64,000 nt of DNA, taken from NCBI RefSeq assembly GCF_009931435.1, contig NZ_CP043414.1; one strand, 5' to 3'. Positions within the stretch are counted from its first letter, which is position 1, and the number at the start of each line of letters is the position of its first letter. Shown piece after piece: positions 1 to 64,000 of this stretch. Below the pieces are notes generated by a model. It worked only from the letters and a program-made list of their open reading frames with translations, made no database searches and had not been told where the DNA came from. This stretch comes from Escherichia coli. GTDB taxonomy: Bacteria > Pseudomonadota > Gammaproteobacteria > Enterobacterales > Enterobacteriaceae. Both the position numbers and the translations under genes were made by a program.

Positions 1-55
1 AACTCACTTCGTACGCTACAGCGAAATGAAGTTCCCGCAGAACGATAAGAAATAA
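1..55 (+). CDS. lysP: 3' end of an upstream permease gene (partial; frame 2 reads ...THFVRYSEMKFPQNDKK*), probably lysine permease LysP
   Basis: Open frame running off the 5' window edge, stop at 53-55; followed by a hairpin terminator; K-12 synteny places lysP next to cirA. Identity recalled, not searched. Confidence 0.4.
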   Translation, partial: THFVRYSEMKFPQNDKK

Positions 56-76
56 GTTTCCTCCCTTCCTTGCTAA

Positions 77-102
77 GCCCTCTCAACCGAGAGGGCTTTT
101 TC
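77..102 (+). terminator. Rho-independent terminator (gccctctc-aacc-gagagggc + TTTTT)
   Basis: Perfect 8-bp stem, 4-nt loop, T-run, seen directly in sequence. Confidence 0.6.
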
Positions 103-151
103 AATTCTATTTCCCTGACAAATCATGCGGATATAAATTTTAACATTTGGA

Positions 152-170
152 TTGATAATTGTTATCGTTT
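152..170. promoter_or_regulatory. Fur box-like inverted repeat (GATAATTGTTATC) in cirA promoter/leader
   Basis: Match to GATAAT-n-ATTATC Fur consensus; cirA is a classical Fur-repressed gene (established). Confidence 0.5.
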
Positions 171-347
171 GCATTATCGTTACGCCGAAATCAAAAAAGG
201 CTGACAAATCAGGGGCTGTTCCGGCTTTCTGGGATGATCACCTGCATACAAATAAGTCCACCGCGATGCTGCCGTACGCAAGGGGACGTGAAGAAGATGT
301 GAGCGATAACCCATTTTATTTTCGTAGTTACCTCATGGAGATATGGA

Positions 348-2327
348 ATGTTTAGGTTTAACCCCTTCGTACGGGTCGGGCTGTGTTTGTCCGCTATTTC
401 TTGTGCATGGCCTGTGTTAGCGGTCGATGATGATGGCGAAACGATGGTTGTCACCGCATCTTCCGTTGAACAAAACCTGAAAGATGCACCCGCCAGTATC
501 AGCGTCATTACCCAGGAAGACCTGCAGCGAAAACCGGTACAGAATCTGAAGGATGTCCTCAAAGAAGTGCCTGGCGTACAACTGACGAACGAAGGGGATA
601 ACCGTAAGGGCGTTAGTATTCGTGGTCTGGACAGCAGTTACACCCTGATTCTTGTCGATGGTAAACGCGTTAACTCCCGCAATGCCGTTTTCCGCCATAA
701 TGATTTCGATCTGAACTGGATCCCTGTCGATTCCATCGAACGTATTGAAGTGGTCCGTGGCCCGATGTCGTCGCTGTACGGTTCCGATGCGCTCGGCGGT
801 GTCGTGAATATCATCACCAAAAAAATCGGTCAGAAATGGTCGGGTACCGTTACTGTCGATACCACCATTCAGGAACATCGCGATCGCGGTGATACCTATA
901 ACGGTCAGTTCTTTACCAGCGGGCCATTAATTGACGGTGTGCTGGGAATGAAAGCTTACGGCAGCCTGGCAAAACGTGAAAAGGATAACCCGCAAAACTC
1001 AACTACCACCGATACCGGAGAAACGCCGCGTATTGAAGGATTCTCCAGCCGCGACGGCAATGTGGAATTTGCCTGGACGCCGAATCAAAATCACGATTTT
1101 ACTGCCGGATACGGTTTTGACCGTCAGGATCGTGATTCCGACTCGCTGGACAAAAACCGCCTGGAACGTCAGAACTACTCCGTCAGCCATAATGGGCGTT
1201 GGGATTACGGCACCAGCGAACTGAAATACTACGGTGAGAAAGTCGAAAACAAAAACCCTGGCAACAGCAGCCCGATTACTTCCGAAAGCAATACGGTCGA
1301 TGGTAAATACACGTTGCCACTGACGGCGATTAATCAGTTTGTTACGGTTGGCGGTGAATGGCGTCACGACAAACTTAGCGATGCAGTAAACCTGACCGGA
1401 GGAACAAGCTCCAAAACGTCTGCCAGCCAGTACGCGCTGTTTGTGGAAGATGAATGGCGGATCTTCGAGCCGCTGGCGCTGACGACCGGCGTGCGTATGG
1501 ACGATCACGAAACCTACGGTGAACACTGGAGTCCTCGTGCCTACCTGGTTTATAACGCCACCGACACCGTAACGGTGAAAGGGGGCTGGGCGACGGCATT
1601 TAAAGCGCCTTCTCTGTTGCAACTTAGCCCTGACTGGACGAGCAATTCCTGCCGTGGCGCATGCAAGATTGTGGGTAGCCCGGATCTGAAACCTGAAACC
1701 AGCGAAAGTTGGGAGCTGGGGCTTTACTACATGGGTGAAGAAGGCTGGCTGGAAGGGGTTGAATCCAGCGTGACCGTTTTCCGCAACGATGTAAAAGATC
1801 GTATCAGCATCAGCCGTACGTCTGACGTCAATGCTGCTCCGGGCTACCAAAACTTTGTCGGTTTTACAGCGGACGGTGTGCCAGTATTCAGCTACTACAA
1901 CGTTAACAAAGCACGTATTCAGGGCGTGGAAACCGAACTGAAAATTCCGTTCAACGATGAATGGAAACTGTCGATCAACTACACCTACAACGATGGTCGT
2001 GATGTCAGCAACGGCGAAAACAAACCGTTGTCCGATCTGCCGTTCCATACCGCTAACGGTACGCTGGACTGGAAACCGCTGGCGCTGGAAGACTGGTCAT
2101 TCTATGTTTCTGGTCACTATACCGGGCAGAAACGCGCCGACAGCGCGACGGCTAAAACTCCGGGCGGTTATACCATCTGGAATACCGGCGCGGCCTGGCA
2201 GGTGACCAAAGACGTCAAACTGCGTGCGGGTGTGCTGAACCTTGGCGACAAGGATCTCAGTCGTGACGACTACAGCTATAACGAAGACGGACGTCGTTAC
2301 TTTATGGCAGTGGATTATCGCTTCTGA
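348..2327 (+). CDS. cirA: TonB-dependent outer membrane receptor, colicin I / catecholate siderophore receptor CirA
   Basis: 659-aa ORF; N-terminus [25 protein letters not shown] with TonB box ETMVVTAS; C-terminal aromatic residue typical of TonB-dependent receptors. Confidence 0.95.
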
Positions 2328-2385
2328 TGCGAAGATGCCCGGCGTGGATCCCGCCGGGCATAATCCCAGAAATTCGCTTCTGGCT

Positions 2386-3708
2386 TTATAACCGATGAAA
2401 TTTTGCCAGTAAGGCCAGTGAAAATGTTGTCAGCAAAATGGTAATGACTGCGTAAATATACACTCCTGACCATTCCCAACTGTTTTTCACCATAATAACT
2501 GGAAGCCCTGCCATTGCCGCGCCTAAATAACTAAACAAGCCCCTGAATCCAGTAATGGAACCTGCCGCATCTTTATGCGTAACATCAAGACACCCGACAG
2601 CGAATAACATATGCGGTCCATACAATGCAAACCCCATGATTGTAAACAGAATAGCCGTTAATGTGTAGGAGACGTCCTGCACCAGCGGTACGAGAACGAT
2701 GCAAATACATAAAGCGATGGCAAAGATTAATCCTGTCATCCAGCGGTTACTTTTAAACATGAAATCGGACAAGTACCCCGCCAGTAATCCCCCAGCAAGT
2801 CCACCTGCTTCAAACCAGGATATAATGGAGTTCGCTTTAATCAGGCTCCAGTTATGAACCTGAGAATAATAAATTTGTGGCCAGTCATTGAGGATGGTGC
2901 GTGCAATATAGACCGACATATCCCCGAGGATAATGAGCCAAACTAATGGGTTGGTAAGAATATATTTAACGAATATTTGCCAAAAACTGAGATCAACCGG
3001 ACTTGCTTTAACTTGTGCAAGTTCTGTCGGGTCGTTGCGCCACTTACCGACGTTAGGCAAACCGAGCGTGCCGGGACGATCTTTTATCGTAAACAAGGCA
3101 ACAATCCCCATAATCAGTGAGATTACACCCGGAACATAAAAGCCCATCTTCCAGCTGCCACTAAAAGCAATAGCAAAGCTTGTCAGGAGAGGCGCAAGAC
3201 TACCGCCAATATTATGCGCAGCTTCAACAACTGCCCACCAGCGTCCGCGTTCATTTTTCGAGAACCACGAGGCCATAATTTTTGCCATTGGCGGAAAACT
3301 GGTACCCTGGAGAATAGCATTAAGGCTATACAGGATATAGAACGCAGCAACGCTGTCTGAAAAACCGAAAAGAATGTTAACAATACCGACGCCAATAAGT
3401 ACGGGGCCAGTCATCGCTCTTGGGTTAATTTTATCGACTAACATGCCACCTACAAACTTCATGGAGCCATAAAGAATGTAAAAGACCGACGACATGATAG
3501 CGAAATCTTGTGCGGTTAATGACGTATCCGTTAACATCGCTGGCATGGCCGCAGAGAAATTCTTGCGGGTTAAGTAAAATACGGCATAAGAGATAAATAC
3601 AGAGGTGATGATTTCAATGCGAAATTTTTTATAAGTATGATCAACTTCTTCTTTTGGTTTGACCACCGGTTGGTCGGCCTGGCTGAAAATAAATTTTTTC
3701 AAACTCAT
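2386..3708 (-). CDS. MFS organophosphate:phosphate antiporter (OPA family; GlpT/UhpT/PgtP-like)
   Basis: 440-aa ORF aligning by eye with GlpT along its length (YLTRKNF, WFSKNERG, GPHMLF-type motifs); RBS aagga 7 nt upstream; AT-rich codon usage. Confidence 0.85.
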   Translation of the reverse strand: MSLKKFIFSQADQPVVKPKEEVDHTYKKFRIEIITSVFISYAVFYLTRKNFSAAMPAMLTDTSLTAQDFAIMSSVFYILYGSMKFVGGMLVDKINPRAMTGPVLIGVGIVNILFGFSDSVAAFYILYSLNAILQGTSFPPMAKIMASWFSKNERGRWWAVVEAAHNIGGSLAPLLTSFAIAFSGSWKMGFYVPGVISLIMGIVALFTIKDRPGTLGLPNVGKWRNDPTELAQVKASPVDLSFWQIFVKYILTNPLVWLIILGDMSVYIARTILNDWPQIYYSQVHNWSLIKANSIISWFEAGGLAGGLLAGYLSDFMFKSNRWMTGLIFAIALCICIVLVPLVQDVSYTLTAILFTIMGFALYGPHMLFAVGCLDVTHKDAAGSITGFRGLFSYLGAAMAGLPVIMVKNSWEWSGVYIYAVITILLTTFSLALLAKFHRL

Positions 3709-3740
3709 TGTGAGTTTCCTTTTCTGTGAACCTTATGGCG

Positions 3741-4628
3741 CTATAATTTTTCTTCTATAAAAAAGAGAAGCGACTCGAAACCATTAAAATTAATCTGGTC
3801 AGCAATTTTTTCCCGGGTTTTAGGTTTTGCTTTCCATGCCACGCCATTTCCGGCATGCAAAAGCATAGGAATATCATTGGCACCATCTCCACAGGCAATG
3901 ATGTTTTCACGGCAGATAGCTAACTCTGTCGCTAAATTTATCAGGGTTTGCTTTTTCTTTTCTGCATTCATAATAGGTAAGGTAATTGTATCAGTTAACA
4001 GATCTTCCTTAATGCGCACAGAGTTAGAAAATGCAAAATCAAGTTGATATTTTTCCTTCAATCGCTCAGTAAAAATATCCAAACCTCCAGATATAATTGC
4101 CGTCTTGAATCCTTTTTCTTTTAGTATGGGAAGAATAGTTTCAAGACCTGGTGAAAGAGTCATCTGTTCACAAACTTTATGCAATATATCTTTATGCGTT
4201 CCTTTAAGCATGGCAATTCGCCGGGTAAAACTGGCATCAAAATCGATTTTCCCTTCCATCGCTTCACGGGTCAGTGCGGTGATTTTTTCAGAGATGCCGA
4301 GTCTACGGGCTATTTCATCGACACCTTCTTCTTCAACAAAGGTGGAATCCATATCAAAGGCAATAATTCCCTGATCCGGTAAGACCTTGGGTTTACGGAA
4401 AAAATCAAACTGATGATTATCAGCACGGTGACGTAAACCAGCATAAAAAGCAGGGTTGGTAACATCATCTGGTAATACTAGCTTTAGATACTCTTTATTT
4501 ATTTGCCCACTGTAATTCGTTGTTAGCGAAAACACCGAGGGGGAAATCTTTAAATGTTGCAGATAATCTTCCAGACATTTTTGGGTGATGTCGATGCCTG
4601 TTGGCGACAAGAAATAAATAATCGTCAT
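3741..4628 (-). CDS. HAD-superfamily phosphatase, phosphoserine phosphatase (SerB)-like
   Basis: 295-aa ORF with HAD motif I FDMDST and motif IV GDGANDIPM; RBS aaggag upstream. Confidence 0.8.
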   Translation of the reverse strand: MTIIYFLSPTGIDITQKCLEDYLQHLKISPSVFSLTTNYSGQINKEYLKLVLPDDVTNPAFYAGLRHRADNHQFDFFRKPKVLPDQGIIAFDMDSTFVEEEGVDEIARRLGISEKITALTREAMEGKIDFDASFTRRIAMLKGTHKDILHKVCEQMTLSPGLETILPILKEKGFKTAIISGGLDIFTERLKEKYQLDFAFSNSVRIKEDLLTDTITLPIMNAEKKKQTLINLATELAICRENIIACGDGANDIPMLLHAGNGVAWKAKPKTREKIADQINFNGFESLLFFIEEKL

Positions 4629-4722
4629 TTACCGCTCCTTTTTATCTGCAATGATTATAATAAGATTTCATAGAGGCTGATGTATCTGACAATCACAGTT
4701 GTGAATGTTAAATAAAAGATAA

Positions 4723-4785
4723 AAAAGTACTTTTTTTGATACTTTGAAATAATAAGATACTAAAAGTACCATTTTTGATATCTTT
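4723..4785. promoter_or_regulatory. Two ~24-bp direct repeats (AAAAGTACnnTTTTTGATAyyTT) in the divergent promoter region of the island
   Basis: Repeat 1 at 4723-4745, repeat 2 at 4762-4785, 16 bp apart, between the divergently oriented phosphatase/transporter and dehydratase/XRE genes. Confidence 0.35.
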
Positions 4786-4838
4786 ACCAGGATATAAAGA
4801 ATAACTATTTTTCAACGTTGAAGGAATCATTTACAAAT

Positions 4839-6191
4839 ATGGAAAGCTGCATAGATATATTCAAGATAGTTATTGGTCCATCCAGTTCCCGCACAGTCGG
4901 GCCAATGCGTGCGGCTTATAATTTTGTGTCACAATTGAAACAGCAAGAAATGTTACCTTTGTTGCGGAAAATTGATGTCGAACTTTATGGTGCGCTGTCA
5001 TTAAGCCGCAAGTGCCATAATGTTGATGTGGCGATTTATCTCGGTTTGCAAGGACACTTACCTGACAGCGTTGACATTCGCATGGAAATGTCCGCCATCA
5101 GGCGTGCAGAAACTGAGGCGACGCTGGAAGTTATGCCTGGTGTCAACGTCAGTGTATCCATTCTTTCTAATCTACAAGCGCATCCGGGGCACCCTTATGC
5201 GATGACATTTCGTGCCAGAGATGACTGGTTTACACTTTATGAAGAAACCTGGTTTTCTATCGGCGACGGTCAAGTGCTAAAAGCAGGAGAGGCGATTATT
5301 CCTCCATCAGTCACTCCACATCCTTTTGAATTCCAGAACGCAAACGAATTATTAAAACTTTGTCAGCAAAACGGATTATCTGTCGCGGCATTAATGATGA
5401 AAAACGAACTGCACTGCCAGACAGCAGCTTTTTTGCATGACGATCTTCATAAAAAATGGGAAGTAATGAAGGATGCGGTTTATCGCGGGATGCATACAGA
5501 AGGATTACTTCCAGGTCCGTTTCAGGTTAACCGTCGTGCCTGTGCTTTATATAAATCGTTGCAGTCAAAGGGGTTTTCCAATGACTTCCTGACTACGCTC
5601 AATTGGGTCAATACTTTTGCCATTGCGGTGAGCGAAGAAAATGCTGCGGGTGGACGTGTCGTGACAGCACCCACCAACGGCGCGAGCGGTATTATCCCGG
5701 CTGTACTGTGCTGGTATGATAAATTCATTCACGAGCTTGATACATACTCCGTTACCCGCTTTTTACTGACCGCTGGTGCCATCGCCATTCTGTTCAAAAA
5801 AAATGCCTCTATTCTGGGTTCTGAAGTTGGATGTCAGGGGGAAATAGGTGTTGCCAGTTCAATGGCGGCAGCAGGATTAGCAGAACTTATGGGCGGGTCA
5901 GTGGCTCAGGTACTTAGCGCGGCAGAAATTGCGATGGAGCATCATTTAGGTTTGACCTGTGATCCAGTTGGCGGGCAGGTACAAATTCCTTGTATTGAAC
6001 GAAATGCTATTTCAGCTGTGAAAGCTATCAACGCAACGACGATGGCGTTGAGTCGCATAAGCGAGCCGTGCATTACGCTGGATGAGATAATTTCCGCGAT
6101 GTATGAAATCGGAAAGGATATGAGCGCTAAATACCGTGAAACTTATCATGGCTGTCTGAGCAAATTGCAGCCAAGAAAAAAGGATGCGTAA
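4839..6191 (+). CDS. Fe-S L-serine dehydratase (SdaA/SdaB/TdcG family)
   Basis: N-terminal [17 protein letters not shown] and internal [31 protein letters not shown] match SdaA signature blocks. ATG at 4839 chosen over the track's TTG at 4818 because of the aagga RBS. Confidence 0.85.
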
Positions 6192-6192
6192 G

Positions 6193-6582
6193 ATGAAATA
6201 TAATACGATGAATAACAACGAAATTATTTTATCACTGTGCGCTCGCATTAAAGAAACGCGTATCTCATTATCATTGACCCAACAGCAGTTAGCCGAGCGT
6301 GCATTGGTGGGCATAGCAACGGTCAAGCGGATTGAAAAGGGGGGAAGTTTAAATCTTGATACTCTCATTTCTCTTCTGCGCGCGCTGAATAAATTGCAAA
6401 ATCTCGATGCCATATTGTTCGAAGCAGAAATGCGTAATTTCAACGAAAATAGTTCCAGCGGCGAAGGGGCAGGGCGACTACAGGTACGCCAGCAACTGAC
6501 AGATTTAAACCAGAAGTCTCCAGCCCCGCACGCAGATGACCATAATTTTAGTACGGCGCTGGAAAATACCCTCTGCTGGTGA
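6193..6582 (+). CDS. XRE-family helix-turn-helix transcriptional regulator
   Basis: 130-aa ORF with HTH block LSLTQQQLAERALVGIATVKRIEKG; aagga RBS 8 nt upstream of ATG at 6193; last gene of the island. Confidence 0.7.
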   Translation: MKYNTMNNNEIILSLCARIKETRISLSLTQQQLAERALVGIATVKRIEKGGSLNLDTLISLLRALNKLQNLDAILFEAEMRNFNENSSSGEGAGRLQVRQQLTDLNQKSPAPHADDHNFSTALENTLCW

Positions 6583-7452
<870 letters not shown>

Positions 7453-7676
7453 TCATCATACCGTTTATTCAATGTGCTGTGAGTAACTTTCACTTCCGTA
7501 TATACATAACGATGTTTTAACATCTGCTGATGAAAGGCAGCGGCAATTACAATAATTATCGCTGTGAATACTGGATTATGTGCGCCGCCTCACGCACAAT
7601 AATCAGGCTGTAAATCAGCTTAATAACTTTGCCCCCACGCAGGGCGGAGGCGTCACACCTGCAGGAGAAATCATAA

Positions 7677-8345
7677 ATGCCATCACTCAGTAAAGAAGCG
7701 GCCCTGGTTCATGAAGCGTTAGTTGCGCGAGGACTGGAAACACCGCTGCGCCCGCCCGTGCATGAAATGGATAACGAAACGCGCAAAAGCCTTATTGCTG
7801 GTCATATGACCGAAATCATGCAGCTGCTGAATCTCGACCTGGCTGATGACAGTTTGATGGAAACGCCGCATCGCATCGCTAAAATGTATGTCGATGAAAT
7901 TTTCTCCGGTCTGGATTACGCCAATTTCCCGAAAATCACCCTCATTGAAAACAAAATGAAGGTTGATGAAATGGTCACCGTGCGCGATATCACCCTGACC
8001 AGTACCTGTGAACACCATTTTGTTACCATCGATGGCAAAGCGACGGTGGCTTATATCCCGAAAGATTCGGTGATCGGTCTGTCAAAAATTAACCGTATCG
8101 TGCAGTTCTTTGCCCAGCGTCCGCAGGTGCAGGAACGTCTGACGCAGCAAATTCTCATTGCGCTACAAACGCTGCTGGGCACCAATAACGTGGCTGTCTC
8201 TATCGATGCGGTACATTACTGCGTGAAGGCGCGTGGCATCCGCGATGCAACCAGTGCCACGACAACGACCTCTCTTGGTGGATTGTTCAAATCCAGTCAG
8301 AATACGCGCCACGAATTTCTGCGCGCTGTGCGTCATCACAACTGA
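7677..8345 (+). CDS. folE: GTP cyclohydrolase I
   Basis: 222-aa [28 protein letters not shown]-terminus, STCEHH active-site block. Confidence 0.95.
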
Positions 8346-8361
8346 TTAAAAGGCAGGAACC

Positions 8362-9519
8362 ATGGAGCGCAACGTCACGCTCGATTTTGTTCGCGGCGTC
8401 GCCATTCTGGGGATCCTGCTATTAAACATCAGCGCCTTTGGGCTACCAAAGGCGGCTTATCTCAATCCCGCCTGGTACGGCACTATTACGCCGCAGGATG
8501 CATGGACCTGGGCATTTCTCGATCTCATCGGCCAGGTGAAATTCCTCACGCTTTTTGCGCTGCTGTTTGGTGCTGGCCTGCAAATGTTGCTGCCCCGTGG
8601 CAGACGCTGGATCCAGTCGCGGTTAACGCTGTTAGTCTTGCTGGGCTTTATTCACGGTTTATTGTTCTGGGACGGCGATATTCTGCTGGCTTACGGGCTG
8701 GTGGGCTTAATCTGCTGGCGGCTGGTGCGCGATGCGCCATCGGTAAAAAGCCTGTTTAATACAGGCGTCATGCTTTATCTGGTGGGGCTTGGCGTTTTGC
8801 TGTTATTGGGGCTGATTTCCGACAGCCAGACCAGCCGCGCCTGGACGCCGGATGCATCGGCTATTTTGTATGAAAAATACTGGAAGCTTCACGGCGGCGT
8901 TGAAGCGATCAGTAATCGTGCCGATGGTGTTGGCAACAGTTTACTGGCACTGGGCGCACAGTATGGCTGGCAACTGGCAGGGATGATGCTCATTGGTGCG
9001 GCGCTGATGCGCAGCGGCTGGCTGAAAGGGCAGTTCAGCTTACGTCACTATCGTCGTACTGGTTTTGTGCTGATGGCGATTGGGGTGATCATTAACCTTC
9101 CTGCCATCGCCCTGCAATGGCGGCTGGACTGGGCCTATCGCTGGTGCGCCTTTTTACTTCAGATGCCGCGGGAACTGAGTGCGCCGTTTCAGGCGATTGG
9201 CTATGCGTCGCTATTTTATGGCTTCTGGCCGCAATTAAGCCGCTTTAAGCTGGTTCTGGCAATCACCTGCGTCGGACGGATGGCGCTGACCAACTATCTA
9301 TTGCAAACGCTGATTTGTACCACGCTTTTTTACCACCTCGGTTTGTTTATGCATTTTGACCGCCTGGAGCTGCTGGCGTTTGTTATTCCGGTATGGCTGG
9401 CGAATATCCTCTTCTCTGTTATCTGGCTGCGTTACTTCCGCCAGGGGCCGGTGGAATGGCTCTGGCGTCAGTTAACTTTACGTGCTGCCGGACCTGCATT
9501 ATCTAAAACATCAAGATAA
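8362..9519 (+). CDS. yeiB: DUF418 inner membrane protein YeiB
   Basis: 385-aa hydrophobic ORF in the conserved position after folE. Confidence 0.85.
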   Translation: MERNVTLDFVRGVAILGILLLNISAFGLPKAAYLNPAWYGTITPQDAWTWAFLDLIGQVKFLTLFALLFGAGLQMLLPRGRRWIQSRLTLLVLLGFIHGLLFWDGDILLAYGLVGLICWRLVRDAPSVKSLFNTGVMLYLVGLGVLLLLGLISDSQTSRAWTPDASAILYEKYWKLHGGVEAISNRADGVGNSLLALGAQYGWQLAGMMLIGAALMRSGWLKGQFSLRHYRRTGFVLMAIGVIINLPAIALQWRLDWAYRWCAFLLQMPRELSAPFQAIGYASLFYGFWPQLSRFKLVLAITCVGRMALTNYLLQTLICTTLFYHLGLFMHFDRLELLAFVIPVWLANILFSVIWLRYFRQGPVEWLWRQLTLRAAGPALSKTSR

Positions 9520-9549
9520 CGATCTGGATCACATTCATTAACAAAATGG

Positions 9550-9584
9550 TTGTAACCGTTTCCATTGCTGTGACTCGATTCACG
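9550..9584. promoter_or_regulatory. galS promoter: GalR/GalS-type operator (ttgtaaccgtttccat, 9550-9565) next to a CRP site (TGTGActcgatTCACg, 9569-9584)
   Basis: Match to gal operator consensus GTGTAAnCGnTTnCAC and to CRP TGTGA-N6-TCACA; galS is known to be autoregulated and cAMP-CRP dependent. Confidence 0.45.
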
Positions 9585-9660
9585 AAGTCCTGAATTCAGT
9601 GCTGACAAAATAGCCGCCAGCAAGCAGGCATTTACTGCAATCTCATAACAGGTAGTGAAT

Positions 9661-10701
9661 ATGATCACCATTCGTGATGTAGCGCGTCAGGCTGGCGTCT
9701 CTGTGGCAACGGTTTCCCGGGTGCTCAATAACAGCACGCTGGTCAGTGCCGACACGCGTGAAGCAGTAATGAAAGCAGTGAGCGAGCTGGATTATCGGCC
9801 AAACGCCAATGCCCAGGCGCTGGCAACTCAGGTTAGCGATACCATTGGCGTGGTGGTAATGGACGTTTCTGATGCGTTTTTCGGCGCGCTGGTAAAAGCG
9901 GTGGATCTCGTCGCCCAGCAGCACCAGAAATATGTGCTAATAGGTAATAGCTATCATGAAGCGGAAAAAGAGCGTCATGCCATTGAGGTGTTAATTCGCC
10001 AGCGTTGTAACGCGTTGATTGTTCATTCAAAAGCGTTAAGCGATGATGAATTAGCGCAGTTTATGGATAACATCCCCGGTATGGTGTTAATCAACCGCGT
10101 TGTGCCAGGTTACGCCCATCGTTGCGTTTGCCTGGATAATCTCAGTGGTGCCCGAATGGCCACGCGCATGTTGCTCAATAATGGTCATCAACGTATTGGT
10201 TATCTTTCTTCCAGCCACGGTATTGAAGATGATGCCATGCGCAAAGCAGGCTGGATGAGTGCGTTGAAAGAGCAGGATATTATTCCGTCGGAAAGCTGGA
10301 TTGGCACTGGCACCCCGGACATGCCAGGCGGTGAGGCGGCGATGGTTGAACTGCTGGGGCGCAATCTACAACTTACCGCTGTATTTGCATACAACGACAA
10401 TATGGCCGCTGGCGCACTGACGGCATTAAAAGATAATGGTATTGCGATTCCGTTACATCTCTCAATCATCGGTTTCGATGATATTCCCATCGCTCGTTAC
10501 ACCGACCCACAATTAACGACCGTGCGTTATCCTATTGCTTCGATGGCAAAATTAGCTACCGAACTGGCCTTACAAGGGGCAGCAGGCAACATTGATCCTC
10601 ACGCCAGCCACTGTTTTATGCCGACGTTAGTGCGTCGACATTCTGTCGCAACACGCCAGAATGCGGCGGCGATCACTAACTCAACAAATCAGTCGATGTA
10701 A
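9661..10701 (+). CDS. galS: LacI/GalR-family repressor GalS (mgl isorepressor)
   Basis: N-terminus [25 protein letters not shown] (HTH); start trimmed to the native-like ATG. Confidence 0.9.
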
Positions 10702-10729
10702 CCGCTTTCAATCTGTGAGTGATTTCACA
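10696..10729. promoter_or_regulatory. mgl control region: GalR/GalS operator-like site (atgtaaccgctttcaa) adjacent to a perfect CRP half-site pair TGTGAgtgattTCACA (10714-10729)
   Basis: Consensus matches seen directly; mglBAC is known to be CRP-activated and GalS/GalR-repressed. Confidence 0.5.
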
Positions 10730-10980
10730 GTATCTTAACAATGCGATAGCTATGATTGCACCGTTTTAACGTTGTAACCCGTATGTAACAGTGAATAATC
10801 ACTTTCACCGAGGTAATAGCGTCATAACAACAATTAAAGCCGTTTTCTGGAGCGTTACCGGGCATGGAAGAACGAATTTTAAAAAGTGAGCTTCGGCGTT
10901 CAGTAACACTTCATTAACTCTACTGCCCCGCCGAGCATTTATCTCAAGCACTACCCTGCATAAGAAAAACCGGAGATACC

Positions 10981-11979
10981 ATGAATAAGAAGGTGTTAAC
11001 CCTGTCTGCTGTAATGGCCAGTATGTTATTCGGTGCCACTGCACACGCTGCTGATACCCGTATTGGTGTAACAATCTATAAGTACGACGATAACTTTATG
11101 TCTGTTGTGCGCAAGGCTATCGAACAAGATGCGAAAGCCGCGCCAGATGTTCAGCTGCTGATGAATGATTCTCAGAATGACCAGTCCAAGCAGAACGATC
11201 AGATCGACGTATTGCTGGCGAAAGGGGTGAAGGCACTGGCGATCAACCTGGTTGACCCGGCAGCTGCGGGTACGGTGATTGAGAAAGCGCGCGGGCAAAA
11301 CGTGCCGGTGGTTTTCTTCAACAAAGAACCGTCTCGTAAGGCGCTGGATAGCTACGATAAAGCCTACTATGTCGGCACTGACTCCAAAGAGTCCGGCATT
11401 ATTCAGGGCGATTTGATTGCTAAGCATTGGGCGGCAAACCAGGATTGGGATCTCAACAAAGACGGTCAGATTCAATTCGTACTGCTGAAAGGTGAACCGG
11501 GCCATCCGGATGCAGAAGCACGCACCACTTACGTGATTAAAGAGCTGAACGACAAAGGCATCAAAACTGAACAGTTACAGTTAGATACCGCTATGTGGGA
11601 TACCGCTCAGGCGAAAGATAAGATGGACGCCTGGCTGTCTGGCCCGAACGCCAACAAAATCGAAGTGGTTATCGCCAACAACGATGCGATGGCAATGGGC
11701 GCAGTAGAAGCACTGAAAGCACACAACAAGTCCAGCATTCCAGTGTTTGGTGTCGATGCGCTGCCAGAAGCTCTGGCACTGGTGAAATCCGGTGCACTGG
11801 CGGGCACCGTATTGAACGACGCTAACAACCAGGCGAAAGCGACTTTTGATCTGGCGAAAAACCTGGCCGATGGCAAAGGTGCGGCTGATGGTACCAACTG
11901 GAAAATCGACAACAAAGTGGTCCGCGTACCTTATGTTGGCGTAGATAAAGACAACCTGGCTGAATTCAGCAAGAAATAA
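10981..11979 (+). CDS. mglB: Periplasmic D-galactose/D-glucose-binding protein
   Basis: 332-aa ORF with signal peptide [23 protein letters not shown] followed by [16 protein letters not shown]. Confidence 0.95.
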
Positions 11980-12039
11980 GACTGATTGGGCGCAGTCATT
12001 TACTGCGCCCTTATTGTATGGCCAACAAGGTAAAATTAT

Positions 12040-13560
12040 ATGGTCAGCTCAACGACTCCGTCTTCCGGGGAATACTTGTTGGAAATGAGCGGTATCAACA
12101 AGTCTTTTCCGGGTGTTAAGGCACTTGATAACGTTAATTTAAAAGTCCGGCCACATTCTATCCATGCATTAATGGGGGAAAACGGCGCAGGAAAATCAAC
12201 ATTATTAAAATGCCTGTTTGGTATTTATCAAAAAGACTCCGGCACCATTTTGTTCCAGGGTAAAGAGATCGATTTCCATTCTGCCAAAGAAGCACTGGAA
12301 AATGGTATTTCGATGGTACACCAGGAATTAAACCTGGTATTGCAACGTTCGGTGATGGACAACATGTGGCTGGGGCGGTATCCCACCAAAGGCATGTTTG
12401 TCGATCAGGACAAAATGTACCGCGAAACCAAAGCGATTTTTGATGAGCTGGATATTGATATCGATCCGCGTGCGCGCGTCGGCACATTATCCGTTTCGCA
12501 AATGCAGATGATCGAAATCGCCAAAGCGTTTTCCTATAACGCGAAAATTGTGATTATGGATGAACCGACATCTTCGTTAACTGAAAAAGAGGTCAATCAT
12601 CTTTTCACTATTATTCGTAAATTAAAAGAGCGCGGCTGCGGTATTGTTTATATCTCGCATAAAATGGAAGAAATCTTCCAGTTATGTGATGAAGTCACCG
12701 TATTGCGCGACGGTCAGTGGATCGCTACCGAACCGCTGGCAGGGCTAACGATGGACAAGATCATCGCCATGATGGTTGGACGCTCTCTTAACCAGCGTTT
12801 CCCTGACAAAGAAAACAAGCCGGGCGAAGTGATTCTGGAAGTGCGTAATCTGACGTCGCTGCGCCAGCCGTCGATTCGCGATGTCTCGTTTGATCTGCAT
12901 AAAGGGGAGATCCTCGGTATTGCCGGTCTGGTGGGGGCGAAACGTACCGATATTGTTGAGACGTTATTTGGTATTCGCGAGAAATCGGCTGGCACCATTA
13001 CGTTGCACGGCAAAAAGATCAATAACCATAACGCTAACGAAGCCATAAACCACGGATTTGCACTGGTAACTGAAGAGCGCCGCTCAACGGGAATTTATGC
13101 CTATCTGGATATTGGCTTTAACTCGTTAATTTCCAATATCCGCAACTACAAAAATAAAGTTGGCTTGCTGGATAACTCGCGGATGAAAAGCGATACCCAG
13201 TGGGTAATTGATTCGATGCGGGTAAAAACGCCGGGACATCGTACGCAAATTGGTTCACTCTCCGGCGGTAATCAGCAAAAGGTAATTATTGGGCGCTGGC
13301 TGCTTACGCAACCAGAAATATTAATGCTCGATGAACCAACGCGCGGTATTGATGTCGGAGCGAAGTTTGAAATTTATCAGTTAATTGCCGAACTGGCGAA
13401 GAAAGGCAAGGGGATTATTATTATTTCCTCCGAAATGCCAGAGTTGTTAGGGATAACAGACCGTATTCTGGTCATGAGCAATGGTCTCGTTTCCGGAATT
13501 GTCGATACAAAAACAACAACGCAAAACGAAATTCTGCGTCTTGCGTCTTTGCACCTTTAA
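12040..13560 (+). CDS. mglA: Galactose/methyl-galactoside ABC transporter ATPase (two ATP-binding cassettes)
   Basis: 506-aa ORF; Walker [10 protein letters not shown] and signature LSGGNQQK. Confidence 0.95.
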
Positions 13561-13575
13561 GATTAGGGGCCTCCC

Positions 13576-14586
13576 ATGAGTGCGTTAAATAAGAAAAGTT
13601 TTCTTACTTACCTGAAAGAGGGCGGTATTTACGTCGTTCTTTTAGTTTTGCTGGCGATTATTATTTTCCAGGACCCAACTTTTTTAAGTCTGTTGAACTT
13701 AAGTAATATTCTCACCCAGTCATCGGTGCGTATTATTATCGCGCTTGGTGTGGCAGGATTAATTGTCACCCAGGGGACCGACCTTTCTGCGGGACGTCAG
13801 GTAGGGCTGGCAGCCGTGGTGGCAGCGACGTTATTGCAGTCCATGGATAACGCTAACAAAGTATTCCCGGAAATGGCGACGATGCCGATTGCGCTGGTAA
13901 TTCTGATTGTCTGTGCCATTGGTGCGGTGATCGGTTTGATCAACGGCCTGATTATCGCTTATCTCAACGTGACGCCATTCATTACCACGCTCGGCACGAT
14001 GATTATCGTCTACGGCATCAACTCGCTCTATTACGACTTTGTCGGGGCGTCGCCAATTTCTGGTTTTGACAGTGGCTTCTCTACCTTTGCTCAGGGCTTT
14101 GTTGCGCTGGGGAGCTTCCGTCTCTCTTACATCACTTTCTACGCGTTGATTGCGGTGGCATTCGTCTGGGTGTTGTGGAACAAAACCCGCTTCGGCAAGA
14201 ACATTTTTGCCATTGGCGGTAACCCGGAAGCGGCGAAAGTTTCTGGTGTCAACGTTGGCCTGAACCTGCTGATGATCTACGCGTTGTCTGGTGTGTTCTA
14301 TGCCTTTGGCGGGATGTTAGAAGCCGGACGTATCGGCTCTGCCACCAACAACCTCGGCTTTATGTATGAGCTGGATGCTATCGCAGCGTGCGTGGTGGGC
14401 GGCGTATCGTTTAGCGGCGGTGTGGGGACGGTACTTGGTGTAGTGACAGGGGTAATTATCTTTACCGTTATCAACTATGGCCTGACGTACATCGGCGTAA
14501 ACCCGTACTGGCAGTACATCATCAAAGGGGCGATTATTATCTTCGCCGTGGCGCTGGATTCACTGAAATACGCGCGTAAGAAGTGA
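13576..14586 (+). CDS. mglC: Galactose/methyl-galactoside ABC transporter permease
   Basis: 336-aa polytopic membrane ORF directly after mglA. Confidence 0.95.
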   Translation: MSALNKKSFLTYLKEGGIYVVLLVLLAIIIFQDPTFLSLLNLSNILTQSSVRIIIALGVAGLIVTQGTDLSAGRQVGLAAVVAATLLQSMDNANKVFPEMATMPIALVILIVCAIGAVIGLINGLIIAYLNVTPFITTLGTMIIVYGINSLYYDFVGASPISGFDSGFSTFAQGFVALGSFRLSYITFYALIAVAFVWVLWNKTRFGKNIFAIGGNPEAAKVSGVNVGLNLLMIYALSGVFYAFGGMLEAGRIGSATNNLGFMYELDAIAACVVGGVSFSGGVGTVLGVVTGVIIFTVINYGLTYIGVNPYWQYIIKGAIIIFAVALDSLKYARKK

Positions 14587-14599
14587 TGTGAATGTGGGT

Positions 14600-14656
14600 A
14601 TTGCCGGATGCGCCGCATCCGGCAATCGGTGCCAAATGCCGGATGCGACGCTGGTG
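14600..14656. repeat. REP-like palindromic units (tgccggatgcgccgcatccggca, gccggatgcgacgc)
   Basis: Characteristic GCCGGATGCG REP core in the convergent mglC/preA intergenic region. Confidence 0.5.
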
Positions 14657-15892
14657 CTACAACGTTACCGGGTGTTCTTTCTCTCCCTTCTTAAACTTCA
14701 CTTCCCCGAGATCAATACAACCAACCGGGCAAACATGACCACAAAGCAGACAACCAACGCACTTCTCGGTATTACAATGCGGTGTGCGCGTTTTCTCGCT
14801 CCATTCCATCGCCTGGTGACCGCCGTCGTAACAGGAAATATAACAGCGTCCACAGCCAACACATTTATCGAGATTGATATGGGGATAGACGATATAGCTA
14901 CGGTCTAAATCTTCCGCCGGGACAATATTGTGATTCGCCAGACCTACCATCTCCTGCAACGAATCAAATCCCTGATCGGCGAGATAATGCGATAACCCGC
15001 TTGCCATATCTTCCACTATCCGATACCCGTACTGCATAATGCCGGTGGTCACCTGTAACGTTGCTGCGCCGAGCAATAAAAACTCTGCTGCATCTTCCCA
15101 GGTTTCAATACCGCCGATACCGCTAATCGGGAAATCGCGCAGCTCTGGATGGGTGCGCATTTGCTGAATAAAGCGTAGGGCGATCGGTTTTACCGCTTTA
15201 CCGGAATATCCGGAAATACTCGATTTACCGTTAACGATCGGCATACCAATTTTCTGATTAAGATCGATATTGGTGATGGATTTAACGGTATTAATCGCCG
15301 CAATGCCATCTGCGCCGCCGCGCTTCGCAGCCAGCGCCACTTCGCACATATCACCGATATTCGGCGTCATCTTCGCCAGCATCGGCAGCGTAGAACCACG
15401 TTTCACTGCCCGACAATATTTTTCTACCAGCTCCGGGCTTTGCCCGACATCACTACCCATCGCATGAGAAGTCATTTGCGGACAGGAGAAGTTACACTCG
15501 ATCATATCCGCACCAGCTTCTTGCACTAGCCGCGCCAGATCCTCCCACTGCTGTTCATTTTCGCCCATGATCGAAGCTATCAATACTTTGTCCGGATAAT
15601 CTTCTTTCAGCCGACGCAGGGCGGCCAGATTCTCCTCCAGAGGATGTTCGGCAATCTGCTCCATATTTTTGAAGCCGATAAAACCGGTATCTTCTTTCAC
15701 CAGATGATCAAAACGTGGTGAGACTTCGTTGGCGATAAAAAAGCCGATCGTTTTAAATACCACGCCACCCCAGCCCGTGTCGTAGGCTTTGGCGCACATC
15801 TCATAGCAATTGCCTACCGGCGAAGAAGAGAGGCAGAACGGGTTGGGAAACTTCACGCCGCAAAAGGTAATCGAAAGATCTTTCGTTAACAT
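14657..15892 (-). CDS. preA: NAD-dependent dihydropyrimidine dehydrogenase subunit PreA (dihydroorotate dehydrogenase-like + 4Fe-4S ferredoxin domains)
   Basis: N-terminus [19 protein letters not shown]; C-terminal CxxCxxCxxxCP ferredoxin motifs; start overlaps the end of preT. Confidence 0.9.
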
Positions 15893-17124
15893 GAGCAAGC
15901 TCCCTCTAAATAGTGATGAATTGCCTCAGCGGCTTCTTTCCCGGTTTTCACGGCATAAACCACGGTTTTGTCACCCTCAACAATATCGCCAGCAGCAAAG
16001 ACTTGCGGGTCGCGGGTCTGGTAATTTTTTGTTTTGATGGTGTTACGCTGTGGCTCTAACTCCGCAAAGGCATCCAGTCTGGCATGCTGACCGACGGCGA
16101 GAATAATTTTATCTGCCGCCATCGTCAGTTCGCCCGGTAAGCGTACATGCTTAAACGTGACTTTATTGCCTTCCACGGCCACTGGTGTGAATCCATCGAT
16201 GATCGAAACGCCCAACTCCCGGGCGCTGGCAAACTCTTTTTCGCTTGCCGGAAACTCATCTAACTCTTCACGTGCTACGCAGGTTACCGCCTGACAGCCG
16301 AGAACTTTCAGCGTGCTGGCAACGTCCATCGCGACATCACCGCCGCCGATAATTAATGCGCTTTGTGGAATGCTGATATCGCCCTGCGCCTGCCGTGCAC
16401 GTTGCAAGAAGTCGACGGCAATCTCAACGTCGCTATGCTCAAACAGCGGTAGCCCGGAACCGCCCGACAACCCTACGGTGACAAGTACTGCGCGGTTTTC
16501 CGCTTTCAGTTGCTCCAGGGTGAGTACTTTACCGATTTCGTTATTGCACTTAATGGTCACCCCCATTTTTTCGATACGGGCGATCTCTGCATCCAGCACG
16601 GTTTGCGGCAAACGAAATTGCGGAATACCGTTACACAGCCAGCCACCGGGTTGCGCTTCTTTTTCATAAATAGTGACGTCGTACCCCATATTTGTCAGCG
16701 TCACGCTGGCCTGCAATCCAGCAGGACCTGCGCCAATAATGGCGACTTTGCCGAGCGTTTTAGTACCAGGCTGATAAATTTCCATCCCGGTTTGTTGTTC
16801 AAAATCAGTGATAAAACGCTGTAAGCGACCGATATCAATGGGATCATCAACACCGGCACGGGTACAACCGCTTTGACATAATTTCTCCGTTGGGCAAACT
16901 CTGGCGCATACAGCACCTAAGGCATTATTTTCGCGAATTGTCTCGGCAGCGCCTTTAAAATTACGAAAGTAGATTGAGCGTATAAATTTCCCCGGATCGG
17001 TTTGTGCCGGGCAAGCCTGACTACAGGGAGCGTCGTGACATAATAAACAGCGAGAGGCTTCTTTAATCGCCAGTAAAGGCGTAAAAGCCGGAGTGAGTTC
17101 ATCCAGATAATTTTGTTGCGGCAT
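15886..17124 (-). CDS. preT: Dihydropyrimidine dehydrogenase subunit PreT (GltD-like FAD/NAD oxidoreductase)
   Basis: 412-aa ORF; N-terminal Fe-S cysteine cluster and GAGPAG dinucleotide-binding motif. Confidence 0.9.
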
Positions 17125-17309
17125 GTGATCTTCCTTAATGCTATGAGTAATTAAGGCGAACGCTAAATATACTCGTCATACTTCAAGTTGCATGTGCTGC
17201 GTCTGCGTTAGCTCACCCCAGTCACTTGTCGCCTTCCTGCAACTCGAATTATTTAGAGCATAAATATTGCTTGCTGATATTAAGGCTAAGCGTGTGGGGA
17301 AATTTAAAC

Positions 17310-17325
17310 TGTGAAAGAATTCACA
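17310..17325. promoter_or_regulatory. Perfect CRP-consensus palindrome TGTGAaagaatTCACA upstream of preT
   Basis: Exact TGTGA-N6-TCACA seen in sequence about 190 bp upstream of the preT start; function not established. Confidence 0.35.
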
Positions 17326-17327
17326 AA

Positions 17328-17360
17328 TAGCTGCGGTTCAGAATGTTATATCCGCAGCTT
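17328..17360 (-). terminator. Hairpin (tagctgcgg...ccgcagct) downstream of yeiS, candidate terminator of sanA-yeiS
   Basis: 9-bp stem seen in sequence; the following U-tract on the minus strand is weak. Confidence 0.35.
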
Positions 17361-17410
17361 ATTGACTGAAGTAATAATTATTCTCAATAATTAACAGGGG
17401 AGGGACAATA

Positions 17411-18487
<1,077 letters not shown>

Positions 18488-18519
18488 TGATGCGACGTTT
18501 ATCAGTGTGTCAGACCTGA

Positions 18520-19446
<927 letters not shown>

Positions 19447-19505
19447 GGCGTTGCCTCATAATCATGTAATGGGATAACAGTTTACGAACCCGTTATGGCT
19501 TTATA

Positions 19506-19521
19506 TGTGATCTGAATCTCA
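19506..19521. promoter_or_regulatory. CRP-like site (TGTGAtctgaaTCtCA) in the cdd promoter region
   Basis: Motif seen in sequence; the cdd promoter is known to be CRP/CytR controlled. Exact site assignment is inference. Confidence 0.4.
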
Positions 19522-19575
19522 TTAATTGTGCAACGAATGAAACTTACATCAAAAATGCGCGACGCATCGCAAATT

Positions 19576-20702
<1,127 letters not shown>

Positions 20703-20796
20703 TTAATTCGTAAAACGTGCTACCGATCACATTAAGAATTCTCAGCATAGTTGAATTACAGGGAAGTAACATCGGGCGAGTGCCCAGTTCAGCACA

Positions 20797-21705
20797 CTAA
20801 TTCTGCTGTAAAAAGTGCAGAAACTGACTTAAAGCATAAGAAGGCGTTTCGTTATTACGCCAAAACACACCGACGCTGCCTTTCTGTTCAATCTTTGGCA
20901 GGTTGAGGATCACCAGTTGCCCCTGGCTGGCATAACGTTGCGCCAGGCGTAATGACAAAATAGAGATCATATTGCTGCTTTGTAACAGGTTGGTACTGAC
21001 GTTCATCGACGCCGACTCAATCGTGTTTTCTGGCAGCATCACGCCGTGGTCTACCAGCGCATTATCAATGCTGATGCGGATGGGGGTACCTGTCGGCCAG
21101 ACTATCCACCGCCAGTTAGCAAGATCATTCCAGCTGAGGGTGGCGTATTTCGCCAGTGGATGCTCAGGACGGGCGACAAAGCATACCGGCTCGGTGTAGA
21201 GCACGCGATAATTCAGCGGCAACTGCAACGCGCGACCGCCAATTCGCCCAACCACCACATCGACAGAACCTGCCAACAGATCTTGCAGCAATGGGGTCAT
21301 CACCTTCTCTTCGATATTCAGGTGTAGAGTTGGCATCTCCTTGAGCAAATGCAAAATCGCCTGGGATACGCAGTCAGTGGCGACGGGAGAACAGCCAATT
21401 TTCAGACTGCCGACCAGTCCACCTTGTTTAAAGCGAGCCAGTTCATATTGCGATCTTTCCATGTCATTGATTAACCGTTGGGCATGTTGCAATAACAATT
21501 TGCCGCCTTCGGTCGGACGAAGCCCTTTGCTGTGCCGCTCAAAAAGTGTGAGTCCGATCTCATCTTCCAGTTGTGACAACCATTTCGAAAGCGCGGGTTG
21601 GGTGATATTCATCATCCGTGCGACATGGGTTAGATTGCCCTGTTCACCCAGCGCCACCAGCATTTGCAGGTGATGTAGTTTTAGTTTTTGCGCCCAGTTC
21701 GCCAT
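20797..21705 (-). CDS. LysR-type transcriptional regulator of the gentisate cluster (MhbR-like)
   Basis: N-terminal HTH (LTHVARMMNITQPALSKWLSQLE); strong RBS tggagg 9 nt upstream of the ATG at 21705; divergent from the transporter gene. Confidence 0.85.
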   Translation of the reverse strand: MANWAQKLKLHHLQMLVALGEQGNLTHVARMMNITQPALSKWLSQLEDEIGLTLFERHSKGLRPTEGGKLLLQHAQRLINDMERSQYELARFKQGGLVGSLKIGCSPVATDCVSQAILHLLKEMPTLHLNIEEKVMTPLLQDLLAGSVDVVVGRIGGRALQLPLNYRVLYTEPVCFVARPEHPLAKYATLSWNDLANWRWIVWPTGTPIRISIDNALVDHGVMLPENTIESASMNVSTNLLQSSNMISILSLRLAQRYASQGQLVILNLPKIEQKGSVGVFWRNNETPSYALSQFLHFLQQN

Positions 21706-21831
21706 TTGCCATAACCTCCAGGTTATCTCTCTGCCCGAAATGCCATTGTACATCTCATCTCTTTAATCACATTATCGCAACATATACAAAACAAAAGAAA
21801 CATCTACCTTACCTGCACTGAGGCATTTACT

Positions 21832-23190
21832 ATGACTCAACGACGTGATTTACAAGCACTTATCGATGCCGCTCCGGTCGGCAAGATGCAGTGGCGCGTT
21901 ATCATCTGCTGTTTTCTGGTGGTAATGCTCGATGGTTTTGACACCGCGGCTATCGGCTTTATCGCCCCTGATATTCGCACTCACTGGCAGCTCACCGCAG
22001 GCGATCTCGCCCCGCTTTTTGGTGCGGGTCTGCTGGGATTAACCGCAGGCGCACTGCTTTGTGGCCCGTTGTCCGATCGCTTTGGTCGCAAGCGGGTGAT
22101 TGAGCTGTGCGTCTTTTTGTTTGGCGCGTTAAGCCTCGCCTCGGCTTTCTCACCGGATCTGCAAACGCTGGTCTTCCTGCGCTTTCTCACCGGCCTGGGT
22201 CTGGGCGGCGCGATGCCGAACACCATCACCATGACCTCGGAGTATCTGCCTGCCCGCCGCCGCGGCGCGCTGGTGACGCTGATGTTTTGCGGCTTTACGC
22301 TGGGTTCGGCGTTTGGCGGGATTGTCAGTGCGCAGCTGGTGCCGGTGATTGGCTGGCACGGCATTCTGGTGTTGGGGGGCGTGTTACCGCTGATGCTGTT
22401 TGTCGCACTGCTGGTAGTTCTGCCGGAATCGCCACGCTGGCAGGTGCGCCGCCAGCTACCGCAGGCGGTGATTGCGAAAACCGTCAGCGCCATCACCCGC
22501 GAGCGTTATGTCGATACCCACTTTTATCTCATTGAATCAGCCTCCGTTACAAAAGGCAGCATTCGTCAACTGTTTATGGGACGTCAGTTACCCATTACGT
22601 TGATGTTGTGGGTAGTGTTCTTTATGAGCCTGCTGATTATTTACCTGCTCTCAAGCTGGATGCCAACGCTGTTGAACCATCGCGGCATAGACCTGCAACA
22701 CGCGTCCTGGGTCACCGCCGCGTTCCAGATTGGCGGTACGTTGGGCGCGCTGGCGCTGGGCGTGCTGATGGATAAGTTCAATCCTTTCCGCGTGCTGGCG
22801 CTGAGCTATGCCGTAGGCGCTGTATGCATCGTGATGATTGGCTTAAGCCAGGATGGATTATGGCTGATGGCGCTGGCGATTTTCGGCACCGGCATTGGCA
22901 TTAGCGGATCTCAGGTGGGGTTGAACGCGTTGACCGCAACGCTCTACCCAACGCAAAGCCGCGCCACGGGCGTGAGCTGGTCAAACGCCGTAGGCCGCTG
23001 CGGCGCGATTGTCGGCTCGCTTTCTGGCGGCCTGATGATGGCGATGAATTTCTCTTTTGACACCCTGTTTTTCATTATCGCTGTGCCCGCGGCGATCAGT
23101 GCGGTGATGTTAAGCCTGCTGATCACCGTGGTTCGCCAGTCGACCTCTGTCCCTGACTCACTGCCTCGCGCAGGCGTTGTGAACGAATAA
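21832..23190 (+). CDS. MFS aromatic acid:H+ symporter (3-hydroxybenzoate transporter MhbT-like)
   Basis: 452-aa ORF, 12 predicted transmembrane segments, MFS motif [11 protein letters not shown]. Confidence 0.85.
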
Positions 23191-23201
23191 GGAGCATCCT
23201 A

Positions 23202-24230
23202 ATGACTGATAACAATCAAAAAAGCCGCGAGCAATTTTATCAGCATATTTCCGGGCAAAACCTGACCCCGCTGTGGGAGTCACTGCACCACCTGGTGCCG
23301 AAAACGCCCAACGCTAACTGTGCGCCAGCGTACTGGAATTATCAGGAGATCCGCCCGCTGCTGCTGGAGAGCGGCAGCCTGATTGGCGCGAAAGAAGCTG
23401 TGCGTCGTGTGCTGGTACTGGAAAACCCGGCGCTGCGCGGGCAGTCTTCCATTACCGCGACTTTATATGCCGGTTTGCAACTGATCATGCCGGGCGAAGT
23501 GGCACCGAGTCATCGTCATAATCAGTCGGCGCTGCGTTTTATTGTTGAAGGCAAAGGGGCATTTACCGCCGTTGATGGCGAACGCACGCCAATGAATGAG
23601 GGCGATTTTATCCTGACCCCACAATGGCGCTGGCACGATCACGGTAACCCTGGCGACGAACCGGTTATCTGGCTCGATGGACTGGATCTGCCATTAGTGA
23701 ACACTCTGGGCTGCGGTTTTGCCGAAGATTACCCGAAAGAGCAACAACCGGTAACGCGTAAAGAGGGGGATTATCTGCCGCGTTATGCCGCCAATATGTT
23801 GCCGCTGCGCCATCAGACGGGTAACTCCTCACCGATCTTTAACTATCGTTATGACCGTAGCCGCGAAGTGCTGCACGATTTAACCCGCCTGGGCGATGCC
23901 GACGAGTGGGATGGCTACAAAATGCGCTATGTCAACCCGGTCACCGGCGGCTATCCGATGCCGTCGATGGGCGCCTTCCTGCAACTGCTACCGAAAGGGT
24001 TCGCCTCCCGCGTGGCGCGTACCACTGACAGCACTATCTACCATGTAGTGGAAGGTAGCGGACAAGTCACCATCGGCAATGAAATCTTCACCTTTAGTGC
24101 AAAAGATATCTTTGTGGTGCCGACCTGGCACGGCGTGTCATTCCAGACTACGCAAGATACCGTTTTATTCAGTTTTTCGGACAGACCGGTACAAGAAGCC
24201 CTGGGGCTGTTCCGCGAAGCGCGTTATTAA
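23202..24230 (+). CDS. Gentisate 1,2-dioxygenase (bicupin)
   Basis: 342-aa ORF; cupin His motifs ([10 protein letters not shown]...WRWHDHGN) match the recalled gentisate dioxygenase family. Confidence 0.85.
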
Positions 24231-24245
24231 TTTGGGAGAGAGAAA

Positions 24246-24947
24246 ATGACTCAATATGTATTCGAACCACAAGCGCCCGTTACCGTACCGGTTGTTGGCA
24301 GTGATGAACAATTCCCCGTGCGCCGCGTTTACTGCGTTGGGCGTAACTATGCCGCCCACGCCCGCGAAATGGGCTTTGATCCGGATCGTGAACCCCCCTT
24401 CTTCTTCTGCAAACCAGCAGATGCCGTTGTTCCGGTCGCCGCTGGCGAAACGCTGGCGCTGCCGTATCCGGCGCAGACCGATAACTATCATTACGAAATT
24501 GAACTGGTGGTGGCGATTGGTAAAAAGGGCAGCGATATCCCACTGGAAAAGGCCCATGAATATGTCTGGGGTTATGCCACAGGCCTTGATATGACGCGCC
24601 GGGACCGTCAAATGGAAATGCGTCAGATGGGCCGCCCGTGGGAAATCGGCAAAGCATTTGATCTCTCGGCCCCCATCGCACCGCTGCACAAAGCCAGCGA
24701 AACCGGCGGTATTGATAACGCACCAATCTGGTTACAGGTAAACGGTGAAGATCACCAGCGCAGCGATATTCGGCATTTGATCTGGTCGGTGAATGAAACC
24801 ATCAGCTACCTGTCAGGCTTCTTTGAGCTGCAACCGGGCGATCTGATCTTCACTGGTACGCCAGAAGGGGTGGGCCCGGTAGTGAAAGGTGATGTGATCA
24901 CGGGCAACGTCGAGGGCTTAACCCCTATCGCGGTGAAGATTGTCTGA
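24246..24947 (+). CDS. Fumarylpyruvate hydrolase (FAH family)
   Basis: 233-aa ORF with fumarylacetoacetate hydrolase-family blocks ([21 protein letters not shown]). Confidence 0.8.
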
Positions 24948-24955
24948 GGTGCATG

Positions 24956-25600
24956 ATGAAGCTGTACAGTTTTTTTAATAGTTCAGCATCGTACCGGGTA
25001 CGCATTGCGCTGGCGCTGAAAGGCATTAATTACCAGACCGAAGGGGTGAATATCCGTATTGGTCAGCAAAATGAACTGGCCTATCGGCGGATGAATCCTG
25101 TCGGGCTGGTGCCGACGCTGCTGACTGACGAGGGCGAGTCACTCGGTCAGTCGCTGGCGATTATTGACTGGCTGGATCGTCACTACCCGCAAGTTCCGCT
25201 GGTGCCGCAGGAAGAACCGGCCCGCAATAAGGTGCTGGAAATTGTCTATGCCATCGCCTGTGATATTCATCCATTGAATAACCTGCGCGTGCTGCGCTAC
25301 CTGACCGAAGAGCTGAATGTCAGTGAAGAAGAGAAAAAACGCTGGTATGCGCACTGGATCCAGCAAGGGTTAAGCGCGGTGGAACAGCTACTGCGCCAGA
25401 GCCAGTCGGGGCAATTTTGTGTGGGTGAGACGCCGACGCTGGCAGACTGCTGCCTTGTTCCGCAGTGGGCGAACGCGCTACGTATGAACTGCGATCTGAG
25501 TGGATATCCGCGCTGCAAAGCGGTGTACGACGCCTGCACACAACTGCCAGCGTTCATTGCCGCAGCGCCAGAAAATCAACAAGATAAAATTTCAGCCTGA
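24956..25600 (+). CDS. Maleylpyruvate isomerase (GST zeta / maleylacetoacetate isomerase family)
   Basis: N-terminus MKLYSFFNSSASYRVRIALALKGI typical of zeta-class GST; second ATG chosen for RBS spacing. Confidence 0.8.
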   Translation: MKLYSFFNSSASYRVRIALALKGINYQTEGVNIRIGQQNELAYRRMNPVGLVPTLLTDEGESLGQSLAIIDWLDRHYPQVPLVPQEEPARNKVLEIVYAIACDIHPLNNLRVLRYLTEELNVSEEEKKRWYAHWIQQGLSAVEQLLRQSQSGQFCVGETPTLADCCLVPQWANALRMNCDLSGYPRCKAVYDACTQLPAFIAAAPENQQDKISA

Positions 25601-25614
25601 CCAGGAGAACCATA

Positions 25615-26808
25615 ATGACTAAAGTGACACGCGCAGTAATTGTGGGAGGCGGGATCGGCGGTGCGGCAACTGCGCTGTCACTGGCCCGCCAGGGGATCAA
25701 AGTGGTGCTGCTGGAAAAGGCGCATGAGATCGGTGAGATTGGCGCAGGTATCCAGTTGGGGCCAAATGCGTTTTCGGCGTTGGATAGTCTTGGTGTTGGC
25801 GAAATCGCCCGCCAACGTGCAGTATTCACCGATCACATCACCATGATGGACGCGGTGAACGCCGAAGAAGTGGTGCGTATTGAAACCGGGCAGGCCTTTC
25901 GTGACCATTTCGGCGGCCCTTACGCGGTGATCCACCGCGTTGATATTCATGCCTCGGTGTGGGAAGCGGTACTGACGCATCCGAACGTGGAGTATCACAC
26001 CTCCACAAACGTCGTTGATATTCGCGAGACGCCGGACGATGTCACCGTTTTCGACGATCGAGGTAATAGCTGGAGCGGCGATATTTTGATTGGCTGTGAT
26101 GGCGTGAAGTCAGTGGTGCGCCAGAGCTTATTAGGCGATGCGCCGCGCGTCACCGGTCATGTGGTCTACCGTGCGGTTATCGATTGTGCGGATATGCCGG
26201 AAGATTTACGTATTAATGCGCCGGTATTGTGGGCGGGTCCGCACTGTCACCTGGTGCATTATCCTTTGCGCGGCGGCAAGCAGTATAACCTGGTGGTGAC
26301 ATTCCACAGTCGCCACCAGGAAGAGTGGGGCGTGAAGGATGGCAGTAAAGAGGAAGTGCTTTCCTATTTTGAAGGCATTCACCCGCGTCCTCGCCAGATG
26401 CTGGATAAACCGACGTCATGGCGACGCTGGTCAACGGCCGATCGTGAACCGGTAGGGAAATGGGGGACTAACCGCATTACGCTGGTGGGCGATGCGGCCC
26501 ATCCGGTGGCGCAGTATATGGCACAAGGTGCCTGTATGGCGCTGGAAGATGCAGTCACGCTGGGTAAGGCGCTGGCGCAGTGTGAGGGTGATGCGGCGCA
26601 AGCTTTTGCGCTGTATGAGTCGGTACGTATTCCGCGTACCGCGCGCATCGTCTGGTCGACCCGTGAAATGGGGCGGGTTTATCACGCCGCAGGGGTAGAA
26701 CGTCAGGTACGTAACCTGCTGTGGAAAGGGAAATCGCAGGCAGAGTTTTATCGCGGCATGGAGTGGCTGTACGGCTGGAAAGAAGATAACTGTCTGCAAC
26801 CACGCTGA
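25615..26808 (+). CDS. FAD-dependent aromatic monooxygenase (3-hydroxybenzoate 6-hydroxylase-like)
   Basis: N-terminal GGGIGG FAD-binding fold and GDAAHP motif; final gene of the gentisate cluster. Confidence 0.85.
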   Translation: MTKVTRAVIVGGGIGGAATALSLARQGIKVVLLEKAHEIGEIGAGIQLGPNAFSALDSLGVGEIARQRAVFTDHITMMDAVNAEEVVRIETGQAFRDHFGGPYAVIHRVDIHASVWEAVLTHPNVEYHTSTNVVDIRETPDDVTVFDDRGNSWSGDILIGCDGVKSVVRQSLLGDAPRVTGHVVYRAVIDCADMPEDLRINAPVLWAGPHCHLVHYPLRGGKQYNLVVTFHSRHQEEWGVKDGSKEEVLSYFEGIHPRPRQMLDKPTSWRRWSTADREPVGKWGTNRITLVGDAAHPVAQYMAQGACMALEDAVTLGKALAQCEGDAAQAFALYESVRIPRTARIVWSTREMGRVYHAAGVERQVRNLLWKGKSQAEFYRGMEWLYGWKEDNCLQPR

Positions 26809-26837
26809 GTACTTCTTACCCAATCAGGTGCACGGAC

Positions 26838-26880
26838 GGTCCCCTCGCCCCTTTGGGGAGAGGGTTAGGGTGAGGGGAAA
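26838..26880. repeat. GC-rich compound palindrome (cccctcgcccctttggggagagggttagggtgagggg), terminator-like
   Basis: Nested inverted repeats seen directly after the monooxygenase stop. Confidence 0.4.
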
Positions 26881-26967
26881 AATCTTGCCCGAATTAATCA
26901 GTAAGTCAGTTTGTCTGCAAACACCAGAGGCGCTAACATAGCGCCTCATTTTTTTGCGGGTGATGAT

Positions 26968-27915
26968 ATGCGTGTGTTACTGGCGCCGATGGAGGGTGTA
27001 CTCGACTCTCTGGTGCGTGAATTGCTGACCGAAGTTAACGACTACGATCTGTGCATCACCGAGTTTGTCCGCGTGGTGGATCAACTGCTGCCGGTAAAAG
27101 TTTTTCATCGCATTTGCCCGGAGCTACAAAACGCCAGCCGAACGCCATCCGGTACGCTGGTGCGCGTGCAATTGCTGGGTCAGTTCCCACAATGGCTGGC
27201 AGAGAACGCCGCCCGTGCGGTGGAGTTAGGTTCCTGGGGCGTGGATCTTAATTGCGGCTGTCCGTCGAAAACGGTTAACGGTAGCGGCGGCGGGGCGACA
27301 CTACTCAAAGATCCTGAACTCATCTACCAGGGTGCAAAAGCGATGCGTGAAGCTGTACCGGCGCATTTGCCCGTCAGTGTGAAAGTGCGCCTGGGCTGGG
27401 ACAGCGGTGAGAAGAAATTTGAAATCGCCGATGCGGTTCAACAGGCTGGCGCTACGGAGTTGGTGGTGCATGGGCGGACAAAAGAGCAGGGTTACCGCGC
27501 GGAGCATATTGACTGGCAGGCGATTGGCGAGATTCGCCAACGGCTGAATATTCCGGTGATTGCCAACGGTGAAATCTGGGACTGGCAGAGCGCGCAACAG
27601 TGTATGGCGATAAGCGGCTGTGACGCGGTGATGATTGGTCGCGGAGCGCTCAATATTCCCAATCTGAGCCGAGTGGTAAAATATAACGAACCGCGAATGC
27701 CGTGGCCGGAGGTGGTTGCTTTGCTACAAAAATATACCCGTCTGGAAAAGCAGGGCGATACCGGGTTATATCACGTTGCGCGGATTAAACAGTGGTTGAG
27801 TTATTTGCGTAAAGAATACGATGAAGCAACAGAATTATTTCAGCATGTTCGGGTGTTGAATAATTCCCCTGATATTGCAAGGGCTATTCAGGCAATTGAT
27901 ATCGAGAAACTCTAA
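26968..27915 (+). CDS. dusC: tRNA-dihydrouridine(16) synthase DusC
   Basis: N-terminus [33 protein letters not shown]; start trimmed from the track ORF. Confidence 0.9.
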
Positions 27916-27960
27916 GAAACCATAGTGATGTTTTTTGACAATGTCTTAGCTCTTTATCAA

Positions 27961-28200
27961 TAGGCCGCACGGTTGTTTGGTGGCGTCAAAATCGCCGAGG
28001 CGTTCCCTGAAGGCCGGGGCAGCCCACATGGATGTGGGCTGAGGGCGCGTTTTACAGGGATGTTACCTCGCGCCCGACCCGGTAGCCGTAAGGGATAAGC
28101 CGAGGGCACCGCGCAGCGGCGATTTTGTTCGCCAGAGCCCGGGGGTGCAGGGGGCGGCGGCGACTGGTCGCCCCTTGCGCGCTCCTTGCGCTAGTGATTA
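27961..28200. other. GC-rich non-coding element with long-range inverted repeats and a perfect internal palindrome
   Basis: tggcgtcaaaatcgccg (27983-27999) pairs with cggcgattttgttcgcca (28118-28135); palindrome gcccacatggatgtgggc at 28022-28039; no ORF of 60 aa or more. Confidence 0.3.
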
Positions 28201-28287
28201 TATGAAGCAATGCACATGACAGGAGCGCAACAGGATGAGAGACTGAAATATTCTCGTTATTTTCGGATCTGATGACGTTAATTAATT

Positions 28288-28371
28288 TTAAAATATCATC
28301 TTAAATACGCCAGTCACCACCAGTAGTCCAATCAGGAAAATAATCAATACAGCCCAGAGTATAATTTTCAT
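28288..28371 (-). CDS. yohP: Small membrane protein YohP (27 aa, MKIILWAVLIIFLIGLLVVTGVFKMIF)
   Basis: Hand-translated minus-strand ORF identical to my recollection of YohP; single transmembrane helix. Confidence 0.7.
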   Translation of the reverse strand: MKIILWAVLIIFLIGLLVVTGVFKMIF

Positions 28372-28594
28372 TGGCGTTCCTTTATTTGTGAGTGTCGAAT
28401 AAGTATAGGAAAAAACGAAGCCCTTTGCCGTTACTCATAAGTGATTAAGATAAATCGGAGAATATCATTCACTTACTGTATATTTTTCTGAATATGTCGT
28501 TTTATTGCCACTGATGTATTGCCACGCGAAACTAAAAAATATATTGCATCACACGGTAATCTCCGCGCACCTTTTCTTACCTGACTATTCCTCC

Positions 28595-30031
28595 ATGAAT
28601 CGTGATTCCTTTTACCCAGCCATCGCCTGTTTTCCTCTGTTACTGATGCTGGCCGGGTGTGCACCTATGCATGAAACCCGCCAGGCGTTAAGCCAGCAAA
28701 CACCCGCTGCGCAAGTTGACACCGCATTACCCACGGCGCTGAAAAATGGTTGGCCAGACAGCCAATGGTGGCTGGAGTATCACGATAATCAACTTACTTC
28801 ATTAATTAACAATGCACTGCAGAACGCACCGGATATGCAGGTGGCTGAACAGCGCATTCAGCTGGCTGAAACCCAGGCGAAGGCAGTTGCCACTCAGGAT
28901 GGCCCTCAGATCGATTTTTCTGCGGATATGGAGCGGCAAAAAATGTCGGCAGAAGGGCTAATGGGGCCGTTTGCTCTGAACGATCCTGCCGCAGGTACGA
29001 CCGGTCCGTGGTACACCAATGGTACTTTTGGCTTAACGGCGGGCTGGCATCTTGATATTTGGGGAAAGAATCGGGCGGAGGTTACTGCTCGCCTCGGTAC
29101 GGTTAAAGCACGGGCGGCGGAACGCGAGCAAACCCGCCAATTGCTGGCTGGCAGCGTAGCCCGCCTGTACTGGGAGTGGCAAACCCAGGCAGCGTTAAAC
29201 ACTGTTTTGCAGCAAATCGAAAAAGAGCAGAACACCATTATCGCGACCGATCGCCAGCTATATCAGAACGGGATTACTTCTTCAGTTGAAGGTGTGGAAA
29301 CCGATATTAATGCCAGCAAGACCCGGCAGCAGCTCAACGATGTCGTGGGAAAAATGAAAATTATTGAGGCACGGTTAAGCGCACTTACAAATCACCAGAC
29401 AAAGGCATTGAAGCTTAATCCGGTCGCGTTGCCGAAAGTGGCAAGCCAGCTTCCTGATGAACTGGGGTACTCCTTACTGGCCCGGCGGGCAGATTTGCAG
29501 GCGGCGCACTGGTACGTTGAGTCATCGCTAAGCACCATTGATGCGGCAAAAGCGGCATTTTATCCTGACATCAACCTGATGGCCTTCCTGCAACAGGATG
29601 CGTTGCACTTAAGCGATTTGTTCCGTCATTCCGCGCAGCAAATGGGCGTTACGGCAGGCCTGACGCTACCCATTTTCGATAGTGGTCGTCTTAACGCCAA
29701 CCTGGATATCGCGAAAGCCGAAAGCAACTTGTCGATCGCCAGCTACAACAAAGCGGTGGTTGAAGCGGTGAATGATGTGGCGCGGGCTGCCAGTCAGGTT
29801 CAGACATTGGCCGAGAAAAACCTGCATCAGGCGCAAATTGAACGCGATGCCTTACGTGTGGTAGGTCTTGCACAGGCGCGCTTTAACGCGGGCATCATTG
29901 CCGGTTCCCGCGTCAGCGAAGCCAGAATCCCGGCGCTGCGTGAGCGTGCCAATGGCCTGTTATTGCAAGGGCAGTTGCTGGATGCCTCCGTTCAACTAAC
30001 CGGGGCGCTGGGCGGGGGGTACAAACGTTGA
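28595..30031 (+). CDS. mdtQ: Outer membrane efflux lipoprotein, NodT/OprM family (MdtQ), apparently intact
   Basis: 478-aa frame from MNRDSFYPAIACFPLLLMLAGC (lipobox LAGC) with no internal stops. Confidence 0.85.
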   Translation: MNRDSFYPAIACFPLLLMLAGCAPMHETRQALSQQTPAAQVDTALPTALKNGWPDSQWWLEYHDNQLTSLINNALQNAPDMQVAEQRIQLAETQAKAVATQDGPQIDFSADMERQKMSAEGLMGPFALNDPAAGTTGPWYTNGTFGLTAGWHLDIWGKNRAEVTARLGTVKARAAEREQTRQLLAGSVARLYWEWQTQAALNTVLQQIEKEQNTIIATDRQLYQNGITSSVEGVETDINASKTRQQLNDVVGKMKIIEARLSALTNHQTKALKLNPVALPKVASQLPDELGYSLLARRADLQAAHWYVESSLSTIDAAKAAFYPDINLMAFLQQDALHLSDLFRHSAQQMGVTAGLTLPIFDSGRLNANLDIAKAESNLSIASYNKAVVEAVNDVARAASQVQTLAEKNLHQAQIERDALRVVGLAQARFNAGIIAGSRVSEARIPALRERANGLLLQGQLLDASVQLTGALGGGYKR

Positions 30032-30083
30032 TGATATGCGCCTTCTATACTTAACGTTTATTCAGCGTTAAGTGGAGAACTCG

Positions 30084-30845
30084 ATGGCACAGGTCGCGAT
30101 TATTACCGCTTCCGATTCGGGGATCGGCAAAGAGTGCGCGTTATTACTGGCGCAGCAGGGTTTTGATATTGGTATTACCTGGCACTCAGATGAAGAAGGG
30201 GCAAAAGATACCGCGCGTGAGGTGGTTAGCCACGGCGTACGTGCGGAGATGGTGCAGCTCGATCTCGGTAAACTGCCAGAGGGGGCACTGGCGCTGGAGA
30301 AACTTATTCAACGGCTGGGGCGCATCGATGTGCTCGTGAATAATGCGGGCACAATGACCAAAGCACCGTTTCTTGATATGGCTTTCGATGAGTGGCGCAA
30401 GATTTTTACCGTTGATGTTGATGGTGCATTTTTATGCTCGCAAATTGCGGCCCGCCAGATGGTGAAACAAGGGCAGGGCGGTCGCATCATCAACATTACG
30501 TCGGTACATGAGCATACGCCGCTGCCGGATGCCAGCGCCTATACAGCCGCTAAACATGCACTCGGTGGGCTAACCAAAGCGATGGCGCTGGAGCTGGTCA
30601 GGCATAAGATTTTGGTGAATGCAGTCGCGCCTGGGGCTATCGCCACGCCAATGAATGGCATGGATGACGGCGACGTGAAGCCCGACGAGGAGCCTTCGAT
30701 TCCCCTGCGGCGTTTCGGCGCAACGCATGAGATTGCCAGCCTGGTGGCGTGGTTATGCTCTGAAGGCGCAAATTACACCACCGGGCAGTCGTTAATTGTC
30801 GATGGTGGCTTTATGCTGGCGAATCCGCAGTTCAACCCAGAATAG
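30084..30845 (+). CDS. yohF: Short-chain dehydrogenase/reductase YohF
   Basis: N-terminus MAQVAIITASDSGIGKE (Rossmann TASxxGIG) and NNAG motif. Confidence 0.9.
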   Translation: MAQVAIITASDSGIGKECALLLAQQGFDIGITWHSDEEGAKDTAREVVSHGVRAEMVQLDLGKLPEGALALEKLIQRLGRIDVLVNNAGTMTKAPFLDMAFDEWRKIFTVDVDGAFLCSQIAARQMVKQGQGGRIINITSVHEHTPLPDASAYTAAKHALGGLTKAMALELVRHKILVNAVAPGAIATPMNGMDDGDVKPDEEPSIPLRRFGATHEIASLVAWLCSEGANYTTGQSLIVDGGFMLANPQFNPE

Positions 30846-30886
30846 CGCAGTGAGGTGCGTGGTTGTTTCAATGGGTAATCTTTGGT

Positions 30887-30966
30887 AGGCATGATAAGAC
30901 GTGCAAGCGTCGCATCAGGCATGGTGCGACGGATGTCGGATGCGGCGCAAACGCCTTATTCTAGGC
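30887..30966. repeat. BIME/REP cluster
   Basis: Multiple gcatcaggc/ggatgcggcg REP cores between convergent yohF and yohD. Confidence 0.5.
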
Positions 30967-30973
30967 AATGGTT

Positions 30974-31552
30974 TTACGCCTGATCATCCGGCTTTTTCTT
31001 CCCGCGTCGTTTCAGCCACCAGCGCACGCCAACCACCAGAACCACGACCAGAATCAACCAGACCCAGTGCTTCAAATGCTGGTCGAGATTGTGCAACCAC
31101 GGCGCAATCACCTGACCACCAGCATAACCGATAGTGGTAAAAATCAACGCCCAGGCAAATGCGCCGAGAATATTCAGCGGCAGAAAGATTTTCGGCGGCA
31201 GCTGGCTGGCACCAATCAGCGTCGGGCCAATGACCCGAAAGCCATACATAAAACGCGTACCAATGACAAACAGATACGGATGGCGTTGGATAAGTTTCTG
31301 CGCCCGCTCAATTTTATCCTGATGTTTCGAGAAACGGCGTAATAGCTTGCCGCCAAAGCGCCGCCCGCACAGATAAAGCACCTGGTCGCCAATCATGCCG
31401 CCAAGCGCCACAGAAAGTACCACCAGCGGGAACTTTAATAGTCCCTGATGTGCCGCAACGCCTCCCAGCAAAGTCACGGTTTCACCTTCCGCCAGGCTAC
31501 CGATCACCAGCGCGGCATAACCATATTGTGAGATGAGTGTATTGAGATCCAT
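30974..31552 (-). CDS. yohD: DedA-family inner membrane protein YohD
   Basis: 192-aa product starting MDLNTLISQYGYAALVIGSLAEGE. Confidence 0.9.
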   Translation of the reverse strand: MDLNTLISQYGYAALVIGSLAEGETVTLLGGVAAHQGLLKFPLVVLSVALGGMIGDQVLYLCGRRFGGKLLRRFSKHQDKIERAQKLIQRHPYLFVIGTRFMYGFRVIGPTLIGASQLPPKIFLPLNILGAFAWALIFTTIGYAGGQVIAPWLHNLDQHLKHWVWLILVVVLVVGVRWWLKRRGKKKPDDQA

Positions 31553-31721
31553 AGGCCCGTCTGTCTCCCTTTGGTTGCTTGTAAGCATACACCCTGTGAA
31601 TCATTCACGCTGAAAAAGGACGCTCATCAGACGGTGCAAATTCTATGAATGCACAAAAAATAATCACAAGCTGACTTATACTTGAACTGTCAGGTTCATG
31701 AACTCACAACAAGGGGGCGGT

Positions 31722-32309
31722 ATGAGCCATGTCTGGGGACTGTTTTCCCATCCCGATCGTGAAATGCAGGTGATTAATCGCGAAAACGAAACGATTTCTC
31801 ATCACTACACCCACCACGTTTTGCTGATGGCGGCAATTCCGGTGATTTGCGCCTTCATTGGCACCACGCAAATTGGCTGGAATTTTGGCGATGGCACTAT
31901 CCTGAAGTTATCCTGGTTCACCGGACTGGCGCTGGCCGTCTTGTTTTATGGCGTTATGCTGGCTGGGGTCGCGGTGATGGGGCGGGTCATTTGGTGGATG
32001 GCACGCAATTACCCGCAGCGTCCGTCGCTTGCGCACTGTATGGTCTTCGCGGGCTACGTTGCGACGCCGCTGTTTTTAAGCGGTCTGGTGGCGCTTTACC
32101 CGCTGGTCTGGTTGTGTGCGCTGGTCGGCACGGTGGCGCTGTTTTACACCGGCTACCTGCTTTACCTCGGTATTCCAAGCTTCCTGAATATCAACAAAGA
32201 GGAAGGCCTTAGCTTCTCCAGTTCGACGCTGGCGATTGGCGTGCTGGTACTGGAAGTGCTGCTCGCCCTTACCGTTATACTATGGGGTTACGGTTATCGT
32301 TTGTTCTAG
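31722..32309 (+). CDS. yohC: Yip1-family inner membrane protein YohC
   Basis: 195-aa product starting MSHVWGLFSHPDREMQ. Confidence 0.85.
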   Translation: MSHVWGLFSHPDREMQVINRENETISHHYTHHVLLMAAIPVICAFIGTTQIGWNFGDGTILKLSWFTGLALAVLFYGVMLAGVAVMGRVIWWMARNYPQRPSLAHCMVFAGYVATPLFLSGLVALYPLVWLCALVGTVALFYTGYLLYLGIPSFLNINKEEGLSFSSSTLAIGVLVLEVLLALTVILWGYGYRLF

Positions 32310-32482
32310 AAAGTTCTTTTGTGTTGCATTGCTGGCGTAAATGTCAGCAATGCAGCATTTCCTCACGATTCTCCTTTGACGATCGCACTTTTTGCTCGTT
32401 ATGATGGCGTCGCTAGCCTCAGTAAATCCTTACTCCGGCGGTGCGCAACCCGTGCGCGTGAACCACTATCTGAATGCTCATC

Positions 32483-33415
32483 ATGCCGAAATTTCGAGTT
32501 TCTTTATTTAGCCTGGCCCTGATGCTGGCTGTGCCTTTTGCACCACAGGCCGTTGCGAAAACGGCAGCCGCTACCACCGCTTCACAGCCGGAAATTGCCT
32601 CCGGTAGCGCGATGATTGTTGATCTGAATACCAACAAAGTGATCTATTCGAACCACCCGGATTTGGTGCGTCCGATTGCGTCTATCAGTAAATTAATGAC
32701 CGCGATGGTTGTGCTGGATGCACGATTGCCGCTGGATGAAAAACTGAAAGTGGATATCAGCCAGACGCCGGAGATGAAAGGGGTCTATTCGCGCGTACGA
32801 CTGAACAGCGAAATCAGCCGTAAAGAGATGCTGTTGCTGGCGCTGATGTCTTCAGAAAACCGCGCGGCGGCAAGCCTTGCGCACCATTATCCCGGTGGTT
32901 ACAAAGCCTTTATTAAGGCGATGAATGCGAAAGCGAAATCGCTCGGAATGAACAACACGCGCTTTGTTGAACCGACCGGATTGTCGGTGCATAACGTTTC
33001 AACTGCCCGTGACTTAACCAAACTGCTCATTGCCAGCAAACAATATCCGTTGATTGGTCAGTTAAGTACTACCAGGGAAGATATGGCAACCTTCTCTAAC
33101 CCGACGTATACGCTGCCGTTCCGCAATACTAACCATCTGGTGTATCGCGATAACTGGAATATTCAGTTAACCAAAACCGGCTTTACCAATGCGGCGGGCC
33201 ATTGTCTGGTGATGCGTACGGTTATCAATAATAAACCGGTGGCGCTGGTAGTGATGGATGCGTTTGGCAAATATACCCATTTTGCCGATGCCAGCCGCCT
33301 GCGTACCTGGATTGAAACCGGTAAAGTGATGCCTGTTCCGGCAGCAGCGTTGAGCTATAAAAAACAAAAAGCCGCCCAGATGGCGGCGGCGGGGCAGACG
33401 GCGCAGAACGATTAA
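32483..33415 (+). CDS. pbpG: D-alanyl-D-alanine endopeptidase PBP7
   Basis: Signal peptide [25 protein letters not shown]; SISKLMT (SxxK) active-site motif. Confidence 0.9.
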
Positions 33416-33416
33416 G

Positions 33417-33590
33417 GGTAGGCAGGATAAGGCGTTTACGCCGCATCAGGCATTCGGAGCACAATGCCTGATGCGATGCTTGCGCATCTTATCAGGCCTA
33501 CAAACGTGACGCGTCCGTAGGCAGGATAAGGCGTTCACGCCGCATCCGGCATTCGGTGCACGATGCCTGATGCGATGCTTCTATTTGCAT
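33417..33590. repeat. BIME: at least three REP units
   Basis: Repeated ggataaggcgtt(t/c)acgccgcatc and gcctgatgcgatgct cores seen directly. Confidence 0.6.
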
Positions 33591-33607
33591 CAGACATCCA
33601 GCCGTAT

Positions 33608-35323
33608 TTACTCCACTTCCTGCCAGTTTTTCCGCTTACTGGTTTTACCGATCCCCGGATTCATGCTGTTGGTCGGATCGTTCTCGCGATAGAACTTCTG
33701 CAACGTCTCCGGTGCTTTATACAAATGACCGACGTTATGCTCGGCAGGGTATTGCGCGCCGCGCTGCTGTAGCAGTTCCAGCATCTGTTCTTTCAACGCA
33801 TGCACATCCACGCCTTTTTTAACGATGTAATCCTGATGGAAGACATAGCACATAAAATGGCCGTAATAGAGCTTGTGCACCAACTGACTGTCGATCTCCG
33901 GCGGTAAATGCTCATACCATTCGGTGTCGTTACGCCGCAGAGCGATATCCAGCGCCAGAATGTCTTCGACTTCATCGGAATGCACGGCCTGATAACGAAT
34001 TGCTGCGCCCGCAGCGGCGAAACGGTGTAAAAACGCTTTGCTGCCTTCCTCCGGCGTACAGACAAAGAAATCGCCCTCGGCCTGTTTGAAATAATCCACC
34101 AGCCACGATTTAGCTTCGCCGACGCCATCGCCCGCCATTTTTAACAGCAGATGATGTTCATATTTATCGCGCCAGCTTTTCATACGCGGTGGTAAATGGC
34201 TGGGGAACAGGTGACCGAATTTTTGCATCGCACGGTCGGTAAAATGCGGACGGAAGAATTTCACTTTCTCCAGCATCGCATCGGTGCGTCCCTTGAGATT
34301 AAAGAAGAACGGCATCTTGTCGGTGCCTAACTTATCAATCATCAGGAAGGTGTCTTTGCCGTATTTTTCCGCGATATCGTAGATATCCCGGTGCATATAT
34401 TCCCCGGCAACCGGCAGGTTCTCGAAATTAGCCAGGATATGGCGGCGGATTTCGGTCAGTACTTCCGGCTGGTTGGTGCCGATATAAAACACCTGCTGAT
34501 TTTTTTCTGCTTCGAAGGTATCAAGACGTACCGCAAAGACGGCCAGTTTACCGGCGCAACCGGAGGATTCAAACAGGCGATCCGGGTCGGCGTTATAACG
34601 TGCGGGTGTGTCGGCTTCAATATCACGAACGCGGTGGACATAGTCATAATCGTGGGCGTGACGACCATCGTGGCGCACATCGTCATCTTTGATGCGATCG
34701 TCATCCAGCTTGCTAAGGATCTGCTCCGGCGTTTCGCCGAGATCAATCCCCAGATGGTTCACCAGCGTCAGTTTGCCGTCTTCATTTATACGCGCGAATA
34801 ACGACATTTCGGTATACGCCGGGCCACGCTGCACCAGCGAGCCGCCGGAGTTGTTACAAATACCGCCGATGACCGATGCGCCTATACACGATGAGCCAAT
34901 CACCGAGTGCGGTTCGCGTCCCAGCGGTTTGAGGGCTTTTTCCAGCGAATAAAGCGTGGTGCCCGGATAGGCCAGCACCTGTTCGCCCTTGCCAAGAACG
35001 TGCAGCTTGTCGAGACGCAGGGTGCTGATGATCACGATATCGCGATCATAGTCGTTACCGTTTGGCGTCGAGCCTTCGGTCAGACCTGTATTGGCAGCCT
35101 GCATCAGAATAATTTTGTCGGCGGTGACGCAGGCTTTCAGCACCCGCCACAATTCCAGTAGTGAGCCAGGGAAAACGACAGCCAGCGCGTCGCCCTGACC
35201 AGAACGGAAGCCCTTGCGATAGCGGGCCGTTTTTGCGGGATCGGTGAGCAGGTGTGAATGACCGACCAGACGGGCAAGTTCATTCAAAAAGGCTTTATTA
35301 TCAGTTGTTGTCATGGAAGACAT
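33608..35323 (-). CDS. dld: FAD-dependent respiratory D-lactate dehydrogenase
   Basis: 571-aa product starting MSSMTTTDNKAFLNELARLVG; matches recalled Dld. Confidence 0.95.
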   Translation of the reverse strand: MSSMTTTDNKAFLNELARLVGHSHLLTDPAKTARYRKGFRSGQGDALAVVFPGSLLELWRVLKACVTADKIILMQAANTGLTEGSTPNGNDYDRDIVIISTLRLDKLHVLGKGEQVLAYPGTTLYSLEKALKPLGREPHSVIGSSCIGASVIGGICNNSGGSLVQRGPAYTEMSLFARINEDGKLTLVNHLGIDLGETPEQILSKLDDDRIKDDDVRHDGRHAHDYDYVHRVRDIEADTPARYNADPDRLFESSGCAGKLAVFAVRLDTFEAEKNQQVFYIGTNQPEVLTEIRRHILANFENLPVAGEYMHRDIYDIAEKYGKDTFLMIDKLGTDKMPFFFNLKGRTDAMLEKVKFFRPHFTDRAMQKFGHLFPSHLPPRMKSWRDKYEHHLLLKMAGDGVGEAKSWLVDYFKQAEGDFFVCTPEEGSKAFLHRFAAAGAAIRYQAVHSDEVEDILALDIALRRNDTEWYEHLPPEIDSQLVHKLYYGHFMCYVFHQDYIVKKGVDVHALKEQMLELLQQRGAQYPAEHNVGHLYKAPETLQKFYRENDPTNSMNPGIGKTSKRKNWQEVE

Positions 35324-35518
35324 TTTCCACTCCTTGTGGTGGCGAAAAAATATCACAAACTAGCATAGCGCCTTGTATGACAATTCAGCGAGTGAATATT
35401 TTGAAAATTCAGACAATAAACTGAGCATTCTTTTTCTCTCTCCATCATGCTTATGGCAAACTACGGTTTTTGCACCATTTTCGCTGCCTCGTCGGGCAAC
35501 AGAGGAAGAATAATCCAT

Positions 35519-37816
35519 ATGAAATGGCTATGTTCAGTAGGTATCGCGGTGAGTCTGGCCCTGCAACCAGCACTGGCGGATGATTTATTCGGTAACCATC
35601 CATTAACGCCTGAAGCGCGTGATGCGTTCGTCACCGAACTGCTCAAGAAAATGACAGTTGATGAGAAAATTGGTCAGCTGCGCTTAATCAGCGTCGGCCC
35701 GGATAACCCGAAAGAGGCGATCCGCGAGATGATCAAAGACGGGCAGGTTGGAGCGATTTTCAACACCGTAACCCGTCAGGATATCCGCGCCATGCAGGAT
35801 CAGGTGATGGAACTGAGCCGCCTGAAAATTCCTCTTTTCTTTGCTTATGACGTGCTGCACGGTCAACGCACGGTGTTCCCGATTAGCCTCGGTCTGGCCT
35901 CTTCTTTTAATCTTGATGCGGTGAAAACGGTCGGGCGTGTCTCTGCTTATGAAGCCGCAGATGATGGCCTGAACATGACCTGGGCACCGATGGTCGATGT
36001 CTCGCGCGATCCGCGCTGGGGACGTGCTTCCGAAGGTTTTGGGGAAGATACGTATCTCACTTCGATTATGGGTAAGACTATGGTGGAAGCGATGCAGGGT
36101 AAAAGCCCGGCAGATCGCTACTCGGTGATGACCAGCGTCAAACACTTTGCCGCTTACGGCGCGGTAGAAGGCGGTAAAGAGTACAACACCGTCGATATGA
36201 GTCCGCAGCGCCTGTTTAACGACTATATGCCGCCGTACAAAGCGGGGCTGGATGCAGGCAGCGGTGCGGTAATGGTGGCGCTGAACTCGCTGAATGGCAC
36301 GCCAGCAACTTCCGACTCCTGGCTGCTGAAAGATGTGCTGCGCGATCAGTGGGGCTTTAAAGGCATTACCGTTTCCGATCATGGCGCAATCAAAGAGCTG
36401 ATTAAACATGGCACGGCGGCAGACCCGGAAGATGCGGTGCGCGTGGCGCTGAAATCCGGCATCAACATGAGTATGAGCGATGAGTATTACTCGAAGTATC
36501 TGCCTGGGTTGATCAAATCCGGCAAAGTGACGATGGAAGAGCTGGACGACGCTGCCCGCCACGTGCTGAACGTCAAATATGATATGGGGCTGTTCAACGA
36601 CCCATACAGCCACCTTGGACCGAAAGAGTCTGACCCGGTGGATACTAATGCTGAAAGCCGCCTGCACCGCAAAGAAGCGCGTGAAGTGGCACGCGAAAGC
36701 CTGGTGTTGCTGAAAAACCGTCTCGAAACGTTACCGCTGAAAAAATCAGCCACCATTGCGGTGGTTGGGCCACTGGCGGACAGCAAACGTGACGTGATGG
36801 GCAGCTGGTCCGCAGCCGGTGTTGCCGATCAATCCGTGACCGTACTGACCGGGATTAAAAATGCCGTCGGTGAAAACGGTAAAGTGCTGTACGCCAAAGG
36901 GGCGAACGTTACCAGTGACAAAGGCATTATCGATTTCCTGAATCAGTATGAAGAGGCGGTCAAAGTCGATCCGCGTTCGCCCCAAGAGATGATTGATGAA
37001 GCGGTGCAAACCGCGAAACAATCTGATGTGGTGGTGGCTGTGGTCGGTGAAGCTCAGGGGATGGCGCACGAGGCTTCCAGCCGTACCGATATTACTATTC
37101 CGCAAAGCCAACGTGACTTGATTGCGGCGCTGAAAGCCACCGGTAAACCGCTGGTGCTGGTGCTGATGAACGGACGTCCACTGGCGCTGGTGAAAGAAGA
37201 TCAGCAGGCTGATGCGATTCTGGAAACCTGGTTTGCGGGGACTGAAGGCGGTAATGCGATTGCCGATGTGTTGTTTGGCGATTACAACCCGTCGGGCAAG
37301 CTGCCGATGTCCTTCCCGCGTTCTGTCGGGCAGATCCCGGTGTACTACAGCCATCTGAATACCGGTCGGCCGTATAATGCCGACAAGCCGAACAAATACA
37401 CTTCGCGTTATTTTGATGAAGCTAACGGGGCGCTGTATCCGTTCGGCTATGGTCTGAGCTATACCACCTTCACCGTCTCTGATGTGAAACTTTCTGCGCC
37501 GACCATGAAGCGTGACGGCAAAGTGACCGCCAGTGTGCAGGTGACGAACACCGGTAAGCGCGAAGGGGCGACGGTAGTGCAGATGTACTTGCAGGATGTG
37601 ACGGCTTCCATGAGTCGCCCGGTGAAGCAGCTGAAAGGCTTTGAGAAAATCACCCTGAAACCGGGCGAAACTCAGACCGTCAGCTTCCCGATTGATATCG
37701 AGGCGCTGAAGTTCTGGAATCAACAGATGAAATATGACGCCGAGCCTGGCAAGTTCAATGTCTTTATCGGCACTGATTCCGCACGCGTTAAGAAAGGCGA
37801 GTTTGAGTTGCTGTAA
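35519..37816 (+). CDS. bglX: Periplasmic beta-glucosidase (GH3)
   Basis: 765-aa product with signal peptide MKWLCSVGIAVSLALQPALA and GH3 blocks. Confidence 0.95.
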   Translation: MKWLCSVGIAVSLALQPALADDLFGNHPLTPEARDAFVTELLKKMTVDEKIGQLRLISVGPDNPKEAIREMIKDGQVGAIFNTVTRQDIRAMQDQVMELSRLKIPLFFAYDVLHGQRTVFPISLGLASSFNLDAVKTVGRVSAYEAADDGLNMTWAPMVDVSRDPRWGRASEGFGEDTYLTSIMGKTMVEAMQGKSPADRYSVMTSVKHFAAYGAVEGGKEYNTVDMSPQRLFNDYMPPYKAGLDAGSGAVMVALNSLNGTPATSDSWLLKDVLRDQWGFKGITVSDHGAIKELIKHGTAADPEDAVRVALKSGINMSMSDEYYSKYLPGLIKSGKVTMEELDDAARHVLNVKYDMGLFNDPYSHLGPKESDPVDTNAESRLHRKEAREVARESLVLLKNRLETLPLKKSATIAVVGPLADSKRDVMGSWSAAGVADQSVTVLTGIKNAVGENGKVLYAKGANVTSDKGIIDFLNQYEEAVKVDPRSPQEMIDEAVQTAKQSDVVVAVVGEAQGMAHEASSRTDITIPQSQRDLIAALKATGKPLVLVLMNGRPLALVKEDQQADAILETWFAGTEGGNAIADVLFGDYNPSGKLPMSFPRSVGQIPVYYSHLNTGRPYNADKPNKYTSRYFDEANGALYPFGYGLSYTTFTVSDVKLSAPTMKRDGKVTASVQVTNTGKREGATVVQMYLQDVTASMSRPVKQLKGFEKITLKPGETQTVSFPIDIEALKFWNQQMKYDAEPGKFNVFIGTDSARVKKGEFELL

Positions 37817-37825
37817 TGCTTTAGT

Positions 37826-37950
<125 letters not shown>

Positions 37951-38088
37951 ACGCCGGGCAAAATATGCCCTTTAAGTATTTATCTGATTCTGCAACTGAA
38001 TCCTTCCGCTCAGGCTAACCCCGCCATTATCAACTATGCTTTTCTCTTAATTCGCTGAAAACAACAGTAAAAGAATGAGGAAAGCATC

Positions 38089-39006
38089 ATGCCACTCTCA
38101 AAGCTCTGGGCAGGTTCACTGGTTTTGTTGGCAGCCGTGAGCCTGCCGCTACAGGCGGCTTCCCCCGTTAAAGTCGGTTCGAAAATCGATACCGAAGGCG
38201 CGCTACTCGGCAACATTATTTTGCAAGTGCTGGAAAGCCACGGCGTACCGACGGTGAATAAAGTCCAGTTGGGAACCACGCCGGTGGTGCGCGGGGCGAT
38301 TACTTCCGGTGAACTGGATATCTATCCGGAATATACCGGCAATGGCGCGTTTTTCTTTAAAGATGAAAACGATGCGGCGTGGAAAAATGCCGGGCAAGGC
38401 TACGAGAAAGTCAAAAAGCTCGATGCAGAACAAAACAAGTTAATCTGGCTGACGCCTGCGCCTGCAAATAACACCTGGACCATCGCCGTGCGTCAGGATG
38501 TTGCAGAGAAAAACAAACTCACTTCGCTTGCCGACCTGAGTCGTTATCTGAAAGACGGTGGCACCTTCAAACTGGCGGCCTCAGCAGAGTTTATCGAACG
38601 CGCCGATGCCTTACCCGCTTTTGAAAAAGCCTATGGCTTTAAGCTCAGTCAGGATCAGTTGCTGTCACTGGCCGGTGGCGACACTGCGGTGACAATCAAA
38701 GCTGCTGCCCAGCAAACATCCGGCGTTAATGCGGCGATGGCTTACGGCACCGACGGCCCGGTCGCGGCGCTGGGGCTGCAAACCTTAAGCGATCCGCAAG
38801 GCGTGCAACCTATCTACGCGCCTGCACCAGTGGTGCGTGAATCGGTGTTGAAGGAGTATCCGCAAATGGCACAGTGGCTACAGCCAGTCTTCGCCAGCCT
38901 CGATGCAAAAACATTGCAGCAACTGAATGCCAGCATTGCTGTGGAAGGACTGGATGCCAAAAAAGTGGCTGCCGACTACCTGAAACAAAAAGGGTGGACG
39001 AAGTAA
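38089..39006 (+). CDS. osmF: Periplasmic glycine betaine/osmoprotectant-binding protein OsmF (YehZ)
   Basis: 305-aa ORF with signal peptide; first gene of the yehZYXW ABC operon. Confidence 0.9.
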   Translation: MPLSKLWAGSLVLLAAVSLPLQAASPVKVGSKIDTEGALLGNIILQVLESHGVPTVNKVQLGTTPVVRGAITSGELDIYPEYTGNGAFFFKDENDAAWKNAGQGYEKVKKLDAEQNKLIWLTPAPANNTWTIAVRQDVAEKNKLTSLADLSRYLKDGGTFKLAASAEFIERADALPAFEKAYGFKLSQDQLLSLAGGDTAVTIKAAAQQTSGVNAAMAYGTDGPVAALGLQTLSDPQGVQPIYAPAPVVRESVLKEYPQMAQWLQPVFASLDAKTLQQLNASIAVEGLDAKKVAADYLKQKGWTK

Positions 39007-39012
39007 TTTCCC

Positions 39013-40170
39013 GTGACTTATTTCCGTATTAATCCTGTTCTGGCGCTGCTACTGTTGCTGACGGCAATCGCAGCGGCGCTGCCGTTTATCAGTTACGCGC
39101 CTAATCGTTTAGTCTCGGGTGAGGGGCGTCATCTCTGGCAGCTGTGGCCGCAAACGATCTGGATGCTGGTGGGCGTTGGTTGCGCCTGGCTGACCGCCTG
39201 TTTTATTCCCGGTAAAAAAGGCAGCATTTTTGCACTCATTCTGGCGCAATTCGTCTTCATATTGCTGGTGTGGGGCGCGGGAAAGGCGGCGACACAACTG
39301 GCGCAAAATGGCAGTGCGCTGGCGCGTACCAGCCTCGGCAGTGGTTTCTGGCTGGCTGCGGCGCTGGCATTGCTGGCCTGTAGCGATGCCATCCGCCGAA
39401 TCTCCACGCATCCGCTGTGGCGCTGGTTGTTGCATATGCAGATTGCCATTATTCCGCTGTGGTTGCTGTATTCCGGCGCGCTTAACGATCTCTCGCTAAT
39501 GAAAGAATACGCCAACCGTCAGGATGTATTTAATGACGCGCTGGCGCAACATCTGACGTTGCTGTTTGGTGCGGTGCTGCCTGCGTTAGTGATTGGTGTG
39601 CCGCTGGGCGTCTGGTGCTACTTTTCCACTGCGCGGCAGGGGGCGATTTTTTCTCTGCTGAATGTCATTCAGACCGTGCCTTCGGTGGCGCTCTTTGGCC
39701 TGTTGATTGCGCCGCTTGCCGCGCTGGTTACGGCCTTTCCGTGGCTGGGTAAGCTCGGCATAGCAGGAACCGGAATGACACCCGCACTGATTGCGCTGGT
39801 GCTCTATGCCTTGCTGCCGCTGGTGCGCGGTGTGGTAGTCGGCTTGAACCAGATCCCGCGCGATGTGCTGGAGAGCGCCAGAGCGATGGGCATGAGCGGG
39901 GCGCAGCGATTCCTGCATGTTCAGTTACCGCTGGCGTTACCGGTATTTCTGCGCAGCCTGCGGGTGGTGATGGTGCAAACCGTCGGCATGGCGGTGATTG
40001 CGGCGTTAATCGGCGCAGGTGGTTTTGGTGCGCTGGTTTTCCAGGGGCTGCTAAGCAGTGCCATTGATTTAGTGTTGCTGGGGGTGATCCCGGTAATCGT
40101 ACTGGCGGTGCTGATCGACGCACTGTTCGATCTGGTTATCGCACTGCTGAAGGTGAAAAGTAATGATTGA
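39013..40170 (+). CDS. yehY: ABC transporter permease YehY
   Basis: 385-aa membrane ORF with permease EAA-like loop. Confidence 0.9.
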
Positions 40171-41089
40171 ATTTAGCCATGTCAGCAAACTGTTCGGCAC
40201 ACAAAAAGCCGTTAACGATCTCAATCTCAATTTTCAGGAGGGGAGTTTTTCGGTGCTGATTGGTACATCAGGCTCCGGTAAATCCACCACATTGAAAATG
40301 ATCAACCGTCTGGTAGAGCATGACAGCGGAGTGATCCGCTTTGCCGGAGAAGAAATTCGCTCGCTGCCAGTGCTGGAGTTGCGCCGCCGGATGGGCTATG
40401 CCATTCAATCTATTGGCCTGTTTCCCCACTGGAGCGTGGCGCAAAACATTGCCACTGTGCCGCAATTACAAAAATGGCCTCGGGCGCGGATCGACGACCG
40501 TATTGACGAATTAATGGCGCTACTGGGGCTGGAGCCAAATTTGCGTGAGCGTTATCCGCATCAGCTTTCCGGCGGTCAGCAGCAACGTGTGGGAGTGGCG
40601 CGCGCACTGGCTGCCGATCCGCAAGTCTTATTGATGGATGAACCCTTTGGCGCACTGGACCCGGTAACGCGCGGTGCGTTGCAACAAGAGATGACGCGCA
40701 TTCACCGTTTGCTGGGGCGTACCATTGTGCTGGTCACTCATGATATTGATGAGGCGCTACGGCTGGCAGAACATCTGGTATTGATGGATCACGGTGAAGT
40801 GGTGCAGCAGGGTAATCCTCTGGCGATGCTGACTCGTCCGGCGAATGATTTCGTCCGCCAGTTTTTTGGCCGTAGTGAACTGGGTGTGCGCCTGCTTTCG
40901 TTACGTAGCGTGGCGGATTATGTGCGTCGCGAAGAGCGGGCTGAAGGTGAGGCGCTGGCAGAAGAGATGACGCTACGCGATGCGCTCTCCCTGTTTGTCG
41001 CGCGGGGATGCGAAGTGCTGCCGGTGGTGAACACGCAGGGCCAGCCTTGCGGTACGCTGCATTTTCAGGATCTGCTGGTGGAGGCGTAA
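40163..41089 (+). CDS. yehX: ABC transporter ATPase YehX (with C-terminal CBS-like region)
   Basis: Walker [10 protein letters not shown], signature LSGGQQQRV; 8-nt overlap with yehY. Confidence 0.9.
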
Positions 41090-41093
41090 GCGT

Positions 41094-41825
41094 ATGAAGA
41101 TGTTGCGCGATCCGCTGTTCTGGCTCATTGCTCTGTTTGTGGCACTGATTTTCTGGCTGCCTTACAGCCAGCCGCTGTTTTCTGCCTTGTTCCCACAACT
41201 GCCACGCCCCGTTTATCAGCAAGAAAGTTTTGCTGCTCTGGCACTGGCTCATTTCTGGCTGGTGGGAATTTCGAGTTTGTTTGCGGTGATCATTGGCACA
41301 GGTGCCGGAATTATTGTTACTCGCCCGTGGGGCGCGGAATTTCGCCCACTGGTGGAAACTATTGCCGCCGTTGGGCAGACTTTTCCGCCCGTTGCGGTGC
41401 TGGCGATTGCTGTTCCGGTGATGGGGTTTGGTCAGCAACCGGCGATTATCGCCTTGATCCTGTACGGTGTGCTGCCCGTCCTGCAGGCGACACTTGCCGG
41501 GCTGGGATCGATTGATGCCAGCGTGACAGAAGTTGCTAAGGGTATGGGAATGAGCCGTGGACAGCGACTGCGTAAGGTTGAGCTACCGCTGGCAGCTCCA
41601 GTGATTCTGGCGGGTGTACGAACTTCGGTGATTATCAACATTGGCACGGCGACGATCGCCTCAACGGTAGGGGCCAACACGCTGGGTACGCCCATCATCA
41701 TCGGACTTAGCGGATTTAATACTGCGTATGTGATCCAGGGAGCGTTACTGGTGGCACTGGCGGCGATCATCGCAGACCGCCTGTTTGAAAGGCTGGTGCA
41801 GGCGCTTAGCCAGCACGCAAAATAA
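41094..41825 (+). CDS. yehW: ABC transporter permease YehW
   Basis: 243-aa membrane ORF. Confidence 0.9.
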
Positions 41826-41913
41826 AGGTATAACCTGCGAGCATGACGCCACCAATTCCGCCTAACGCCATAAAAAGGAACAGGGCGATGACCCCAATTT
41901 TAGCTATGCGCAT
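41806..41913 (-). CDS. yohO: Small membrane protein YohO (35 aa, [35 protein letters not shown])
   Basis: Hand-translated minus-strand ORF matching my recollection of YohO; its 3' end overlaps the 3' end of yehW by about 20 nt on the opposite strand. Confidence 0.65.
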
Positions 41914-41972
41914 AATGCACTCCTTATGTTAACGAAAGGATTGTACAGTAAAGCGCATTTGTTAACGAATCA

Positions 41973-42704
41973 TTAAATGCCGAGTGGGAAAATATCATGG
42001 CCTTGTTCCTGCCAACTGGTAAGTTGCTGCTGTTGGGCAGAGGTTCGATTTTCACCGCACCACACCAGCAATGTACGGCCTTCGAACAGTTCAGGGCGTA
42101 GTTGATTGAGCGAGTGGGCGAGGACATCAATGCGCCATCCTTGTTGACTGGCAATCCAGCCCTCTAGCCACAGACGGGTGGTATCCTGAATATTCCAGCC
42201 AACCACCAGCGCATCTTTACCCTGTTTTTTACGTGCCGAAGCCAGACAAATGGCGATGTAGTTGATCAGTACGCCGTCGAGGATCGCCAGCAGCGCCTGG
42301 AGAGTCGGTTGTTGGCACTGAAGCCGTCGGCGCAGAGGAATAAACAGGTGCGTGGTGAGTGTCTGGGCGGGGTAATCCTGACCGCGCTCTTTGATCCACG
42401 TTCGCAGGCTATGCAGATTGCCACTTTGCAGGTAAGTCAGTAATGTTTCTTGCTGATCGCGCCAGCCGTTCTGCACATCAACATTTTCATTACTGAGCAG
42501 CATTTTAACTTTGCTGACCTGCACGCCGTTGTCGATCCAGCGTTTGATCTCGCGGATCCGGTCAATATCGGCATCATTGAACAGCCGATGACCGCCGTCT
42601 GTCCGTTGCGGTTTCAGCAATCCGTAACGCCTCTGCCACGCGCGTAACGTGACAGGGTTAATATCACAAAGCAACGCCACTTCACCAATTGTGTAAAGCG
42701 CCAT
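41973..42704 (-). CDS. mlrA: MerR-family regulator MlrA (csgD activator)
   Basis: N-terminal MerR HTH MALYTIGEVALLCDINPVTLRAWQRRYGLLKPQRTDGGHRLF. Confidence 0.9.
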   Translation of the reverse strand: MALYTIGEVALLCDINPVTLRAWQRRYGLLKPQRTDGGHRLFNDADIDRIREIKRWIDNGVQVSKVKMLLSNENVDVQNGWRDQQETLLTYLQSGNLHSLRTWIKERGQDYPAQTLTTHLFIPLRRRLQCQQPTLQALLAILDGVLINYIAICLASARKKQGKDALVVGWNIQDTTRLWLEGWIASQQGWRIDVLAHSLNQLRPELFEGRTLLVWCGENRTSAQQQQLTSWQEQGHDIFPLGI

Positions 42705-42925
42705 CGTCTCACCCTTGCTCGCGAGGTCCCAGTTTAACTTTAGACGCAGTTTTGCGAACCAGGTAGTTTTGCCCGTTTTTTGTTCATCTATAGGGTGATT
42801 TTATTTTTGCCAGGCGATTTTGAGTGATCGTACTCACGAATTCTCATTTTTCTGCAAGAGTTCAAAGAAAGTTAAACGCAGGCAATGTATGTTACGCGTT
42901 TTAAAGGGAAGTGTGGTTTGCGGGT

Positions 42926-44611
42926 ATGTACGATTTTAATCTGGTGTTGCTGCTGCTTCAGCAGATGTGCGTTTTTTTAGTCATTGCGTGGTTAATGAGT
43001 AAAACGCCATTATTCATACCGTTAATGCAGGTCACGGTTCGTCTGCCGCATAAATTTCTCTGCTACATCGTCTTTTCCATTTTCTGCATCATGGGCACCT
43101 GGTTTGGGCTGCATATTGACGATTCTATTGCCAATACCCGTGCGATAGGCGCGGTAATGGGCGGCTTACTCGGCGGTCCGGTCGTCGGTGGGCTGGTTGG
43201 TCTGACCGGCGGGTTACATCGATATTCGATGGGGGGCATGACCGCGCTAAGTTGCATGATCTCGACCATCGTTGAAGGATTGCTCGGCGGCCTGGTACAC
43301 AGCATCCTGATCCGTCGCGGGCGCACTGATAAAGTCTTTAACCCCATTACCGCCGGTGCCGTCACGTTCGTCGCTGAAATGGTGCAAATGTTGATCATCC
43401 TGGCGATCGCCCGACCTTATGAAGATGCGGTGCGTCTGGTGAGTAATATTGCTGCGCCAATGATGGTCACCAATACCGTCGGCGCGGCGCTGTTTATGCG
43501 TATATTGCTCGATAAACGCGCGATGTTTGAAAAATACACTTCGGCTTTTTCTGCTACTGCGCTGAAAGTGGCTGCCTCGACGGAAGGCATTTTGCGCCAG
43601 GGGTTTAACGAAGTGAACAGCATGAAAGTGGCACAGGTGCTGTATCAGGAGCTGGATATTGGTGCAGTCGCGATTACCGATCGAGAGAAATTGCTGGCCT
43701 TTACCGGAATTGGTGACGACCACCATTTACCCGGCAAACCGATTTCTTCGACTTATACCTTAAAAGCGATTGAAACCGGTGAAGTGGTCTACGCCGATGG
43801 CAACGAAGTGCCTTACCGTTGCTCGTTGCATCCGCAATGCAAACTGGGTTCGACGCTGGTGATTCCGTTGCGTGGTGAAAATCAGCGGGTGATGGGCACC
43901 ATCAAATTGTATGAAGCCAAAAACCGTTTGTTCAGTTCAATCAATCGCACGCTGGGCGAGGGGATTGCGCAATTGCTTTCGGCGCAGATTCTCGCTGGGC
44001 AATATGAGCGGCAAAAAGCGATGCTCACCCAGTCAGAGATCAAACTACTTCACGCCCAGGTGAACCCCCATTTTCTGTTCAATGCGCTTAACACCATTAA
44101 AGCGGTGATCCGCCGCGACAGCGAACAGGCCAGTCAGCTGGTGCAGTATCTTTCCACTTTTTTCCGTAAAAACTTAAAGCGGCCTTCGGAGTTTGTTACT
44201 CTCGCCGACGAAATTGAACATGTGAATGCTTATCTGCAAATTGAAAAGGCGCGCTTCCAGTCGCGGTTGCAGGTCAACATTGCTATTCCGCAAGAATTAT
44301 CCCAGCAGCAATTGCCCGCGTTTACCCTGCAACCGATTGTGGAAAACGCTATTAAACATGGGACATCACAACTGCTCGATACAGGGCGAGTGGAAATCAG
44401 CGCCCGACGTGAGGGGCAACATTTGATGCTGGAGATCGAAGACAATGCTGGTTTGTATCAACCGGTAACCAATGCCAGTGGGCTGGGGATGAATCTGGTG
44501 GATAAGCGTTTACGTGAACGGTTTGGCGATGACTATGGGATAAGCGTCGCCTGTGAGCCTGATAGTTACACCCGAATAACGTTACGACTACCATGGAGGG
44601 ACGAGGCATGA
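42926..44611 (+). CDS. btsS: LytS-type sensor histidine kinase BtsS (YehU)
   Basis: 561-aa product; 5TM-LytS N-terminus, GAF-like region, HisKA_3 (HFLFNAL) and HATPase blocks. Confidence 0.9.
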
Positions 44612-45327
44612 TTAAAGTCTTAATTGTCGATGATGAGCCGTTAGCACGGGAGAACCTGCGCGTATTTTTGCAGGAGCAGAGTGATATTGAAATTGTCGGC
44701 GAGTGTTCAAACGCTGTAGAAGGGATCGGCGCGGTGCATAAACTGCGCCCGGACGTGCTGTTTCTTGATATCCAGATGCCGCGTATTAGCGGTCTGGAAA
44801 TGGTGGGGATGCTCGACCCGGAACATCGTCCGTATATCGTTTTTCTCACCGCGTTTGACGAATACGCCATTAAAGCCTTTGAAGAACATGCATTTGATTA
44901 TCTCCTGAAGCCAATTGATGAAGCGCGGCTGGAGAAAACGCTGGCGCGTTTGCGTCAGGAGCGCAGCAAGCAGGATGTTTCGCTGTTACCGGAAAATCAA
45001 CAGGCGCTGAAATTTATCCCTTGTACGGGGCATAGTCGGATTTATTTGCTGCAAATGAGAGATGTAGCATTTGTCAGCAGTCGGATGAGCGGTGTCTACG
45101 TTACCAGCCACGAAGGGAAAGAAGGTTTTACCGAACTGACTTTGCGCACCCTGGAGAGCCGTACACCACTACTGCGCTGCCATCGTCAGTACCTGGTTAA
45201 CCTCGCGCATTTACAGGAGATTCGTCTGGAAGATAACGGCCAGGCCGAGTTGATTTTACGTAATGGCTTAACTGTTCCGGTCAGCCGCCGCTATCTGAAA
45301 AGTTTAAAAGAGGCGATTGGCCTGTAA
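44608..45327 (+). CDS. btsR: LytTR-family response regulator BtsR (YehT)
   Basis: N-terminus [16 protein letters not shown]; 4-nt overlap with btsS. Confidence 0.9.
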
Positions 45328-45373
45328 AAGACTGCTAAAATGGTTTTTTGCCTCATCAACACCTGAAGGCCTC

Positions 45374-45844
45374 ATGCTAAGTAACGATATTCTGCGCAGC
45401 GTGCGCTACATTTTGAAAGCCAATAATAACGACCTGGTGCGCATTCTGGCGCTGGGTAATGTCGAAGCCACTGCGGAACAGATCGCCGTCTGGCTACGCA
45501 AAGAAGACGAAGAAGGGTTTCAGCGTTGTCCGGACATTGTTCTGTCTTCATTCCTGAATGGCCTGATTTATGAAAAACGTGGCAAGGATGAGTCAGCGCC
45601 GGCACTGGAGCCGGAACGTCGCATTAATAACAACATCGTGCTGAAAAAATTACGTATCGCGTTTTCGCTGAAAACTGATGATATTCTGGCGATCCTTACC
45701 GAACAGCAGTTCCGCGTTTCGATGCCGGAAATTACGGCGATGATGCGTGCACCGGATCATAAAAACTTCCGCGAATGCGGCGATCAATTTTTACGTTATT
45801 TTTTGCGTGGACTGGCAGCGCGCCAGCATGTGAAGAAAAGCTAA
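45374..45844 (+). CDS. yehS: DUF1456 protein YehS
   Basis: 156-aa product starting MLSNDILRSVRYILK. Confidence 0.8.
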   Translation: MLSNDILRSVRYILKANNNDLVRILALGNVEATAEQIAVWLRKEDEEGFQRCPDIVLSSFLNGLIYEKRGKDESAPALEPERRINNNIVLKKLRIAFSLKTDDILAILTEQQFRVSMPEITAMMRAPDHKNFRECGDQFLRYFLRGLAARQHVKKS

Positions 45845-45849
45845 GACGG

Positions 45850-45885
45850 GCATGGCGGCCATGCGAAAAACATGGCCGCCGACAG
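45850..45885. terminator. Bidirectional hairpin (ggcggccat-gcgaaaaac-atggccgcc) between convergent yehS and yehR
   Basis: 9-bp perfect stem seen in sequence. Confidence 0.45.
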
Positions 45886-45886
45886 A

Positions 45887-46348
45887 TTATTTCACTTCTT
45901 TAAAACCAGCGGCTTTCATCACCAGTTCCATTTGCGCCATAGTGATACCTTTTTTGGCATCTTCAGCAGAAACGTTGATACCTGAAATACCCTGCAGGGC
46001 TTTAAAATCAACTTTTTCCATATCGATAGTCACGTTTTCCTGAGCATAAGTATCGGTAAAGGTTAATTTTTCTTCAACGCCAGGGATGTTTTTATATTTG
46101 GCACTTAACGGCTCAAGTGTCTTGGCAGCATCTTCTTTGGTGGTTGCACCAATGGAAGCAAATTGAATTTTGGTTTCAGAAGATTGCTTAAGAACCTTGT
46201 CACCTTTGTAGACATAGGTAATAGCAATTTCAGTACCGTTCAGATTAGCGCTAAATTTCTTCGATTCTTCTTTGTCACCGCAGCCAGCAAGAGAGAAAAC
46301 CAGAACAGATGCAACAACAAGGGAAAACAGCTTATTGAAAGCCTTCAT
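45887..46348 (-). CDS. yehR: Lipoprotein YehR (DUF1307)
   Basis: Signal peptide plus lipobox MKAFNKLFSLVVASVLVFSLAGC. Confidence 0.85.
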   Translation of the reverse strand: MKAFNKLFSLVVASVLVFSLAGCGDKEESKKFSANLNGTEIAITYVYKGDKVLKQSSETKIQFASIGATTKEDAAKTLEPLSAKYKNIPGVEEKLTFTDTYAQENVTIDMEKVDFKALQGISGINVSAEDAKKGITMAQMELVMKAAGFKEVK

Positions 46349-46479
46349 GTAAAACTCCATTTTATTTAATCAAGGAACTGGTGACCACACCAGGGGCCAT
46401 ATAGGATATGCCTAATACCTTGGCGTGAGCAGTCCGGAACTGGAGTAGAACTCTTTGTAAAAAGCACTATTTGTTCTTG

Positions 46480-48471
46480 TTACTCAAGCAAGGTTAATAA
46501 TTGTTCGCAAAGCAAAACGCAGTTATTCATTGCTTCTCCCCGTGCCTCGCCTTCTGTATTACGAAATTGTCCCAACACATGTGCCAGCCGATAAAAACCC
46601 ATCGCGGTGAGTTCATTGACCAGCAACTCTGACTGACTAATGGCACTCTGTTCCTGATAGCGCCAGCCATTATGGAGCAGTTGAATAAGCAACGCCTGAC
46701 AGCGCATCAGTAACTGATGAGTGGTAGACGGTACAGGCAGAACGCTGGCAGAAGGTAGCGGTGTCACAGGCGCAGTTTCTGCGTCCAGTGCCCAGGCGCG
46801 GGTTTGCGTCATCATTACTCGTGGTTCCAGTGTCAATTGCCCCTCAGCAAAATTGATAAACCCAGAAACCAGACTAACGGGATCTTCTGTTTGTTGTAAT
46901 AGAGCTGCCATGCGTTCAACAGCAAAGGGCGCACTGGCTGAAGCTGGCAGTGATAACGTCAGCACATTATCTTCACCTTCGCCACTGATTACCTGCGCAT
47001 CCAGTGTCTGCCGACTGCTGTCCCAACCGAGTGAAATGCACTCTTCTACTGGCAGAATAAATAAGTTATCGACCTGGTTAAGCGGTCGTATGGCGGCTGG
47101 CGGACGTTGGCGTAAATATTCCCGCAAAGCCACAATGCCCGGCTGGCGCAGTGGTGCGCTCAACATTTGCCAGGCATCAGGCGACAGCGGAACAACACTG
47201 CTTAAGCGGTTGCGGGTAGCTAATAGCAACTCGCCATCGGCACTGCGTTTTGCTGCTTGTGAAACAATTTGCCCACCCGCCAGCGCGCCAGCCTGAAAAC
47301 TAAACAGCCGCCGTTTTGCCGCTGGAGAGTTATCCTGTTCACTTCTCGGCCAACTGCGCGAAAGATGCAAAATACTGCCGGTGTCGGGATCGGTGAACCA
47401 GATGCGTAAACCATACCGCTCATTATCCTGCCAGCAACGCATACCTAGTGACACCAGCCGCAAATGATCAAGCTTTGCTTCGCCAGCAATGCCTGCGCCA
47501 ACGACCGTGCGCCACGGTATGGGCGGTACTTCACCGACACTGTCACGTCGCGCTATCTCTTGTGCACTGTTCAAGCGACTGGTTAACGCCGCAAGCTGGC
47601 ACAAGCATTTTCCGGCATGATAGTGGCTGGCGCGGGCGTGGAAGGCATCAACGCTTGCCCGTAGCTGTCGTAGTGATTCACTTACCCAACGCCAGTTGCA
47701 GCGTTCCGCCGCTTGCTGCGCGCGGCTGAAAGCAGCCTCGTAATGAATAAGCGGCTGGCTGATCCCGCCCAGCCATAATGCCTGACTTAATTGCTGAACA
47801 TAGTGACGACATGCTTTACCTTCGTCGCTGGAAAACGGATCGTCAGATGATGTGACGTGTTCACTGTGCATCTGCCAGATCAAATGAGTAAATTCTGCTT
47901 GTTGATTTTTGGCCTCGACGAAGGCCTGCACAGCCAGTACTACGTGTTCACACAGCGTTCCTTCAATACAGTCACAACGGGCGAAACGAATGCTGCTGCG
48001 GGAATAAAAACGCACATCGCTCATCGGTAAGCGGGCAGAGGGAATTTCGCCCGGGGTGCAGAACAACTCAATGGTGATGCCTTTAGCGACCAGCGCCTGC
48101 GCGCGTTTGCGCGTGGTATTGGGCAGGGTAGCCAGTTCTTCCTGCCAGATTGCCGGATCCCACTCTTCTTCTTTTTCCGTAGGCTGGGCGGTGGCACAAA
48201 GTCGTTGATAACTTAACACCAGCATCACGCGATGACGGCACATGCCGCTGGCCCCGCAGCTGCATTGAGCCTCTTTCAGTGCCTGACTGTTCGCCAGCCG
48301 GGTACGGACACCGTCACTGAACGTGGCGATTAAAGCGCCGTTCTCATGGCAGATTTCCGGGACATTGCCATTTTCCAGTTCCTTAAGGCTGCGCTTCACA
48401 AAACCAGCATTGCTTAACGCCGTCAGGGCCTGCGGTGTCAGTTCTAATAATTCCGGACGTAGTGAATTCAT
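46480..48471 (-). CDS. yehQ: YehQ: protein with two SWIM-type zinc fingers (CxC-x5-C-x-H)
   Basis: Motifs CSCGASGMCRH and CDCIEGTLCEH seen in the translation; ATG overlaps the yehP stop. Confidence 0.8.
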   Translation of the reverse strand: MNSLRPELLELTPQALTALSNAGFVKRSLKELENGNVPEICHENGALIATFSDGVRTRLANSQALKEAQCSCGASGMCRHRVMLVLSYQRLCATAQPTEKEEEWDPAIWQEELATLPNTTRKRAQALVAKGITIELFCTPGEIPSARLPMSDVRFYSRSSIRFARCDCIEGTLCEHVVLAVQAFVEAKNQQAEFTHLIWQMHSEHVTSSDDPFSSDEGKACRHYVQQLSQALWLGGISQPLIHYEAAFSRAQQAAERCNWRWVSESLRQLRASVDAFHARASHYHAGKCLCQLAALTSRLNSAQEIARRDSVGEVPPIPWRTVVGAGIAGEAKLDHLRLVSLGMRCWQDNERYGLRIWFTDPDTGSILHLSRSWPRSEQDNSPAAKRRLFSFQAGALAGGQIVSQAAKRSADGELLLATRNRLSSVVPLSPDAWQMLSAPLRQPGIVALREYLRQRPPAAIRPLNQVDNLFILPVEECISLGWDSSRQTLDAQVISGEGEDNVLTLSLPASASAPFAVERMAALLQQTEDPVSLVSGFINFAEGQLTLEPRVMMTQTRAWALDAETAPVTPLPSASVLPVPSTTHQLLMRCQALLIQLLHNGWRYQEQSAISQSELLVNELTAMGFYRLAHVLGQFRNTEGEARGEAMNNCVLLCEQLLTLLE

Positions 48472-49604
48472 GACTGAAGATTCTCCGCAAGCCAGGTCGC
48501 CAGTTCGCCTGGCGTCATCGCGGCTATTTGTGCGCCGACATTTACCAGCGCCTGGGCTGTATCGCGGTCGTAGCAAGGTGTTGCGGTGCTATCGAGCGCT
48601 GCCAGTCCCAGCACTTTGATGCCGCTCTGGACACACTTTTTCACCTGATGCGTCAGCAATGATGATGAACCCCCTTCATAGAAATCGCTCACGAGGATAA
48701 TGACGCTTTTCGCTGGTTGTTCAATAAGTTGCCGACCATACTCCACGGCACTGGCGATATTGGTCCCGCCGCCCAGTTGTACTTTCATTAATAACTCTAC
48801 CGGATCAGCAACGTCTGCCGTGAGATCAACGACGCTGGTGTCAAAAGCGACCAGATGGGTGCGGATACCGGGTAACTGCCATAAACAGGCCGCCATCACC
48901 GCTGAGTGGATCACCGAATCGACCATTGATCCGCTTTGATCAACCAGTAACACCAGCTGCCATTGTTCGCTATGGCGTTTAATTCGGCTGTTAAAGCGGG
49001 GGGATTCGATATACAACTTGCCGTGTTGCGGGTGCCAGTGTTGCAGGTTGGCGCGCAGAGTACTTTTGAAATCGAAATTACGCGCCAGTGGAATAAATGA
49101 GCGGCGACGGCGATCGCGTACACCTGAAAAAGCCTGACGAACTTCCTTTGCCAGTCGCGCCATAATTTCTTCAACAACCTGGCGCACTATCCGGCGGGCG
49201 GCAGCCAGCACTTCGGGATTCATCAGATGTTTGGTGTGCAAAACGGCGCGTAGCAGGCTTTCAGAGGGCTGCATACGTTCCAGCACGTCGAGATTCGTCA
49301 CCACATCTTCAATGCCGTAGCGCAGTACGGCATCGCTTTCCAGCCGCTCAATCACCTGTTGCGGGAACAGCGTGTGAATACTGTTGATCCAATCAGGGGT
49401 GGTGAGATTTGAGCCACCTAATCCACCGGAGCGTTCACCACGCTGGAGCCGTTCAGGGTCGCGCCCGTACAGCCACTCCAGCGCGTGGTCTATCCGCCGG
49501 GCGTTGTCATCCAGCCCACAAAGCGTCGTTTCTGCCGCTTCGCCAAGAATTAATCGCCAGCGTTGTAGCTCACGAGTGGTCAGAAGATCGTTCAGTTCAG
49601 ACAT
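48468..49604 (-). CDS. yehP: YehP: von Willebrand factor A (vWA) domain protein
   Basis: 378-aa product from MSELNDLL; MIDAS motif DQSGSMVDS; overlaps yehM by 8 nt. Confidence 0.85.
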   Translation of the reverse strand: MSELNDLLTTRELQRWRLILGEAAETTLCGLDDNARRIDHALEWLYGRDPERLQRGERSGGLGGSNLTTPDWINSIHTLFPQQVIERLESDAVLRYGIEDVVTNLDVLERMQPSESLLRAVLHTKHLMNPEVLAAARRIVRQVVEEIMARLAKEVRQAFSGVRDRRRRSFIPLARNFDFKSTLRANLQHWHPQHGKLYIESPRFNSRIKRHSEQWQLVLLVDQSGSMVDSVIHSAVMAACLWQLPGIRTHLVAFDTSVVDLTADVADPVELLMKVQLGGGTNIASAVEYGRQLIEQPAKSVIILVSDFYEGGSSSLLTHQVKKCVQSGIKVLGLAALDSTATPCYDRDTAQALVNVGAQIAAMTPGELATWLAENLQS

Positions 49605-51876
49605 GGAAAACTCCCCAGTGTTGCAGTGATGCCAGTGCCTGCTGTTCGAGTTGTTGATGATGTGCAATGGCTTGCGGTGGGCAATGCAACGGCATTTGCA
49701 GCGCCGAAACGGGAAGCTGAGCGAGCTGGTAATGCTCAAGCACCTGATGCGCCAGCGTCCCGCGTTCTCGTGGCGGTAGCCAGGCCATCGCCGCGCGCAA
49801 ATCGGGCAGGGCGTTAATAAAATCGGCGTCACTCAGTTGATTCAAATGGCTGCTGAAACCGGCGATAAATGCAGGCTGACTGGCCAGTTGATGGCGGGCT
49901 AATGCCAGCAAACCGTGCAGCGCCTCGCCAGATTGTGCCGGGGATAATTGTGCCAGCATCGTCAGCGCCGCTTCGGCACTGGCGTTGGGATGTTCCAGAC
50001 GCATCAGCGCGCCAAGGGCCGCACCGCGATCCAGCGCTGGGGCATGAATCGCCTGACTGCGACGTTCCAGTAAGGCTACCGCCGCAGAAAGCGAAACGCC
50101 GGGTAAATTAACGCCGCTATTTAGATCGCGCAGGATATGGCAAAGCGCCTGCCAGCTATGCAGGTGAGCGTGAAACTCCTTCTCATCCGGCCTGCCGTTG
50201 GATTCACATAGCCACAGTGTGCGATCGATAGCCGCGTATAACGTCGTCTGTAATATCTGCGCGCCTTGCATACCGCTGATTTCATCGAGCTGCCACAAGG
50301 CGTAAAGCACTTCCAGCGCCTGGCCCATTTCGGCAAACTGATTTTCCTGGGCGATTAATAATGTGAGTTGTTCCAGTAATTGCTGACTGAAGGACGCCAG
50401 ACCCGCTAACGCTGCCTGGCTAAGACATGTGGTGATGCCGCTGATTCCACCCGCGTCCAGCATATCGGCTTCTAATTTATTGCGTGCGGCCTCCTGGAGT
50501 GTGGCACCAAAGCAGGCGGCTTCAATCAATGCCGCATGTTGGCTAAGTGGCTGGGTTAATGTCCAGCGTTCTTCACCGTTGCCCGCCAGCGTCAGTGTAC
50601 TTCCGTGCTGGCGCACAATGCCGGGAATCTCCAGTATTGCCAACCGATGTAGCACCTGACTTTGCGCCAGTCCATCGGGGGTAAAGCGATTTAAGGTAAG
50701 CTCCGCCGGAAGAGAGATTCCGGTACGTTCCAGTTCGCAGGTGACATCTTTTGGCAGAGGTGGCTGTGGCGTCGAGGGGGCAAGTTTACCGAATCCGTCA
50801 CCTGCTAATGTGTCTATCAACGTTACCAGTATCGGATCGGTATCGGGATGAATAACGCCGCGATAGCTCCACGGCAACGGCGCGTTCAGGGCTTCTTTGA
50901 TCAGCGAGCCTGCTATAGCATCCAGCCAGTCAGTGCGTAACGGTAGTGTATGACCGCGCAACTGTGCCAGTGCCATCGCATGCAGATGAGCGGCAGCCAT
51001 ATCCGCTGTTGAAGCAGGCAAGTGGTGCTGGCGCAAACGGGTAAGAACCGTTTTTAGTAGTTGTTCACCTGCCTGCTGCAAGCCCCACCGCCAGCACCAG
51101 TTTTGCCAGACCGGGGCAGGCATTCCTGAAAGGTATCCTGCCAGCACATCAAGGCGCTTTTCACTGTATGGCGTGAGATAGCAACCTGTAACGGCATCAT
51201 CCTGTGAGAGCAATTCTGGCTTGTTAATTTCTTGCGGGCATTCGCGCCACATTTTTGCAAGTGCCGGAGCGTGCCAGCCTCCGCAGACGACTAATACGTC
51301 GCCATTATTTTGCTGCATCGCCCATGCAATCCAGCGGGCCATAAAGGCTTCGCGCTGACGATTGAGTGCATCGCCGGAGGCGTCGCCCCGCAGTTGTGCA
51401 AAATAGTGCGCCAGTGCAGAGGGTAATATAGTTTGCTGGCTTTCATCTTCGAACAGGTGATCCCACAGAGTGTCGCTGTTATCCATACGAGTGGCACGCA
51501 GCAACAAAGCCTGGCTTTCCTCTTGCGTACCGGGTGACTCGTCCTCTTCTTCACTCTGCGCCCAGCAAGGCAAATCGATGAAGTAAGTTTGTGCCTGAAT
51601 ACGACGTGCGGCTTGTAGCGCCTGCCACTCCGGCGAAAATTCAGCAAATGGCGTCCAGGCACCACGCCCGGGGGCCGCACCGTCCTGATACTGGCAATAA
51701 CTGTAAATAGCTACCGGAAGCTGGTGGGCTAACAACAGTTCGTCTACCCGGTCATTAAAATCAGCCGGGCCTTCAATCAACACGTATCGTGGCCGCTGGC
51801 TTTCGATTAACGATTTCACCAGCCGGGCGCAGGCCGGACTATGATGCCGGATGCCGACAATTAACGGCTCGCTCAT
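49597..51876 (-). CDS. yehM: YehM: large protein of unknown function
   Basis: 759-aa product from MSEPLIVGIRHH; no recognisable catalytic motif by eye. Confidence 0.8.
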   Translation of the reverse strand: MSEPLIVGIRHHSPACARLVKSLIESQRPRYVLIEGPADFNDRVDELLLAHQLPVAIYSYCQYQDGAAPGRGAWTPFAEFSPEWQALQAARRIQAQTYFIDLPCWAQSEEEDESPGTQEESQALLLRATRMDNSDTLWDHLFEDESQQTILPSALAHYFAQLRGDASGDALNRQREAFMARWIAWAMQQNNGDVLVVCGGWHAPALAKMWRECPQEINKPELLSQDDAVTGCYLTPYSEKRLDVLAGYLSGMPAPVWQNWCWRWGLQQAGEQLLKTVLTRLRQHHLPASTADMAAAHLHAMALAQLRGHTLPLRTDWLDAIAGSLIKEALNAPLPWSYRGVIHPDTDPILVTLIDTLAGDGFGKLAPSTPQPPLPKDVTCELERTGISLPAELTLNRFTPDGLAQSQVLHRLAILEIPGIVRQHGSTLTLAGNGEERWTLTQPLSQHAALIEAACFGATLQEAARNKLEADMLDAGGISGITTCLSQAALAGLASFSQQLLEQLTLLIAQENQFAEMGQALEVLYALWQLDEISGMQGAQILQTTLYAAIDRTLWLCESNGRPDEKEFHAHLHSWQALCHILRDLNSGVNLPGVSLSAAVALLERRSQAIHAPALDRGAALGALMRLEHPNASAEAALTMLAQLSPAQSGEALHGLLALARHQLASQPAFIAGFSSHLNQLSDADFINALPDLRAAMAWLPPRERGTLAHQVLEHYQLAQLPVSALQMPLHCPPQAIAHHQQLEQQALASLQHWGVFHV

Positions 51877-51886
51877 GCATCTTTCC

Positions 51887-52975
51887 TCACGGCAGGCGGT
51901 GGCGAGCTTGATAATAAGCCTGCCAGTGAGCTTCTTTATGTGTAGCGACACGTTGTTCGAAGTAACGGCGCAGACGTGCGCGATCTTCTTCGTTATCTTT
52001 GACGATGGTTCCGGCAATACAGTCCACCAGGTCGGCTGGCTCCCCCGCGCGATTCGCTAAAAACCAGGCGCGGACGCCCACGGCGTGGGCCACGTTAACG
52101 GCTTCAGCGGTGGACATAATCGCTGTAAAGGTATCCATTGAGGTTTTCTTTTCGCCGTTGGCACGCAGATCGCGGAAGGTGCGGACCAGTAACTCCAGTA
52201 CCGCGTCAGGCACTTTATGCGGAATGCCACTATGGGCCAATAAACGCGCCGAAGCACTGGCGACCAGTTCCAGTTCCTGGGCGAAATCCATAATCGGAAA
52301 GACAGTTTCAAAATCGAATCGACGTTTTAGTGCCGCGCTCATTTCATTAACGCCGCGATCGCGGGTATTGGCAGTGGCAATAATATTAAAGCCTTCTCGC
52401 GCATAGAGCTGACTGGCTTCACCAGTGAGTTCCGGCACCGTCATAACCCTGTCAGAAAGCATACCTAACAGACAGTCTTGTACTTCCAGTGGTGTACGCG
52501 TTATCTCTTCAAAACGGACAATTTTGCCGTCGCGCATTCCCTGGTAGAGCGGGGCAGGGACCAGCGCTTCCGTTGACGGACCATGATTAATAAGCAGGGC
52601 GTAGTTCCAGCCGTACTTGATTTGATCTTCGGTGGTAGATGCGCCGCCCTGGATAGTTAACCCAGCATCGCCGCTAATAGCGGTTGCCAGTAATTCAGAC
52701 AGGAGCGATTTTGCGGTGCCTGGTTCCCCCACCAACATCAAACCGCGCCCGGTAGCAAGAGTGACTAACATGCGTTCGACAGCGGAGGGACTAATCACGA
52801 CTTTACGGCTGATATTTTGCGCGCTATCGCCAAGAATAAAAGAACGGGCCGCAGGCAAACTTAACTGCCAACCGGGCGGGCAAGGTGCGTGATCATTTTG
52901 TTTTAATTTTGCCAGTTCATCGGCGTATAACACAGCGGCAGGTGGACGCTGCAGATGATTATTCTGCGGTGACAT
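51887..52975 (-). CDS. yehL: YehL: MoxR-type AAA+ ATPase
   Basis: 362-aa product from MSPQNNHL; Walker A GEPGTAKS; first gene of the yehLMPQ operon. Confidence 0.85.
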   Translation of the reverse strand: MSPQNNHLQRPPAAVLYADELAKLKQNDHAPCPPGWQLSLPAARSFILGDSAQNISRKVVISPSAVERMLVTLATGRGLMLVGEPGTAKSLLSELLATAISGDAGLTIQGGASTTEDQIKYGWNYALLINHGPSTEALVPAPLYQGMRDGKIVRFEEITRTPLEVQDCLLGMLSDRVMTVPELTGEASQLYAREGFNIIATANTRDRGVNEMSAALKRRFDFETVFPIMDFAQELELVASASARLLAHSGIPHKVPDAVLELLVRTFRDLRANGEKKTSMDTFTAIMSTAEAVNVAHAVGVRAWFLANRAGEPADLVDCIAGTIVKDNEEDRARLRRYFEQRVATHKEAHWQAYYQARHRLP

Positions 52976-53086
52976 ATATTCATCCCTGAAATGTATTAAT
53001 GAAATAAAAGATATTTTACGCGCAATAAATGTTTGGCGCATTAGTTGTTTGAGCGGAAAATATCTGGAAAGCAGATCACAGTAAAT

Positions 53087-53169
53087 AAAAAAACCTGCTG
53101 GTGAGGCAGGTTCTTTTATTTACTACTTTCAGGCCTAACACCACGGCCTGTGCAACATCGTGTTCCAAC
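53087..53169 (-). ncRNA. orzO: Predicted antitoxin sRNA (OrzO-like), about 83 nt
   Basis: Minus-strand -10 TATAAT at 53176-53181 and -35 TTGCAA at 53199-53204; intrinsic terminator hairpin plus U7 at 53087-53111; 5' region (53151-53169) is near-complementary to the zorO 5' UTR (53317-53335). Boundaries inferred. Confidence 0.4.
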
Positions 53170-53175
53170 GAACGA

Positions 53176-53226
53176 ATTATAACCACCGCTGGACCCCGTT
53201 GCAATTAAGATAATGAGATTTATAAT
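53176..53226. promoter_or_regulatory. Back-to-back divergent sigma70 promoters sharing a palindromic -35 TTGCAA (53199-53204): rightward -10 TATAAT 53221-53226 (zorO), leftward -10 53176-53181 (orzO)
   Basis: Spacers of 16 and 17 bp seen directly; predicted zorO transcription start near 53234 gives a 174-nt leader. Confidence 0.5.
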
Positions 53227-53407
53227 CCTGACAGTTGGGAGGTTGCGCCGGATCGAACCAATTTCAAGTCCTGGCTACCGGACGGGTGGTGCTGCAGGTG
53301 GTGCCCTGATCCGGAGTGCAACATCGTGGTCCAACATACGTAAACCAGTATCGACAGGCAGTGTAAGGGTAAGGTGCTGGTGTTGCGCTCCTTAATAAGG
53401 AGAGCGG

Positions 53408-53497
53408 ATGGACACGCTGACACAAAAGTTAACCGTGCTCATTGCCGTACTGGAGTTATTAGTGGCTCTGTTACGGTTGATTGATTTGTTGAAGTAA
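53408..53497 (+). CDS. zorO: Type I toxin, 29-aa hydrophobic peptide MDTLTQKLTVLIAVLELLVALLRLIDLLK (ZorO-like, Ldr-related)
   Basis: Hand-translated small ORF with a single transmembrane helix, long structured leader and intrinsic terminator; matches my recollection of ZorO. Confidence 0.7.
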   Translation: MDTLTQKLTVLIAVLELLVALLRLIDLLK

Positions 53498-53518
53498 CGG
53501 GCAAATTGAAACGCATCT

Positions 53519-53550
53519 AAGGGGGAAAATACCGCTTCCCCCTTTAATAA
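53519..53550 (+). terminator. Intrinsic terminator of zorO (aagggggaa-aataccgc-ttccccctt + T-rich)
   Basis: 9-bp G/C-rich stem seen in sequence. Confidence 0.6.
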
Positions 53551-53683
53551 AATGATTACTGTTTTTAATAATTCATCATATAACTCATTTTTATTTATAA
53601 ATTCATCGATTTTATATTCAACGCACCATTTGACCGGGATGTAAATATTTATGGTGGGCTATTGGCAAAAAATATCTGGAAAG

Positions 53684-53779
53684 TAGATCGCAGAAAATAA
53701 AAGAACCTGCTGGTGAGGCAGGTTCTTTTATTTACTACAGTGACGCTAACTTGCTGATTGTGCAACATTTCGTACCAAC
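53684..53779 (-). ncRNA. orzP: Predicted antitoxin sRNA, second copy (OrzP-like)
   Basis: Same architecture as copy 1: -10 at 53786-53791, shared -35 at 53809-53814, terminator hairpin 53694-53714; pairing region 53762-53779 matches the zorP leader 53928-53945. Confidence 0.4.
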
Positions 53780-53785
53780 GAATAA

Positions 53786-53836
53786 ATTATAACCATATCC
53801 ACACTCCATTGCAATTCAGTGAATGAGATTTATAAT
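53786..53836. promoter_or_regulatory. Divergent promoter pair of copy 2 (shared -35 TTGCAA 53809-53814; -10 elements 53831-53836 and 53786-53791)
   Basis: Identical geometry to copy 1. Confidence 0.5.
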
Positions 53837-54017
53837 CCTGCCCGTTGGGAGGTTGTGCCGGATCGGACCAATTTTAAGTCCTGGCTGCCGGACGGGTGGT
53901 GCCGCAGGCGGTGCCCTGATCCGGAGAGCAACGTTTCGTACCAACATACGTAAACCAGTATCGACAGGCAGTGTAAGGGTAAGGTGCTGGTGTTGCGCTC
54001 CTTAATAAGGAGAGCGG

Positions 54018-54107
54018 ATGGACACGCTGACACAAAAGTTAACCGTGCTCATTGCTGTACTGGAGCTATTAGTGGCTCTGTTACGGTTGATTGATTTGTT
54101 GAAGTAA
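54018..54107 (+). CDS. zorP: Type I toxin, second copy; identical 29-aa peptide with synonymous changes (ZorP-like)
   Basis: Hand-translated; 174-nt leader from the predicted transcription start near 53844. Confidence 0.7.
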   Translation: MDTLTQKLTVLIAVLELLVALLRLIDLLK

Positions 54108-54128
54108 CGGGCAAATTGAAACGCATCT

Positions 54129-54160
54129 AAGGGGGAATACCGTTTCCCCCTTTAATAAAG
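54129..54160. terminator. Bidirectional hairpin terminator (aagggggaa...ttccccctt) between zorP and convergent yehK
   Basis: Stem-loop seen in sequence, flanked by T-rich tracts on both strands. Confidence 0.55.
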
Positions 54161-54481
54161 CTATTTTTCTATTTGTTGGATGAATATATTTTGTAGTTCA
54201 CGATTAAAAATTGCTATTACAGTTTTAGGTGATTCACCTCGTAATTTACGCTCATCAATAAATTCATCTCTTATATAAATCAACGCATCATTTATTAGCG
54301 GGTCGACATCTTCTCGATCACGTTGATGAAATGTTGGATGTAGCCGGAATCGCTCCAACCGGTAGACGGAACCAGTAAATAATTCAGAGCGTTTATGGAC
54401 CTCAAGTCTGAAGGAAAACGGATCTTCAGGTACAGGGTCCTCATAATCGTAAATAGCGACCAGCTCTTTTTGCACGATCAT
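54161..54481 (-). CDS. yehK: Small hypothetical protein (106 aa), probably YehK
   Basis: ORF at the position expected for yehK between yehL and yehI; identity by synteny and size only. Confidence 0.55.
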   Translation of the reverse strand: MIVQKELVAIYDYEDPVPEDPFSFRLEVHKRSELFTGSVYRLERFRLHPTFHQRDREDVDPLINDALIYIRDEFIDERKLRGESPKTVIAIFNRELQNIFIQQIEK

Positions 54482-54540
54482 CGCTTTCCCGTTGGTAAGT
54501 CGTGTTGAAAACGGGCAGTCGCATCACTGCCCGTTGTGTT

Positions 54541-57500
54541 TTAATGGAAAATGACGTCGGGTGCGCTTAACGCCTCACTCAAATCAAACACATCAAGTGC
54601 GGCAAAAGTGACAGATTTATTGTCACGGTACACTCGAAGAGAACGGAAGCTCATTAGCGCTTTGCTATCAGCACTGTAGTGGTTAAAACCGGGTGAAAAC
54701 TTAAGGACCAGCCGATACTCGCCCAGGTCATAGACACATGCGTCCTCAAAACCTGACTCCCAGCCTTTGTATCGCATTCCCATAAGTTGCCCAACGGTTG
54801 CGGATTTACCTTCCCAGCGAGTCAGGCTGTTACTGGCTGACTCGTCAGGTGTGAGCAGCACTGTGCGCCGCATCAACTGGCGAAAAGGCGGCATAATTTC
54901 GTAATCGGCAAAAACCTGTGCAAATTCACTGCGCATTTCTGCTGTCATTTCTAACGGGTGGGCAATGCCAATCAGATCATCCGCAGGCAGGTCAATTGGC
55001 TCATCTTGTGCGTTGCAGAATTCCCCCTCTGCGGCCACACGAAAGGCGTTGAGTAAACGACGCGGTTCATTTGCCGGATAAACCGCCCATATTAATCGCT
55101 GAGTAACCAGGCGGGTAAAGGGATGATTAACAAACAGAGAATGAAAATCTGCCAGCGACCAGCGTCGGGTGGTGCGCAGGGCAGTTTCAAGACGTGGGAG
55201 CAGGTTTTTGCTCACCTGAGTGGCATCTTTTTTTAGCCCTTTTAGTCGGGCCAGTGCCTCGGGTGCTTTCAGTTGATCGTCATCGGCGCGCAACCGGGGA
55301 ACGCTTTTCTGGCGAACGTTTTGCTGATCAAAGATAACCGGGTTGAGGTTTTCATCGAAGCGAACGGTAAACTGCCGGGGTCCAAAATCAAATATCAACG
55401 CCTGCGGATCATCCAGGCCCAGTGTTGGGACTAATCTGTCCGCTAACTCTTCCTGGCTTAGTCCACGATTTTCTGCGACCACCTGAAGAAATTCCGCCGC
55501 GTTATCACGTAAGGGACGGGATTTCGCCCGTTGCGATATATGATGCAGCTGTATCAGCGCCATATCATTATTCATCAGGGTAAGTATGTTCAGGCCACTG
55601 ACGGCACGGGCAGATTTGCCTTCCTGTGGCCAGGCGAGGATCTGTGTTGTCAGATCCCGAGCCGTGCTTTCGTCACCAAAGAGACTTAACGCCAAAAAAG
55701 CCCAGTTGTCTTTTGCGGGGGCGCCAGCCTGTTGCCAGGCGGTGAAGAGATCCCTGGCAAAAGCGGCCAGCGTTTGTGGCTGGCAGAACGTTTTCAGTTG
55801 TTCCAGCCCACAATAAAAACGTCCGCCCTGGGTAAAGCGCAGCATTTCGCCGATAATTTCCAGAGCATCATCAGTAACAGGTTGATTATTCGTGATAATT
55901 CTCGGTCTGGACCACATTGTCGGATGCCAGAAATCAGGGGCTTTGGGAATGCGTGCCGGGTAAATGTCCATTGGACCCTGTTTAAGTAATTGCTCTAGGG
56001 AAGGCCATACATCTGTACGCTGCCAACGATTGGCTACAGTTTGTAGCAATTCGCCATGTCCTTGTTCGTAAAGTAAACGCAGGGCAAGTAATGCAGCTTC
56101 GCTATTATCGCTGGATTTGGTGTAGACAAGAGGGATAAGTGCCGTAGCCGTATGCTCCGGCCATTGTAAAATCCACTGGCGAGCCAGATTACGCTGGCCC
56201 GCAAAACGATGCCAGACGCGGGCAACGGGCAGAGCCAGTTCTGTTGCGCCAAAATGAATCAGCAGCGGAAATATCTCTTTGGGATGTCGGGCAAAGGCGG
56301 TGATTAATCCGGGCAAAGCATCGGTACCCAGGACACTTAACAGATATTCTACCCCGGTGTAATGAAAATCAGCCGCGACAATTTGTTGCCAGCACGATAC
56401 CGCCATTTCGCGCGGCATCTGCGCGATAAGGTACAGATTCCAAATCCCCCAACGCTTTTCATTACCATAGTAAAATCCGTGCTGAAAAGTTCGCCACCCT
56501 CCCATCAACGCAATGCTATCTTGTGCCAGTAATGATTTGGTGGCTTCTTCCCGGTACTGTTTAGATTTGGCCTGATGCGCGTGATAAGTATGCAAAAGTC
56601 CTATTGATGTGTATTCTTGCAGTTGCTGAGTATCAAAGGCATCCAGCTGTCCATTAAGAAGACGCTTATTAAATTCCAGGCTATGAACGTCAAAACCTAA
56701 TTCCCGCAAGAAGGTATCCGCCCCTCTGTTAGCAAGACGTTCGTCAAAAGACATGGCGCTAAAATGGTCAATTGCAGTTTGCTGTTCCGGCGTCCAGTGT
56801 TTATTCGGCGACTTGTACGCTTGCGGTACAAGCGTAAGTTCAGGTAGCGAAAAGTGAGTTATGGAAGTCTTTTTCCTGCCACGCCATGGTGGTGAAACGA
56901 GGATTTCAGGCAGACTGCTGTTATTGGTGCTATCAATAACCGGTTTTGGCGAAGCCGATAAATAACTATTCACCACTGCCCGGGCTTGAGTACTTAACGA
57001 CGGGATCACCTCTTCTGCCAGTTGTGGCTGCGATGCCATCAGCGTTTGTAACAGCGTATGCCAGTATTCATCACGTGCTTTTTGCTGTGCAGGCAGCTTT
57101 TTGTCTTCGATGATAGGATAACCAGGGCGCGCAGGGGGGGCTTTTAACGCCAGCAGTTCTGCCAGTGCGGCGAGCGTCGCATGGGGGAAGTTTTTACTGT
57201 ATTTAGCCACACGTTGCAGGCTGGGTTTGTTTTTATCAGCCACCAGTAGCAAGGTGCGGATGACTTGCGGATGGTTAATTTGTACCAGCAGACTGCCGCA
57301 ATCTTCTTTATGTGCATACATCGCGAGGCGCGGAACGGCTGCCAGTCCTTGTTCGCGCAAAAGGGCAGCGCAGGCCGCGTAGCCGAAGTGGTTTTCATGC
57401 GACATGTAGCTGGCTTCGCGATCGCTAAATATATCCTGACTCCAGTAGTGATCGAGTTTTCTGACCGCGCTGGGGTCATTAGCAACAACTTTTAACCACT

Positions 57501-58191
57501 CCTTAGAATGATAATGAGTCCGTGGGCATTCAAGGCCTATCAACTCATTGGCGATTTCTGGTTTCTCCGGGAGGATGAGTGCAATAAAAGGACGGCGAAC
57601 TTTGGGTATTCCTGGCAGTGCGGCAATGAGTTTGTCGGCGCAACGCTGCCAGCAGCTTTCCTCTGCCAGAGAGAGATGCTTACGCAGTCGGAGATCGAAT
57701 TCGTTATAGGTTTCTGAGCGATAACCATAGCCATAGCCATAGTCCTCCTTCTGATACTGCAATGTTACTACCAGAGGATCACTCTCATAACACCGTACAA
57801 TAAACTGGCGTGCAATCACCACCTCAGTCGCATATTCCAGCCCCTCTTGTTGGACGATTTCGTCGAGTAACTGTTGGCTATCATTTTGCGCGATACAGGC
57901 TAGCGCCGCCATTGTCCGGGCCGGAATTGAGGGTTTGTGCTCGCCGATCAAGTTGATGGCTTGCGTAATGGCCGACTGCCACTCCAGTGAAAAATTTTCA
58001 TAACGCCAGACAATGTTTTTTTTCTTCTCAGCAATGTGTAGCAATTTATCACCCAGTGTCTGGATGAGGCTTTCAGTGATAACAGGCACCGGTTCGCCCG
58101 GCCAATTGCGATGGCTGAGTGGTGTTTTGCCTTTTTTATATTTCAGTTCCAGTTGGGCGTTATCCGCCAGCCACGGTAATTCCTTGTCCAT
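54541..58191 (-). CDS. yehI: Large DUF4132-family protein YehI (about 1216 aa)
   Basis: Long uninterrupted ORF; C-terminal half is paralogous to the two upstream genes. Confidence 0.85.
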   Translation of the reverse strand: MDKELPWLADNAQLELKYKKGKTPLSHRNWPGEPVPVITESLIQTLGDKLLHIAEKKKNIVWRYENFSLEWQSAITQAINLIGEHKPSIPARTMAALACIAQNDSQQLLDEIVQQEGLEYATEVVIARQFIVRCYESDPLVVTLQYQKEDYGYGYGYRSETYNEFDLRLRKHLSLAEESCWQRCADKLIAALPGIPKVRRPFIALILPEKPEIANELIGLECPRTHYHSKEWLKVVANDPSAVRKLDHYWSQDIFSDREASYMSHENHFGYAACAALLREQGLAAVPRLAMYAHKEDCGSLLVQINHPQVIRTLLLVADKNKPSLQRVAKYSKNFPHATLAALAELLALKAPPARPGYPIIEDKKLPAQQKARDEYWHTLLQTLMASQPQLAEEVIPSLSTQARAVVNSYLSASPKPVIDSTNNSSLPEILVSPPWRGRKKTSITHFSLPELTLVPQAYKSPNKHWTPEQQTAIDHFSAMSFDERLANRGADTFLRELGFDVHSLEFNKRLLNGQLDAFDTQQLQEYTSIGLLHTYHAHQAKSKQYREEATKSLLAQDSIALMGGWRTFQHGFYYGNEKRWGIWNLYLIAQMPREMAVSCWQQIVAADFHYTGVEYLLSVLGTDALPGLITAFARHPKEIFPLLIHFGATELALPVARVWHRFAGQRNLARQWILQWPEHTATALIPLVYTKSSDNSEAALLALRLLYEQGHGELLQTVANRWQRTDVWPSLEQLLKQGPMDIYPARIPKAPDFWHPTMWSRPRIITNNQPVTDDALEIIGEMLRFTQGGRFYCGLEQLKTFCQPQTLAAFARDLFTAWQQAGAPAKDNWAFLALSLFGDESTARDLTTQILAWPQEGKSARAVSGLNILTLMNNDMALIQLHHISQRAKSRPLRDNAAEFLQVVAENRGLSQEELADRLVPTLGLDDPQALIFDFGPRQFTVRFDENLNPVIFDQQNVRQKSVPRLRADDDQLKAPEALARLKGLKKDATQVSKNLLPRLETALRTTRRWSLADFHSLFVNHPFTRLVTQRLIWAVYPANEPRRLLNAFRVAAEGEFCNAQDEPIDLPADDLIGIAHPLEMTAEMRSEFAQVFADYEIMPPFRQLMRRTVLLTPDESASNSLTRWEGKSATVGQLMGMRYKGWESGFEDACVYDLGEYRLVLKFSPGFNHYSADSKALMSFRSLRVYRDNKSVTFAALDVFDLSEALSAPDVIFH

Positions 58192-58200
58192 GCTCATTCC

Positions 58201-61200
58201 TTATTCAAACAGGGCTTCGATGTCGTTAATTAACTCGCTAGCGGTGATGTCATCGAGTGCGGAGAACTGCGCTTCCTGTGTTGAATCAATCCCCCAGCCA
58301 TAGCTTTCTGCTTTGCCTTCCCATAGCCACAGCTTGCTTAAGAGTTGCTCGGCACTGAGTTCGGCTGGCGACATACCAACTGCAAATCCTTCATCGATTT
58401 CCATGATTAATGACCAGCGGCCCAGAGGTTTGATCATCCAGCCGATCCAGCCACCGTCCTGCGGTTCACCACGCATCCAGCCTTTATTCGCCAGCCCCAT
58501 TACCCGACCGCTCGGGCATTTTCTGCCTGCCCAGCGGGTCAATTCGCTGGCATTGCGCTCGGTTTCTGTCAGGGCGTAACTGTTACGGTCGAGCTGGCGG
58601 AACGGCGGTAGCAGTTCGTAGTCGGCAAAAAGCTGACCAAAGGCGGCAGCATCCGTGGGTGATATTTCCAGAACGTGAGGAATGCCAACAGAGATATCGC
58701 CTTCCGGCAGGGTGAAAAGATCATCGTCAGCGGTGCTGTAGCTGTTATCTTCCGCCACACGGAAGCACGCCAGTAACTGGTTGTCTGCGCTATAAATGCC
58801 CCAAATCAGACGGCGGGTTAAGTGGCAGACCAGCGGATGCTCAACCAGAAAGAGCTGAAAGTTTTCTGGCGACCAGCGGCGGCGCAGGCACATGGCGGAT
58901 TCCAGCCTTGCCACCTGCTGGGCGGCAACGGTACGCGCATCTTTTTTCAGCAGTTTGTAGCGGTTAACTGCATCGTTCGCTTGAGTTTCATCATCGCTTT
59001 TGTTCGGTTTAGGCAAGTCTTTCAGGCGGCTGCCGGAAGCATCACGCACAAACGGTTTTAAGGTTTCATCAAAGCTGACGGTGAACTGCCGTGGCCCGAA
59101 ATCCAGCAGCAGCGAACCGTTATCATCCAGACCGAGATCCGGTGCTAACCGGTCTTCAAGCTCCGCCACCGTGAGTTCGCGGCTCTCGGCAATGTCGGCA
59201 ATTTTTTCTTTTGCCCGCTCCTGTAATGCTTTGAATTTCAGTTTCTGGGCGATGCCGTTAAGCTGCATCAGGGCGATATCACTACCGATAGCAGCGAGAA
59301 TATCCAGCCCGACGGTGGCGCGTTTATGCTGGGATTCACCAGGCCAGGCGCGAATCAAAGGCGTCAGTTTGCGGGCGGTATCATCGTTGCCGAGAACACC
59401 TAACGCAGTGAACGCCCAGCTTTCTTTCGACGGTGCGCCAGCGGTCTGCCAGGCGGTAAACAGATCCCAGGCAAATTCAGCCAGTGAGTCGGCGGTACAG
59501 GCATCTTTCACCTGCAATAATCCCGCATACAGAGCCTCTTCCTGAGGGAAGCGGAGCATTTCACCGAGGTGGAGGAGGGCGTTATCTGGCAGTGATTGGG
59601 CGTTTGCTTTTAATACCGGGCGTGTCCAGAGCGATGGCTGATAAAAGGCCGGAAGTGTCGGGATTTTAGTCGGGTGATTATCTAAGGGATCGAGCGCAAG
59701 TAGAGCGTTCACCGCATCGGTTACTTCCGGCTGGTTATAACGCTGGGCGATTTCTTGCAGTAATGACGGATAACCACTTTCAATCAACATACGTAAGGCG
59801 GCGCGGGCGTTATCCTGGGCTTCACCAGCTTTGCCGAGTGCCGCAGGCAACAGGCCGATAATGGCATGTTCCGGATATTTCAGCAGCCAAGTGCGGGCGT
59901 CTTGTCGTAGAGTTTTGAGTTTGTTAAAGGCGCGGGCGACGGCAGGAGCCAGTTCCGTTGCGGCAAAATAATTAGCAACCGCAAAACCTTCTTGAGGGTA
60001 GCGTGAAAACGAGTGTAGAAAACCACTCATACCTGCCAGTCGCAAATAAAGCATGACAGGTTTTACCGCGGTATGCGGCTCTTTGCTGAGAAACTCCCAT
60101 AGTTTAATCGCTTTTTGCATAGGTAAAAAGGGAAGTGAGTTGAGATGCCACTCCCCCTGATACGGTGCATGGTGGGCTTTAAACATTTGGATGAGTGTAG
60201 CGAAGTCCTCACGTTCCCATGCGTCAATTGCCGAGTCAGAAGCGCCGATATATTTATATGTGTCAAAATCCCAGCGGCGATACCCCAGCGAGTAAAGGAA
60301 ATCTTTAGCACCTTCACCTGGCTTATGCGATTCCCAGTCCCAATGAGTTTGAAACTCTTTTGCTTCTGTGTCGGTTATTGTGCATATGGATTTGAGTTTG
60401 AGCGGTGCTAAATCCAACACCGGAATCGTCGATTTTTTCTTTTTCGAAAGCCAGGGAGGTAAGACTAATACGGCTGGCAGTAGAGCGGCGCAGGCATGGT
60501 TTGACGGTTGTATCAGTTGTTGCTGGCATGATTTCAGCACTTCAACTGCGGCTGTCGAGAGCCAGGGAGTGACCTGTTCTGCCAGTGCCGGTTGCGAGAT
60601 AAGCATCGTCATTAGCATAATGCGCCAACTATTCTCTTCTTTTTGCGCAAGAAGTTCCGCCAGTGCTGCCAGTGCTGCGTGTGGGAACGCAGCGCAGGCT
60701 TTCGTCATTCGATCGTGACAGCGTTTAGTAAGCCCGGCTACACGTATAAGCAGTGTTAATGCGAACGGATGATTGATATGACGCAACACATCGGCGCAGT
60801 AGTCACTTGCGGCATAGGGAGCAAATCGGGGCAGGGCTGCAACACCTTGCTCCTGTAATACGGTGGCTGACAATATCGCACCACAATAGTAATCATCAAA
60901 AATGGCATATGGCTCGTGATATTTTTCTAATGAGGCAAGAATGTGCTCATCAGTCGCCACTATTTTTAGCCACTCAAGCGAGGGTAATTTTTTTTTCCCC
61001 AGTAGACGCTGGGCAATTTCATGTGCAATTTCTGGTTTTTCGGGTAATAACAAAGCAATTAATGGTTGCCGCCATTCTGGAATATGTGGAATTGCGGCAA
61101 TAAGTTTTTGTGCACATTTTTGCCAGAGAGACTCTTCCGCCAGTGATAAATGTTTCCGTAGGCGTAATTCAAAACTGGAATATTGCTGCAGGTTATCAGG

Positions 61201-61989
61201 TGCAATACCAGACGGCAGAATAATAATGGTATTATTCGCATAATCCCATTCAATATCAATCTGTTGAAGATGTATTACTACATCAGTAGCATATTCCAGG
61301 CCACCTTCCTGAACGAGCTGATCCATAACATCCTCACGCTCTTTATATCTCGTGCACTTCAGTTCAAGTGCCGTGAGTACAGCCATTACTGGTGATGGTA
61401 ACTGTGTTGTTTTCAGGCAGTCGATCTGACTGAGCGCCTGGGAGATGGCGTTTTGCCATTCTAAAGAACAGGCGCTGAAATCAAATGTGGCTGTTTTATT
61501 ATCCCGTTGCGACACGCTACAGGCTAAGCGACGTAACTGGGTCAAGTTGTCTGCTTGCTGAACAGGAACTCCGGGAAAGCGGCGATGGCTTAACGTGGTG
61601 TGTACAACTTCGGGCGGAAAAACGACAGCAATATCTTTCGCCAGCCACGGTAAAACATCATCTGTATTTTTGTCAGCCACACGGGCTTCTGCTACGCAAA
61701 AGGGTTGTTCCTGAATAATGGTGGATAAGGCCGCTACCTTGAGAGAATCCGTTACCGTTTGGGAAGGTTGCAAAGAATTATCCTTCGCTTGCCCCACATA
61801 CCCCTTCTTCACCTTCTCCGCAATCAGCCTCAGTTCCGCTTTTTCCGCCGCCGCAGCATCAGCAAAGCTTTTTACCTGGCTTTGCCCGTTGGTACTGACT
61901 TTGCCCCAACTAATATGCAGCTCGTTTCCCTGTTGCTCCACTGCCCAGAATTTATGTGATTTTTCGTCCTGATAAATATAGGTTTTCAT
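58201..61989 (-). CDS. molR: MolR-like protein: N-terminal WGR domain plus DUF4132 (1262 aa, intact)
   Basis: N-terminus MKTYIYQDEKSHKFWAVEQQGNELHISWGKV is a WGR domain; paralogous to yehI and to the downstream partial gene. Confidence 0.85.
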   Translation of the reverse strand: MKTYIYQDEKSHKFWAVEQQGNELHISWGKVSTNGQSQVKSFADAAAAEKAELRLIAEKVKKGYVGQAKDNSLQPSQTVTDSLKVAALSTIIQEQPFCVAEARVADKNTDDVLPWLAKDIAVVFPPEVVHTTLSHRRFPGVPVQQADNLTQLRRLACSVSQRDNKTATFDFSACSLEWQNAISQALSQIDCLKTTQLPSPVMAVLTALELKCTRYKEREDVMDQLVQEGGLEYATDVVIHLQQIDIEWDYANNTIIILPSGIAPDNLQQYSSFELRLRKHLSLAEESLWQKCAQKLIAAIPHIPEWRQPLIALLLPEKPEIAHEIAQRLLGKKKLPSLEWLKIVATDEHILASLEKYHEPYAIFDDYYCGAILSATVLQEQGVAALPRFAPYAASDYCADVLRHINHPFALTLLIRVAGLTKRCHDRMTKACAAFPHAALAALAELLAQKEENSWRIMLMTMLISQPALAEQVTPWLSTAAVEVLKSCQQQLIQPSNHACAALLPAVLVLPPWLSKKKKSTIPVLDLAPLKLKSICTITDTEAKEFQTHWDWESHKPGEGAKDFLYSLGYRRWDFDTYKYIGASDSAIDAWEREDFATLIQMFKAHHAPYQGEWHLNSLPFLPMQKAIKLWEFLSKEPHTAVKPVMLYLRLAGMSGFLHSFSRYPQEGFAVANYFAATELAPAVARAFNKLKTLRQDARTWLLKYPEHAIIGLLPAALGKAGEAQDNARAALRMLIESGYPSLLQEIAQRYNQPEVTDAVNALLALDPLDNHPTKIPTLPAFYQPSLWTRPVLKANAQSLPDNALLHLGEMLRFPQEEALYAGLLQVKDACTADSLAEFAWDLFTAWQTAGAPSKESWAFTALGVLGNDDTARKLTPLIRAWPGESQHKRATVGLDILAAIGSDIALMQLNGIAQKLKFKALQERAKEKIADIAESRELTVAELEDRLAPDLGLDDNGSLLLDFGPRQFTVSFDETLKPFVRDASGSRLKDLPKPNKSDDETQANDAVNRYKLLKKDARTVAAQQVARLESAMCLRRRWSPENFQLFLVEHPLVCHLTRRLIWGIYSADNQLLACFRVAEDNSYSTADDDLFTLPEGDISVGIPHVLEISPTDAAAFGQLFADYELLPPFRQLDRNSYALTETERNASELTRWAGRKCPSGRVMGLANKGWMRGEPQDGGWIGWMIKPLGRWSLIMEIDEGFAVGMSPAELSAEQLLSKLWLWEGKAESYGWGIDSTQEAQFSALDDITASELINDIEALFE

Positions 61990-62001
61990 TGCTAATTCCT
62001 T

Positions 62002-64000
62002 TTAATTAAACAGTGATTCAATGTCGTTAATCAGCTCGCTGGCGGTGATGTCGTCGAGTACGGAGAAAGTGGGTGAGGATTGCTTACCATAGCGATCATA
62101 AGGGGCGGTGATTTTTACGCTTTCGACAGGCAGCAGGTCGCTATACCCCGTTTCGCCATAAATTAATGAAAAAGGTTCTGTTTCAAGTTCGAGAGCGCCA
62201 TAAGGGGTAGATTTGCGCATCGCATAGACGCTGCCGCTTTCTTCCAGACGTTGCCAGCCTCGGCGCTCTAGCCCGACAATACGTCCGGCCTGACAGAGCT
62301 GTCCTTGCCAGCGTGTCAGGTCGTGGGTATTCCGTTCATTATCAGCAAGACGATAACTACCACGATCGAGCTGTTGGAAGGGGGGAAGCAGTTCGTAATC
62401 AGCGTAAATTTGCCTGAATGCAGCGGCAGATTCAGGGGGGATTTCCAGCACATGCGGTATACCGATGTTTCCTGCTGGCAGCGTGAATAACTCATCCTGC
62501 ATATCGCTGTAAGTGCTGTCTTCTGCGACCCGGAAGCAGGCAATCAGCGTGTTTTCCTCAGTATATACTCCCCATAACAGCCGTCGGGTTAAGTGACGTA
62601 CCAGCGGATGCTCCACCAGAAACAGGCGGAACTGTTCTGCCGTCCAGCGTCTGCGCTGGCACATAGCCTGCTCCAGACGATCAATCTGCTGACTGGCAAT
62701 GGCGCGCACATCTTTCTTCAATTGTTTGAAGAGGTTAACGGCGTCAGTTGCCAGTGTTTTATCATCGCTCTGATTTGGTTTGGGTAAATCTTTCAGGACT
62801 TTGCCGTTTGCATCGCGCACTACAGGTTTTAAGGTTTCGTCAAAACCAACGGTGAATTGACGTGGGCCGAAATCCAGTATCAGCGAGCCACTGCTATCAA
62901 GCCCTAAATCTGAAGCCAGGCGGTCTTCCAGTTCAGCCATTGTCAGTCCGCGATTTTCGGCGACCATATTGATTTTGTCGCGGGCGTGTTCCTGCAATGC
63001 TTTGAATTTAATCTTTTGTGCAATGCCATTAAGCAGCATCAGCGCAATATCGCTACCGATACTGGCTAACACATCCAGCCCAGAAACCGCACGTTTATGC
63101 TGGGATTCACCCGGCCAGACCCGGATAAGCGGGGTTAGTTTACGCGCGGTGTCGTCATTGCCTAAAATCCCCAGCGAGGTAAATGCCCAGTTTTCTTTTG
63201 CGGGCGCGCCAGATTCCATCCATGCCGTGTAGAGATCCCAGCCAAAGTCAGCCAGTGATTCCCGGGTGAAGATTTCTCTAATGATATCCAGTCCAGCGTA
63301 GGCGGTAATGTCGCGAGGGAAGCTCAACATAGTGCCCAGGTGGCGCATAGCGTCATCGGACAGAGGCAGATTGTTACTTTTAAGCCGTGGTCTGCGCCAT
63401 AAGGTGAACTGATAAAAGCCGGGCAGTGGGGCGATTTTTGCGGGATATTCTTCCAGCGGATCGCTATCGAACAATGTTGCCAGCGCAGCTAAAACATCTG
63501 GTTGATTATATCCTTGGGCAATTTCCTCAATCGTTTCTCGCTGGTTTAAATTCACCAGCAGGCGAAGCGCCTGGCGGGCACAATCACGATCTTTTCCTTG
63601 TTTGCCCAGTGCCACAGGAAGTAGCCCGGCGGTGGCATGGCGTGGGTAATCAGTTAGCCAGTTTCGCGTATCTTCATAAGACATTTTTTTCTGTAATTGT
63701 TGCGCCATCGGTAAGGCCAGGTCACTGACACCGAGGAAAAAGGGGAAGAAGCACAGACGTCGTGGATCACGTTGCAGGCAGGTCATAAATGAAGGTATGG
63801 CGGCGCTACCAAAAATTGCCAGAATATTTCCCTCATCAGAGTAGTTATCTTCTTTGACTATCTGGTTAAGAAAAGAAATGGCCTGTTGACCAGGCAGGTA
63901 ACAGAGGGCAATGAGATTCCAGCTTTTGTATGCATTGTTATGGTATTGCACAAATTCAGCATTGAGTGCTGGAAAATCGAAGCGTAGCAGGGCATCAACG
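62002..64000 (-). CDS. Third DUF4132/MolR-family paralog, 5'-truncated by the window edge
   Basis: Frame stays open to position 64000 (the track start is an internal GTG); C-terminal about 450 aa are about 70% identical by eye to the molR-like gene. Confidence 0.8.
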   Translation of the reverse strand, partial: VDALLRFDFPALNAEFVQYHNNAYKSWNLIALCYLPGQQAISFLNQIVKEDNYSDEGNILAIFGSAAIPSFMTCLQRDPRRLCFFPFFLGVSDLALPMAQQLQKKMSYEDTRNWLTDYPRHATAGLLPVALGKQGKDRDCARQALRLLVNLNQRETIEEIAQGYNQPDVLAALATLFDSDPLEEYPAKIAPLPGFYQFTLWRRPRLKSNNLPLSDDAMRHLGTMLSFPRDITAYAGLDIIREIFTRESLADFGWDLYTAWMESGAPAKENWAFTSLGILGNDDTARKLTPLIRVWPGESQHKRAVSGLDVLASIGSDIALMLLNGIAQKIKFKALQEHARDKINMVAENRGLTMAELEDRLASDLGLDSSGSLILDFGPRQFTVGFDETLKPVVRDANGKVLKDLPKPNQSDDKTLATDAVNLFKQLKKDVRAIASQQIDRLEQAMCQRRRWTAEQFRLFLVEHPLVRHLTRRLLWGVYTEENTLIACFRVAEDSTYSDMQDELFTLPAGNIGIPHVLEIPPESAAAFRQIYADYELLPPFQQLDRGSYRLADNERNTHDLTRWQGQLCQAGRIVGLERRGWQRLEESGSVYAMRKSTPYGALELETEPFSLIYGETGYSDLLPVESVKITAPYDRYGKQSSPTFSVLDDITASELINDIESLFN

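Follow-up and report, generated by a model that had tools for sequence, protein, structure and literature searches.

Does the mdtQ (yohG) gene of this Escherichia coli encode a complete outer membrane channel where K-12 carries a broken copy, and, if it does, which of the two states is the unusual one? We addressed this question in a stretch of 64,000 nucleotides (the window), following up a first-pass annotation made from the sequence alone, and we also looked for the pump that such a channel could serve. The reading that we hold with high confidence is that the window carries an ordinary, functional-looking wild-type allele of mdtQ, that the product is a chromosomally encoded orphan outer membrane factor (OMF) lipoprotein of the NodT type, and that K-12 is the exception.

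The reading frame and identity of mdtQ

The mdtQ coding sequence occupies 28595–30031 on the plus strand, where the open reading frame list and the sequence give an ATG start, 478 codons and a TGA stop. The frame had been described at first as uninterrupted for 478 codons from the motif LLMLAGC to the stop, and this description holds, as the frame is open from the ATG at 28595 to the TGA at 30031 and LLMLAGC corresponds to residues 16–22. No frameshift or internal stop was found in 28595–30031 when it was aligned with intact alleles of 13 other complete genomes, which have the same length and align without gaps, and this removes the concern that a lesion had been overlooked. An alternative in-frame TTG at 28505 would give an ORF of 508 aa and is used by some annotators or depositors. 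The ATG start of the 478-aa protein agrees with RefSeq, and the family model is aligned from its position 1.

The protein was compared with the NCBIfam model of the MdtQ equivalog (NF008524), for which the curated cutoff is 650 bits and a full-length match is required. The score is 1011.5 bits, with residues 1–478 aligned to model positions 1–478. Because this match runs end to end and the Pfam OEP family is matched in two stretches, 28595–30031 is not a chance ORF. The protein belongs to the MdtQ equivalog based on both its score and its chromosomal position, in line with the name mdtQ/yohG proposed at the outset. Of 5426 complete E. coli genomes, 5422 have the gene annotated at the corresponding position, and the exact protein sequence of the window is present in NCBI under the name MdtQ on 13 public contigs. 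The presence of an intact mdtQ in the window is already known and ordinary, and standard annotation names the gene correctly.

A single-base slip in the K-12 gene

That K-12 carries a disrupted copy had been stated at the outset, and the records agree. In NC_000913.3 (MG1655) mdtQ (b2139) is recorded as a pseudogene of 1436 nt, and the JM109 copy, which is identical to that of MG1655, is flagged as 'frameshifted' by RefSeq. The alignment with K-12 that had been proposed for locating the lesion places it precisely. Compared both with the window and with the intact allele of a goat isolate, the K-12 gene (JM109) shows exactly one gap column, in the A5 homopolymer at 28742–28746 (plus strand, codons K50–N51), where K-12 has A4. 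The loss of this base shifts the frame after Lys50 and leaves a product of 69 aa. The remainder of the K-12 gene is open in the shifted frame and, once repaired, its product differs from that of the window at 8 amino acids. The K-12 lesion is a single homopolymer slip, and it is the sole lesion in the MG1655/JM109 copy. The A4 run in both strains also rules out that the K-12 gene is intact.

The K-12 pseudogene and the window gene are alike in occupying the orthologous locus, with about 96% DNA identity. They differ in that b2139 has A4 and a stop after 69 residues, whereas the window retains A5 at 28742–28746 and is not a pseudogene of the K-12 type. In our reading, mdtQ was lost recently in K-12 by a 1-bp slip in the A5 run, a lesion that the window does not carry. 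A length of 435 aa is found for many E. coli entries under the name MdtQ (P0028–P0035), one of which occurs on 43 contigs, including a 4.8-Mb contig. These entries are probably N-terminally shortened gene calls on frameshifted copies of the K-12 type.

The lesion bears on a phenotype from the literature, for which the original susceptibility study is reportedly that of Sulavik et al. 2001. According to a review, a yohG null mutant in a K-12-era study was more susceptible to puromycin, acriflavine and tetraphenylarsonium (PMC11762307). This oddity is hard to reconcile with a gene that is frameshifted at codon 50 in K-12. Either the mdtQ locus of the strain used differed from that of K-12, or the mutation acted indirectly, for example through polarity on yohF.

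Distribution of the intact gene and selection on it

We evaluated how common the two states are using short probes. An 80-nt K-12 probe centred on the A4 run is matched exactly in 355 of 5411 complete E. coli genomes and, among the 60 of these 355 matches listed, most are named K-12 laboratory strains (MG1655, DH5alpha, DH1, C600, J53, NCM3722 and others). The same probe repaired to A5 (an 81-mer) is matched exactly in 3055 genomes, and the others depart from it by point substitutions. Of 39 full-length matches sampled across the ranking, 36 span the 1701 nt of the query and 2, including JM109, are one base shorter. An extra base in strain HCP30S3_I2 was considered as an independent frameshift and rejected, as it lies outside the coding sequence and the gene is annotated as intact.

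All 13 of the non-K-12 genomes sampled carry an intact mdtQ of 1437 nt. These are isolates from goat, pig, turkey, avian, mollusc and wastewater sources and from human blood, stool and urine, together with a laboratory-evolved non-K-12 strain, an STEC strain, O157:H7 and BL21(DE3). The intact E. coli genes (O157:H7, BL21(DE3) and most isolates) occupy the same locus as that of the window (yohP-mdtQ-yohF-yohD-yohC-pbpG), and their products, like that of the window, are 478 aa long, with 97–99% protein identity.

The dN/dS ratio is 0.02–0.07 in six pairwise comparisons among four mdtQ alleles, and 25 of the 478 residues vary across 15 alleles. The orthologs of Salmonella and Citrobacter, drawn from a set of close relatives at 79% identity or more, are intact, with lengths of 478–479 aa and identities of 79–81%. 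In Salmonella, the gene order around mdtQ is that of the window. Judged from these patterns of substitution and conservation, mdtQ has been under long-term purifying selection. A 2025 review likewise describes mdtQ as core-conserved despite its pseudogene label, with a function that is not elucidated (PMC11762307). Independent truncations of mdtQ have been reported in some isolates of Salmonella Typhi and Paratyphi A (PMC9241588). Since K-12 lives without the gene and these inactivations occur, the gene can be dispensed with in some niches.

The intact gene is the ancestral, selected and already documented state; it is the norm of the species and K-12 is the exception. The original framing set an intact window gene against the K-12 pseudogene. 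That contrast is correct, but the window is not the special case, given that the K-12 probe is matched in 355 of 5411 genomes and that 13 of 13 sampled non-K-12 genomes are intact.

MdtQ as an outer membrane factor lipoprotein

The first 22 residues of MdtQ are MNRDSFYPAIACFPLLLMLAGC. The sequence reads as a lipoprotein signal peptide of residues 1–21 followed by Cys22 (28595–28660, plus strand). The lipobox, L19-A20-G21-C22, is encoded by nt 28649–28660, with the Cys22 codon at 28658–28660, and the +2 residue is Ala. Cys22 is invariant among 95 aligned family members, for which the consensus is L-x-G-C-A. Under the established rules for lipoproteins, Cys22 would be the acylated first mature residue and Ala at +2 would specify sorting to the outer membrane.

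The Pfam OEP family (PF02321) is matched at 107.4 bits in two stretches, of which the best spans residues 69–266 (first OEP repeat, 28799–29392, plus strand) and the other lies in the C-terminal half. The NodT subfamily model TIGR01845 gives 264.8 bits, above its cutoff of 210.05. MdtQ belongs to the NodT subfamily based on this score, the two OEP repeats, the lipobox cysteine and the predicted protomer fold. It does not belong to the TolC family, as TIGR01844 gives 54.8 bits relative to a cutoff of 225.15; MdtQ and E. coli TolC share 12–13% identity, and TolC is not a lipoprotein. The second-best NCBIfam match is the MdtP family (NF007390), at 349.9 bits and a cutoff of 597, so that MdtQ is not a member of it. 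On the basis of these model scores, MdtQ is a sister family of MdtP.

Comparison with MdtP (YjcP), the product of the last gene of the ytcA-mdtN-mdtO-mdtP operon, is informative because it represents the nearest paralogous family. Both proteins are NodT lipoproteins, but MdtP is encoded with its own adaptor and pump whereas MdtQ stands alone. [quoted passage not shown]

In a sequence search, approximately residues 51–477 of MdtQ matched 15 different OMF sequences with solved structures, including VceC, OprM, SilC, CusC, CmeC, MtrE, OprN and OprJ. The best match is VceC of Vibrio cholerae (1yc9, E = 4.4e-39, residues 51–477), yet the identity is only 25%. VceC is encoded with the VceAB pump, which is EmrAB-like and of the MFS type, whereas MdtQ has no adjacent pump.

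An AlphaFold2 model of MdtQ from the single sequence was all-helical, with a pLDDT of 44.6, and was discarded. Based on a 95-sequence alignment of diverse relatives, the monomer model reached a pLDDT of 89.2 and a pTM of 0.85. It has predicted beta strands at residues 105–116, 139–153, 325–336 and 348–357, and long helices forming hairpins at residues 158–224, 230–265, 365–431 and 437–471. When this model was compared with the PDB using Foldseek, VceC (1yc9) ranked first (E = 4.5e-24, TM 0.88, rmsd 3.6 Å), followed by CmeC, OprN, OprM, OprJ, CusC, SilC and MtrE, with OMFs exclusively. The top 25 matches are non-TolC OMFs with target-normalised TM of 0.78–0.90, and TolC is lower, at 0.7–0.75. 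MdtQ is thus predicted by the model to have the OMF protomer fold, with four beta strands and long antiparallel helical hairpins. The first-pass annotation had proposed a full NodT-type outer membrane factor lipoprotein, a proposal that agrees with the TIGR01845 score, the solved OMFs matched and the modelled fold.

By this account the MdtQ precursor would undergo export, receive its acyl groups on Cys22 and be carried by Lol to the outer membrane, where three copies would assemble into a 12-stranded beta-barrel with a long alpha-helical periplasmic tunnel. The tip of the tunnel would dock a periplasmic adaptor and an inner-membrane transporter, making MdtQ an exit duct for small toxic molecules. 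Trimerisation, barrel, tunnel and adaptor docking are all expected from established knowledge of the OMF family.

Candidate pump partners

Neither in the window nor in other E. coli or Salmonella does an adaptor or pump gene lie beside mdtQ; the neighbours are dusC, yohP, yohF, yohD and yohC. The gene is not part of a tripartite efflux locus, in which adaptor and transporter genes are encoded with the OMF. MdtQ is therefore an orphan OMF whose partner, if it has one, must be encoded at another locus. Since no such gene adjoins mdtQ, the assignment of a partner class draws on the neighbourhoods of paralogs.

We searched 1.84 billion cluster representatives and analyzed the neighbourhoods of the closest full-length non-orthologs, which are 35–41% identical to MdtQ. 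Nine neighbourhoods were opened. Three lie on contigs too short for a pump partner to be visible: that of an ortholog with 59% identity (P0135), which shows a downstream SDR gene alone, and two others (P0140 and P0147). Of the 8 non-ortholog neighbourhoods examined, 6 are informative, and in 5 of these 6 a FUSC gene lies directly upstream of the OMF gene. Three are operons with the order YtcA-adaptor-FUSC-OMF, and in two the FUSC gene is directly upstream on a truncated contig. One further neighbourhood has the order MFS-OMF-EmrA-type adaptor. None of the 8 contains an RND gene.

The components of the three complete operons were compared with the Mdt families. Their adaptors best match MdtN, at 376.4–478.5 bits, and reach the equivalog cutoff of 376. 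The pumps best match MdtO, at 444–714 bits, below the cutoff of 821 bits. The OMFs best match the MdtP family, and among them P0141 alone (727.8 bits) reaches the cutoff of 597. Because MdtQ is sister to MdtP and its nearest non-orthologs lie in ytcA-mdtN-mdtO-OMF operons, we infer that its partners most likely comprise an adaptor of the EmrA/AaeA type and a pump of the FUSC type (MdtO/AaeB-like) or of the MFS type, rather than an RND pump.

This bears on the label NodT/OprM-type that the gene had been given. The NodT part is correct, but OprM-type is misleading, as the nearest non-orthologs serve pumps of the MdtNO/FUSC type. It also bears on the alternative that MdtQ acts as an OprM-like substitute for TolC with RND pumps (AcrAB, AcrEF, MdtABC and others). 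MdtQ does fall in the NodT subfamily, and its model superposes on the RND-associated channels OprM, OprN, OprJ, CmeC and MtrE with TM of 0.78–0.84. However, the best match in both sequence and structure is VceC, the next-best family is MdtP, and the neighbourhoods of the closest non-orthologs hold five FUSC genes and one MFS gene and no RND gene in the 8 examined. We consider a role with RND pumps unlikely.

Among such pumps in E. coli, the obvious candidate is AaeAB, the 'relief valve' for aromatic carboxylates (p-hydroxybenzoate). In the table of a 2021 review it is given as 'AaeAB-?', with a question mark for the outer-membrane component (PMC8277102). Intact MdtQ might be the missing exit duct for a FUSC-type pump without its own OMF, chiefly AaeAB, although we regard this specific pairing as a speculative suggestion with the odds clearly against it. 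If it were true, the reliance of almost all E. coli efflux genetics on K-12, in which mdtQ is frameshifted, would explain why the pairing has escaped notice.

Upstream region, expression and yohF

The intergenic region between yohP and mdtQ (28372–28594) was evaluated with a consensus scan and by reading the sequence. It contains no sigma-70-like site on the plus strand based on the scan, and no Shine-Dalgarno motif precedes the mdtQ start, where the sequence reads ...TATTCCTCC-ATG. Rfam identified no RNA element in or adjoining mdtQ. According to the review, experimental confirmation of the mdtQ promoter is lacking (PMC11762307). Since neither a promoter consensus nor a Shine-Dalgarno motif was found upstream, expression of mdtQ may be low or conditional. 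On the far side of this region lies the divergent gene yohP, which encodes a small membrane protein (28288–28371, minus strand, with the reverse-complement ATG at 28369–28371), placed by transfer of RefSeq annotation from L002 and L003, two other E. coli records.

Downstream, the SDR oxidoreductase gene yohF (30084–30845, plus strand, annotation transfer) begins after 52 bp. No terminator-like site is present on the plus strand in this gap (30032–30083), and one is found after yohF, at 30845–30860. The adjacency of OMF and SDR genes is kept in Salmonella and beside the 59%-identical ortholog on a metagenomic contig (P0135), and yohF is the sole conserved same-strand neighbour of mdtQ. Based on this arrangement, it is possible that mdtQ and yohF are co-transcribed as a two-gene operon.

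The upstream region is also an argument for supposing that mdtQ, while intact, is effectively silent and specifies a cryptic channel, or one expressed very weakly, with no measurable contribution. The absence of both a Shine-Dalgarno motif and a sigma-70 consensus upstream fits this idea, as do the loss of mdtQ in K-12 without a recognised defect, its recurrent truncation in Salmonella Typhi and Paratyphi A (PMC9241588), and the description of its function as not elucidated (PMC11762307). Against it stand the dN/dS of 0.02–0.07 and the intact orthologs of Salmonella and Citrobacter at about 80% identity, with the same gene order in Salmonella. A gene that is never expressed would not keep such a record of long-term purifying selection, and we judge a silent mdtQ improbable.

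The allele carried by the window

The mdtQ DNA of the window is at most 97.4% identical to that of any of 5426 complete genomes and 95.3–97.2% identical to 14 sampled alleles, with the differences mostly in the 3' part. The allele is a minority one. A further E. coli assembly in the public databases (L004) matches window positions 27967–33031 at 99.94% identity and carries the same mdtQ allele. For the window as a whole, the best match to a complete genome is about 98.4%, and identity ranges from 94 to 100% per 500 bp in the usual recombination mosaic. An origin of the window outside E. coli was considered and rejected, based on this mosaic profile and on the 99.94% match of another E. coli assembly.

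Among 15 E. coli alleles, the window has four private substitutions (A93T, Q410L, W461L and I466V), all derived relative to E. albertii. That these missense changes, notably W461L, cripple the protein despite the open frame is the least credible of the alternatives: although the changes are unique and derived and the DNA is so distinct, an alignment of 95 family members shows free variation at positions 410, 461 and 466 and S, Q and T as tolerated residues at position 93, VceC has Ala and OprM has Gln at residue 461, the C-terminal motif ALGGGY is retained along with the invariant Cys22, and the allele recurs, as an identical protein on 13 public contigs and as DNA at 99.94% identity in the other assembly. 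The window gene continues to be read as an ordinary wild-type allele.

Genomic context of mdtQ

The locus order dusC-yohP-mdtQ-yohF-yohD-yohC-pbpG is the same in the window, K-12, BL21 and Salmonella, and collinearity of the window with E. coli E600003 extends over 2100–47000. Upstream of this locus, the interval between yohJ and dusC (about 19800–26800) holds genes for a LysR regulator, mhbT, gentisate 1,2-dioxygenase, a FAH-family hydrolase, maiA and 3-hydroxybenzoate 6-monooxygenase. This gentisate/3-hydroxybenzoate cluster is absent from K-12, and window positions 15000–39000 are covered to at least 80% in only 497 of 5426 complete E. coli genomes. In Salmonella, a gentisate cluster likewise lies beside dusC-yohP-mdtQ. 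Since Salmonella shares the arrangement, the cluster seems to be ancestral, with loss in the majority of E. coli.

Based on published positions, a TRIP1c repeat lies between dusC and yohP, at about 27958–28232 (PMC10888264). The L004 assembly matches the window only from 27967 onward, and its positions 1–2373, upstream of the match, carry TraB-family, tRNA_edit and DUF6896 genes in place of dusC. This break fits the TRIP1-mediated rearrangements described previously (PMC10888264). In the goat isolate (L002), which has the closest mdtQ allele, an IS110-family transposase is located between dusC and yohP, in the TRIP1c region (1362–2387 of that record).

Further from mdtQ, Rfam places a Peptidase-S11 RNA motif upstream of pbpG (32398–32478, plus strand, 72.8 bits) and naRNA4, a REP-derived nucleoid-associated RNA, at 33421–33498 (plus strand, 76.9 bits). 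Two matches to the OrzO-P antitoxin RNA on the minus strand (53087–53162 and 53699–53772, at 98.9 and 87.3 bits, respectively) point to a type I toxin-antitoxin pair, zor-orz, in tandem. The segment 47000–64000, with yehI, yehL, yehM, yehP and yehQ (DUF4132, WGR, SWIM and vWA proteins), diverges far more than the other parts of the window do. Its identity to 5398 genomes is 90–95%, with a best match of 96.8%. The collinearity with E600003 stops at 47000, and that strain has truncated SWIM and WGR pseudogenes there.

Implications

It is already published that K-12 is without one of the four TolC-like channels of E. coli. As K-12 lacks MdtQ, experiments in K-12 cannot reveal the role of MdtQ in natural isolates. 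The sole new lead from our analysis is the putative partner class, which would place MdtQ with the channels of the MdtP type that serve MdtNO/AaeAB-like pumps, and this narrows the set of pumps worth testing with an intact MdtQ.

Follow-up and report, generated by a model that had tools for sequence, protein, structure and literature searches.

REP sequences of the Y, Z1 and Z2 types, the BIME elements that contain them and the differences in their copy number from strain to strain have been known for decades. BIME-2 elements are composed of y and z2 REPs with short linkers, are without the L linker and are present in multiple tandem copies, and BIME number varies between strains (PMC3333891). 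The REP-associated transposase TnpA_REP requires GTAG/CTAC as well as mismatches in the stem, and cleaves TGCC|TGAT and GGCC|TAC in vitro (PMC3333891). A subset of the BIME-2 elements of K-12 is cleaved in vivo by gyrase, with Y REPs being preferred (PMC6379681), and ribosomes are reported to stall, and translation to be lowered, where a REP lies no more than 15 nt from a stop codon (Liang 2015, as cited in PMC12306157). REP325, located between yjdM and yjdN, is a terminator and mRNA stabiliser, and convergent gene pairs with REPs show higher expression genome-wide (bioRxiv 10.64898/2026.03.23.713779). The RNA naRNA4 from REP325 was reported to bind HU and to condense the nucleoid (Qian et al. 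2015; PMC4550694). A 2026 preprint (Harris et al.), among whose authors is the senior author of that earlier work, saw no influence of REP325/naRNA4 on nucleoid volume or on REP-REP contacts and reassigned REP325 to local 3'-UTR regulation (bioRxiv 10.64898/2026.03.23.713779). According to current ideas, REPs between convergent genes are bidirectional terminators and mRNA stabilisers.

We describe here a BIME located between the convergent genes pbpG and dld in a stretch of 64,000 nucleotides of Escherichia DNA (the window). The element is an ordinary copy of a known kind of repeat, and its unusual point is its lineage-limited presence; it is absent from the catalogued BIMEs of K-12 because this locus is REP-free in that strain. 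With considerable confidence, the element is best explained overall as a probably ancestral BIME-2 cluster that was kept in clade I, whose units were varied by recombination or slippage, and which would have a hairpin and partial terminator role in the 3' UTR and is possibly a gyrase site. The finding matters little beyond annotation, the focal unit being already recognised by an existing Rfam model.

The window is collinear with the reverse complement of MG1655 at approximately 2.19-2.26 Mb and represents Escherichia chromosome, with an identity to K-12 of 96.0% over 30 kb. Relatedness was assessed at the mgl locus, which is located 20-27 kb from the pbpG/dld site. At this locus 18 complete genomes labelled "E. 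coli" showed an identity to the window of 98.5-99.0%, whereas the next best genome reached 97.0%. One of the 18 is that of 2013C-4282, a published strain of Escherichia cryptic clade I (PMC10100065). Published ANI values are >98.3% within clade I and >95.9% between clade I and E. coli sensu stricto (PMC10100065). Because the mgl identities fit these values and 2013C-4282 is among the 18 relatives, the window was assigned to clade I, a lineage that we infer from identity and not from a full phylogeny.

The genes pbpG (32474-33415, plus strand) and dld (33608-35356, minus strand) are separated by 192 bp (33416-33607), bounded by the pbpG stop codon TAA (33413-33415, plus strand) and the dld stop codon (33608-33610, minus strand). 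The cluster consists of two direct units of 99 bp (94% identical to each other), in each of which a 12-nt linker joins a Y REP to an inverted Z2 REP, which gives four REPs of 35-37 nt at 33418-33598, all wholly extragenic between the two stop codons. The initial annotation, which had counted at least three units, is borne out by these four REPs (three intact and one truncated); it had picked the right site with a span of 33417-33590, which is slightly short of the cluster.

REP 1 (33418-33452, plus strand; GTAGGCAGGATAAGGCGTTTACGCCGCATCAGGCA) is of type Y with a 5' GTAG and two stem mismatches, and folds into a hairpin of -12.6 kcal/mol (z -3.2). A linker of 12 nt (33453-33464; TTCGGAGCACAA) joins it to REP 2 (33465-33501, minus strand), an inverted Z2 REP (iREP) with a 3' CTAC and the motifs TGCC|TGAT and GGCC|TAC (-20.0 kcal/mol, z -5.8). 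The units are separated by a linker of 15 nt (33502-33516; AAACGTGACGCGTCC). REP 3 (33517-33551, plus strand), again of type Y with a 5' GTAG, has one stem mismatch and is followed by the 12-nt linker of unit 2 (33552-33563; TTCGGTGCACGA) and by REP 4 (33564-33598, minus strand; TGCCTGATGCGATGCTT/CTATT/TGCATCAGACATC), a truncated Z2 iREP that lacks CTAC and still forms a hairpin (-13.0 kcal/mol, z -3.7); its counterpart in the 210-bp alleles of related strains is intact. The GTAG motifs are thus found at 33418 and 33517 and the CTAC motif at 33498-33501; TGCC|TGAT is present in the Z2 iREPs and GGCC|TAC in unit 1. The GTAG of REP 1 begins 2 nt past the pbpG stop codon and its hairpin foot lies 6 nt past it, whereas the hairpin foot of REP 4 is 9 nt from the dld stop codon. 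Both Y REPs have GCAGG in place of the consensus GCCGG, which creates an extra stem mismatch. At base 33594, within the truncated REP 4, the window reads GCATCAGACATCC as compared with GCATCAGGCATCC in all related BIME alleles, and an exact match to the window at this locus was not found in any genome of the collection. None of the ORFs across the BIME is credible, each being short and overlapping the palindromes, and a coding role was rejected.

In a comparison with the REP consensus sequences, the best type for REPs 1 to 3 was Y (plus), Z2 (minus) and Y (plus), respectively, and REP 4 was recognised as Z2 by its intact 5' half and by its intact orthologue in the 210-bp alleles. Folded individually, the REPs reached minimum free energies of -12.6 to -20.0 kcal/mol (z -3.1 to -5.8 relative to shuffles). 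The full Y-Z2 pair has an alternative, longer fold in which Y is paired with Z2 (-46 kcal/mol, z approximately -7 to -8), and the element as a whole is strongly structured whichever strand is folded (plus strand, z -7.5; minus strand, z -7.8). The Rfam model RF02564 (naRNA4; gathering cut-off 59.5 bits) matched unit 1 over its full length (33421-33498, plus strand) with 76.9 bits and unit 2 with 46.7 bits, which is under the cut-off; weaker matches were found on both strands and at three of the other REP sites of the window (sites B, C and E, see below), and the model describes in effect any Y-linker-Z2 REP pair. Covariation among 13 units of the locus was uninformative because the units are too alike (92% column identity): 93.9% of the cells were paired, with one compensatory cell, which is not above shuffles.

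Judged by its sequence, the element is a BIME-2-type member of the classic enterobacterial REP/BIME family. With BIME-2 in the Gilson/Bachellier nomenclature (PMC3333891) it shares the alternation of Y and inverted Z2 REPs, the short linkers of 12 and 15 nt, the tandem copies, a strain-variable copy number, the GTAG/CTAC feet, the stem mismatches and the extragenic position at gene 3' ends, whereas it differs in the GCAGG of its Y REPs and in the truncation of its last Z2. The agreement of the linkers with BIME-2 is one of length. From BIME-1/RIP-RIB elements (Z1, L linker with an IHF site, Y) the element differs in having neither an L linker nor an IHF motif. With REP325/naRNA4 it has in common the Y-linker-Z2 unit and the tandem array in a 3' UTR, but REP325 comprises six units between the tandem genes yjdM and yjdN, compared with two units between the convergent genes pbpG and dld. 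The closest paralogue in E. coli genomes is the BIME between aceA and aceK (approximately 90% identity over 163 nt), which differs in being located between tandem genes of one operon (aceBAK) at another chromosomal position. Sequences matching the pbpG/dld REPs occur at a median of at least 33 places per genome (5425 E. coli genomes).

Regarding the distribution of the element, at least 80% of the BIME was found at the pbpG/dld locus in only 20 of 5426 complete E. coli genomes, including all 18 nearest relatives of the window. The short form, in contrast, was found in 28 of 29 pbpG-dld matches sampled evenly down the ranking (843-847 bp vs 1001 bp), and this REP-free form appears, from these comparisons, to be the one in nearly all 5426 genomes. 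The BIME is a clean presence/absence marker (18/18 in clade I vs 2/~5400 in E. coli sensu stricto). Its alleles comprise a form of 93 bp with one unit, a form of 192 bp with two units and a truncated last Z2 (the window and Z0117EC0005), a form of 210/211 bp with two units and an intact last Z2, and a form of 291 bp with three units. The middle unit of the three-unit allele is a hybrid with the left part of unit 2 and the right part of unit 1, and the only unit of the one-unit allele is a hybrid with the left part of unit 1 and the right part of unit 2. The exact period of 99 bp together with the hybrid units is what unequal recombination or slippage from one unit to another leaves behind, and it is by this route that unit number changes, possibly with the help of TnpA_REP. 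The initial annotation had listed recombination-mediated rearrangement as a candidate role, and this is visible in the alleles of one, two and three units with their exact 99-bp steps; repeat copy number, the comparison of which between strains it had suggested, does differ (one, two or three units, and none in K-12).

The two carriers outside the clade I-like group, GF4-3 (L007) and 6EVA, have a divergent two-unit allele of 211 bp, which could be an old allele that was kept or an import by recombination. The flanks (2 x 290 nt) contain too few differences to place GF4-3 in a phylogeny, and the ungapped comparison used for this purpose breaks on the indels of E. albertii. The last unit of the GF4-3/6EVA allele is similar to its counterpart in E. 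albertii (CATCCGGTGCACG, CTCCATCTG).

Outgroups were identified by scanning genome contigs for the codon pattern of the dld C-terminus, with one genome per species; this yielded three Escherichia loci, the matches leaving out E. fergusonii, Salmonella and the E. coli representative. At the orthologous site E. albertii carries a BIME-2 of 465 bp with one Z2 followed by four Y-Z2 units, i.e. nine REPs in all; on the right it is followed by a flank (...CCATCTGTATCCGGCATCCTGCCGTAT) homologous to that of the 210/211-bp alleles, and its dld-proximal unit contains the GCAGG variant, as do all clade I units. In Escherichia sp. E1V33 the site has that same right flank and a single Z2 REP lacking its centre, and in a third, divergent Escherichia genome it has a single Y-Z2 pair, flanked differently. 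The presence of REPs at this site in three outgroups, combined with parsimony, favours a site that was ancestrally REP-bearing in the genus and a derived K-12 allele. On these three genomes and parsimony, the BIME was probably present before the split of E. coli and E. albertii, kept in clade I and lost in E. coli sensu stricto; independent gains in clade I and in the outgroups are possible, REP sites being hotspots.

The alternative of a recent gain in clade I, by TnpA_REP transposition or gene conversion into a REP-free K-12-like site, is unlikely. It would agree with the REP-free short allele in >99% of complete E. coli genomes, with the availability of the aceA-aceK BIME (90% identity) as a possible donor, and with the motifs needed by TnpA_REP (PMC3333891) that the REPs bear. 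However, the site bears REPs in all of E. albertii, E1V33 and the third Escherichia genome; the right flank GGCATCCNGCCGTAT is common to the window, E. albertii and E1V33; the unusual GTAGGCAGG variant is shared by the dld-proximal unit of E. albertii and all clade I units; and no clean insertion separates the filled from the empty alleles, approximately 25 bp of the K-12 sequence having no counterpart.

The K-12 allele of 37 bp is REP-free and consists of a hairpin with a 9-bp stem, located 7 nt past the pbpG stop codon and followed by TAATTTTTAC, which was scored as an intrinsic terminator for pbpG. When compared with the REP-bearing alleles it gave a z of ~2 (56-84 of 2000 shuffles reached the score), which weakly suggests that the hairpin is itself a decayed REP. 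As a speculative reading of rather low probability, the terminator hairpin of K-12 and nearly all E. coli sensu stricto may be what is left of the ancestral BIME after decay, and the swap of alleles may make 3'-end formation and expression of pbpG and dld heritably different between clade I and sensu stricto strains; if true, a REP cluster would have been turned into a conventional terminator.

Regarding function, the element likely acts in the 3' UTRs of the two genes as a block of hairpins and a partial terminator, and possibly as a gyrase site. Since pbpG and dld converge on it, its hairpins would be transcribed from either side. In the transcripts, they would block 3'-exonucleases locally and may act as partial terminators, possibly Rho-dependent, by analogy with what was shown for REP325; no intrinsic terminator was predicted in 33416-33607, which contains no T-run. 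Since the hairpins begin 6 nt (pbpG) and 9 nt (dld) past the stop codons, in both cases inside the reported 15-nt limit, terminating ribosomes may also be stalled at them, and translation of pbpG and dld may fall; the stable K-12 hairpin at 7 nt is also inside this limit, and the alleles may therefore not differ in ribosome stalling. In the DNA, the Y REPs would be candidate sites of gyrase cleavage. The mRNA 3'-end stabilisation and gyrase binding that the initial annotation had put forward are thus reasonable candidate roles, judging by published work on such elements. Binding of IHF, which the initial annotation had listed among the candidate roles, has no counterpart at pbpG/dld, where no IHF consensus with up to one mismatch was found in 33416-33607, and is plausible only at site E. 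The allelic series, which ranges from a terminator hairpin without REPs to one, two and three units, could serve as a natural test of the roles of REPs between convergent genes.

A quite different function, in which the element is a gene for a naRNA4-like RNA that binds HU, bridges cruciform DNA and condenses the chromosome, is very improbable. The end-to-end match of unit 1 to RF02564 (76.9 bits vs the cut-off of 59.5) and the reported HU binding and nucleoid condensation (Qian et al. 2015; PMC4550694) speak for it, but RF02564 in effect fits any Y-Z2 pair and has weaker matches on either strand and at three further sites (B, C and E), the locus is pbpG/dld and not REP325 (yjdM-yjdN), and no promoter-like site was found in the intergenic region. 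As the nucleoid-condensing role of naRNA4 is itself contradicted by the 2026 preprint, which finds no nucleoid effect (bioRxiv 10.64898/2026.03.23.713779), it was given low weight. A further reading would place the palindromes outside the REP family, as intrinsic terminators of another kind or as inverted repeats arisen by chance. Their position downstream of genes, a usual place for terminator hairpins, might suggest this, but the reading is refuted by a 27-fold enrichment of the REP core, by end-to-end agreement with the Y and Z2 consensus, by tens of recurrences per genome and by the lack of a T-run or terminator prediction in the gap.

The enrichment refers to the core GCCKGATGCG, which has 11 exact matches in the 64-kb window when both strands are considered, compared with 0.40 +/- 0.64 expected from dinucleotide shuffles, none of 100 of which reached 11. 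Exact cores are located at 14603, 14614 and 14638 (site A), at 30911 (site C), at 33442, 33466, 33541 and 33565 (site D, i.e. pbpG/dld) and at 37850 and 37936 (site E), and cores with one mismatch are found at site B (18545) and in the second REP of site C (30935). The remaining exact match (56570) was rejected as a REP and taken as a chance occurrence because it lies within an ORF of 1218 aa and has neither a palindrome nor an inverted partner. When the whole window was scanned with a consensus sequence for each of Y, Z1 and Z2, well-formed REPs were confined to sites B to E, site A being degenerate. The five intergenic sites for which the initial annotation had claimed REP cores thus all contain REP-like sequence (10 exact cores across four of them), and its identification of REP/BIME repeats is upheld by the consensus scan, the shuffle statistics and the Rfam model. 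Its description of the repeats as dense is unjustified, since the density in the window equals the genome average: K-12, with 355 annotated REP elements (PMC4550694) in 4.64 Mb, leads to an expectation of 4.9 per 64 kb, as against 5 observed in the window. That the sites lie mostly between convergent genes holds for mglC/preA, yohF/yohD and pbpG/dld (three of five) but not for cdd->sanA and bglX->osmF, which are tandem. The REP content of the window differs from that of K-12 at four of the five sites, site C being alike, which agrees with the published variation of BIME number among strains (PMC3333891).

Site A (14601-14656), between the convergent genes mglC and preA, comprises a Y palindrome that lacks its centre (14601-14625) and, after a linker of 11 nt, half a REP (14637-14656) directly adjoining the stop codon of preA; the gap measures 70 bp in the window, whereas it measures 242 bp in K-12 and contains four full REPs. 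Site B (18485-18555, plus strand), between the tandem genes cdd and sanA, has a single Y REP without GTAG (18524-18555), 6 nt from the cdd stop codon, and a remnant of approximately 40 bp of degenerate REP-like sequence (18485-18523) that is missing in K-12. Site C (30885-30965), between the convergent genes yohF and yohD, consists of a Z2 REP (30885-30921, plus strand) and an inverted Y REP (30934-30965, minus strand); the pair is conserved in K-12 and matched naRNA4 on the minus strand with 48.4 bits, which is under the cut-off.

Site E (37849-37946), between the tandem genes bglX and osmF, consists of a short Z1-like iREP (37849-37878), a linker of 33 nt and a Y REP (37912-37946) that matches the consensus perfectly; the Z1 assignment is tentative. 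In K-12 only the Y REP is present, the Z1-like REP and the 33-nt linker being additional in the window, and the composite form recurs in 5422 of 5426 genomes at 80-84% identity. By its sequence layout (Z1-linker-Y) the site looks like BIME-1. It resembles BIME-1/RIP-RIB also in a near-consensus IHF motif with one mismatch in the linker (37888-37900), which is not significant on its own (75 such matches in the window vs 55.7 expected). The 3' end of bglX has its own GC-rich hairpin (GGGCGCGACGTCTGCGCCC, followed by TTT; 37826-37849) directly before the Z1-like REP, so that a terminator-like hairpin and a BIME are arranged in series.

No tnpA_REP gene flanked by REPs was found in the window, the ORFs beside the REP sites being housekeeping genes mapped to K-12, and the ORFs of two inserted islands carry other Pfam domains and include no tnpA_REP. 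The single tnpA_REP gene of E. coli is located elsewhere in the genome, and its absence beside the sites is therefore uninformative on mobilisation in trans. The larger of the two segments missing in K-12 (~6.2 kb, 20738-26923) adjoins dusC (26911-27915) and contains a divergent ORF (20797-21753, minus strand) together with genes for an MFS transporter, a cupin-type dioxygenase, an FAA-family hydrolase, a GST-like protein and an FAD monooxygenase; it looks like a catabolic island for gentisate/3-hydroxybenzoate. The other (~4.2 kb, 2344-6587), between cirA and yeiG, contains genes for an MFS transporter (2386-3708, minus strand), a HAD-family hydrolase (3741-4628, minus strand) and an L-serine dehydratase (4818-6191, plus strand).

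Upstream of pbpG, the Peptidase-S11 RNA motif (RF03039, 72.8 bits) was found at 32398-32478 on the plus strand, in the leader directly preceding the gene. The ORF at 28505-30031 encodes an intact outer-membrane efflux protein of 508 aa (Pfam OEP), where mdtQ of MG1655 is annotated as a pseudogene. Two tandem matches to the OrzO-P antitoxin RNA (53087-53162 and 53699-53772, minus strand; 98.9 and 87.3 bits) suggest a duplicated zor-orz type I toxin-antitoxin locus.

Follow-up and report, generated by a model that had tools for sequence, protein, structure and literature searches.

The locus examined here holds two convergent genes of Escherichia coli whose coding sequences run into one another on opposite strands. 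In the window, by which we mean the whole stretch of 64,000 nucleotides that was analysed (contig NZ_CP043414.1), the small gene yohO occupies positions 41806-41913 of the minus strand and comprises 35 codons and a stop, beginning with ATG, an assignment found alike in the ORF listing, in RefSeq, in NCBIfam and among the orthologues. Facing it on the plus strand, yehW (41094-41825; ORF listing, RefSeq) encodes a protein of 243 amino acids that Pfam assigns to the BPD_transp_1 permeases. Upstream of yohO and on the same strand lies mlrA (41973-42704, minus strand), which is supported by the ORF listing and by NCBIfam model NF011617 at 550 bits and which ends 59 nt before yohO. In the RefSeq annotation osmF, yehY, yehX and yehW share a strand, with yohO and mlrA on the opposite one, and in E. 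coli bglX is found just past osmF.

According to the ORF coordinates, the two coding sequences have 20 nt in common (41806-41825, both strands), and 88 of the 108 nt of yohO lie outside yehW. On the plus strand yehW closes with the codons CTT AGC CAG CAC GCA AAA TAA, the stop being 41823-41825, and on the minus strand yohO closes with ATT TTG CGT GCT GGC TAA, the stop being the complement of 41806-41808; in the window, the complement of the yehW stop falls on codons 30 and 31 of yohO. The initial annotation of this DNA had described a 35-codon yohO ending inside yehW on the opposite strand with an overlap of about 20 nt, which proves to be exactly 20 nt here and the same in RefSeq. The names it gave to yohO, yehW and yohP agree with NCBIfam, RefSeq and the comparison with K-12, and yohP (28288-28371, minus strand), which it had put forward as a further small gene, is genuine, its 27-residue product being identical to K-12 YohP (b4679).

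The arrangement is that of the species as a whole. In the RefSeq annotation of K-12 MG1655, yohO (b4542) spans 2215657-2215764 on the plus strand and yehW (b2128) spans 2215745-2216476 on the minus strand, with an identical 20-nt overlap, and the same pair with the same 20-nt overlap is annotated in E. coli N96. When complete E. coli genomes were searched with the 1.8-kb region, 5,423 of 5,426 gave a match, with identities of 95-99%.

Coding status of yohO

An open reading frame this short, for which Pfam holds no family and which partly overlaps a real gene, invites the suspicion that it is a chance antisense frame near the end of yehW and an artefact of annotation. The evidence is decidedly otherwise. 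The window protein scores 80.1 bits against the curated NCBIfam equivalog model NF010225, 'protein YohO', where the cut-off is 57, with residues 1-35 aligned to profile positions 1-35. It also has the other marks of the YohO family, namely a length of about 35 residues with a basic N-terminus followed by the core, and a position after mlrA and convergent with yehW that is orthologous to that of its relatives. YohO consists of a single hydrophobic helix with the conserved core GGIGGVML(A/V)GY, whose richness in glycine suggests that it packs against a further helix in the membrane. When 1.84 billion representative proteins were searched with phmmer, only 17 matched, and the family is therefore a narrow one.

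A wider sample was collected at the DNA level, where a degenerate pattern for the core GGI(G/S)GVML(A/V)GY was run against species-representative genomes and yielded 113 loci, a sample that, being collected by the YohO motif, left out genomes with yehW but without yohO as well as very divergent YohO homologues. These loci span the Enterobacteriaceae, Erwinia, Dickeya, Brenneria, Lonsdalea, Affinibrenneria and Sodalis. An intact yohO frame of 34-37 amino acids is present in 110 of them (34 residues in 7, 35 in 62, 36 in 8 and 37 in 33), and in all 110 it starts with ATG, exactly 17 codons before the motif; an element resembling a Shine-Dalgarno sequence precedes it in 106 of the 110. Over codons 2-17, a stretch left unbiased by the search pattern, the entropy per codon position is 1.11, 0.57 and 1.54 for the first, second and third positions, a pattern that reads as the signature of coding sequence. 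In Escherichia, Salmonella and Citrobacter, pN/pS of yohO relative to E. coli is 0-0.17.

The protein itself has been reported. [quoted passage not shown] The initial annotation had let its proposal hinge on translation of the small frame, and these published observations speak for such translation. Taken together, the match to the NCBIfam model, the conservation of length, start and Shine-Dalgarno element over 110 genomes, the concentration of variation at third codon positions in the same genomes, the 88 nt that lie clear of yehW and the published detection of the protein rule out a chance frame, to which we assign a practically negligible probability. We conclude that yohO is a real, translated gene whose 35-residue, single-helix product is probably an inner-membrane protein.

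Promoter, leader and transcript ends

The features that precede yohO are compact. The Shine-Dalgarno sequence AAGGAG (41920-41925, minus strand) stands 6 nt before the ATG, and a predicted -10 box, TACAAT (41940-41945, minus strand), identified by comparison of the upstream regions, ends 26 nt before it. A -10 hexamer is present in 108 of 110 loci, most often as TATAAT (70), with TACAAT in 20, TATACT in 13 and TAGAAT in 3, and in 99 loci, some of them from taxa that have no mlrA upstream, the distance from its end to the yohO ATG is 25-28 nt. In the window its position would put the start of transcription near 41933, with a leader some 20 nt long, and this predicted start is spanned by the proximal copy of a direct repeat, TTCGTTAACA (41927-41936, minus strand), whose distal copy (41960-41969, minus strand) lies 33 nt further upstream and 3 nt after the mlrA stop. 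Across 108 yohO loci, TTAAC is found at -19 in 61 and at about -52 in 69, and of the candidate binders considered, ArcA, OmpR and MlrA, none appears to have a consensus sequence that fits the repeats well.

Several genera with a longer spacer between mlrA and yohO carry an intrinsic terminator upstream of the yohO promoter. In the E. coli gap between the two genes, a consensus scan found no terminator-like site and the curated Term-seq data contain no 3' end, which leaves nothing to shield yohO from transcription running on out of mlrA. Because the -10 box is kept in taxa that lack mlrA upstream and because terminators precede the promoter in several genera, yohO appears to be its own transcription unit, read from its own promoter.

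Downstream, the published transcriptome of MG1655 places the ends of yohO RNA well inside yehW. Term-seq identified a 'primary' yohO 3' end at 2215813 on the plus strand and marked it as lying antisense to yehW (PMC7815308, Adams et al. 2021, supplementary file 1), and the same study reports a Rho termination region at 2215995 on the plus strand, likewise antisense to yehW, with a score of 5.6 and p = 9e-16 (PMC7815308, supplementary file 2). Converted by the K-12 annotation (window position = 41913 + 2215657 - K-12 coordinate), the first of these gives a yohO 3' UTR at 41757-41805 on the minus strand, antisense to yehW codons, with an end 49 nt beyond the stop and 69 nt into yehW, and the second gives a point at about 41575, roughly 230 nt beyond the stop, in a Rho termination region at 41506-41600 on the minus strand within yehW. 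The RNA downstream of the 3' end is untranslated, and at 41585-41506 it is C-rich and G-poor, with a C/G ratio of 2.2-2.4. Folding of the 3' UTR shows a hairpin, GGCGGUC-UGCGAU-GAUCGCC (41762-41781), and the mapped 3' end lies 5 nt after its stem with no U tract. This is the usual pattern of Rho termination, after which the RNA would be trimmed from its 3' end back to a protective hairpin. In its stable form the yohO mRNA thus has complementarity to yehW over the final 69 nt of that gene, and in nascent transcripts this stretch grows to about 250 nt. In Klebsiella pneumoniae, an antisense transcript of about 800 nt against yehW has been shown as a figure example (PMC3536570), and it presumably starts at yohO.

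Terminators of the intrinsic kind were sought around both genes. Consensus scans in E. coli, Cedecea and an Enterobacter found none between the genes or just beyond them. The two stops leave no space between them, and the hairpins at 41797-41821 and 41762-41781 are without U tracts on either strand; on these two grounds a shared bidirectional intrinsic terminator was rejected. For the yehW strand, the data of PMC7815308 contain no curated Term-seq 3' end. Folding points to a candidate terminator of the osmF-yehYXW operon at 41906-41964 on the plus strand, an imperfect hairpin of -18.4 kcal/mol (z = -2.2) followed by UUUGUU, which the consensus scan missed; it lies past the yohO start codon and has an equivalent in the Citrobacter freundii group. 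Clear yehW-strand terminators are found beyond yohO in Cedecea-like genomes, in Enterobacter sp. BIGb0383 and in Mangrovibacter. A scan for hairpins followed by U tracts found no convincing yehW-strand terminator upstream of yohO in 56 of 88 loci, and none in any lineage between the yehW stop and the yohO start. A universal yehW-strand terminator was rejected, as convincing ones occur in few lineages only. Since no convincing terminator lies between the yehW stop and the yohO start and since terminators lie past yohO in some lineages, operon transcripts probably cover the whole of yohO together with its promoter.

The initial annotation held that each gene, when transcribed, must run into its neighbour. 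As the coding sequences overlap, read-through of each gene into the other follows; from yohO into yehW it is documented by Term-seq, and from yehW into yohO it is to be expected on the grounds just given. For the yohO strand, published Term-seq and Rho data support an antisense RNA overlap longer than the 20 nt of the coding sequences.

Antisense transcription across a small hydrophobic peptide recalls type I toxin-antitoxin pairs, and it might be proposed that YohO is the toxin of such a pair, its translation held down by antisense RNA from the yehW 3' UTR. In E. coli, RNA reading through from upstream can fold into a hairpin that pairs the yohO Shine-Dalgarno sequence and the AUG (z = -3.8), a feature that would suit a toxin under restraint. 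A conserved riboregulator built on this hairpin was nonetheless rejected, the structure being kept only in close relatives and lying largely upstream of the predicted transcription start. A search of Rfam over 38000-46000 gave no match at E <= 1, and hence no antisense or small-RNA family; yohO occurs in one copy, has been inherited vertically and keeps its synteny throughout a family; its strong Shine-Dalgarno sequence and short leader are unlike those of type I toxins; and YohO is detectable in normal cells by top-down mass spectrometry. As an indirect hint, an ASKA clone of yohO induced with IPTG was recovered from a growth-based screen. We consider a toxin role highly improbable.

History of the overlap

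A yehW orthologue is the convergent neighbour of yohO in 91 of the 113 loci, and the coding sequences overlap in 90 of these 91, a count that is not one of 90 independent observations, the loci being related by phylogeny. The overlap measures 26 nt in 33 loci, 23 nt in 7, 20 nt in 49 and 17 nt in one; Sodalis provides the only locus without overlap, with a gap of 10 nt. All the overlap lengths are 2 modulo 3, and the relative frame is therefore constant; seen from the yohO strand, the yehW stop falls in every case on codons 30 and 31 (TTY, GTY or ATY, then A..). The differences in length reflect shifts of the yohO stop, and in a clade of the Klebsiella/Kosakonia type also two extra codons that lengthen both tails. 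Judged from this distribution, the overlap arose in or before the ancestor of the Enterobacteriaceae, and its relative frame appears to have been kept ever since. This phase-constant overlap across the family is a modest addition, which we did not find stated in the literature searched.

In other lineages yohO has no yehW beside it. Dickeya, Brenneria, Lonsdalea, Affinibrenneria and a small number of Enterobacteriaceae have bglX on the convergent side, either next to yohO or after an idi-like gene, and in the Erwinia loci examined neither yehW nor mlrA adjoins yohO and the adjacent genes lie on the yohO strand. Because the neighbours differ by lineage and bglX lies just past osmF in E. coli, it appears that some lineages carry an osmF-yehYXW block that parts yohO from bglX, and that others lack this block.

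This distribution bears on the possibility that YohO serves the betaine transporter YehZYXW (OsmF) as an accessory or regulatory subunit, in the manner of KdpF with KdpABC or AcrZ with AcrB, its linkage to yehW reflecting the partnership. Many small membrane proteins of E. coli bind transporters, the single helix of YohO carries a packing motif rich in glycine, and yohO adjoins yehW in 91 of 113 loci. However, the two genes lie on opposite strands in different transcription units, the same YohO core is found in Dickeya, Brenneria, Lonsdalea, Erwinia and some Enterobacteriaceae with no yehW nearby, and the literature searched contained no interaction data for YohO. A subunit role is, in our estimation, very unlikely.

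The persistence of the overlap can be explained by inertia, as the two genes can be parted only by a nonsense change that both frames allow or by a duplication. Its survival in 90 of 91 loci, despite changes in the length of yohO and a 6-nt insertion, would also fit selection for the overlap. In the strongest form of that idea, the phase-conserved overlap would be a selected coupling across the family, in which transcription of the betaine transporter operon, driven by RpoS or by osmotic conditions, silences YohO, or read-through from yohO tunes yehW, or both. We hold such a coupling to be quite unlikely; if it were true, YohO would serve in the envelope or osmotic response in a way that has to be anti-correlated with the transporter.

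Significance and comparison with known systems

We consider it likely that the overlap is a by-product of dense gene packing which the cell tolerates, Rho keeping antisense read-through within bounds, and that it is probably not a dedicated regulatory switch. The gene yohO, with its own predicted promoter, short leader and strong AAGGAG, converges on the RpoS-dependent osmF-yehY-yehX-yehW operon for betaine transport. With no intrinsic terminator between the two genes, polymerase that has passed yohO runs on antisense into yehW, where, by the published E. coli data, Rho stops it some 230 nt further on; the RNA would then be trimmed back to the GC hairpin, 49 nt beyond the yohO stop. Polymerase arriving from yehW would most likely cross all of yohO and its promoter before terminating. 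The two strands in this way yield complementary RNA over at least 69 nt and probably over more than 130 nt, and strong transcription of the operon may dampen yohO somewhat.

A more pointed reading would make the pair a functional convergent excludon, in which transcription of the operon over yohO represses YohO through promoter occlusion, polymerase collision and cleavage of the RNA duplex by RNase III, while read-through from yohO lowers yehW, the cell making either YohO or the full transporter. The yohO-yehW pair is indeed listed in the published E. coli 'excludome' (PMC12288877), though with overlapping coding sequences any co-expression scores as an excludon by definition. There is no terminator between the genes, yohO RNA runs antisense into yehW for 69 nt in stable form and for up to about 230 nt before Rho acts, Klebsiella makes a long antisense transcript against yehW, and the overlap is present in 90 of 91 loci in constant phase, points that speak for such a device. 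Against it stand three lines of evidence. First, osmF is a core RpoS gene, and yehW and mlrA, the latter on the yohO strand, are both RpoS-dependent in the same dataset, so that the two strands are co-induced and not obviously mutually exclusive. Second, excess synonymous constraint in yehW beneath the yohO 3' UTR and its hairpin was sought by third-position entropy and was not found: the normalised values are 0.61-0.77 per bin of 20 residues, with 0.67 for residues 221-240. Third, the yohO sequence and promoter are kept in genera where the osmF-yehYXW operon is absent. These indirect observations, flat synonymous variation, co-induction by RpoS and retention of yohO without the operon, lead us to lean against a dedicated switch, and we regard the functional excludon as unlikely. 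They likewise do not favour a strong form of the antisense interference that the initial annotation had put forward as possible. A tolerated overlap with Rho as its safeguard accordingly remains our preferred account.

The existence of yohO, its translation, the overlap of the coding sequences and the overlap of the transcripts are all already in databases and papers. What this work contributes is the phase-constant overlap across the family and the combined reading of Term-seq and Rho results, by which the overlap of the RNAs exceeds 20 nt by far. Our findings highlight yohO-yehW as a clean and conserved test case for the question of whether convergent overlaps of coding sequence have regulatory consequences, one that offers a mapped Rho-dependent 3' end and a small protein conserved from Escherichia to Erwinia and Dickeya.

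The closest known counterpart is the yohO of K-12 (b4542, UPF0387), with which the gene in the window agrees in its protein, in its position 59 nt after mlrA and convergent with yehW, and in the 20-nt overlap, the sole difference within yohO being one synonymous base. Excludons were first described in Listeria, and convergent ones consist of neighbouring genes on opposite strands with overlapping transcripts, as yohO and yehW are. ExcludonFinder reports their convergent overlap in at least 50% of 58 MG1655 RNA-seq samples (NAR 2025, PMC12288877, Table 1) and thereby counts the pair in the E. coli core set. That classification goes by transcript overlap, and inverse expression and processing by RNase III would be among the defining consequences to expect of the pair. 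The pair differs from other convergent excludons in that the coding sequences themselves overlap, whereas in the others only long UTRs do. In its 3' end, yohO resembles the Rho-terminated and hairpin-trimmed ends mapped by Term-seq (PMC7815308), having a GC hairpin without a U tract and a bicyclomycin-sensitive region downstream, with the trimming step presumed for yohO. Finally, YohO is like other short membrane proteins of E. coli that comparative genomics has revealed, such as the YohP of this window, in having fewer than 50 residues, one hydrophobic helix and a strong Shine-Dalgarno sequence and in being missed when ORF calling is filtered by length, but unlike many of these it is conserved far more widely, as far as Erwinia and the Pectobacteriaceae, and its gene has its 3' end in common with a convergent gene.

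Promoter and leader of yohO

A perfect 10-nt direct repeat, TTCGTTAACA, lies on either side of the predicted yohO -10 box (41940-41945, minus strand), its two copies occupying 41927-41936 and 41960-41969 on the same strand at a spacing of 33 nt, such that one copy covers the predicted transcription start. Across the orthologous loci, the motif TTAAC recurs at -19 from the yohO ATG in 61 of 108 and at about -52 in 69 of 108, positions that match those of the two E. coli copies. The repeat pair may be an operator for some factor. Expression of yohO in Shigella is reported to be 2.96 log2 lower under anaerobic conditions. In E. coli, the yohO Shine-Dalgarno sequence and AUG are also predicted to pair with sequence 5' of the predicted start, forming a hairpin (41905-41965, minus strand) of -17.7 kcal/mol (z = -3.8) that none of 200 shuffled sequences matched. 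This structure could shut off yohO translation only in RNA that reads through from mlrA. Among orthologous loci, the hairpin is conserved only in close relatives.

Genomic setting of yohO and yohP

In yohO loci of species-representative genomes that lack the osmF-yehYXW operon (L026, L065, L115, L038 and L059), yohO instead converges with bglX, or with idi followed by bglX. Because bglX faces yohO where the operon is missing and lies just past osmF in E. coli, the betaine transporter genes look like a block that was gained by insertion, or lost, between yohO and bglX. In Brenneria alni (L065, 7530-7549), yohO again has a 20-nt overlap, but with a convergent idi/Nudix-like ORF, and in B. roseae these two genes are separated by 35 nt.

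Among 5,426 complete E. coli genomes, the highest identity to positions 41000-42800 was 98.8% over 1.8 kb; the region is E. coli-like, yet without an exact match in any complete genome compared. Two GTDB species representatives labeled E. coli (L023 and L040) are ~90% identical to the window in the yohO region. Some assembly labels look wrong. The mlrA-yohO-yehW locus in 'Chryseobacterium sp. 18061' (L113) is of Enterobacteriaceae type, and its YohO does not differ from the one in Citrobacter sp. 18056 (L109). The YohO of 'C. freundii M-21' (L103) is of Atlantibacter/Siccibacter type, and a MAG labeled 'Proteobacteria' (L011) is Kosakonia-like.

The initial annotation had placed a second small-protein gene, yohP, at 28288-28371 (minus strand), and this holds: the 27-residue product, MKIILWAVLIIFLIGLLVVTGVFKMIF, has the same sequence as K-12 b4679. 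When coordinates around yohO are extrapolated linearly to K-12, the position expected for yohP is off by about 217 nt, and an indel between the window and K-12 therefore lies somewhere from yohO to yohP.

Transcript ends and probable read-through around yohO

A terminator-like hairpin with the tail GCGTTGCTTT (42666-42700, minus strand) lies inside mlrA, 38 nt into the ORF, and its position is that of a published ORF-internal Term-seq 3' end (MG1655 2214904). Transcription of mlrA may be subject to premature termination or attenuation at this site. In K. pneumoniae MGH 78578, a transcript of ~800 nt (2810932-2811731), described in a figure legend as an 'antisense transcript against yehW' (PMC3536570, Fig. 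1C), was originally read as a novel antisense RNA; it is probably yohO read-through.

Follow-up and report, generated by a model that had tools for sequence, protein, structure and literature searches.

The closest described relatives of yehLMPQ are the MoxR/VWA pairs RavA-ViaA, CoxD-CoxE, NorQ-NorD and CbbQ-CbbO, which it resembles in that a gene for an AAA_5/MoxR ATPase adjoins a VWA gene. Translational coupling and a complete MIDAS are likewise shared, and YehP belongs to the CoxE type in particular (PMC3893208). Of YehL, it is known solely that it typifies one of the seven subfamilies into which MoxR proteins fall (PMC3893208), and a literature search yielded no paper on yehLMPQ or DUF5682, in line with the original prediction that the operon has no assigned function. 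Unlike the described pairs, the yeh module has no client metalloenzyme in its neighbourhood, adds a DUF5682 protein with a TIKI-like domain, a double-SWIM protein and WGR-DUF4132 arrays, and lies behind DNA-damage control sites.

A second point of reference is the ternary conflict systems described by Kaur, Burroughs, Iyer and Aravind in 2020, with which the module has in common a MoxR-vWA core accompanied by obligatory large extra components, paralogous variable partners, and abundance in actinomycetes and myxobacteria (PMC7159879). In the logic proposed for these systems, the vWA protein captures a peptide and MoxR remodels the complex; YehL, SWIM, WGR and DUF4132 are not mentioned in that paper (PMC7159879). 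In contrast to the ternary systems, the yeh module is missing all four of the third components that define them (VMAP, iSTAND, FtsH, beta-propeller), its VWA protein bears neither a C-terminal effector nor an EAD domain, and it is core and vertically inherited in the Enterobacteriaceae.

Eukaryotic parallels are provided by PARP with its WGR break sensor, by Midasin/Rea1, which combines an AAA_5 ring with a MIDAS, and by Cdc48/p97 together with the proteases Wss1 or SPRTN. By analogy, the yeh module may draw on a similar conceptual kit of WGR sensor, AAA+ ring with MIDAS grip and candidate protease, although it lacks a PARP catalytic domain and a ubiquitin-like system.

Gene order and components of the module

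The window, i.e. the whole 64,000-nt stretch of Escherichia coli DNA that was analysed, carries yehLMPQ next to three genes for DUF4132 giants (Table 1). The four tightly coupled genes of the original prediction proved correct in coordinates and motifs, including the intact Walker A (GEPGTAKS) of YehL and MIDAS (DQSGSMVDS) of YehP. Spacing between yehL and yehM is 10 nt, yehM and yehP share 8 nt, and the TGA of yehP is overlapped by the ATG of yehQ (ATGA). In 80 species-level loci, the genes follow each other on one strand in the order D(1-4)-L-M-P-Q (D denotes a DUF4132 gene), among others as DLMPQ (29), DDLMPQ (19) or DDDLMPQ (11), with median gaps of -1 (L-M), -4 (M-P), -4 (P-Q) and +20 nt (D-L). 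Further, independent Pfam-annotated loci give the same architecture. With order and overlapping junctions repeated in 80 species-level loci, this arrangement is far beyond chance.

Table 1. Module genes and the intervening ORF yehK in the window.
Feature	Coordinates	Strand	Length	Description
yehQ	46480..48471	-	663 aa	double-SWIM zinc finger protein
yehP	48468..49604	-	378 aa	CoxE-type VWA protein
yehM	49597..51876	-	759 aa	DUF5682 protein
yehL	51887..52975	-	362 aa	MoxR-class AAA+ ATPase, YehL subfamily
yehK	54161..54481	-	106 aa	ORF between DUF4132 array and yehL
yehI-like DUF4132 giant	54541..58197	-	1218 aa	without WGR domain
WGR-DUF4132 giant, second paralogue	58201..61989	-	1262 aa	
third DUF4132 paralogue, molR-like	62002..64000	-		open to window end; uninterrupted translation

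YehL matches AAA_5 (E 2.6e-34) and only marginally bpMoxR (E 0.0021). Its Walker A (K89), Walker B (E156/E157 in VRFEEITR), sensor-1 (N203) and Arg finger (R218/R219) are all at least 95% conserved among 79 homologues. Conservation of the MIDAS residues of YehP (D222, S224, S226, T281 and D307) likewise reaches at least 95% among 77 homologues, and dN/dS is 0.04 for both yehL and yehP. The VWA_CoxE match of YehP (E 1.1e-71) spans aa 151-372 of 378, and a C-terminal effector domain is absent. Proteins in which YehM and YehP are fused also occur.

This pair could point to a housekeeping maturation chaperone that loads a metal or cofactor into, or activates, a dedicated enzyme, as CoxD/CoxE, NorQ/NorD and CbbQ/CbbO do. 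The VWA_CoxE assignment of YehP, weak GvpN/CGN-type matches of YehL, and the core, vertically inherited and strongly constrained nature of the genes all fit such a role, as does the fact that the characterised MoxR proteins are maturation chaperones (PMC3893208; PMC7159879); the historical name of MolR, ‘molybdate metabolism regulator’, additionally hints at molybdenum handling (PMC3950696). Yet no metalloenzyme or cofactor-biosynthesis gene is repeated beside the module in any clade, and the WGR and SWIM domains of the conserved partners point to nucleic acids. Together with the regulatory evidence discussed below, this makes a maturation chaperone improbable.

YehM matches DUF5682 (E 4.5e-97) and consists of an N-terminal TIKI-superfamily domain of ~250 aa with a TraB/ChaN/erythromycin-esterase-like fold, a middle alpha/beta region and a C-terminal alpha-solenoid. 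It had been described as having no recognisable catalytic motif, which is wrong: the invariant residues H11, E35, R163/R175 and H202 form the catalytic-type set GxxH…E…R…GGxH. In Pfam, YehM has zero matches to any TIKI-superfamily member, and this domain may instead bind a ligand in the manner of ChaN, without catalysis. It differs from the TIKI/TraB/PrgY/ChaN/erythromycin-esterase/RRSP superfamily in being fused to a ~500-aa helical scaffold and encoded inside a MoxR-VWA operon.

The two predicted SWIM zinc fingers of YehQ were both recovered in Pfam, albeit weakly, at aa 60-88 (CSCGASGMCRH, E 0.0036) and aa 160-183 (CDCIEGTLCEH, E 0.21). Among 44 homologues, C70, C72, C78, R79 and H80 of the first are invariant, whereas the second keeps a majority consensus only. 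Helical bundles follow, and then a beta-rich domain without a solved relative.

The DUF4132 giants as a fifth component

The array of giant paralogues noted earlier is real, with three DUF4132 genes in the window, but it is not mere surroundings. With few exceptions, the yehL-like gene is directly preceded on its own strand by one to four [WGR]-DUF4132 giants in a set of 83 loci drawn from Proteobacteria, Myxococcota and Actinomycetota. Since this position is almost constant, the giants are partners of yehLMPQ and not context. The protein of the second paralogue carries WGR (E 4.7e-15) and DUF4132 (E 2.2e-51); the yehI-like protein is 37% identical to it, and orthologues of the latter with Pfam annotation carry DUF4132. 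The start and LexA box of the molR-like paralogue fall past base 64000; in a 98.6%-identical strain, this gene encodes 1264 aa and has aaCTGgataaaattaCAGgg in front. A transposon is inserted in the DUF4132 region in ST131 sublineage L1a (PMC9334617), and this region, at least, is therefore dispensable in nature.

Within the DUF4132 family, the C-terminal 620 aa show a mean column identity of 56%, compared with 26% for the N-terminal half, where dN/dS is about twofold higher. The WGR domain, a nucleic-acid-binding domain known from PARP, is missing from 8 of 33 DUF4132 proteins, YehI among them. It has been called the DNA-binding domain of ‘bacterial MolR-like TFs’ (PMC7824862). Accordingly, the WGR-DUF4132 proteins could be giant MolR-like DNA-binding regulators that YehLMPQ toggles via ATP-driven remodelling or cleavage, with gene regulation rather than repair as the output. 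GntR-type helix-turn-helix matches in 4 of 33 N-terminal halves would agree with this, the conserved C-terminal half could serve the MoxR-VWA machine as a handle, and BglJ-RcsB (PMC3950696) and LexA (PMC6590174) keep the molR promoter itself under tight control. However, a transcription factor of 1200-1300 aa with up to four paralogues would be unusual, and the lack of WGR in YehI and other members also speaks against this role. We consider it very unlikely, noting that it overlaps with a DNA-damage machine and does not exclude one.

Surroundings, distribution and the question of defence

The duplicated toxin-antitoxin locus was confirmed: the window contains a pair of OrzO-P antitoxin RNAs, scoring 98.9 and 87.3 bits in Rfam, along with two ZorO-like ORFs of 29 aa that are identical to each other. 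The zor-orz pair is an Escherichia-specific insertion; together with yehK and a terminator it occupies the ~1.1 kb between yehL and the DUF4132 array, while in Klebsiella the DUF4132 genes lead directly into yehL. Membership of yehK in the module is doubtful: homologues occur only in two Escherichia loci (L001 and L007), and its dN/dS is 0.23-0.32.

In Enterobacteriaceae, the module belongs to the core genome and is passed on vertically. Of 5426 complete E. coli genomes, 5394 carry yehLMPQ, its position between metG and btsSR is kept in Escherichia, Klebsiella and Intestinirhabdus, and gene-wide dN/dS values of 0.04-0.24 indicate purifying selection without any fast-evolving gene. No flanking gene family is repeated across phyla in the 83 loci. 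Flanking genes with a family assignment are housekeeping or metabolic, e.g. rpoD, priA and ung, the last of which immediately precedes the module in three loci of Xanthomonadales; one GmrSD_C/HNH gene, ~9 kb off at the edge of a Nocardia locus (L090), is an exception.

These data bear on a possible anti-phage or anti-plasmid system, in which DUF4132 paralogues would be diversified invader sensors and YehLMPQ an NTP-dependent switch freeing an effector, perhaps the YehM hydrolase. The varying DUF4132 copy number (1-4), the far more variable N-terminal halves, the toxin-antitoxin pair (type I) adjoining the operon in Escherichia, and the abundance of the family in actinomycetes and myxobacteria suit this scenario. 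Prophage-related and conflict genes are also typically damage-induced, and damage-inducible expression would fit infection sensing. The logic would resemble that of the MoxR-vWA ternary systems (PMC7159879), and hns/stpA mutants express yehL and yehM at raised levels (PMC3686432). Nevertheless, such a system is unlikely. Besides being core, syntenic and under purifying selection, the operon lacks the ternary systems’ third components and effectors, none of the four Yeh proteins matches a PADLOC model, and no defence-gene family is repeated beside the 83 loci. Of 50,697 phage records, a single one contains a YehM relative; plasmid-borne relatives reside mostly on non-mobilisable megareplicons and are rare on mobilisable plasmids. 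Hence, gene content, coupling and intact ATPase and MIDAS motifs stand from the original prediction, but its reading as a conflict module in a defence-island-like setting is not supported.

Damage-responsive control sites and a proposed machine

molR is listed as LexA-regulated with a known SOS box (PMC6590174). In Escherichia, Klebsiella and Intestinirhabdus, this CTG-N10-CAG box keeps its place ~24 nt ahead of the ATG, and the remaining spacer diverges. Before yehL in the window there is no LexA-like box, and the DUF4132 array is ~1.1 kb away; therefore, SOS control of Escherichia yehLMPQ itself is unproven. Of 22 actinobacterial loci, 10 have an exact match to the PafBC consensus tGTCgg(N10)tA(N3)T (PMC8635444) no more than 200 nt ahead of their first module gene, against 0.07 expected, and 13 match a relaxed form, against 0.14 expected. 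Three more genera, picked before looking, all gave a strict match (3/3), one per 21-kb locus and 46-148 nt upstream of a DUF4132 gene. Serratia, Burkholderiales and Myxococcota showed no recognisable damage-regulator site in front of the module. Overall, operator or promoter motifs responsive to DNA damage precede the module in two phyla. A third line for the damage link is the published DdrO control in Deinococcus: in D. radiodurans, mitomycin C induces the DUF4132 protein DRA0166 and the WGR protein DR2173, both targets of DdrO/IrrE (PMC8533742). The position of ung next to the module in the three Xanthomonadales loci also fits this link. Genes for the molybdenum cofactor showed no response alongside the Deinococcus DUF4132 and WGR genes (PMC8533742), which counts against a maturation chaperone, and control by LexA, PafBC or DdrO would not be expected of a metabolic maturation factor.

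The best explanation, to which we give an even chance, is that the DUF4132 proteins and YehLMPQ form a five-component machine for remodelling and processing in the DNA-damage response, the mechanism of which we infer. It counts against this machine that the module encodes no nuclease, ligase, helicase or polymerase, that prophage-related and conflict genes are typically damage-induced as well, and that ST131 sublineage L1a tolerates the transposon in its DUF4132 region. yehLMPQ is the engine of this conserved module, and the one to four [WGR]-DUF4132 giants (molR, yehH-like and yehI in Escherichia) are its fifth component. WGR and the variable N-terminal halves of these giants may engage a damaged nucleic-acid or nucleoprotein target, while their conserved C-terminal half could dock on the YehLMPQ complex. 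The YehP MIDAS would then grip an acidic residue of the bound partner, and, as other MoxR-VWA pairs do, a YehL hexamer would use the energy of ATP to remodel this partner or pull it out. YehM may act as alpha-solenoid scaffold and as a candidate TIKI/TraB/erythromycin-esterase-type hydrolase, possibly a protease, that processes a component. Conceivably, the SWIM zinc fingers of YehQ bind DNA or a partner. Because it lies behind damage-responsive control sites, the module reads as a DNA-damage response and not as a phage-defence island.

The yehLMPQ operon and its giant DUF4132 partners

The four tightly coupled minus-strand genes of the original prediction were recovered with the coordinates and overlaps it had described, as were the motifs it quoted, GEPGTAKS and DQSGSMVDS. 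While yehM and yehP overlap by 8 nt and yehP and yehQ share a common ATGA, yehL is spaced from yehM by 10 nt. The vWA gene yehP thus lies two genes downstream of yehL in the same operon, an arrangement that recurs in every locus with the full gene set. In the case of yehQ, the longest ORF comprises 698 aa from a TTG start (46480-48576), and database lengths of orthologues range from 614 aa (K-12, P33353) to 745 aa (O157:H7). The ATG that overlaps the yehP stop, giving 663 aa, is the best fit to the conserved junction of -4 nt. At the DNA level, the window shares 98.6% identity with one goat isolate and 93% with most E. coli, and hence stems from a divergent Escherichia lineage.

Coordinates of the module genes, the adjacent toxin-antitoxin locus and structured RNAs in the window
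Feature	Coordinates	Strand	Description
yehQ	48471..46480	minus	663 aa; Pfam SWIM x2, both weak
yehP	49604..48468	minus	378 aa; Pfam VWA_CoxE, E 1.1e-71
yehM	51876..49597	minus	759 aa; Pfam DUF5682, E 4.5e-97
yehL	52975..51887	minus	362 aa; Pfam AAA_5, E 2.6e-34
Duplicated zorO-orzO / zorP-orzP	53087-54107		type I toxin-antitoxin between yehL and yehK; repeat unit about 610 bp
OrzO-P antitoxin RNAs	53087-53162, 53699-53772	minus	Rfam RF02083, 98.9 and 87.3 bits
Identical 29-aa toxin ORFs	53408-53497, 54018-54107	plus	ZorO-like, MDTLTQKLTVLIAVLELLVALLRLIDLLK
DUF4132 giant (YehI)	54541..58197
DUF4132 giant, second paralogue	58201..61989
DUF4132 giant, third	62002 to beyond window end
Peptidase-S11 cis-regulatory RNA	32398-32478	plus	Rfam, gathering-score match, 72.8 bits; far from operon
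naRNA4/CssrE	33421-33498	plus	Rfam, gathering-score match, 76.9 bits; far from operon

The reported duplicated toxin-antitoxin locus beside the operon is real, with two OrzO-P RNAs and two identical ZorO-like ORFs. As OrzO/P antitoxin RNA is paired with a small hydrophobic toxin ORF in divergent orientation, it qualifies as zor-orz, a neighbour and not a member of the module. This insertion, specific to Escherichia, stands between the DUF4132 array and yehLMPQ. An orzO terminator is located 110 nt upstream of yehL. The giant paralogous genes are likewise present, as three DUF4132 giants upstream of the operon. YehI and the second paralogue share only 37% identity, so that they are ancient paralogues rather than recent duplicates.

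These giants had been regarded as mere surroundings of the operon, a view that does not survive comparison with other genomes. The YehM family comprises 2253 clusters at 50% identity, and a scan of one genome per species yielded 80 loci from Enterobacterales, Burkholderiales, Neisseriales, Xanthomonadales, Myxococcota and many actinomycete genera. Gene order was read from six-frame ORFs of these loci queried with the proteins of the window. In nearly all of them, one or more DUF4132 genes (D) belong to the module and are followed by yehL, yehM, yehP and yehQ on one strand, the gene orders being DLMPQ (29 loci), DDLMPQ (19) and DDDLMPQ (11); most loci lacking D are truncated by a contig end. 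Median gaps amount to +20 nt for D-L, -1 nt for L-M and -4 nt each for M-P and P-Q. Independent gene calls with precomputed Pfam annotation gave WGR+DUF4132, AAA_5, DUF5682, VWA_CoxE and SWIM in that order in Serratia, Pseudoduganella, a Rhodanobacteraceae MAG, E. coli, Streptomyces, Salinispora and Nocardia. Escherichia is the only genus in which the D array is parted from yehL, with the zor-orz insertion and the 106-aa ORF yehK in between; the Klebsiella D genes run directly up to yehL. A five-component architecture of D plus L-M-P-Q is therefore very probable.

The D proteins are built from two unequally conserved halves. Their C-terminal 620 aa show 56% mean column identity and carry DUF4132 in 33/33 sequences, versus 26% for the N-terminal half, at whose start WGR is found in 25/33. 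GntR-family helix-turn-helix matches (E up to 0.001) were seen in 4/33 N-terminal halves (alignment A4). Either some members possess an additional DNA-binding domain, or the matches stem from the trimming of ORF starts. In E. coli ST131 sublineage L1a, the blaCTX-M-15 transposon TnMB1860 resides in the DUF4132 region of 184 clinical isolates (PMC9334617), which implies that a successful clone can dispense with the D array at least in part. The first D gene, molR, has likewise been described as disrupted in K-12 (PMC3950696).

Several loci from other genomes (L-numbers) deviate from the common plan. A 14-kb contig from human faeces labelled 'UNVERIFIED Bacteriophage sp.' (L087, MT835988.1; GC 45%) encodes divergent yehL-yehM-yehP homologues at 9332-14042, with 25% identity for YehM and a 1216-aa ORF downstream; yehQ and DUF4132 homologues were not detected on it. 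The contig is either bacterial and misbinned, or carries a module of divergent form. In Chitinibacter (L029) and an Azoarcus MAG (L030), yehM and yehP are about 1.2 kb apart instead of overlapping by 4 nt as elsewhere, possibly due to an insertion. In Lentzea (e. g. L052, 15342-17678) and Glycomyces (e. g. L046, 15519-17894), yehQ is directly followed by a co-oriented ORF of ~780-790 aa. This ORF is conserved within each genus, has no NCBIfam match and may be a lineage-specific extra component.

Component proteins and genomic neighbours

YehL combines an AAA_5 domain with all four motifs of a MoxR AAA+ protein of the YehL subfamily and a nearby VWA/MIDAS gene; across 79 sequences, conservation is no lower than 95% for Walker A (GEPGTAKS), Walker B (VRFEEITR), sensor 1 (IATANTRD) and the arginine finger (AALKRRF). 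The MIDAS residues of YehP (D222, S224, S226, T281, D307) are conserved to at least 95% in 77-79 homologues. Its VWA_CoxE match spans aa 151-372 of 378, and homologues have lengths of 370-387 aa. YehM had been described as having no recognisable catalytic motif, which is at odds with a set of residues invariant in 81 sequences: GxR-H11 (GIRH11), E35, R163/R175 and GGx-H202 (GGWH202). This set appears to reproduce the pattern of two GxxH motifs, Glu and Arg of the TIKI/TraB/ChaN/EreA superfamily, whose common alpha/beta fold is found in the YehM N-domain; the remainder is helical and solenoid-like. YehM is hence a candidate hydrolase within the module. In YehQ, the first SWIM motif (C70-x-C72-x5-C78-R-H80) matches the CxCxnCxH signature and is invariant, and the second (CDCIEGTLCEH) is present here but only a majority consensus among homologues. 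The predicted YehQ structure has a pLDDT of 91.8, and a search for structural relatives returned none that were informative.

NCBIfam gave only sub-threshold GvpN, MadB and McrB matches for YehL, one cobaltochelatase match for YehP and no match for YehM and YehQ. When PDB sequences were searched with profiles for YehM, YehQ and the C-terminal half of the DUF4132 proteins, only chance matches (E > 0.07) came up. Fusions of YehM with YehP occur in four distinct clusters of metagenomic and genomic YehM-family proteins (P0169, P0228, P0267, P0204), and P0232 fuses YehM (DUF5682) with part of the SWIM protein YehQ. The YehM-YehP fusions suggest physical contact, or else sequencing errors or frameshifts at the overlapping junction. 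Compared with E. coli and E. whittamii, gene-wide dN/dS was 0.04 in yehL as well as yehP and close to 0.10 in yehM and yehQ; the D genes gave 0.07-0.14 in their C-terminal and 0.19-0.24 in their N-terminal halves. Diversifying selection was considered and discarded, as gene-wide dN/dS is ≤0.24 in all five module components (up to 0.32 in yehK).

The flanks of the 80 loci contain no extra gene that recurs across phyla, only synteny at the genus level. Identifiable neighbours are mostly housekeeping or metabolic genes (rpoD, ung, priA, metH, NRPS genes), with the sole exception of a partial GmrSD_C/HNH gene that is located at the margin of the Nocardia locus L090, ~9 kb downstream. In five proteobacterial loci (L021, L024, L028, L031, L032), yehQ is followed by rpoD, which encodes the primary sigma factor. 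In three Xanthomonadales loci, namely L005/L021 (about 72-752), L024 and L032, the first DUF4132 gene is preceded by ung, the gene for uracil-DNA glycosylase, which is encoded on the same strand and ends ~50 nt upstream. These flanks bear on whether the module could be a metallo-cofactor chaperone akin to CoxD/CoxE, as would be suggested by the affiliation of YehP with the VWA_CoxE family (E 1.1e-71) and by the old 'molybdate' name. The CoxD/CoxE system is associated with the genes of its client, for example CO dehydrogenase; yehLMPQ has the CoxE-family VWA yet no such client metalloenzyme in its neighbourhood. The flanks of the 80 loci share no recurrent enzyme family, Pfam-annotated neighbours are unrelated, and the regulation of the module (see below) argues otherwise. 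A chaperone function of this kind is thus very unlikely.

Distribution and the question of a defence role

The original prediction considered yehLMPQ a candidate conflict module in a defence-island-like context. Instead, the operon proved to be core and syntenic: it is present in 5394/5426 complete E. coli genomes, occupies the interval from metG to btsSR in Escherichia, Klebsiella and Intestinirhabdus, and has no neighbour family that recurs across phyla. The PADLOC-DB v2 HMMs gave zero matches to the four YehLMPQ proteins at E up to 0.01. Relatives of YehM were found in 1/50,697 phage records, that one being an unverified 'phage' contig, and on 43/72,556 plasmid records that are mostly non-mobilisable and mostly megaplasmids, chromids or mislabelled chromosomes. 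The accessory distribution and the residence in variable islands or mobile elements that are general traits of defence systems are thus not seen.

The module also differs from the MoxR-VWA conflict systems of Kaur et al. (PMC7159879). Their third component is a VMAP, an inactive STAND, an FtsH or a vWA-fused beta-propeller, whereas DUF5682, SWIM and WGR-DUF4132 proteins are found here; their vWA proteins carry a variable effector or EAD at the C-terminus, and YehP has no such domain. Neither that study from 2020 nor a jumbo-phage paper and a CRISPR-clustering paper describe the present system. A conflict system would be in keeping with the varying copy number of D genes, their variable N-terminal halves and the up-regulation of yehL and yehM in hns/stpA mutants (PMC3686432). 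Yet, core status with vertical inheritance, low dN/dS, the blank PADLOC result, near-absence from phages and the lack of Kaur-type third components or vWA-fused effectors render this reading unlikely. The result guards against calling a core, vertically inherited module 'defence' merely for a MoxR-VWA pair and a toxin-antitoxin neighbour.

DNA-damage regulators and a proposed function

A different role is indicated by the promoters of the module. In E. coli, molR is among the LexA-regulated genes and has a known SOS box (PMC6590174). Its start lies beyond the window; the near-identical (98.6%) strain has aaCTGgataaaattaCAGgg right before the ATG. A CTG-N10-CAG box occupies the equivalent position in Klebsiella (CTGGATAAAAACACAG) and Intestinirhabdus (CTGGATGTATGCACAG), with a differing remaining spacer. 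No LexA-like box precedes yehL in the window. The palindromic pattern CTG-N10-CAG occurs 33 times in the whole window versus 13.8 expected from shuffles, none of the 33 being an AT-rich intergenic site near yehL; codon usage (CTG/CAG) probably accounts for the excess.

In Deinococcus radiodurans, DRA0166 (DUF4132) and DR2173 (WGR) are DdrO/IrrE targets induced by mitomycin C (PMC8533742). Actinobacteria possess the damage activator PafBC, which has the 22-nt motif tGTCgg(N10)tA(N3)T (PMC8635444), also given as tTGTCRgtg-8nt-TAnnnT (PMC5656591). Of the 22 actinobacterial loci with upstream sequence, 10 have an exact match to the motif in the 200 nt preceding the first module gene, where 0.07 would be expected from its background frequency across these 1.55 Mb; a relaxed motif is matched in 13 (0.14 expected). 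The matches come from at least seven genera, with spacers differing among them. In a prospective test on Streptomyces, Salinispora and Nocardia, picked beforehand, the sole strict match per 21-kb locus fell 46-148 nt upstream of a D gene in 3/3 cases. Judged by this motif, the Actinomycetota homologues appear to carry PafBC-regulon promoters. The M. smegmatis vWA protein MSMEG_5511 is PafBC-dependent according to the literature and only a candidate YehP orthologue. Cheo-type LexA boxes (GAAC-N4-GTTC) were also considered for the actinobacterial loci and dismissed, the few matches all lying within upstream coding sequence. Several proteobacterial clades have no recognised damage-regulator site upstream of the module, and no convincing LexA-type box was found in Serratia, Erwinia, Variovorax, Burkholderia and Xanthomonadales. 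A possible LexA-type site exists in Undibacterium. Taken together, these regulons and the sites, whose motifs were all identified in silico, point to a convergence of three unrelated damage regulators, LexA, PafBC and DdrO, on the module in different phyla. The ung gene just upstream of the module in three Xanthomonadales loci is in line with a link to DNA damage.

We therefore favour, with roughly even confidence, a reading in which the module may be a DNA-damage-response machine. Its biochemical details are distinctly more tentative. The WGR-DUF4132 proteins would engage a damaged nucleic-acid or nucleoprotein target via WGR and their variable N-terminal halves, while the conserved C-terminal half would dock onto YehLMPQ. 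An acidic residue could be gripped by the MIDAS site of YehP, and the YehL ring would then spend ATP to remodel or extract the partner, as has been proposed for MoxR-VWA pairs generally (PMC7159879). YehM could serve as the scaffold of the complex and may hydrolyse a component, and YehQ might provide SWIM-mediated contacts with DNA or a partner. That the D proteins are, alternatively, giant MolR-like transcription factors under the control of YehLMPQ is improbable.

A more specific version of the damage-response machine, drawn by analogy and rather doubtful, would make the module a bacterial counterpart of p97/Cdc48 with SPRTN or Wss1 that clears proteins trapped on damaged DNA. Here, DNA lesions or DNA-protein crosslinks would be what the WGR-DUF4132 proteins recognise. 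The MoxR/MIDAS motor of YehL and YehP would extract the trapped protein, and its cleavage would fall to the TIKI-type domain of YehM. If true, this would constitute a new phylum-spanning DNA-damage tolerance pathway and provide a function for the orphan SOS gene molR.

The MoxR 'YehL subfamily' and the genes themselves were already known (PMC3893208). The open literature yielded nothing on yehLMPQ or DUF5682, and no link of these genes with LexA or PafBC other than the mere listing of molR. What appears to be new is that DUF4132 proteins are obligatory partners, that YehM has a TIKI-type domain and that three damage regulons converge on the module. Both yehLMPQ and molR/yehI belong to the core genome of E. 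coli and have no assigned function, and molR has stood unexplained on the LexA regulon list for ~25 years. With five components, a candidate hydrolase and three putative damage regulators, a vague 'MoxR-VWA operon' becomes a concrete, testable hypothesis.

Follow-up and report, generated by a model that had tools for sequence, protein, structure and literature searches.

Fozo et al. [quoted passage not shown] These zor-orz pairs represent a textbook-grade case of paralogous RNA antitoxins that escape cross-talk by means of a few covarying bases; experiments made this point in 2014 (PMC3919570), and more than 2,000 genomes were surveyed for the system in 2024 (PMC11264685). In EDL933, overexpression of zorO is toxic and OrzO rescues from this toxicity; repression by OrzO depends on RNase III when the toxin is strongly induced, is independent of Hfq, and can be brought about by the first 18 nt of OrzO (PMC3919570). 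The same work defined V1 as positions +9 to +11 of the sRNA, which are GAA in OrzO and ACG in OrzP (Wen, Won and Fozo, PMC3919570). In contrast to OrzO, OrzP leaves zorO unrepressed; specificity follows V1 when V1 is swapped, and compensatory mutations in V1 of zorO restore repression (PMC3919570). The published pairing requirement is 15 contiguous pairs or, for discontinuous pairing, a minimum of 17 pairs interrupted by a single internal mismatch (PMC3919570, PMC11264685). As for the toxin transcript, the zorO mRNA is translated better in the form without its first 28 nt, and OrzO also stops translation by occupying the leader region termed EAP (Wen, Harp and Fozo 2017, PMC5397157). In the searchable literature, direct tests of this kind concern zorO/OrzO only, and none was found of zorP toxicity, of the action of OrzP on zorP, or of that of OrzO on zorP.

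A two-copy locus between yehL and yehK

The window, i.e., the whole 64-kb stretch of E. coli DNA analyzed here, contains between positions 53057 and 54159 what is almost certainly the two-copy version of zor-orz, a chromosomal type I toxin-antitoxin locus of E. coli. The initial annotation had named the zorO-orzO/zorP-orzP system for this region, and matches to the Rfam family RF02083, the exact ZORO_ECO57 peptide, the position between yehL and yehK, and the V1 triplets all agree with that assignment. The zor-orz identification is correct, and the locus, the V1 insulation logic, the variants, and the K-12 remnant have all been published already (PMC3919570, PMC5397157, PMC11264685). That a type I pair, its sRNAs, and their pairing sites were recognizable from the raw sequence alone makes the locus a positive control.

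A repeat search of the window revealed two direct-repeat units with a start-to-start spacing of 608 to 612 nt, and pairwise alignment delineated within them a conserved block of ~495 nt (53057-53551 in copy 1 and 53669-54159 in copy 2), in which an sRNA-like segment is followed by a promoter region, a long leader, a 29-codon open reading frame (ORF), and a 3' hairpin. The block of copy 1 is followed by a spacer of ~120 nt; the 490-bp unit that had been proposed initially holds as the conserved block (~490 to 510 bp) but not as the repeat period, which is ~610 bp. Copy 1 is flanked by yehL (51887-53041, minus strand) and copy 2 by yehK (54161-54481, minus strand), which is convergent with zorO, and the tandem position between yehK and yehL is evident both from the flanking ORFs in the window and from the annotated neighbors in matching RefSeq genomes. 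The intercopy spacer (53549-53668) contains a decayed yehK 3' end: its local alignment with 54156-54300 gave a score of 40, as against a maximum of 28 among shuffled sequences (0 of 500 as high), and a minus-strand frame of the spacer still reads IDEFI...KTVI, like the C terminus of YehK. This trace indicates that the original tandem unit of ~610 bp comprised orz, zor, and the 3' end of yehK. A search for further zor or orz copies elsewhere in the 64-kb window found none.

With ACG as its V1 triplet, copy 1 is of the OrzP type, and with GAA, copy 2 is of the OrzO type. By their sequences, then, the P pair (orzP/zorP type) is copy 1, which adjoins yehL, and the O pair (orzO/zorO type) is copy 2, which adjoins yehK. 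The published gene order, in which z3289 is zorO and z3290 is zorP, fits a placement of O beside yehK and of P beside yehL.

The locus is present at a query coverage of at least 80% in 3389 of 5426 complete E. coli genomes, with a top identity of 98.2% among these 5,426 genomes. None of its four genes (two small ORFs and two sRNAs) is annotated in the RefSeq/PGAP records of the matching genomes, and such loci are consequently invisible in standard annotation. The adjoining yehL-yehQ segment (44000-53000) shows only 90 to 95% identity to 5,334 of 5,427 E. coli records; segments 2000-10000 and 26000-34000 show 95 to 99% identity to nearly all E. coli genomes. The latter values indicate that the window is ordinary DNA at the level of E. 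coli, in which the yeh haplotype is divergent. They also exclude a non-coli Escherichia host, which would have widened the host range, and this locus leaves the published range (E. coli and Shigella) as it stands.

Antitoxin genes and toxin transcripts

In both copies, the strand opposite the ORFs bears a match to RF02083 (the OrzO-P RNA antitoxin family) that covers the full model (positions 1 to 76), at 53087-53162 with 98.9 bits in copy 1 and at 53699-53772 with 87.3 bits in copy 2, the gathering score of the family being 60 bits. Subthreshold Rfam matches at the sRNA terminators (STnc370, the Thr/Trp leaders, and ncr1015) were rejected as being due to the common terminator hairpin. With the sRNA +1 set at the seventh nucleotide past TATAAT (53169 and 53779), the predicted genes are an orzP-type sRNA gene of 83 nt (53087-53169, minus strand) and an orzO-type sRNA gene of 81 nt (53699-53779, minus strand), both at the low end of the 80 to 95 nt that the initial annotation had anticipated. 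The 5' ends of these sRNAs are GUUGGAACACGAUG in copy 1, with ACG at +9 to +11, and GUUGGUACGAAAUG in copy 2, with GAA at the same positions, and in both copies the V1 triplet is matched by the cognate leader. Each is predicted to have little structure in its 5' region and to carry at its 3' end a terminator hairpin of 12 bp and a U run, with fold z scores of -2.7 for the orzP-type sRNA and -3.1 for the orzO-type sRNA.

A consensus scan placed in each pair two divergent sigma-70-like promoters on one palindromic -35 hexamer, TTGCAA, with a spacer of 16 nt on the zor side and of 17 nt on the orz side. In copy 1, the orzP promoter (53176-53204, minus strand) consists of the -35 hexamer at 53204-53199 and a TATAAT -10 hexamer at 53181-53176, and the zorP promoter (53199-53226, plus strand) uses the same -35 hexamer together with a TATAAT at 53221-53226. 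In copy 2, the divergent promoters of orzO and zorO (53786-53836) meet on the -35 hexamer at 53809-53814, with their -10 hexamers at 53791-53786 on the minus strand and 53831-53836 on the plus strand. Each of the four predicted promoters agrees with the consensus at 10 of its 12 positions, and the TTGCAA/TATAAT hexamers have been reported to be shared by at least 99% of the loci surveyed (PMC11264685).

On the basis of these promoters and the published numbering, the +1 of the toxin mRNAs was placed eight nucleotides past TATAAT, at 53234 and 53844. The predicted 5' untranslated regions are thereby 174 nt long, at 53234-53407 for the zorP type and at 53844-54017 for the zorO type (both plus strand), the latter including, by alignment and fold, the EAP region (+73 to +102) and a sequestered ribosome-binding site (RBS). 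With +1 so placed, AAGGAG lies at +164 to +169 (53397-53402 on the plus strand for zorP) and AUG at +175 in both copies, and the coordinates of the RBS and the AUG are identical in the published leader (PMC5397157). The 29-codon ORFs lie behind these 174-nt leaders as first described, at 53408-53497 for the toxin at the zorP position and at 54018-54107 for zorO (both plus strand), and the +1 placement is consistent with the published numbering. Both encode the 29-residue hydrophobic peptide MDTLTQKLTVLIAVLELLVALLRLIDLLK, which in an exact cluster look-up is identical to the UniProt entry "Small toxic protein ZorO," ZORO_ECO57; an NCBIfam scan of the 29-residue peptide retrieved no family. The observation that the two copies specify the same toxin is right for the window, with the correction that it is a trait of this strain; the ZorP of the EDL933 type has T3S. 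Beyond the ORFs, the zorP mRNA is predicted to end in a hairpin (GGGGGAA...TTCCCCC) with a T-rich tail (53520-53551, plus strand), which was recognized as a repeat family and as a terminal 9-bp hairpin in the minimum free energy (MFE) fold and was not called by a consensus terminator scan. The corresponding 3' hairpin and T-rich tail of zorO (54130-54159, plus strand), placed by the same repeat family and by folding, end 2 nt short of the stop codon of the convergent yehK (54161).

In the predicted MFE folds of both full-length mRNAs, +1 to +22 is paired with +74 to +102, and the RBS is buried in a hairpin with a mean P(unpaired) of 0.07, so that, as a prediction, both leaders combine an occluded target with a sequestered RBS. 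Removal of 28 nt from the 5' end raises the predicted accessibility of the target only modestly (mean P(unpaired) from ~0.35 to ~0.46); published support for the opening of the EAP region comes from lead and RNase probing (PMC5397157). [quoted passage not shown]

These features can be combined with the published work into a mechanism in which each pair would be transcribed divergently from promoters with a common -35 element to give a toxin mRNA with a 174-nt leader, the 5' end of which would fold onto +74 to +102 while the Shine-Dalgarno sequence is held in a hairpin. As a result of this fold-back and of the sequestered Shine-Dalgarno sequence, the primary transcript would be poorly translated. 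Loss of the first 28 nt would uncover the EAP, a putative ribosome standby site, and the 29-residue inner-membrane toxin would then be made. The first 18 to 20 nt of the cognate Orz sRNA would pair with the 3' part of the EAP, and this pairing would block translation and lead to RNase III-dependent decay, with Hfq being dispensable. We infer that the P-type pair works like the O pair.

One might ask if the locus is rather a decaying, nonfunctional remnant of a duplication, as the decayed yehK fragment in the spacer and the loss of one or both toxin genes in many strains might suggest. We consider this barely credible, because each copy retains an intact ORF, RBS hairpin, pair of promoters, and sRNA terminator, and between the copies the ORFs and the proximal leaders (+103 to +174) are identical, save for two synonymous changes in the ORF.

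Cognate pairing and probable insulation of the two pairs

The complementarity that the initial annotation had pointed out between each sRNA and its leader is exact in the strings given, with the correction that either cognate duplex contains one imperfection. In copy 1, GCAACATCGTGTTCCAAC (53152-53169) pairs with GCAACATCGTGGTCCAAC (53318-53335), within an OrzP target that extends over +83 to +102 of the zorP leader (53316-53335, plus strand); in copy 2, GCAACATTTCGTACCAAC (53762-53779) pairs with GCAACGTTTCGTACCAAC (53928-53945, plus strand), the OrzO target at +85 to +102 of the zorO leader. Both targets occupy the 3' portion of the EAP as published (+73 to +102) and lie ~62 nt upstream of the RBS. 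In the cognate duplex of copy 1, an A.G mismatch at sRNA +7 separates the first 6 pairs from 13 further pairs (19 in total); in that of copy 2, a U.G wobble at sRNA +13 lies between runs of 12 and 5 pairs (17 Watson-Crick pairs and one G.U pair). When the 18-mer seeds were searched against the 64-kb window with up to three mismatches, each recovered only its own gene and the cognate leader; the chance expectation is 0.05 to 0.11 matches, and 0 of 100 shuffles reached two.

The seeds of the two sRNAs differ at +6, +9, +10, and +11, and all four of these differences are compensated in the cognate leaders, in keeping with the earlier proposal that leaders and sRNAs have changed in concert. In view of these differences at +6 and V1 and the compensating leader bases, each antitoxin is expected to act on the toxin mRNA of its own pair and to spare that of the other. 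Duplex prediction, which the initial annotation had suggested as a check, separates the combinations in the window, with -31.0 and -29.6 kcal/mol for the cognate duplexes versus -17.2 and -21.4 kcal/mol for the noncognate ones, which have at most 7 to 8 contiguous pairs. In a cross-matrix of 20-nt seeds and 22-nt targets from four alleles, the cognate values range from -29.6 to -31.0 kcal/mol and the noncognate values from -14.0 to -25.1 kcal/mol. Both cognate pairs pass the published pairing threshold and both noncognate pairs fail it. Owing to its internal A.G mismatch, the P-type duplex has a longest perfect run of 11 within the first 18 nt (13 in the full duplex), and it passes only under the published rule for discontinuous pairing (17 pairs or more, interrupted by one internal mismatch). 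For OrzP on the zorO leader, we counted 13 Watson-Crick pairs and 2 G.U pairs, i.e., 15 pairs, which agrees with the "15 nt" given in PMC3919570.

Insulation of the two pairs, as put forward in the initial annotation, is a published idea that has in part been shown experimentally, in that OrzP is inactive on zorO and a swap of V1 switches specificity (PMC3919570). An incomplete insulation can nevertheless be envisaged, in which OrzO partly represses the zorP-type mRNA or the reverse holds and the duplication provides redundancy or dosage. The noncognate seeds still form 13 Watson-Crick pairs and 1 to 2 G.U pairs with the predicted energies above, the toxins are identical here and offer no toxin-level reason for separate control, and the searchable literature covers only the direction of OrzP on zorO. 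Yet in that direction repression was absent in vivo and specificity was carried over by V1 swaps (PMC3919570), the contiguous noncognate pairing of at most 7 to 8 pairs falls far short of the published 15 (or 17 with one mismatch), and the covarying positions are the same in four alleles; taken together, these points make such leakage very unlikely. We accordingly favor full insulation of the two pairs, under which OrzO would probably not repress zorP.

The imperfections of the duplexes are the same in every sampled strain, by which we could rule out that the mismatch and the wobble are strain-specific decay. It is conceivable, if rather improbable, that these fixed imperfections (the +7 mismatch in the P and Q types and the U.G at +13 in the O type) have been selected and tune the strength of repression or RNase III cleavage differently in each paralog. 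Were this true, strains with identical toxins would control one toxin through two switches with different thresholds, which goes beyond simple redundancy.

Alleles, orphan antitoxins, and comparison with known systems

Sampling of ten further loci uncovered a third allele, the Q type, with the seed GUUGAGAUGCC and a leader containing ...CAUGGCGACUCAAC, and a fourth variant in one locus (L010); the seeds and leaders of both vary in concert at the same sites as those of the P and O types. Three peptide variants were seen among the sampled loci, namely, T3S in L001, A20S in L007, and V14I in L008. In the published survey, the ZorO sequence accounts for 72.5% of all zor ORFs, and the main variants are ZorP, with T3S, and ZorQ, with A20S (PMC11264685). 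The OrzO seed of the window, its target, and the whole 174-nt zorO leader recur unchanged in L001 (strain ERL06-2442), where the copy 1 peptide carries the T3S change of the EDL933-type ZorP.

A K-12-like locus in our sample (L003) retains an intact orzP, both promoters, and ~30 to 50 nt of the zorP leader, after which yehK-proximal sequence follows. The initial statement that the system is absent from K-12 therefore stands for the toxins but fails for the antitoxin, since K-12-like genomes keep an intact orzP. This remnant is the published orphan antitoxin OrzPmg, which is expressed in MG1655 (PMC11264685).

Orphans of this kind raise the alternative that the Orz sRNAs, and OrzP in particular, act mainly in some capacity other than as antitoxins, for instance, in trans regulation of other mRNAs, with the toxins being accessory. 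About 30% of E. coli genomes are orz-only, the P type makes up 96% of their orz loci, and an orphan orz is expressed in MG1655 (PMC11264685), to which may be added the preservation of orzP and of both promoters in L003. Against this, no noncognate seed target with up to three mismatches was found within the 64-kb window, the sole region searched, no second target is reported in the survey (PMC11264685), and the covariation of seeds and leaders shows selection on the antitoxin interaction. We regard such a main role as unlikely and retain the reading of both sRNAs as antitoxins of their cognate toxin mRNAs.

The closest relative of the locus in the window is the zor-orz locus of O157:H7 EDL933 (PMC3919570, PMC5397157), with which it shares the yehL-yehK site, the tandem order, the divergent promoters, membership of the sRNAs in RF02083, the V1 triplets, the 174-nt leader, the target and RBS positions, and the ZorO peptide. 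The two part ways at the zorP position, where the window encodes the ZorO peptide (T3) and EDL933 encodes a ZorP with T3S; in addition, a small number of substitutions occur in the bodies of the sRNAs, in a promoter spacer, and at synonymous sites of the ORF. The zorQ/orzQ pair (PMC11264685) has the same locus and architecture, and its seed, GTTGAGATGCC, covaries with the leader at the same positions. Whereas the window represents the P+O combination, the variants in the survey also include P+Q, O+Q, single-copy, and orz-only loci (PMC11264685). More distantly, the comparison system treated in PMC5397157 likewise employs a divergent sRNA that pairs far upstream of a sequestered RBS, a 5'-processed active mRNA, and control of the standby-site type. 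However, its toxin and sRNA sequences are unrelated to those of zor-orz, the Orz sRNAs use their extreme 5' ends for pairing, and, unlike for that system, no LexA control has been reported for zor.

Divergent promoters and pairing at the leader

Each zor-orz pair possesses a single palindromic -35 hexamer, TTGCAA (window 53199-53204 in the orzP/zorP-type copy 1 and 53809-53814 in the orzO/zorO-type copy 2), which is used in both directions and is thus common to the two divergent promoters, with a 16-nt spacer on the zor side and a 17-nt spacer on the orz side. Given that both promoters depend on this one hexamer, RNA polymerase binding for the toxin and for the antitoxin would be mutually exclusive at the site.

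The 5' end of the zor mRNA (GUUGGGAGGUUGC..., 53234-53255 and 53844-53865 on the plus strand) is similar to the GUUGG...GUUGC 5' end of the minus-strand sRNA (53169-53150 and 53779-53760). Leader region +74..+102 is the predicted pairing partner of the toxin mRNA's own 5' end, as it is of the sRNA. This similarity, together with the shared pairing region, suggests that the leader contains a cis mimic of the antitoxin, which would be lost once processing removes the leader's first 28 nt.

The cognate duplexes are themselves imperfect: the P type has an A.G mismatch at sRNA +7 (window 53163), the O type a U.G at +13 (window 53767), and the Q type, a third allele found in other strains, both a mismatch at +7 and a U.G at +8. 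These imperfections are fixed, showing no variation across the strains sampled (loci L001-L010).

Duplication unit and genomic setting

The spacer between the two copies (window 53549-53668) aligns with the 3' end of yehK with a score of 40 versus a shuffle maximum of 28, and its minus-strand frame reads IDEFI...KTVI. The spacer is thus a copied and subsequently decayed yehK 3' end, which identifies the original tandem duplication unit as ~610 bp comprising orz, zor, and the yehK 3' end.

Among 5,427 E. coli records, 5,334 share no more than 90-95% identity with the adjoining yehL-yehM-yehP-yehQ-btsR segment (window 44000-53000), and only 93 exceed 95%; other stretches of the window reach 95-99% identity to nearly all E. 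coli genomes. Judged by these identities, the yeh cluster is a divergent haplotype, possibly a recombined one.

Two further plus-strand Rfam matches lie above the gathering score, a Peptidase-S11 RNA motif near pbpG (32398-32478; 72.8 bits) and naRNA4/CssrE (33421-33498; 76.9 bits). An 8-kb query around them hit each E. coli genome at 9-47 places, a pattern compatible with a REP-type repeat.

Annotation and variants in other strains

In the matching E. coli loci L001-L010, PGAP annotates neither the zor ORFs nor the orz sRNAs, although Rfam has a family for the sRNAs and UniProt an entry for the toxin.

Among these loci, L007 (NZ_CP025920.1) has its copy-1 ORF shifted away from the +175 start expected for it, so that the leader exceeds 174 nt by ~11 nt, and its copy-2 toxin is of the ZorQ type (A20S); copy 1 of L008 carries V14I. 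The yehL-yehK intergenic region of the K-12-like genome NZ_CP137709.1 (L003, 1477-1782) lacks the toxin gene and retains a complete orzP, together with both promoters and the beginning of the zorP leader. This locus corresponds to OrzPmg, an already published orphan antitoxin.

Follow-up and report, generated by a model that had tools for sequence, protein, structure and literature searches.

Divergent promoters around a single palindromic -35 hexamer in a zor/orz toxin-antitoxin locus of Escherichia coli

Identity and organization of the locus

[quoted passage not shown] The following parts of the two copies could be delineated:

53087-53169, minus strand: Orz antitoxin sRNA of copy 1, OrzP-type, ~83 nt (Rfam OrzO-P, RF02083, 98.9 bits, 53087-53162)
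53234-53407, plus strand: zor 5' UTR of copy 1, 174 nt, the length being taken from PMC5397157; Orz pairing site at 53316-53335
53408-53497, plus strand: zor toxin ORF of copy 1, 29 aa, MDTLTQKLTVLIAVLELLVALLRLIDLLK, identical to the published ZorO peptide (PMC6669753)
53699-53779, minus strand: Orz antitoxin sRNA of copy 2, OrzO-type (Rfam OrzO-P, 87.3 bits, 53699-53772)
53844-54017, plus strand: zor 5' UTR of copy 2, 174 nt; OrzO pairing site at 53928-53945, that is, +85 to +102
54018-54107, plus strand: zor toxin ORF of copy 2, 29 aa, the same protein as in copy 1 and ZorO

The two matches to the Rfam OrzO-P model are both on the minus strand and above its gathering score of 60. [quoted passage not shown] In copy 1 this antisense target is visible as a direct repeat (D1, 53150-53174 against 53316-53340, 88% identity), and the 3' end of Orz is formed by an intrinsic terminator hairpin at 53092-53112. 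The genomic position is also that of the family, the locus being flanked by yehM/yehL and, at its opposite end, by yehK/yehI, as judged from the ORFs and from how the best E. coli match is annotated; Fozo et al. (2010) had placed z3289/z3290 between yehL and yehK (PMC2887945). Comparison with the cloning and probe oligonucleotides of Wen et al. (2014) assigns copy 1 to the orzP type and copy 2 to the orzO/zorO type. The toxicity of Zor and its rescue by the cognate Orz are experimental findings on zorO/orzO of strain EDL933, with respect to which the protein encoded in the window is identical and the sRNA 5' end near-identical.

No complete E. coli genome is more than 98.2% identical to this region, for which 5,232 of 5,426 genomes have a match, with the zor ORFs and orz sRNAs unannotated in this intergenic region in all RefSeq (PGAP) E. 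coli records examined. Copy 1 encodes ZorO although its sRNA and promoter spacer are of the OrzP type; the neighbour of orzP in EDL933 encodes ZorP (T3S). The 76-nt Rfam model begins 7 nt downstream of the experimental +1 in both copies (53162 against 53169, and 53772 against 53779), and hence omits GTTGGAA or GTTGGTA, bases that belong to the 18-nt seed for pairing with zor. Elsewhere in the window, gathering-level Rfam matches on the plus strand comprise a Peptidase-S11 RNA motif (32398-32478, 72.8 bits) and naRNA4/CssrE (33421-33498, 76.9 bits), neither of which is related to the promoters.

Geometry of the divergent promoters

The elements of the two promoters of each copy, as located by inspection of the sequence and a consensus scan, are as follows:

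53176-53181, minus strand: orz -10 box of copy 1, ATTATA, read as TATAAT on the minus strand; -12 to -7, also supported by the start derived from oligonucleotides
53199-53204, either strand: palindromic TTGCAA of copy 1, -35 to -30 of both the orz and zor promoters; centre of symmetry between 53201 and 53202
53221-53226, plus strand: zor -10 box of copy 1, TATAAT; -13 to -8, also supported by the published UTR length
53786-53791, minus strand: orz -10 box of copy 2
53809-53814, either strand: palindromic TTGCAA of copy 2, the common -35 element
53831-53836, plus strand: zor -10 box of copy 2

The initial annotation had noted a self-complementary TTGCAA with a leftward TATAAT at 17 bp and a rightward one at 16 bp, together with the recurrence of this geometry in a second copy. 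Both observations are borne out to the base, the spacers being 17 bp on the orz side and 16 bp on the zor side in either copy. Its further assignment of the two promoters to a toxin and an sRNA, with TTGCAA as the -35 element of both, is in agreement with the published annotation of the zor/orz locus. The two -10 boxes of one copy are 39 bp apart and the divergent starts 65 bp apart. Each of the four promoters matches the consensus at 10 of 12 positions, none has an extended -10 element in the consensus scan, and all have the configuration expected of sigma-70 promoters, namely hexamers 16-18 bp apart and a start 5-9 nt past the -10 box.

The hexamer by itself is not enriched in the 64-kb window, with 22 matches against ~37 expected. 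To count the arrangement, we required that a hexamer agree with TTGACA in at least 4 of its 6 bases whichever strand is read, and that divergent -10 boxes, each with at least 5 of 6 consensus bases, lie 16-18 bp away on its two sides. Such a shared -35 arrangement occurs in the 64 kb only at 53199 and 53809, against a mean of 0.017 in a Markov-1 control, which rules out chance as its explanation. A comparison of the 64 palindromic hexamers showed that the highest possible match to TTGACA is 4/6, which TTGCAA attains, and that it is the sole palindromic hexamer with TTG in both readings; these three bases are the most important ones of the -35 element.

Certain other features of the region were also considered. 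The zor spacer of the OrzP type contains a -10-like GATAAT (53209-53214 in the window), 12 nt upstream of the real -10 box, which is not conserved, given that copies of the OrzO type have GTGAAT or GTGAGT in its place. An origin of the module through inverted duplication was rejected, as inverted-repeat similarity between the arms is limited to the hexamers and to the GTTGG at each +1. The zor spacer as an A/T-rich UP-like element for orz was likewise discarded: this fits most E. coli copies but fails in one Escherichia sp. (L016), with the spacer TTCTGCAGGCGAGATT.

Transcription start sites

Fozo et al. (2010; PMC2887945) used primer extension to map where the two mRNAs and the two sRNAs begin, and Figure 1A of Wen et al. 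(2014) marks the mapped starts and boxes the predicted -35 and -10 elements. The orz +1, as read from the oligonucleotides EF537, EF541 and EF790 of Wen et al. (2014), falls at 53169 in copy 1 and 53779 in copy 2. In EF541 an AatII site stands right after TATAAT and ahead of GTTGGAACACG, which gives the orz +1 of copy 1, while EF537 and EF790 give the 5' end of OrzO as GTTGGTACGAAATGTTGC; the G of the latter is the +1 because the AatII site of the vector sits between TATAAT plus 6 nt and GTTGG. The zor +1, counted back from the 174-nt 5' UTR (PMC5397157), falls at 53234 in copy 1 and 53844 in copy 2. With the latter as +1, the OrzO pairing site is exactly where the EAP region (published as +73 to +102) comes to its end, as described in PMC5397157, and the distance of the copy 2 pairing site from the ATG (72-92 nt) agrees with that in PMC2887945.

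These starts lie 7 nt (orz) and 8 nt (zor) past the -10 boxes, and the distance of each from the palindrome centre is exactly 32.5 bp, the sum being made up of 17 + 6 nt on one side and 16 + 7 nt on the other. With 65 bp between them and TTGCAA at their midpoint, the starts place the hexamer at -35 to -30 of either promoter. Inconsistency of the mapped starts with the -10 boxes, named in the initial annotation as grounds for giving up its promoter assignment, was not found on comparison with the published positions, with both boxes fitting their starts. The divergent transcripts both begin with GTTGG, and the pseudo-symmetry of the region thus runs from the -35 hexamer to the starts, with unrelated spacers in between.

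Conservation across copies

Copies were collected with the Orz terminator, and not the promoter, as anchor. Of the 19 copies obtained, E. whittamii contributed two; the others came from the window, from nine E. coli loci and from two other Escherichia species with ~91% identity to the window in their flanks. The pattern ATTATA-N17-TTGCAA-N16-TATAAT is present in all 19, across four Escherichia species. Among the 12 distinct versions none of the 18 hexamer columns varies, whereas variation is seen at 12 of 17 positions of the orz-side spacer and 8 of 16 of the zor-side spacer (20/33 in total; Fisher p = 1e-5). A genome scan with a 19-mer of the Orz terminator recovered, outside E. coli, three Escherichia species and eight unrelated chance matches only. 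In a metagenome scan in which the two -10 flanks were fixed and 28-32 free bases were allowed between them, leaving the -35 unconstrained, 25 of 25 zor/orz-like copies had a 30-bp gap with TTGCAA in place; three unrelated chance matches were also recovered.

Table 3 of Shore et al. (2024) gives, for 2,439 loci, a conservation of 99.4% for the -35 (TTGCAA) of both Zor and Orz, and of 100% and 99.8%, respectively, for their -10 (TATAAT). As there is a single TTGCAA between the two -10 boxes, the two entries of that table must refer to one and the same hexamer, and the shared -35 is, at the level of sequence, already in the literature (PMC11264685). The same authors found the promoter hexamers of sodA, araC and ompC to be 100% conserved in E. 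coli. Within-genus conservation of hexamers being the norm for working E. coli promoters, the invariance of TTGCAA argues only weakly for its dual use.

Loci with orz alone, as in MG1655 and strain GENOMIC22-004, retain the full two-way module and a stub of the zor leader. Their two-way promoters lie at 2204337-2204402 in MG1655 and at 1677-1770 of the GENOMIC22-004 locus (L002), with the orphan zor promoter aiming antisense into the 3' end of yehK. The orphan Orz copy of MG1655 is expressed and has mapped 3' ends: the Term-seq tables of this strain (Adams 2021 supplements) list 2204446 and 2204485, and no minus-strand signal for the zor remnant. The position 2204485, 111 nt upstream of yehL, corresponds to ~53086 in the window and matches the terminator. 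At the locus of NZ_CP145663.1 (L003, 748-1585), an IS1A is inserted in the orz-side spacer; orz, its -10 box and the genes on the yehL side are gone, and TTGCAA, the zor -10 box and the zor leader stub survive beside yehK.

Predicted exclusive occupancy and possible coupling of the two promoters

Sigma region 4 contacts the -35 element as duplex, and the open complex of RNA polymerase protects approximately -55 to +20. At zor/orz, sigma region 4 would read the same 6 bp in either orientation, and the footprint would extend over ~53179-53254 for a polymerase on zor and over ~53149-53224 for a polymerase on orz, with the stretch 53179-53224 common to both. The distance of 65 bp between the starts, the shared TTGCAA and a footprint of this size together suggest that the two promoters would not be occupiable together. 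The two sides are predicted to be unequal: the orz spacer is of the optimal length of 17 bp and is followed, from -10 to +1, by A/T-rich bases (TCGTTC or TTATTC), whereas the zor spacer is 16 bp long and the corresponding bases are richer in G/C (CCTGACA or CCTGCCC). Given that this asymmetry in spacer and discriminator favours orz, the polymerase should pick the antitoxin direction more often. Such a bias would suit a system that needs an excess of antitoxin, and would be consistent with the abundance of Orz RNAs in exponential phase (PMC2887945).

Coupling of toxin and antitoxin through polymerase competition, as proposed in the initial annotation, is a reasonable if speculative hypothesis, with an effect that may be small in size. 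In an exclusive-binding model, removal of orz would raise zor by a factor of ~1/(1 - orz occupancy), which would be negligible unless orz were heavily occupied; toxin transcription would be measurably lowered only if the orz promoter were occupied for a large fraction of the time. At the shared -10 promoters studied by Warman et al. (2026), weakening one direction gave no rise in the other, and competition was seen only once one direction was strengthened or activated, when expression noise also changed (PMC12825309). As competition in that class requires one direction to be strong, any coupling at zor/orz would depend on occupancy. The zor/orz promoters may be strong enough to compete, in view of their match to the consensus at 10 of 12 positions and their perfect -10 boxes, and by virtue of the same boxes both might tolerate loss of the -35. 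On the other hand, zor is already heavily controlled after transcription, through its leader structure, processing, and Orz together with RNase III (PMC5397157 among other sources), and coupling at the level of transcription may for this reason add little. In its strictest form, the proposal would have RNA polymerase dock obligately at each zor/orz copy in one direction or the other and never in both, with initiation anticorrelated in each cell, the 17/16 asymmetry setting the odds, and a weaker antitoxin promoter releasing the toxin; this we put forward tentatively, as an unlikely account of the locus.

The words "palindrome" and "bidirectional", and "sharing" of the promoters, are absent from the zor/orz texts in the open-access literature searched, and the idea of polymerase competition at this locus appears undiscussed, at least in that literature. 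The same search found no promoter mutagenesis of zor/orz, and a 2025 review describes the regulation of the locus as still to be deciphered. If the competition is real, it would provide a built-in control of the toxin/antitoxin ratio and a source of cell-to-cell variation in the toxin. It would also amount to a transcription-level switch on top of the RNA-level control, and would place a class of promoters with a shared -35 beside the bidirectional class with a shared -10. If there is no competition, the arrangement is just a compact fit of two promoters in 51 bp.

Alternative interpretations of the palindrome

The hexamer could really be used by one promoter only, most likely orz, with the other running mainly on its consensus -10 box and the palindromy being a functionless by-product. 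Both -10 boxes are indeed perfect TATAAT, TTGCAA matches the -35 consensus at just 4 of 6 positions, the 16-bp spacer of zor is sub-optimal, and invariance of such a hexamer within Escherichia is not unusual. However, the TTG and CAA halves are both invariant while the adjoining spacer bases vary freely; in a one-way promoter, positions 4 and 5 (C and A), being non-consensus, would be free to drift or to improve to TTGACA and never do so. The mapped +1 positions are, moreover, exactly equidistant from the centre of symmetry. We accordingly regard one-sided use as quite improbable.

Two further possibilities appear to us highly improbable. The palindrome might be the core of a site for a dimeric regulator controlling both promoters, as would befit a perfect palindrome centred in a divergent control region and the invariance of TTGCAATT over 8 bp, and the literature names no regulator of zor/orz; yet the symmetry is limited to 6 bp, reaching 8 bp in copy 2 alone, typical dimeric operators are much longer, the orz-side flanks are the most variable part of the region, and a search for an inverted repeat around TTGCAA found none. 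Alternatively, the coupling might be positive, with divergent transcription adding negative supercoils in the 65-bp region and thereby easing the opening of both promoters. This proposal draws on the twin-domain supercoiling model for closely spaced divergent promoters. The two promoters would not be loadable together, so that the effect would have to act after one polymerase has left, and opening is unlikely to be limiting as the -10 boxes are consensus and A/T-rich. Use of the one TTGCAA as the -35 element of both promoters is by far the most probable interpretation.

Comparison with known systems

The closest counterpart of the window is zorO-orzO/zorP-orzP of EDL933 (E. coli O157:H7; Fozo 2010; Wen 2014, 2017; Shore 2024), which represents the same locus, with the same position, 29-aa toxin, sRNAs, hexamers and starts. 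It differs in that both window copies encode the ZorO variant, whereas ZorP of EDL933 has T3S.

[quoted passage not shown] Unlike zor/orz, tisAB is under LexA control and lacks an assigned -35, and the published shoB promoter (GTGACC/TAAAAT) is ~70 bp from the ohsC promoter (TTGTAA/CATAAT), with no shared -35. In the shoB/ohsC region of MG1655 (L023, 663-713), TTGTAAA contains TTGTAA on the plus and TTTACA on the minus strand, with divergent -10-like boxes. This was entertained as an instance of the same architecture and rejected, given that the two scan hexamers are offset by 1 bp and the published shoB promoter lies elsewhere, ~70 bp away. Consensus scans of the tisB/istR and dinQ/agr regions revealed no hexamer common to divergent promoter-like sites.

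Mutual influence of polymerases at closely spaced divergent promoters, as may be possible at zor/orz, is seen with PR and PRM of phage lambda. Their starts are, however, ~82 bp apart, their -35 boxes are separate, both can be occupied, and they are under the control of CI and Cro. The mtrR/mtrCDE region of Neisseria gonorrhoeae likewise has divergent sigma-70 promoters whose -35 regions adjoin or overlap, and at which a change in one promoter shifts the polymerase to the other; it differs in its distinct -35 sequences, in the binding of the repressor MtrR and the activator MtrA, and in being a pair of a regulator and an efflux pump.

The bidirectional promoters with a shared -10 (Warman et al., NAR 2026; PMC12825309) are akin to zor/orz in that one pseudo-symmetric element is readable either way by RNA polymerase. 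In that class the two orientations are mutually exclusive, and competition between them is a possible means of regulation and noise control (PMC12825309). The differences are structural: the starts of the shared -10 promoters are 18, 10 or 23 bp apart and their -35 boxes are separate, whereas zor/orz has a shared -35, starts 65 bp apart and separate -10 boxes. It consequently falls outside the bidirectional promoters as defined by Warman and Grainger, which have a shared symmetric -10 with the starts in or beside it, and separate divergent promoters are not classed by these authors as bidirectional (PMC12825309). By analogy, zor/orz may nevertheless work in a manner similar to the shared -10 class.
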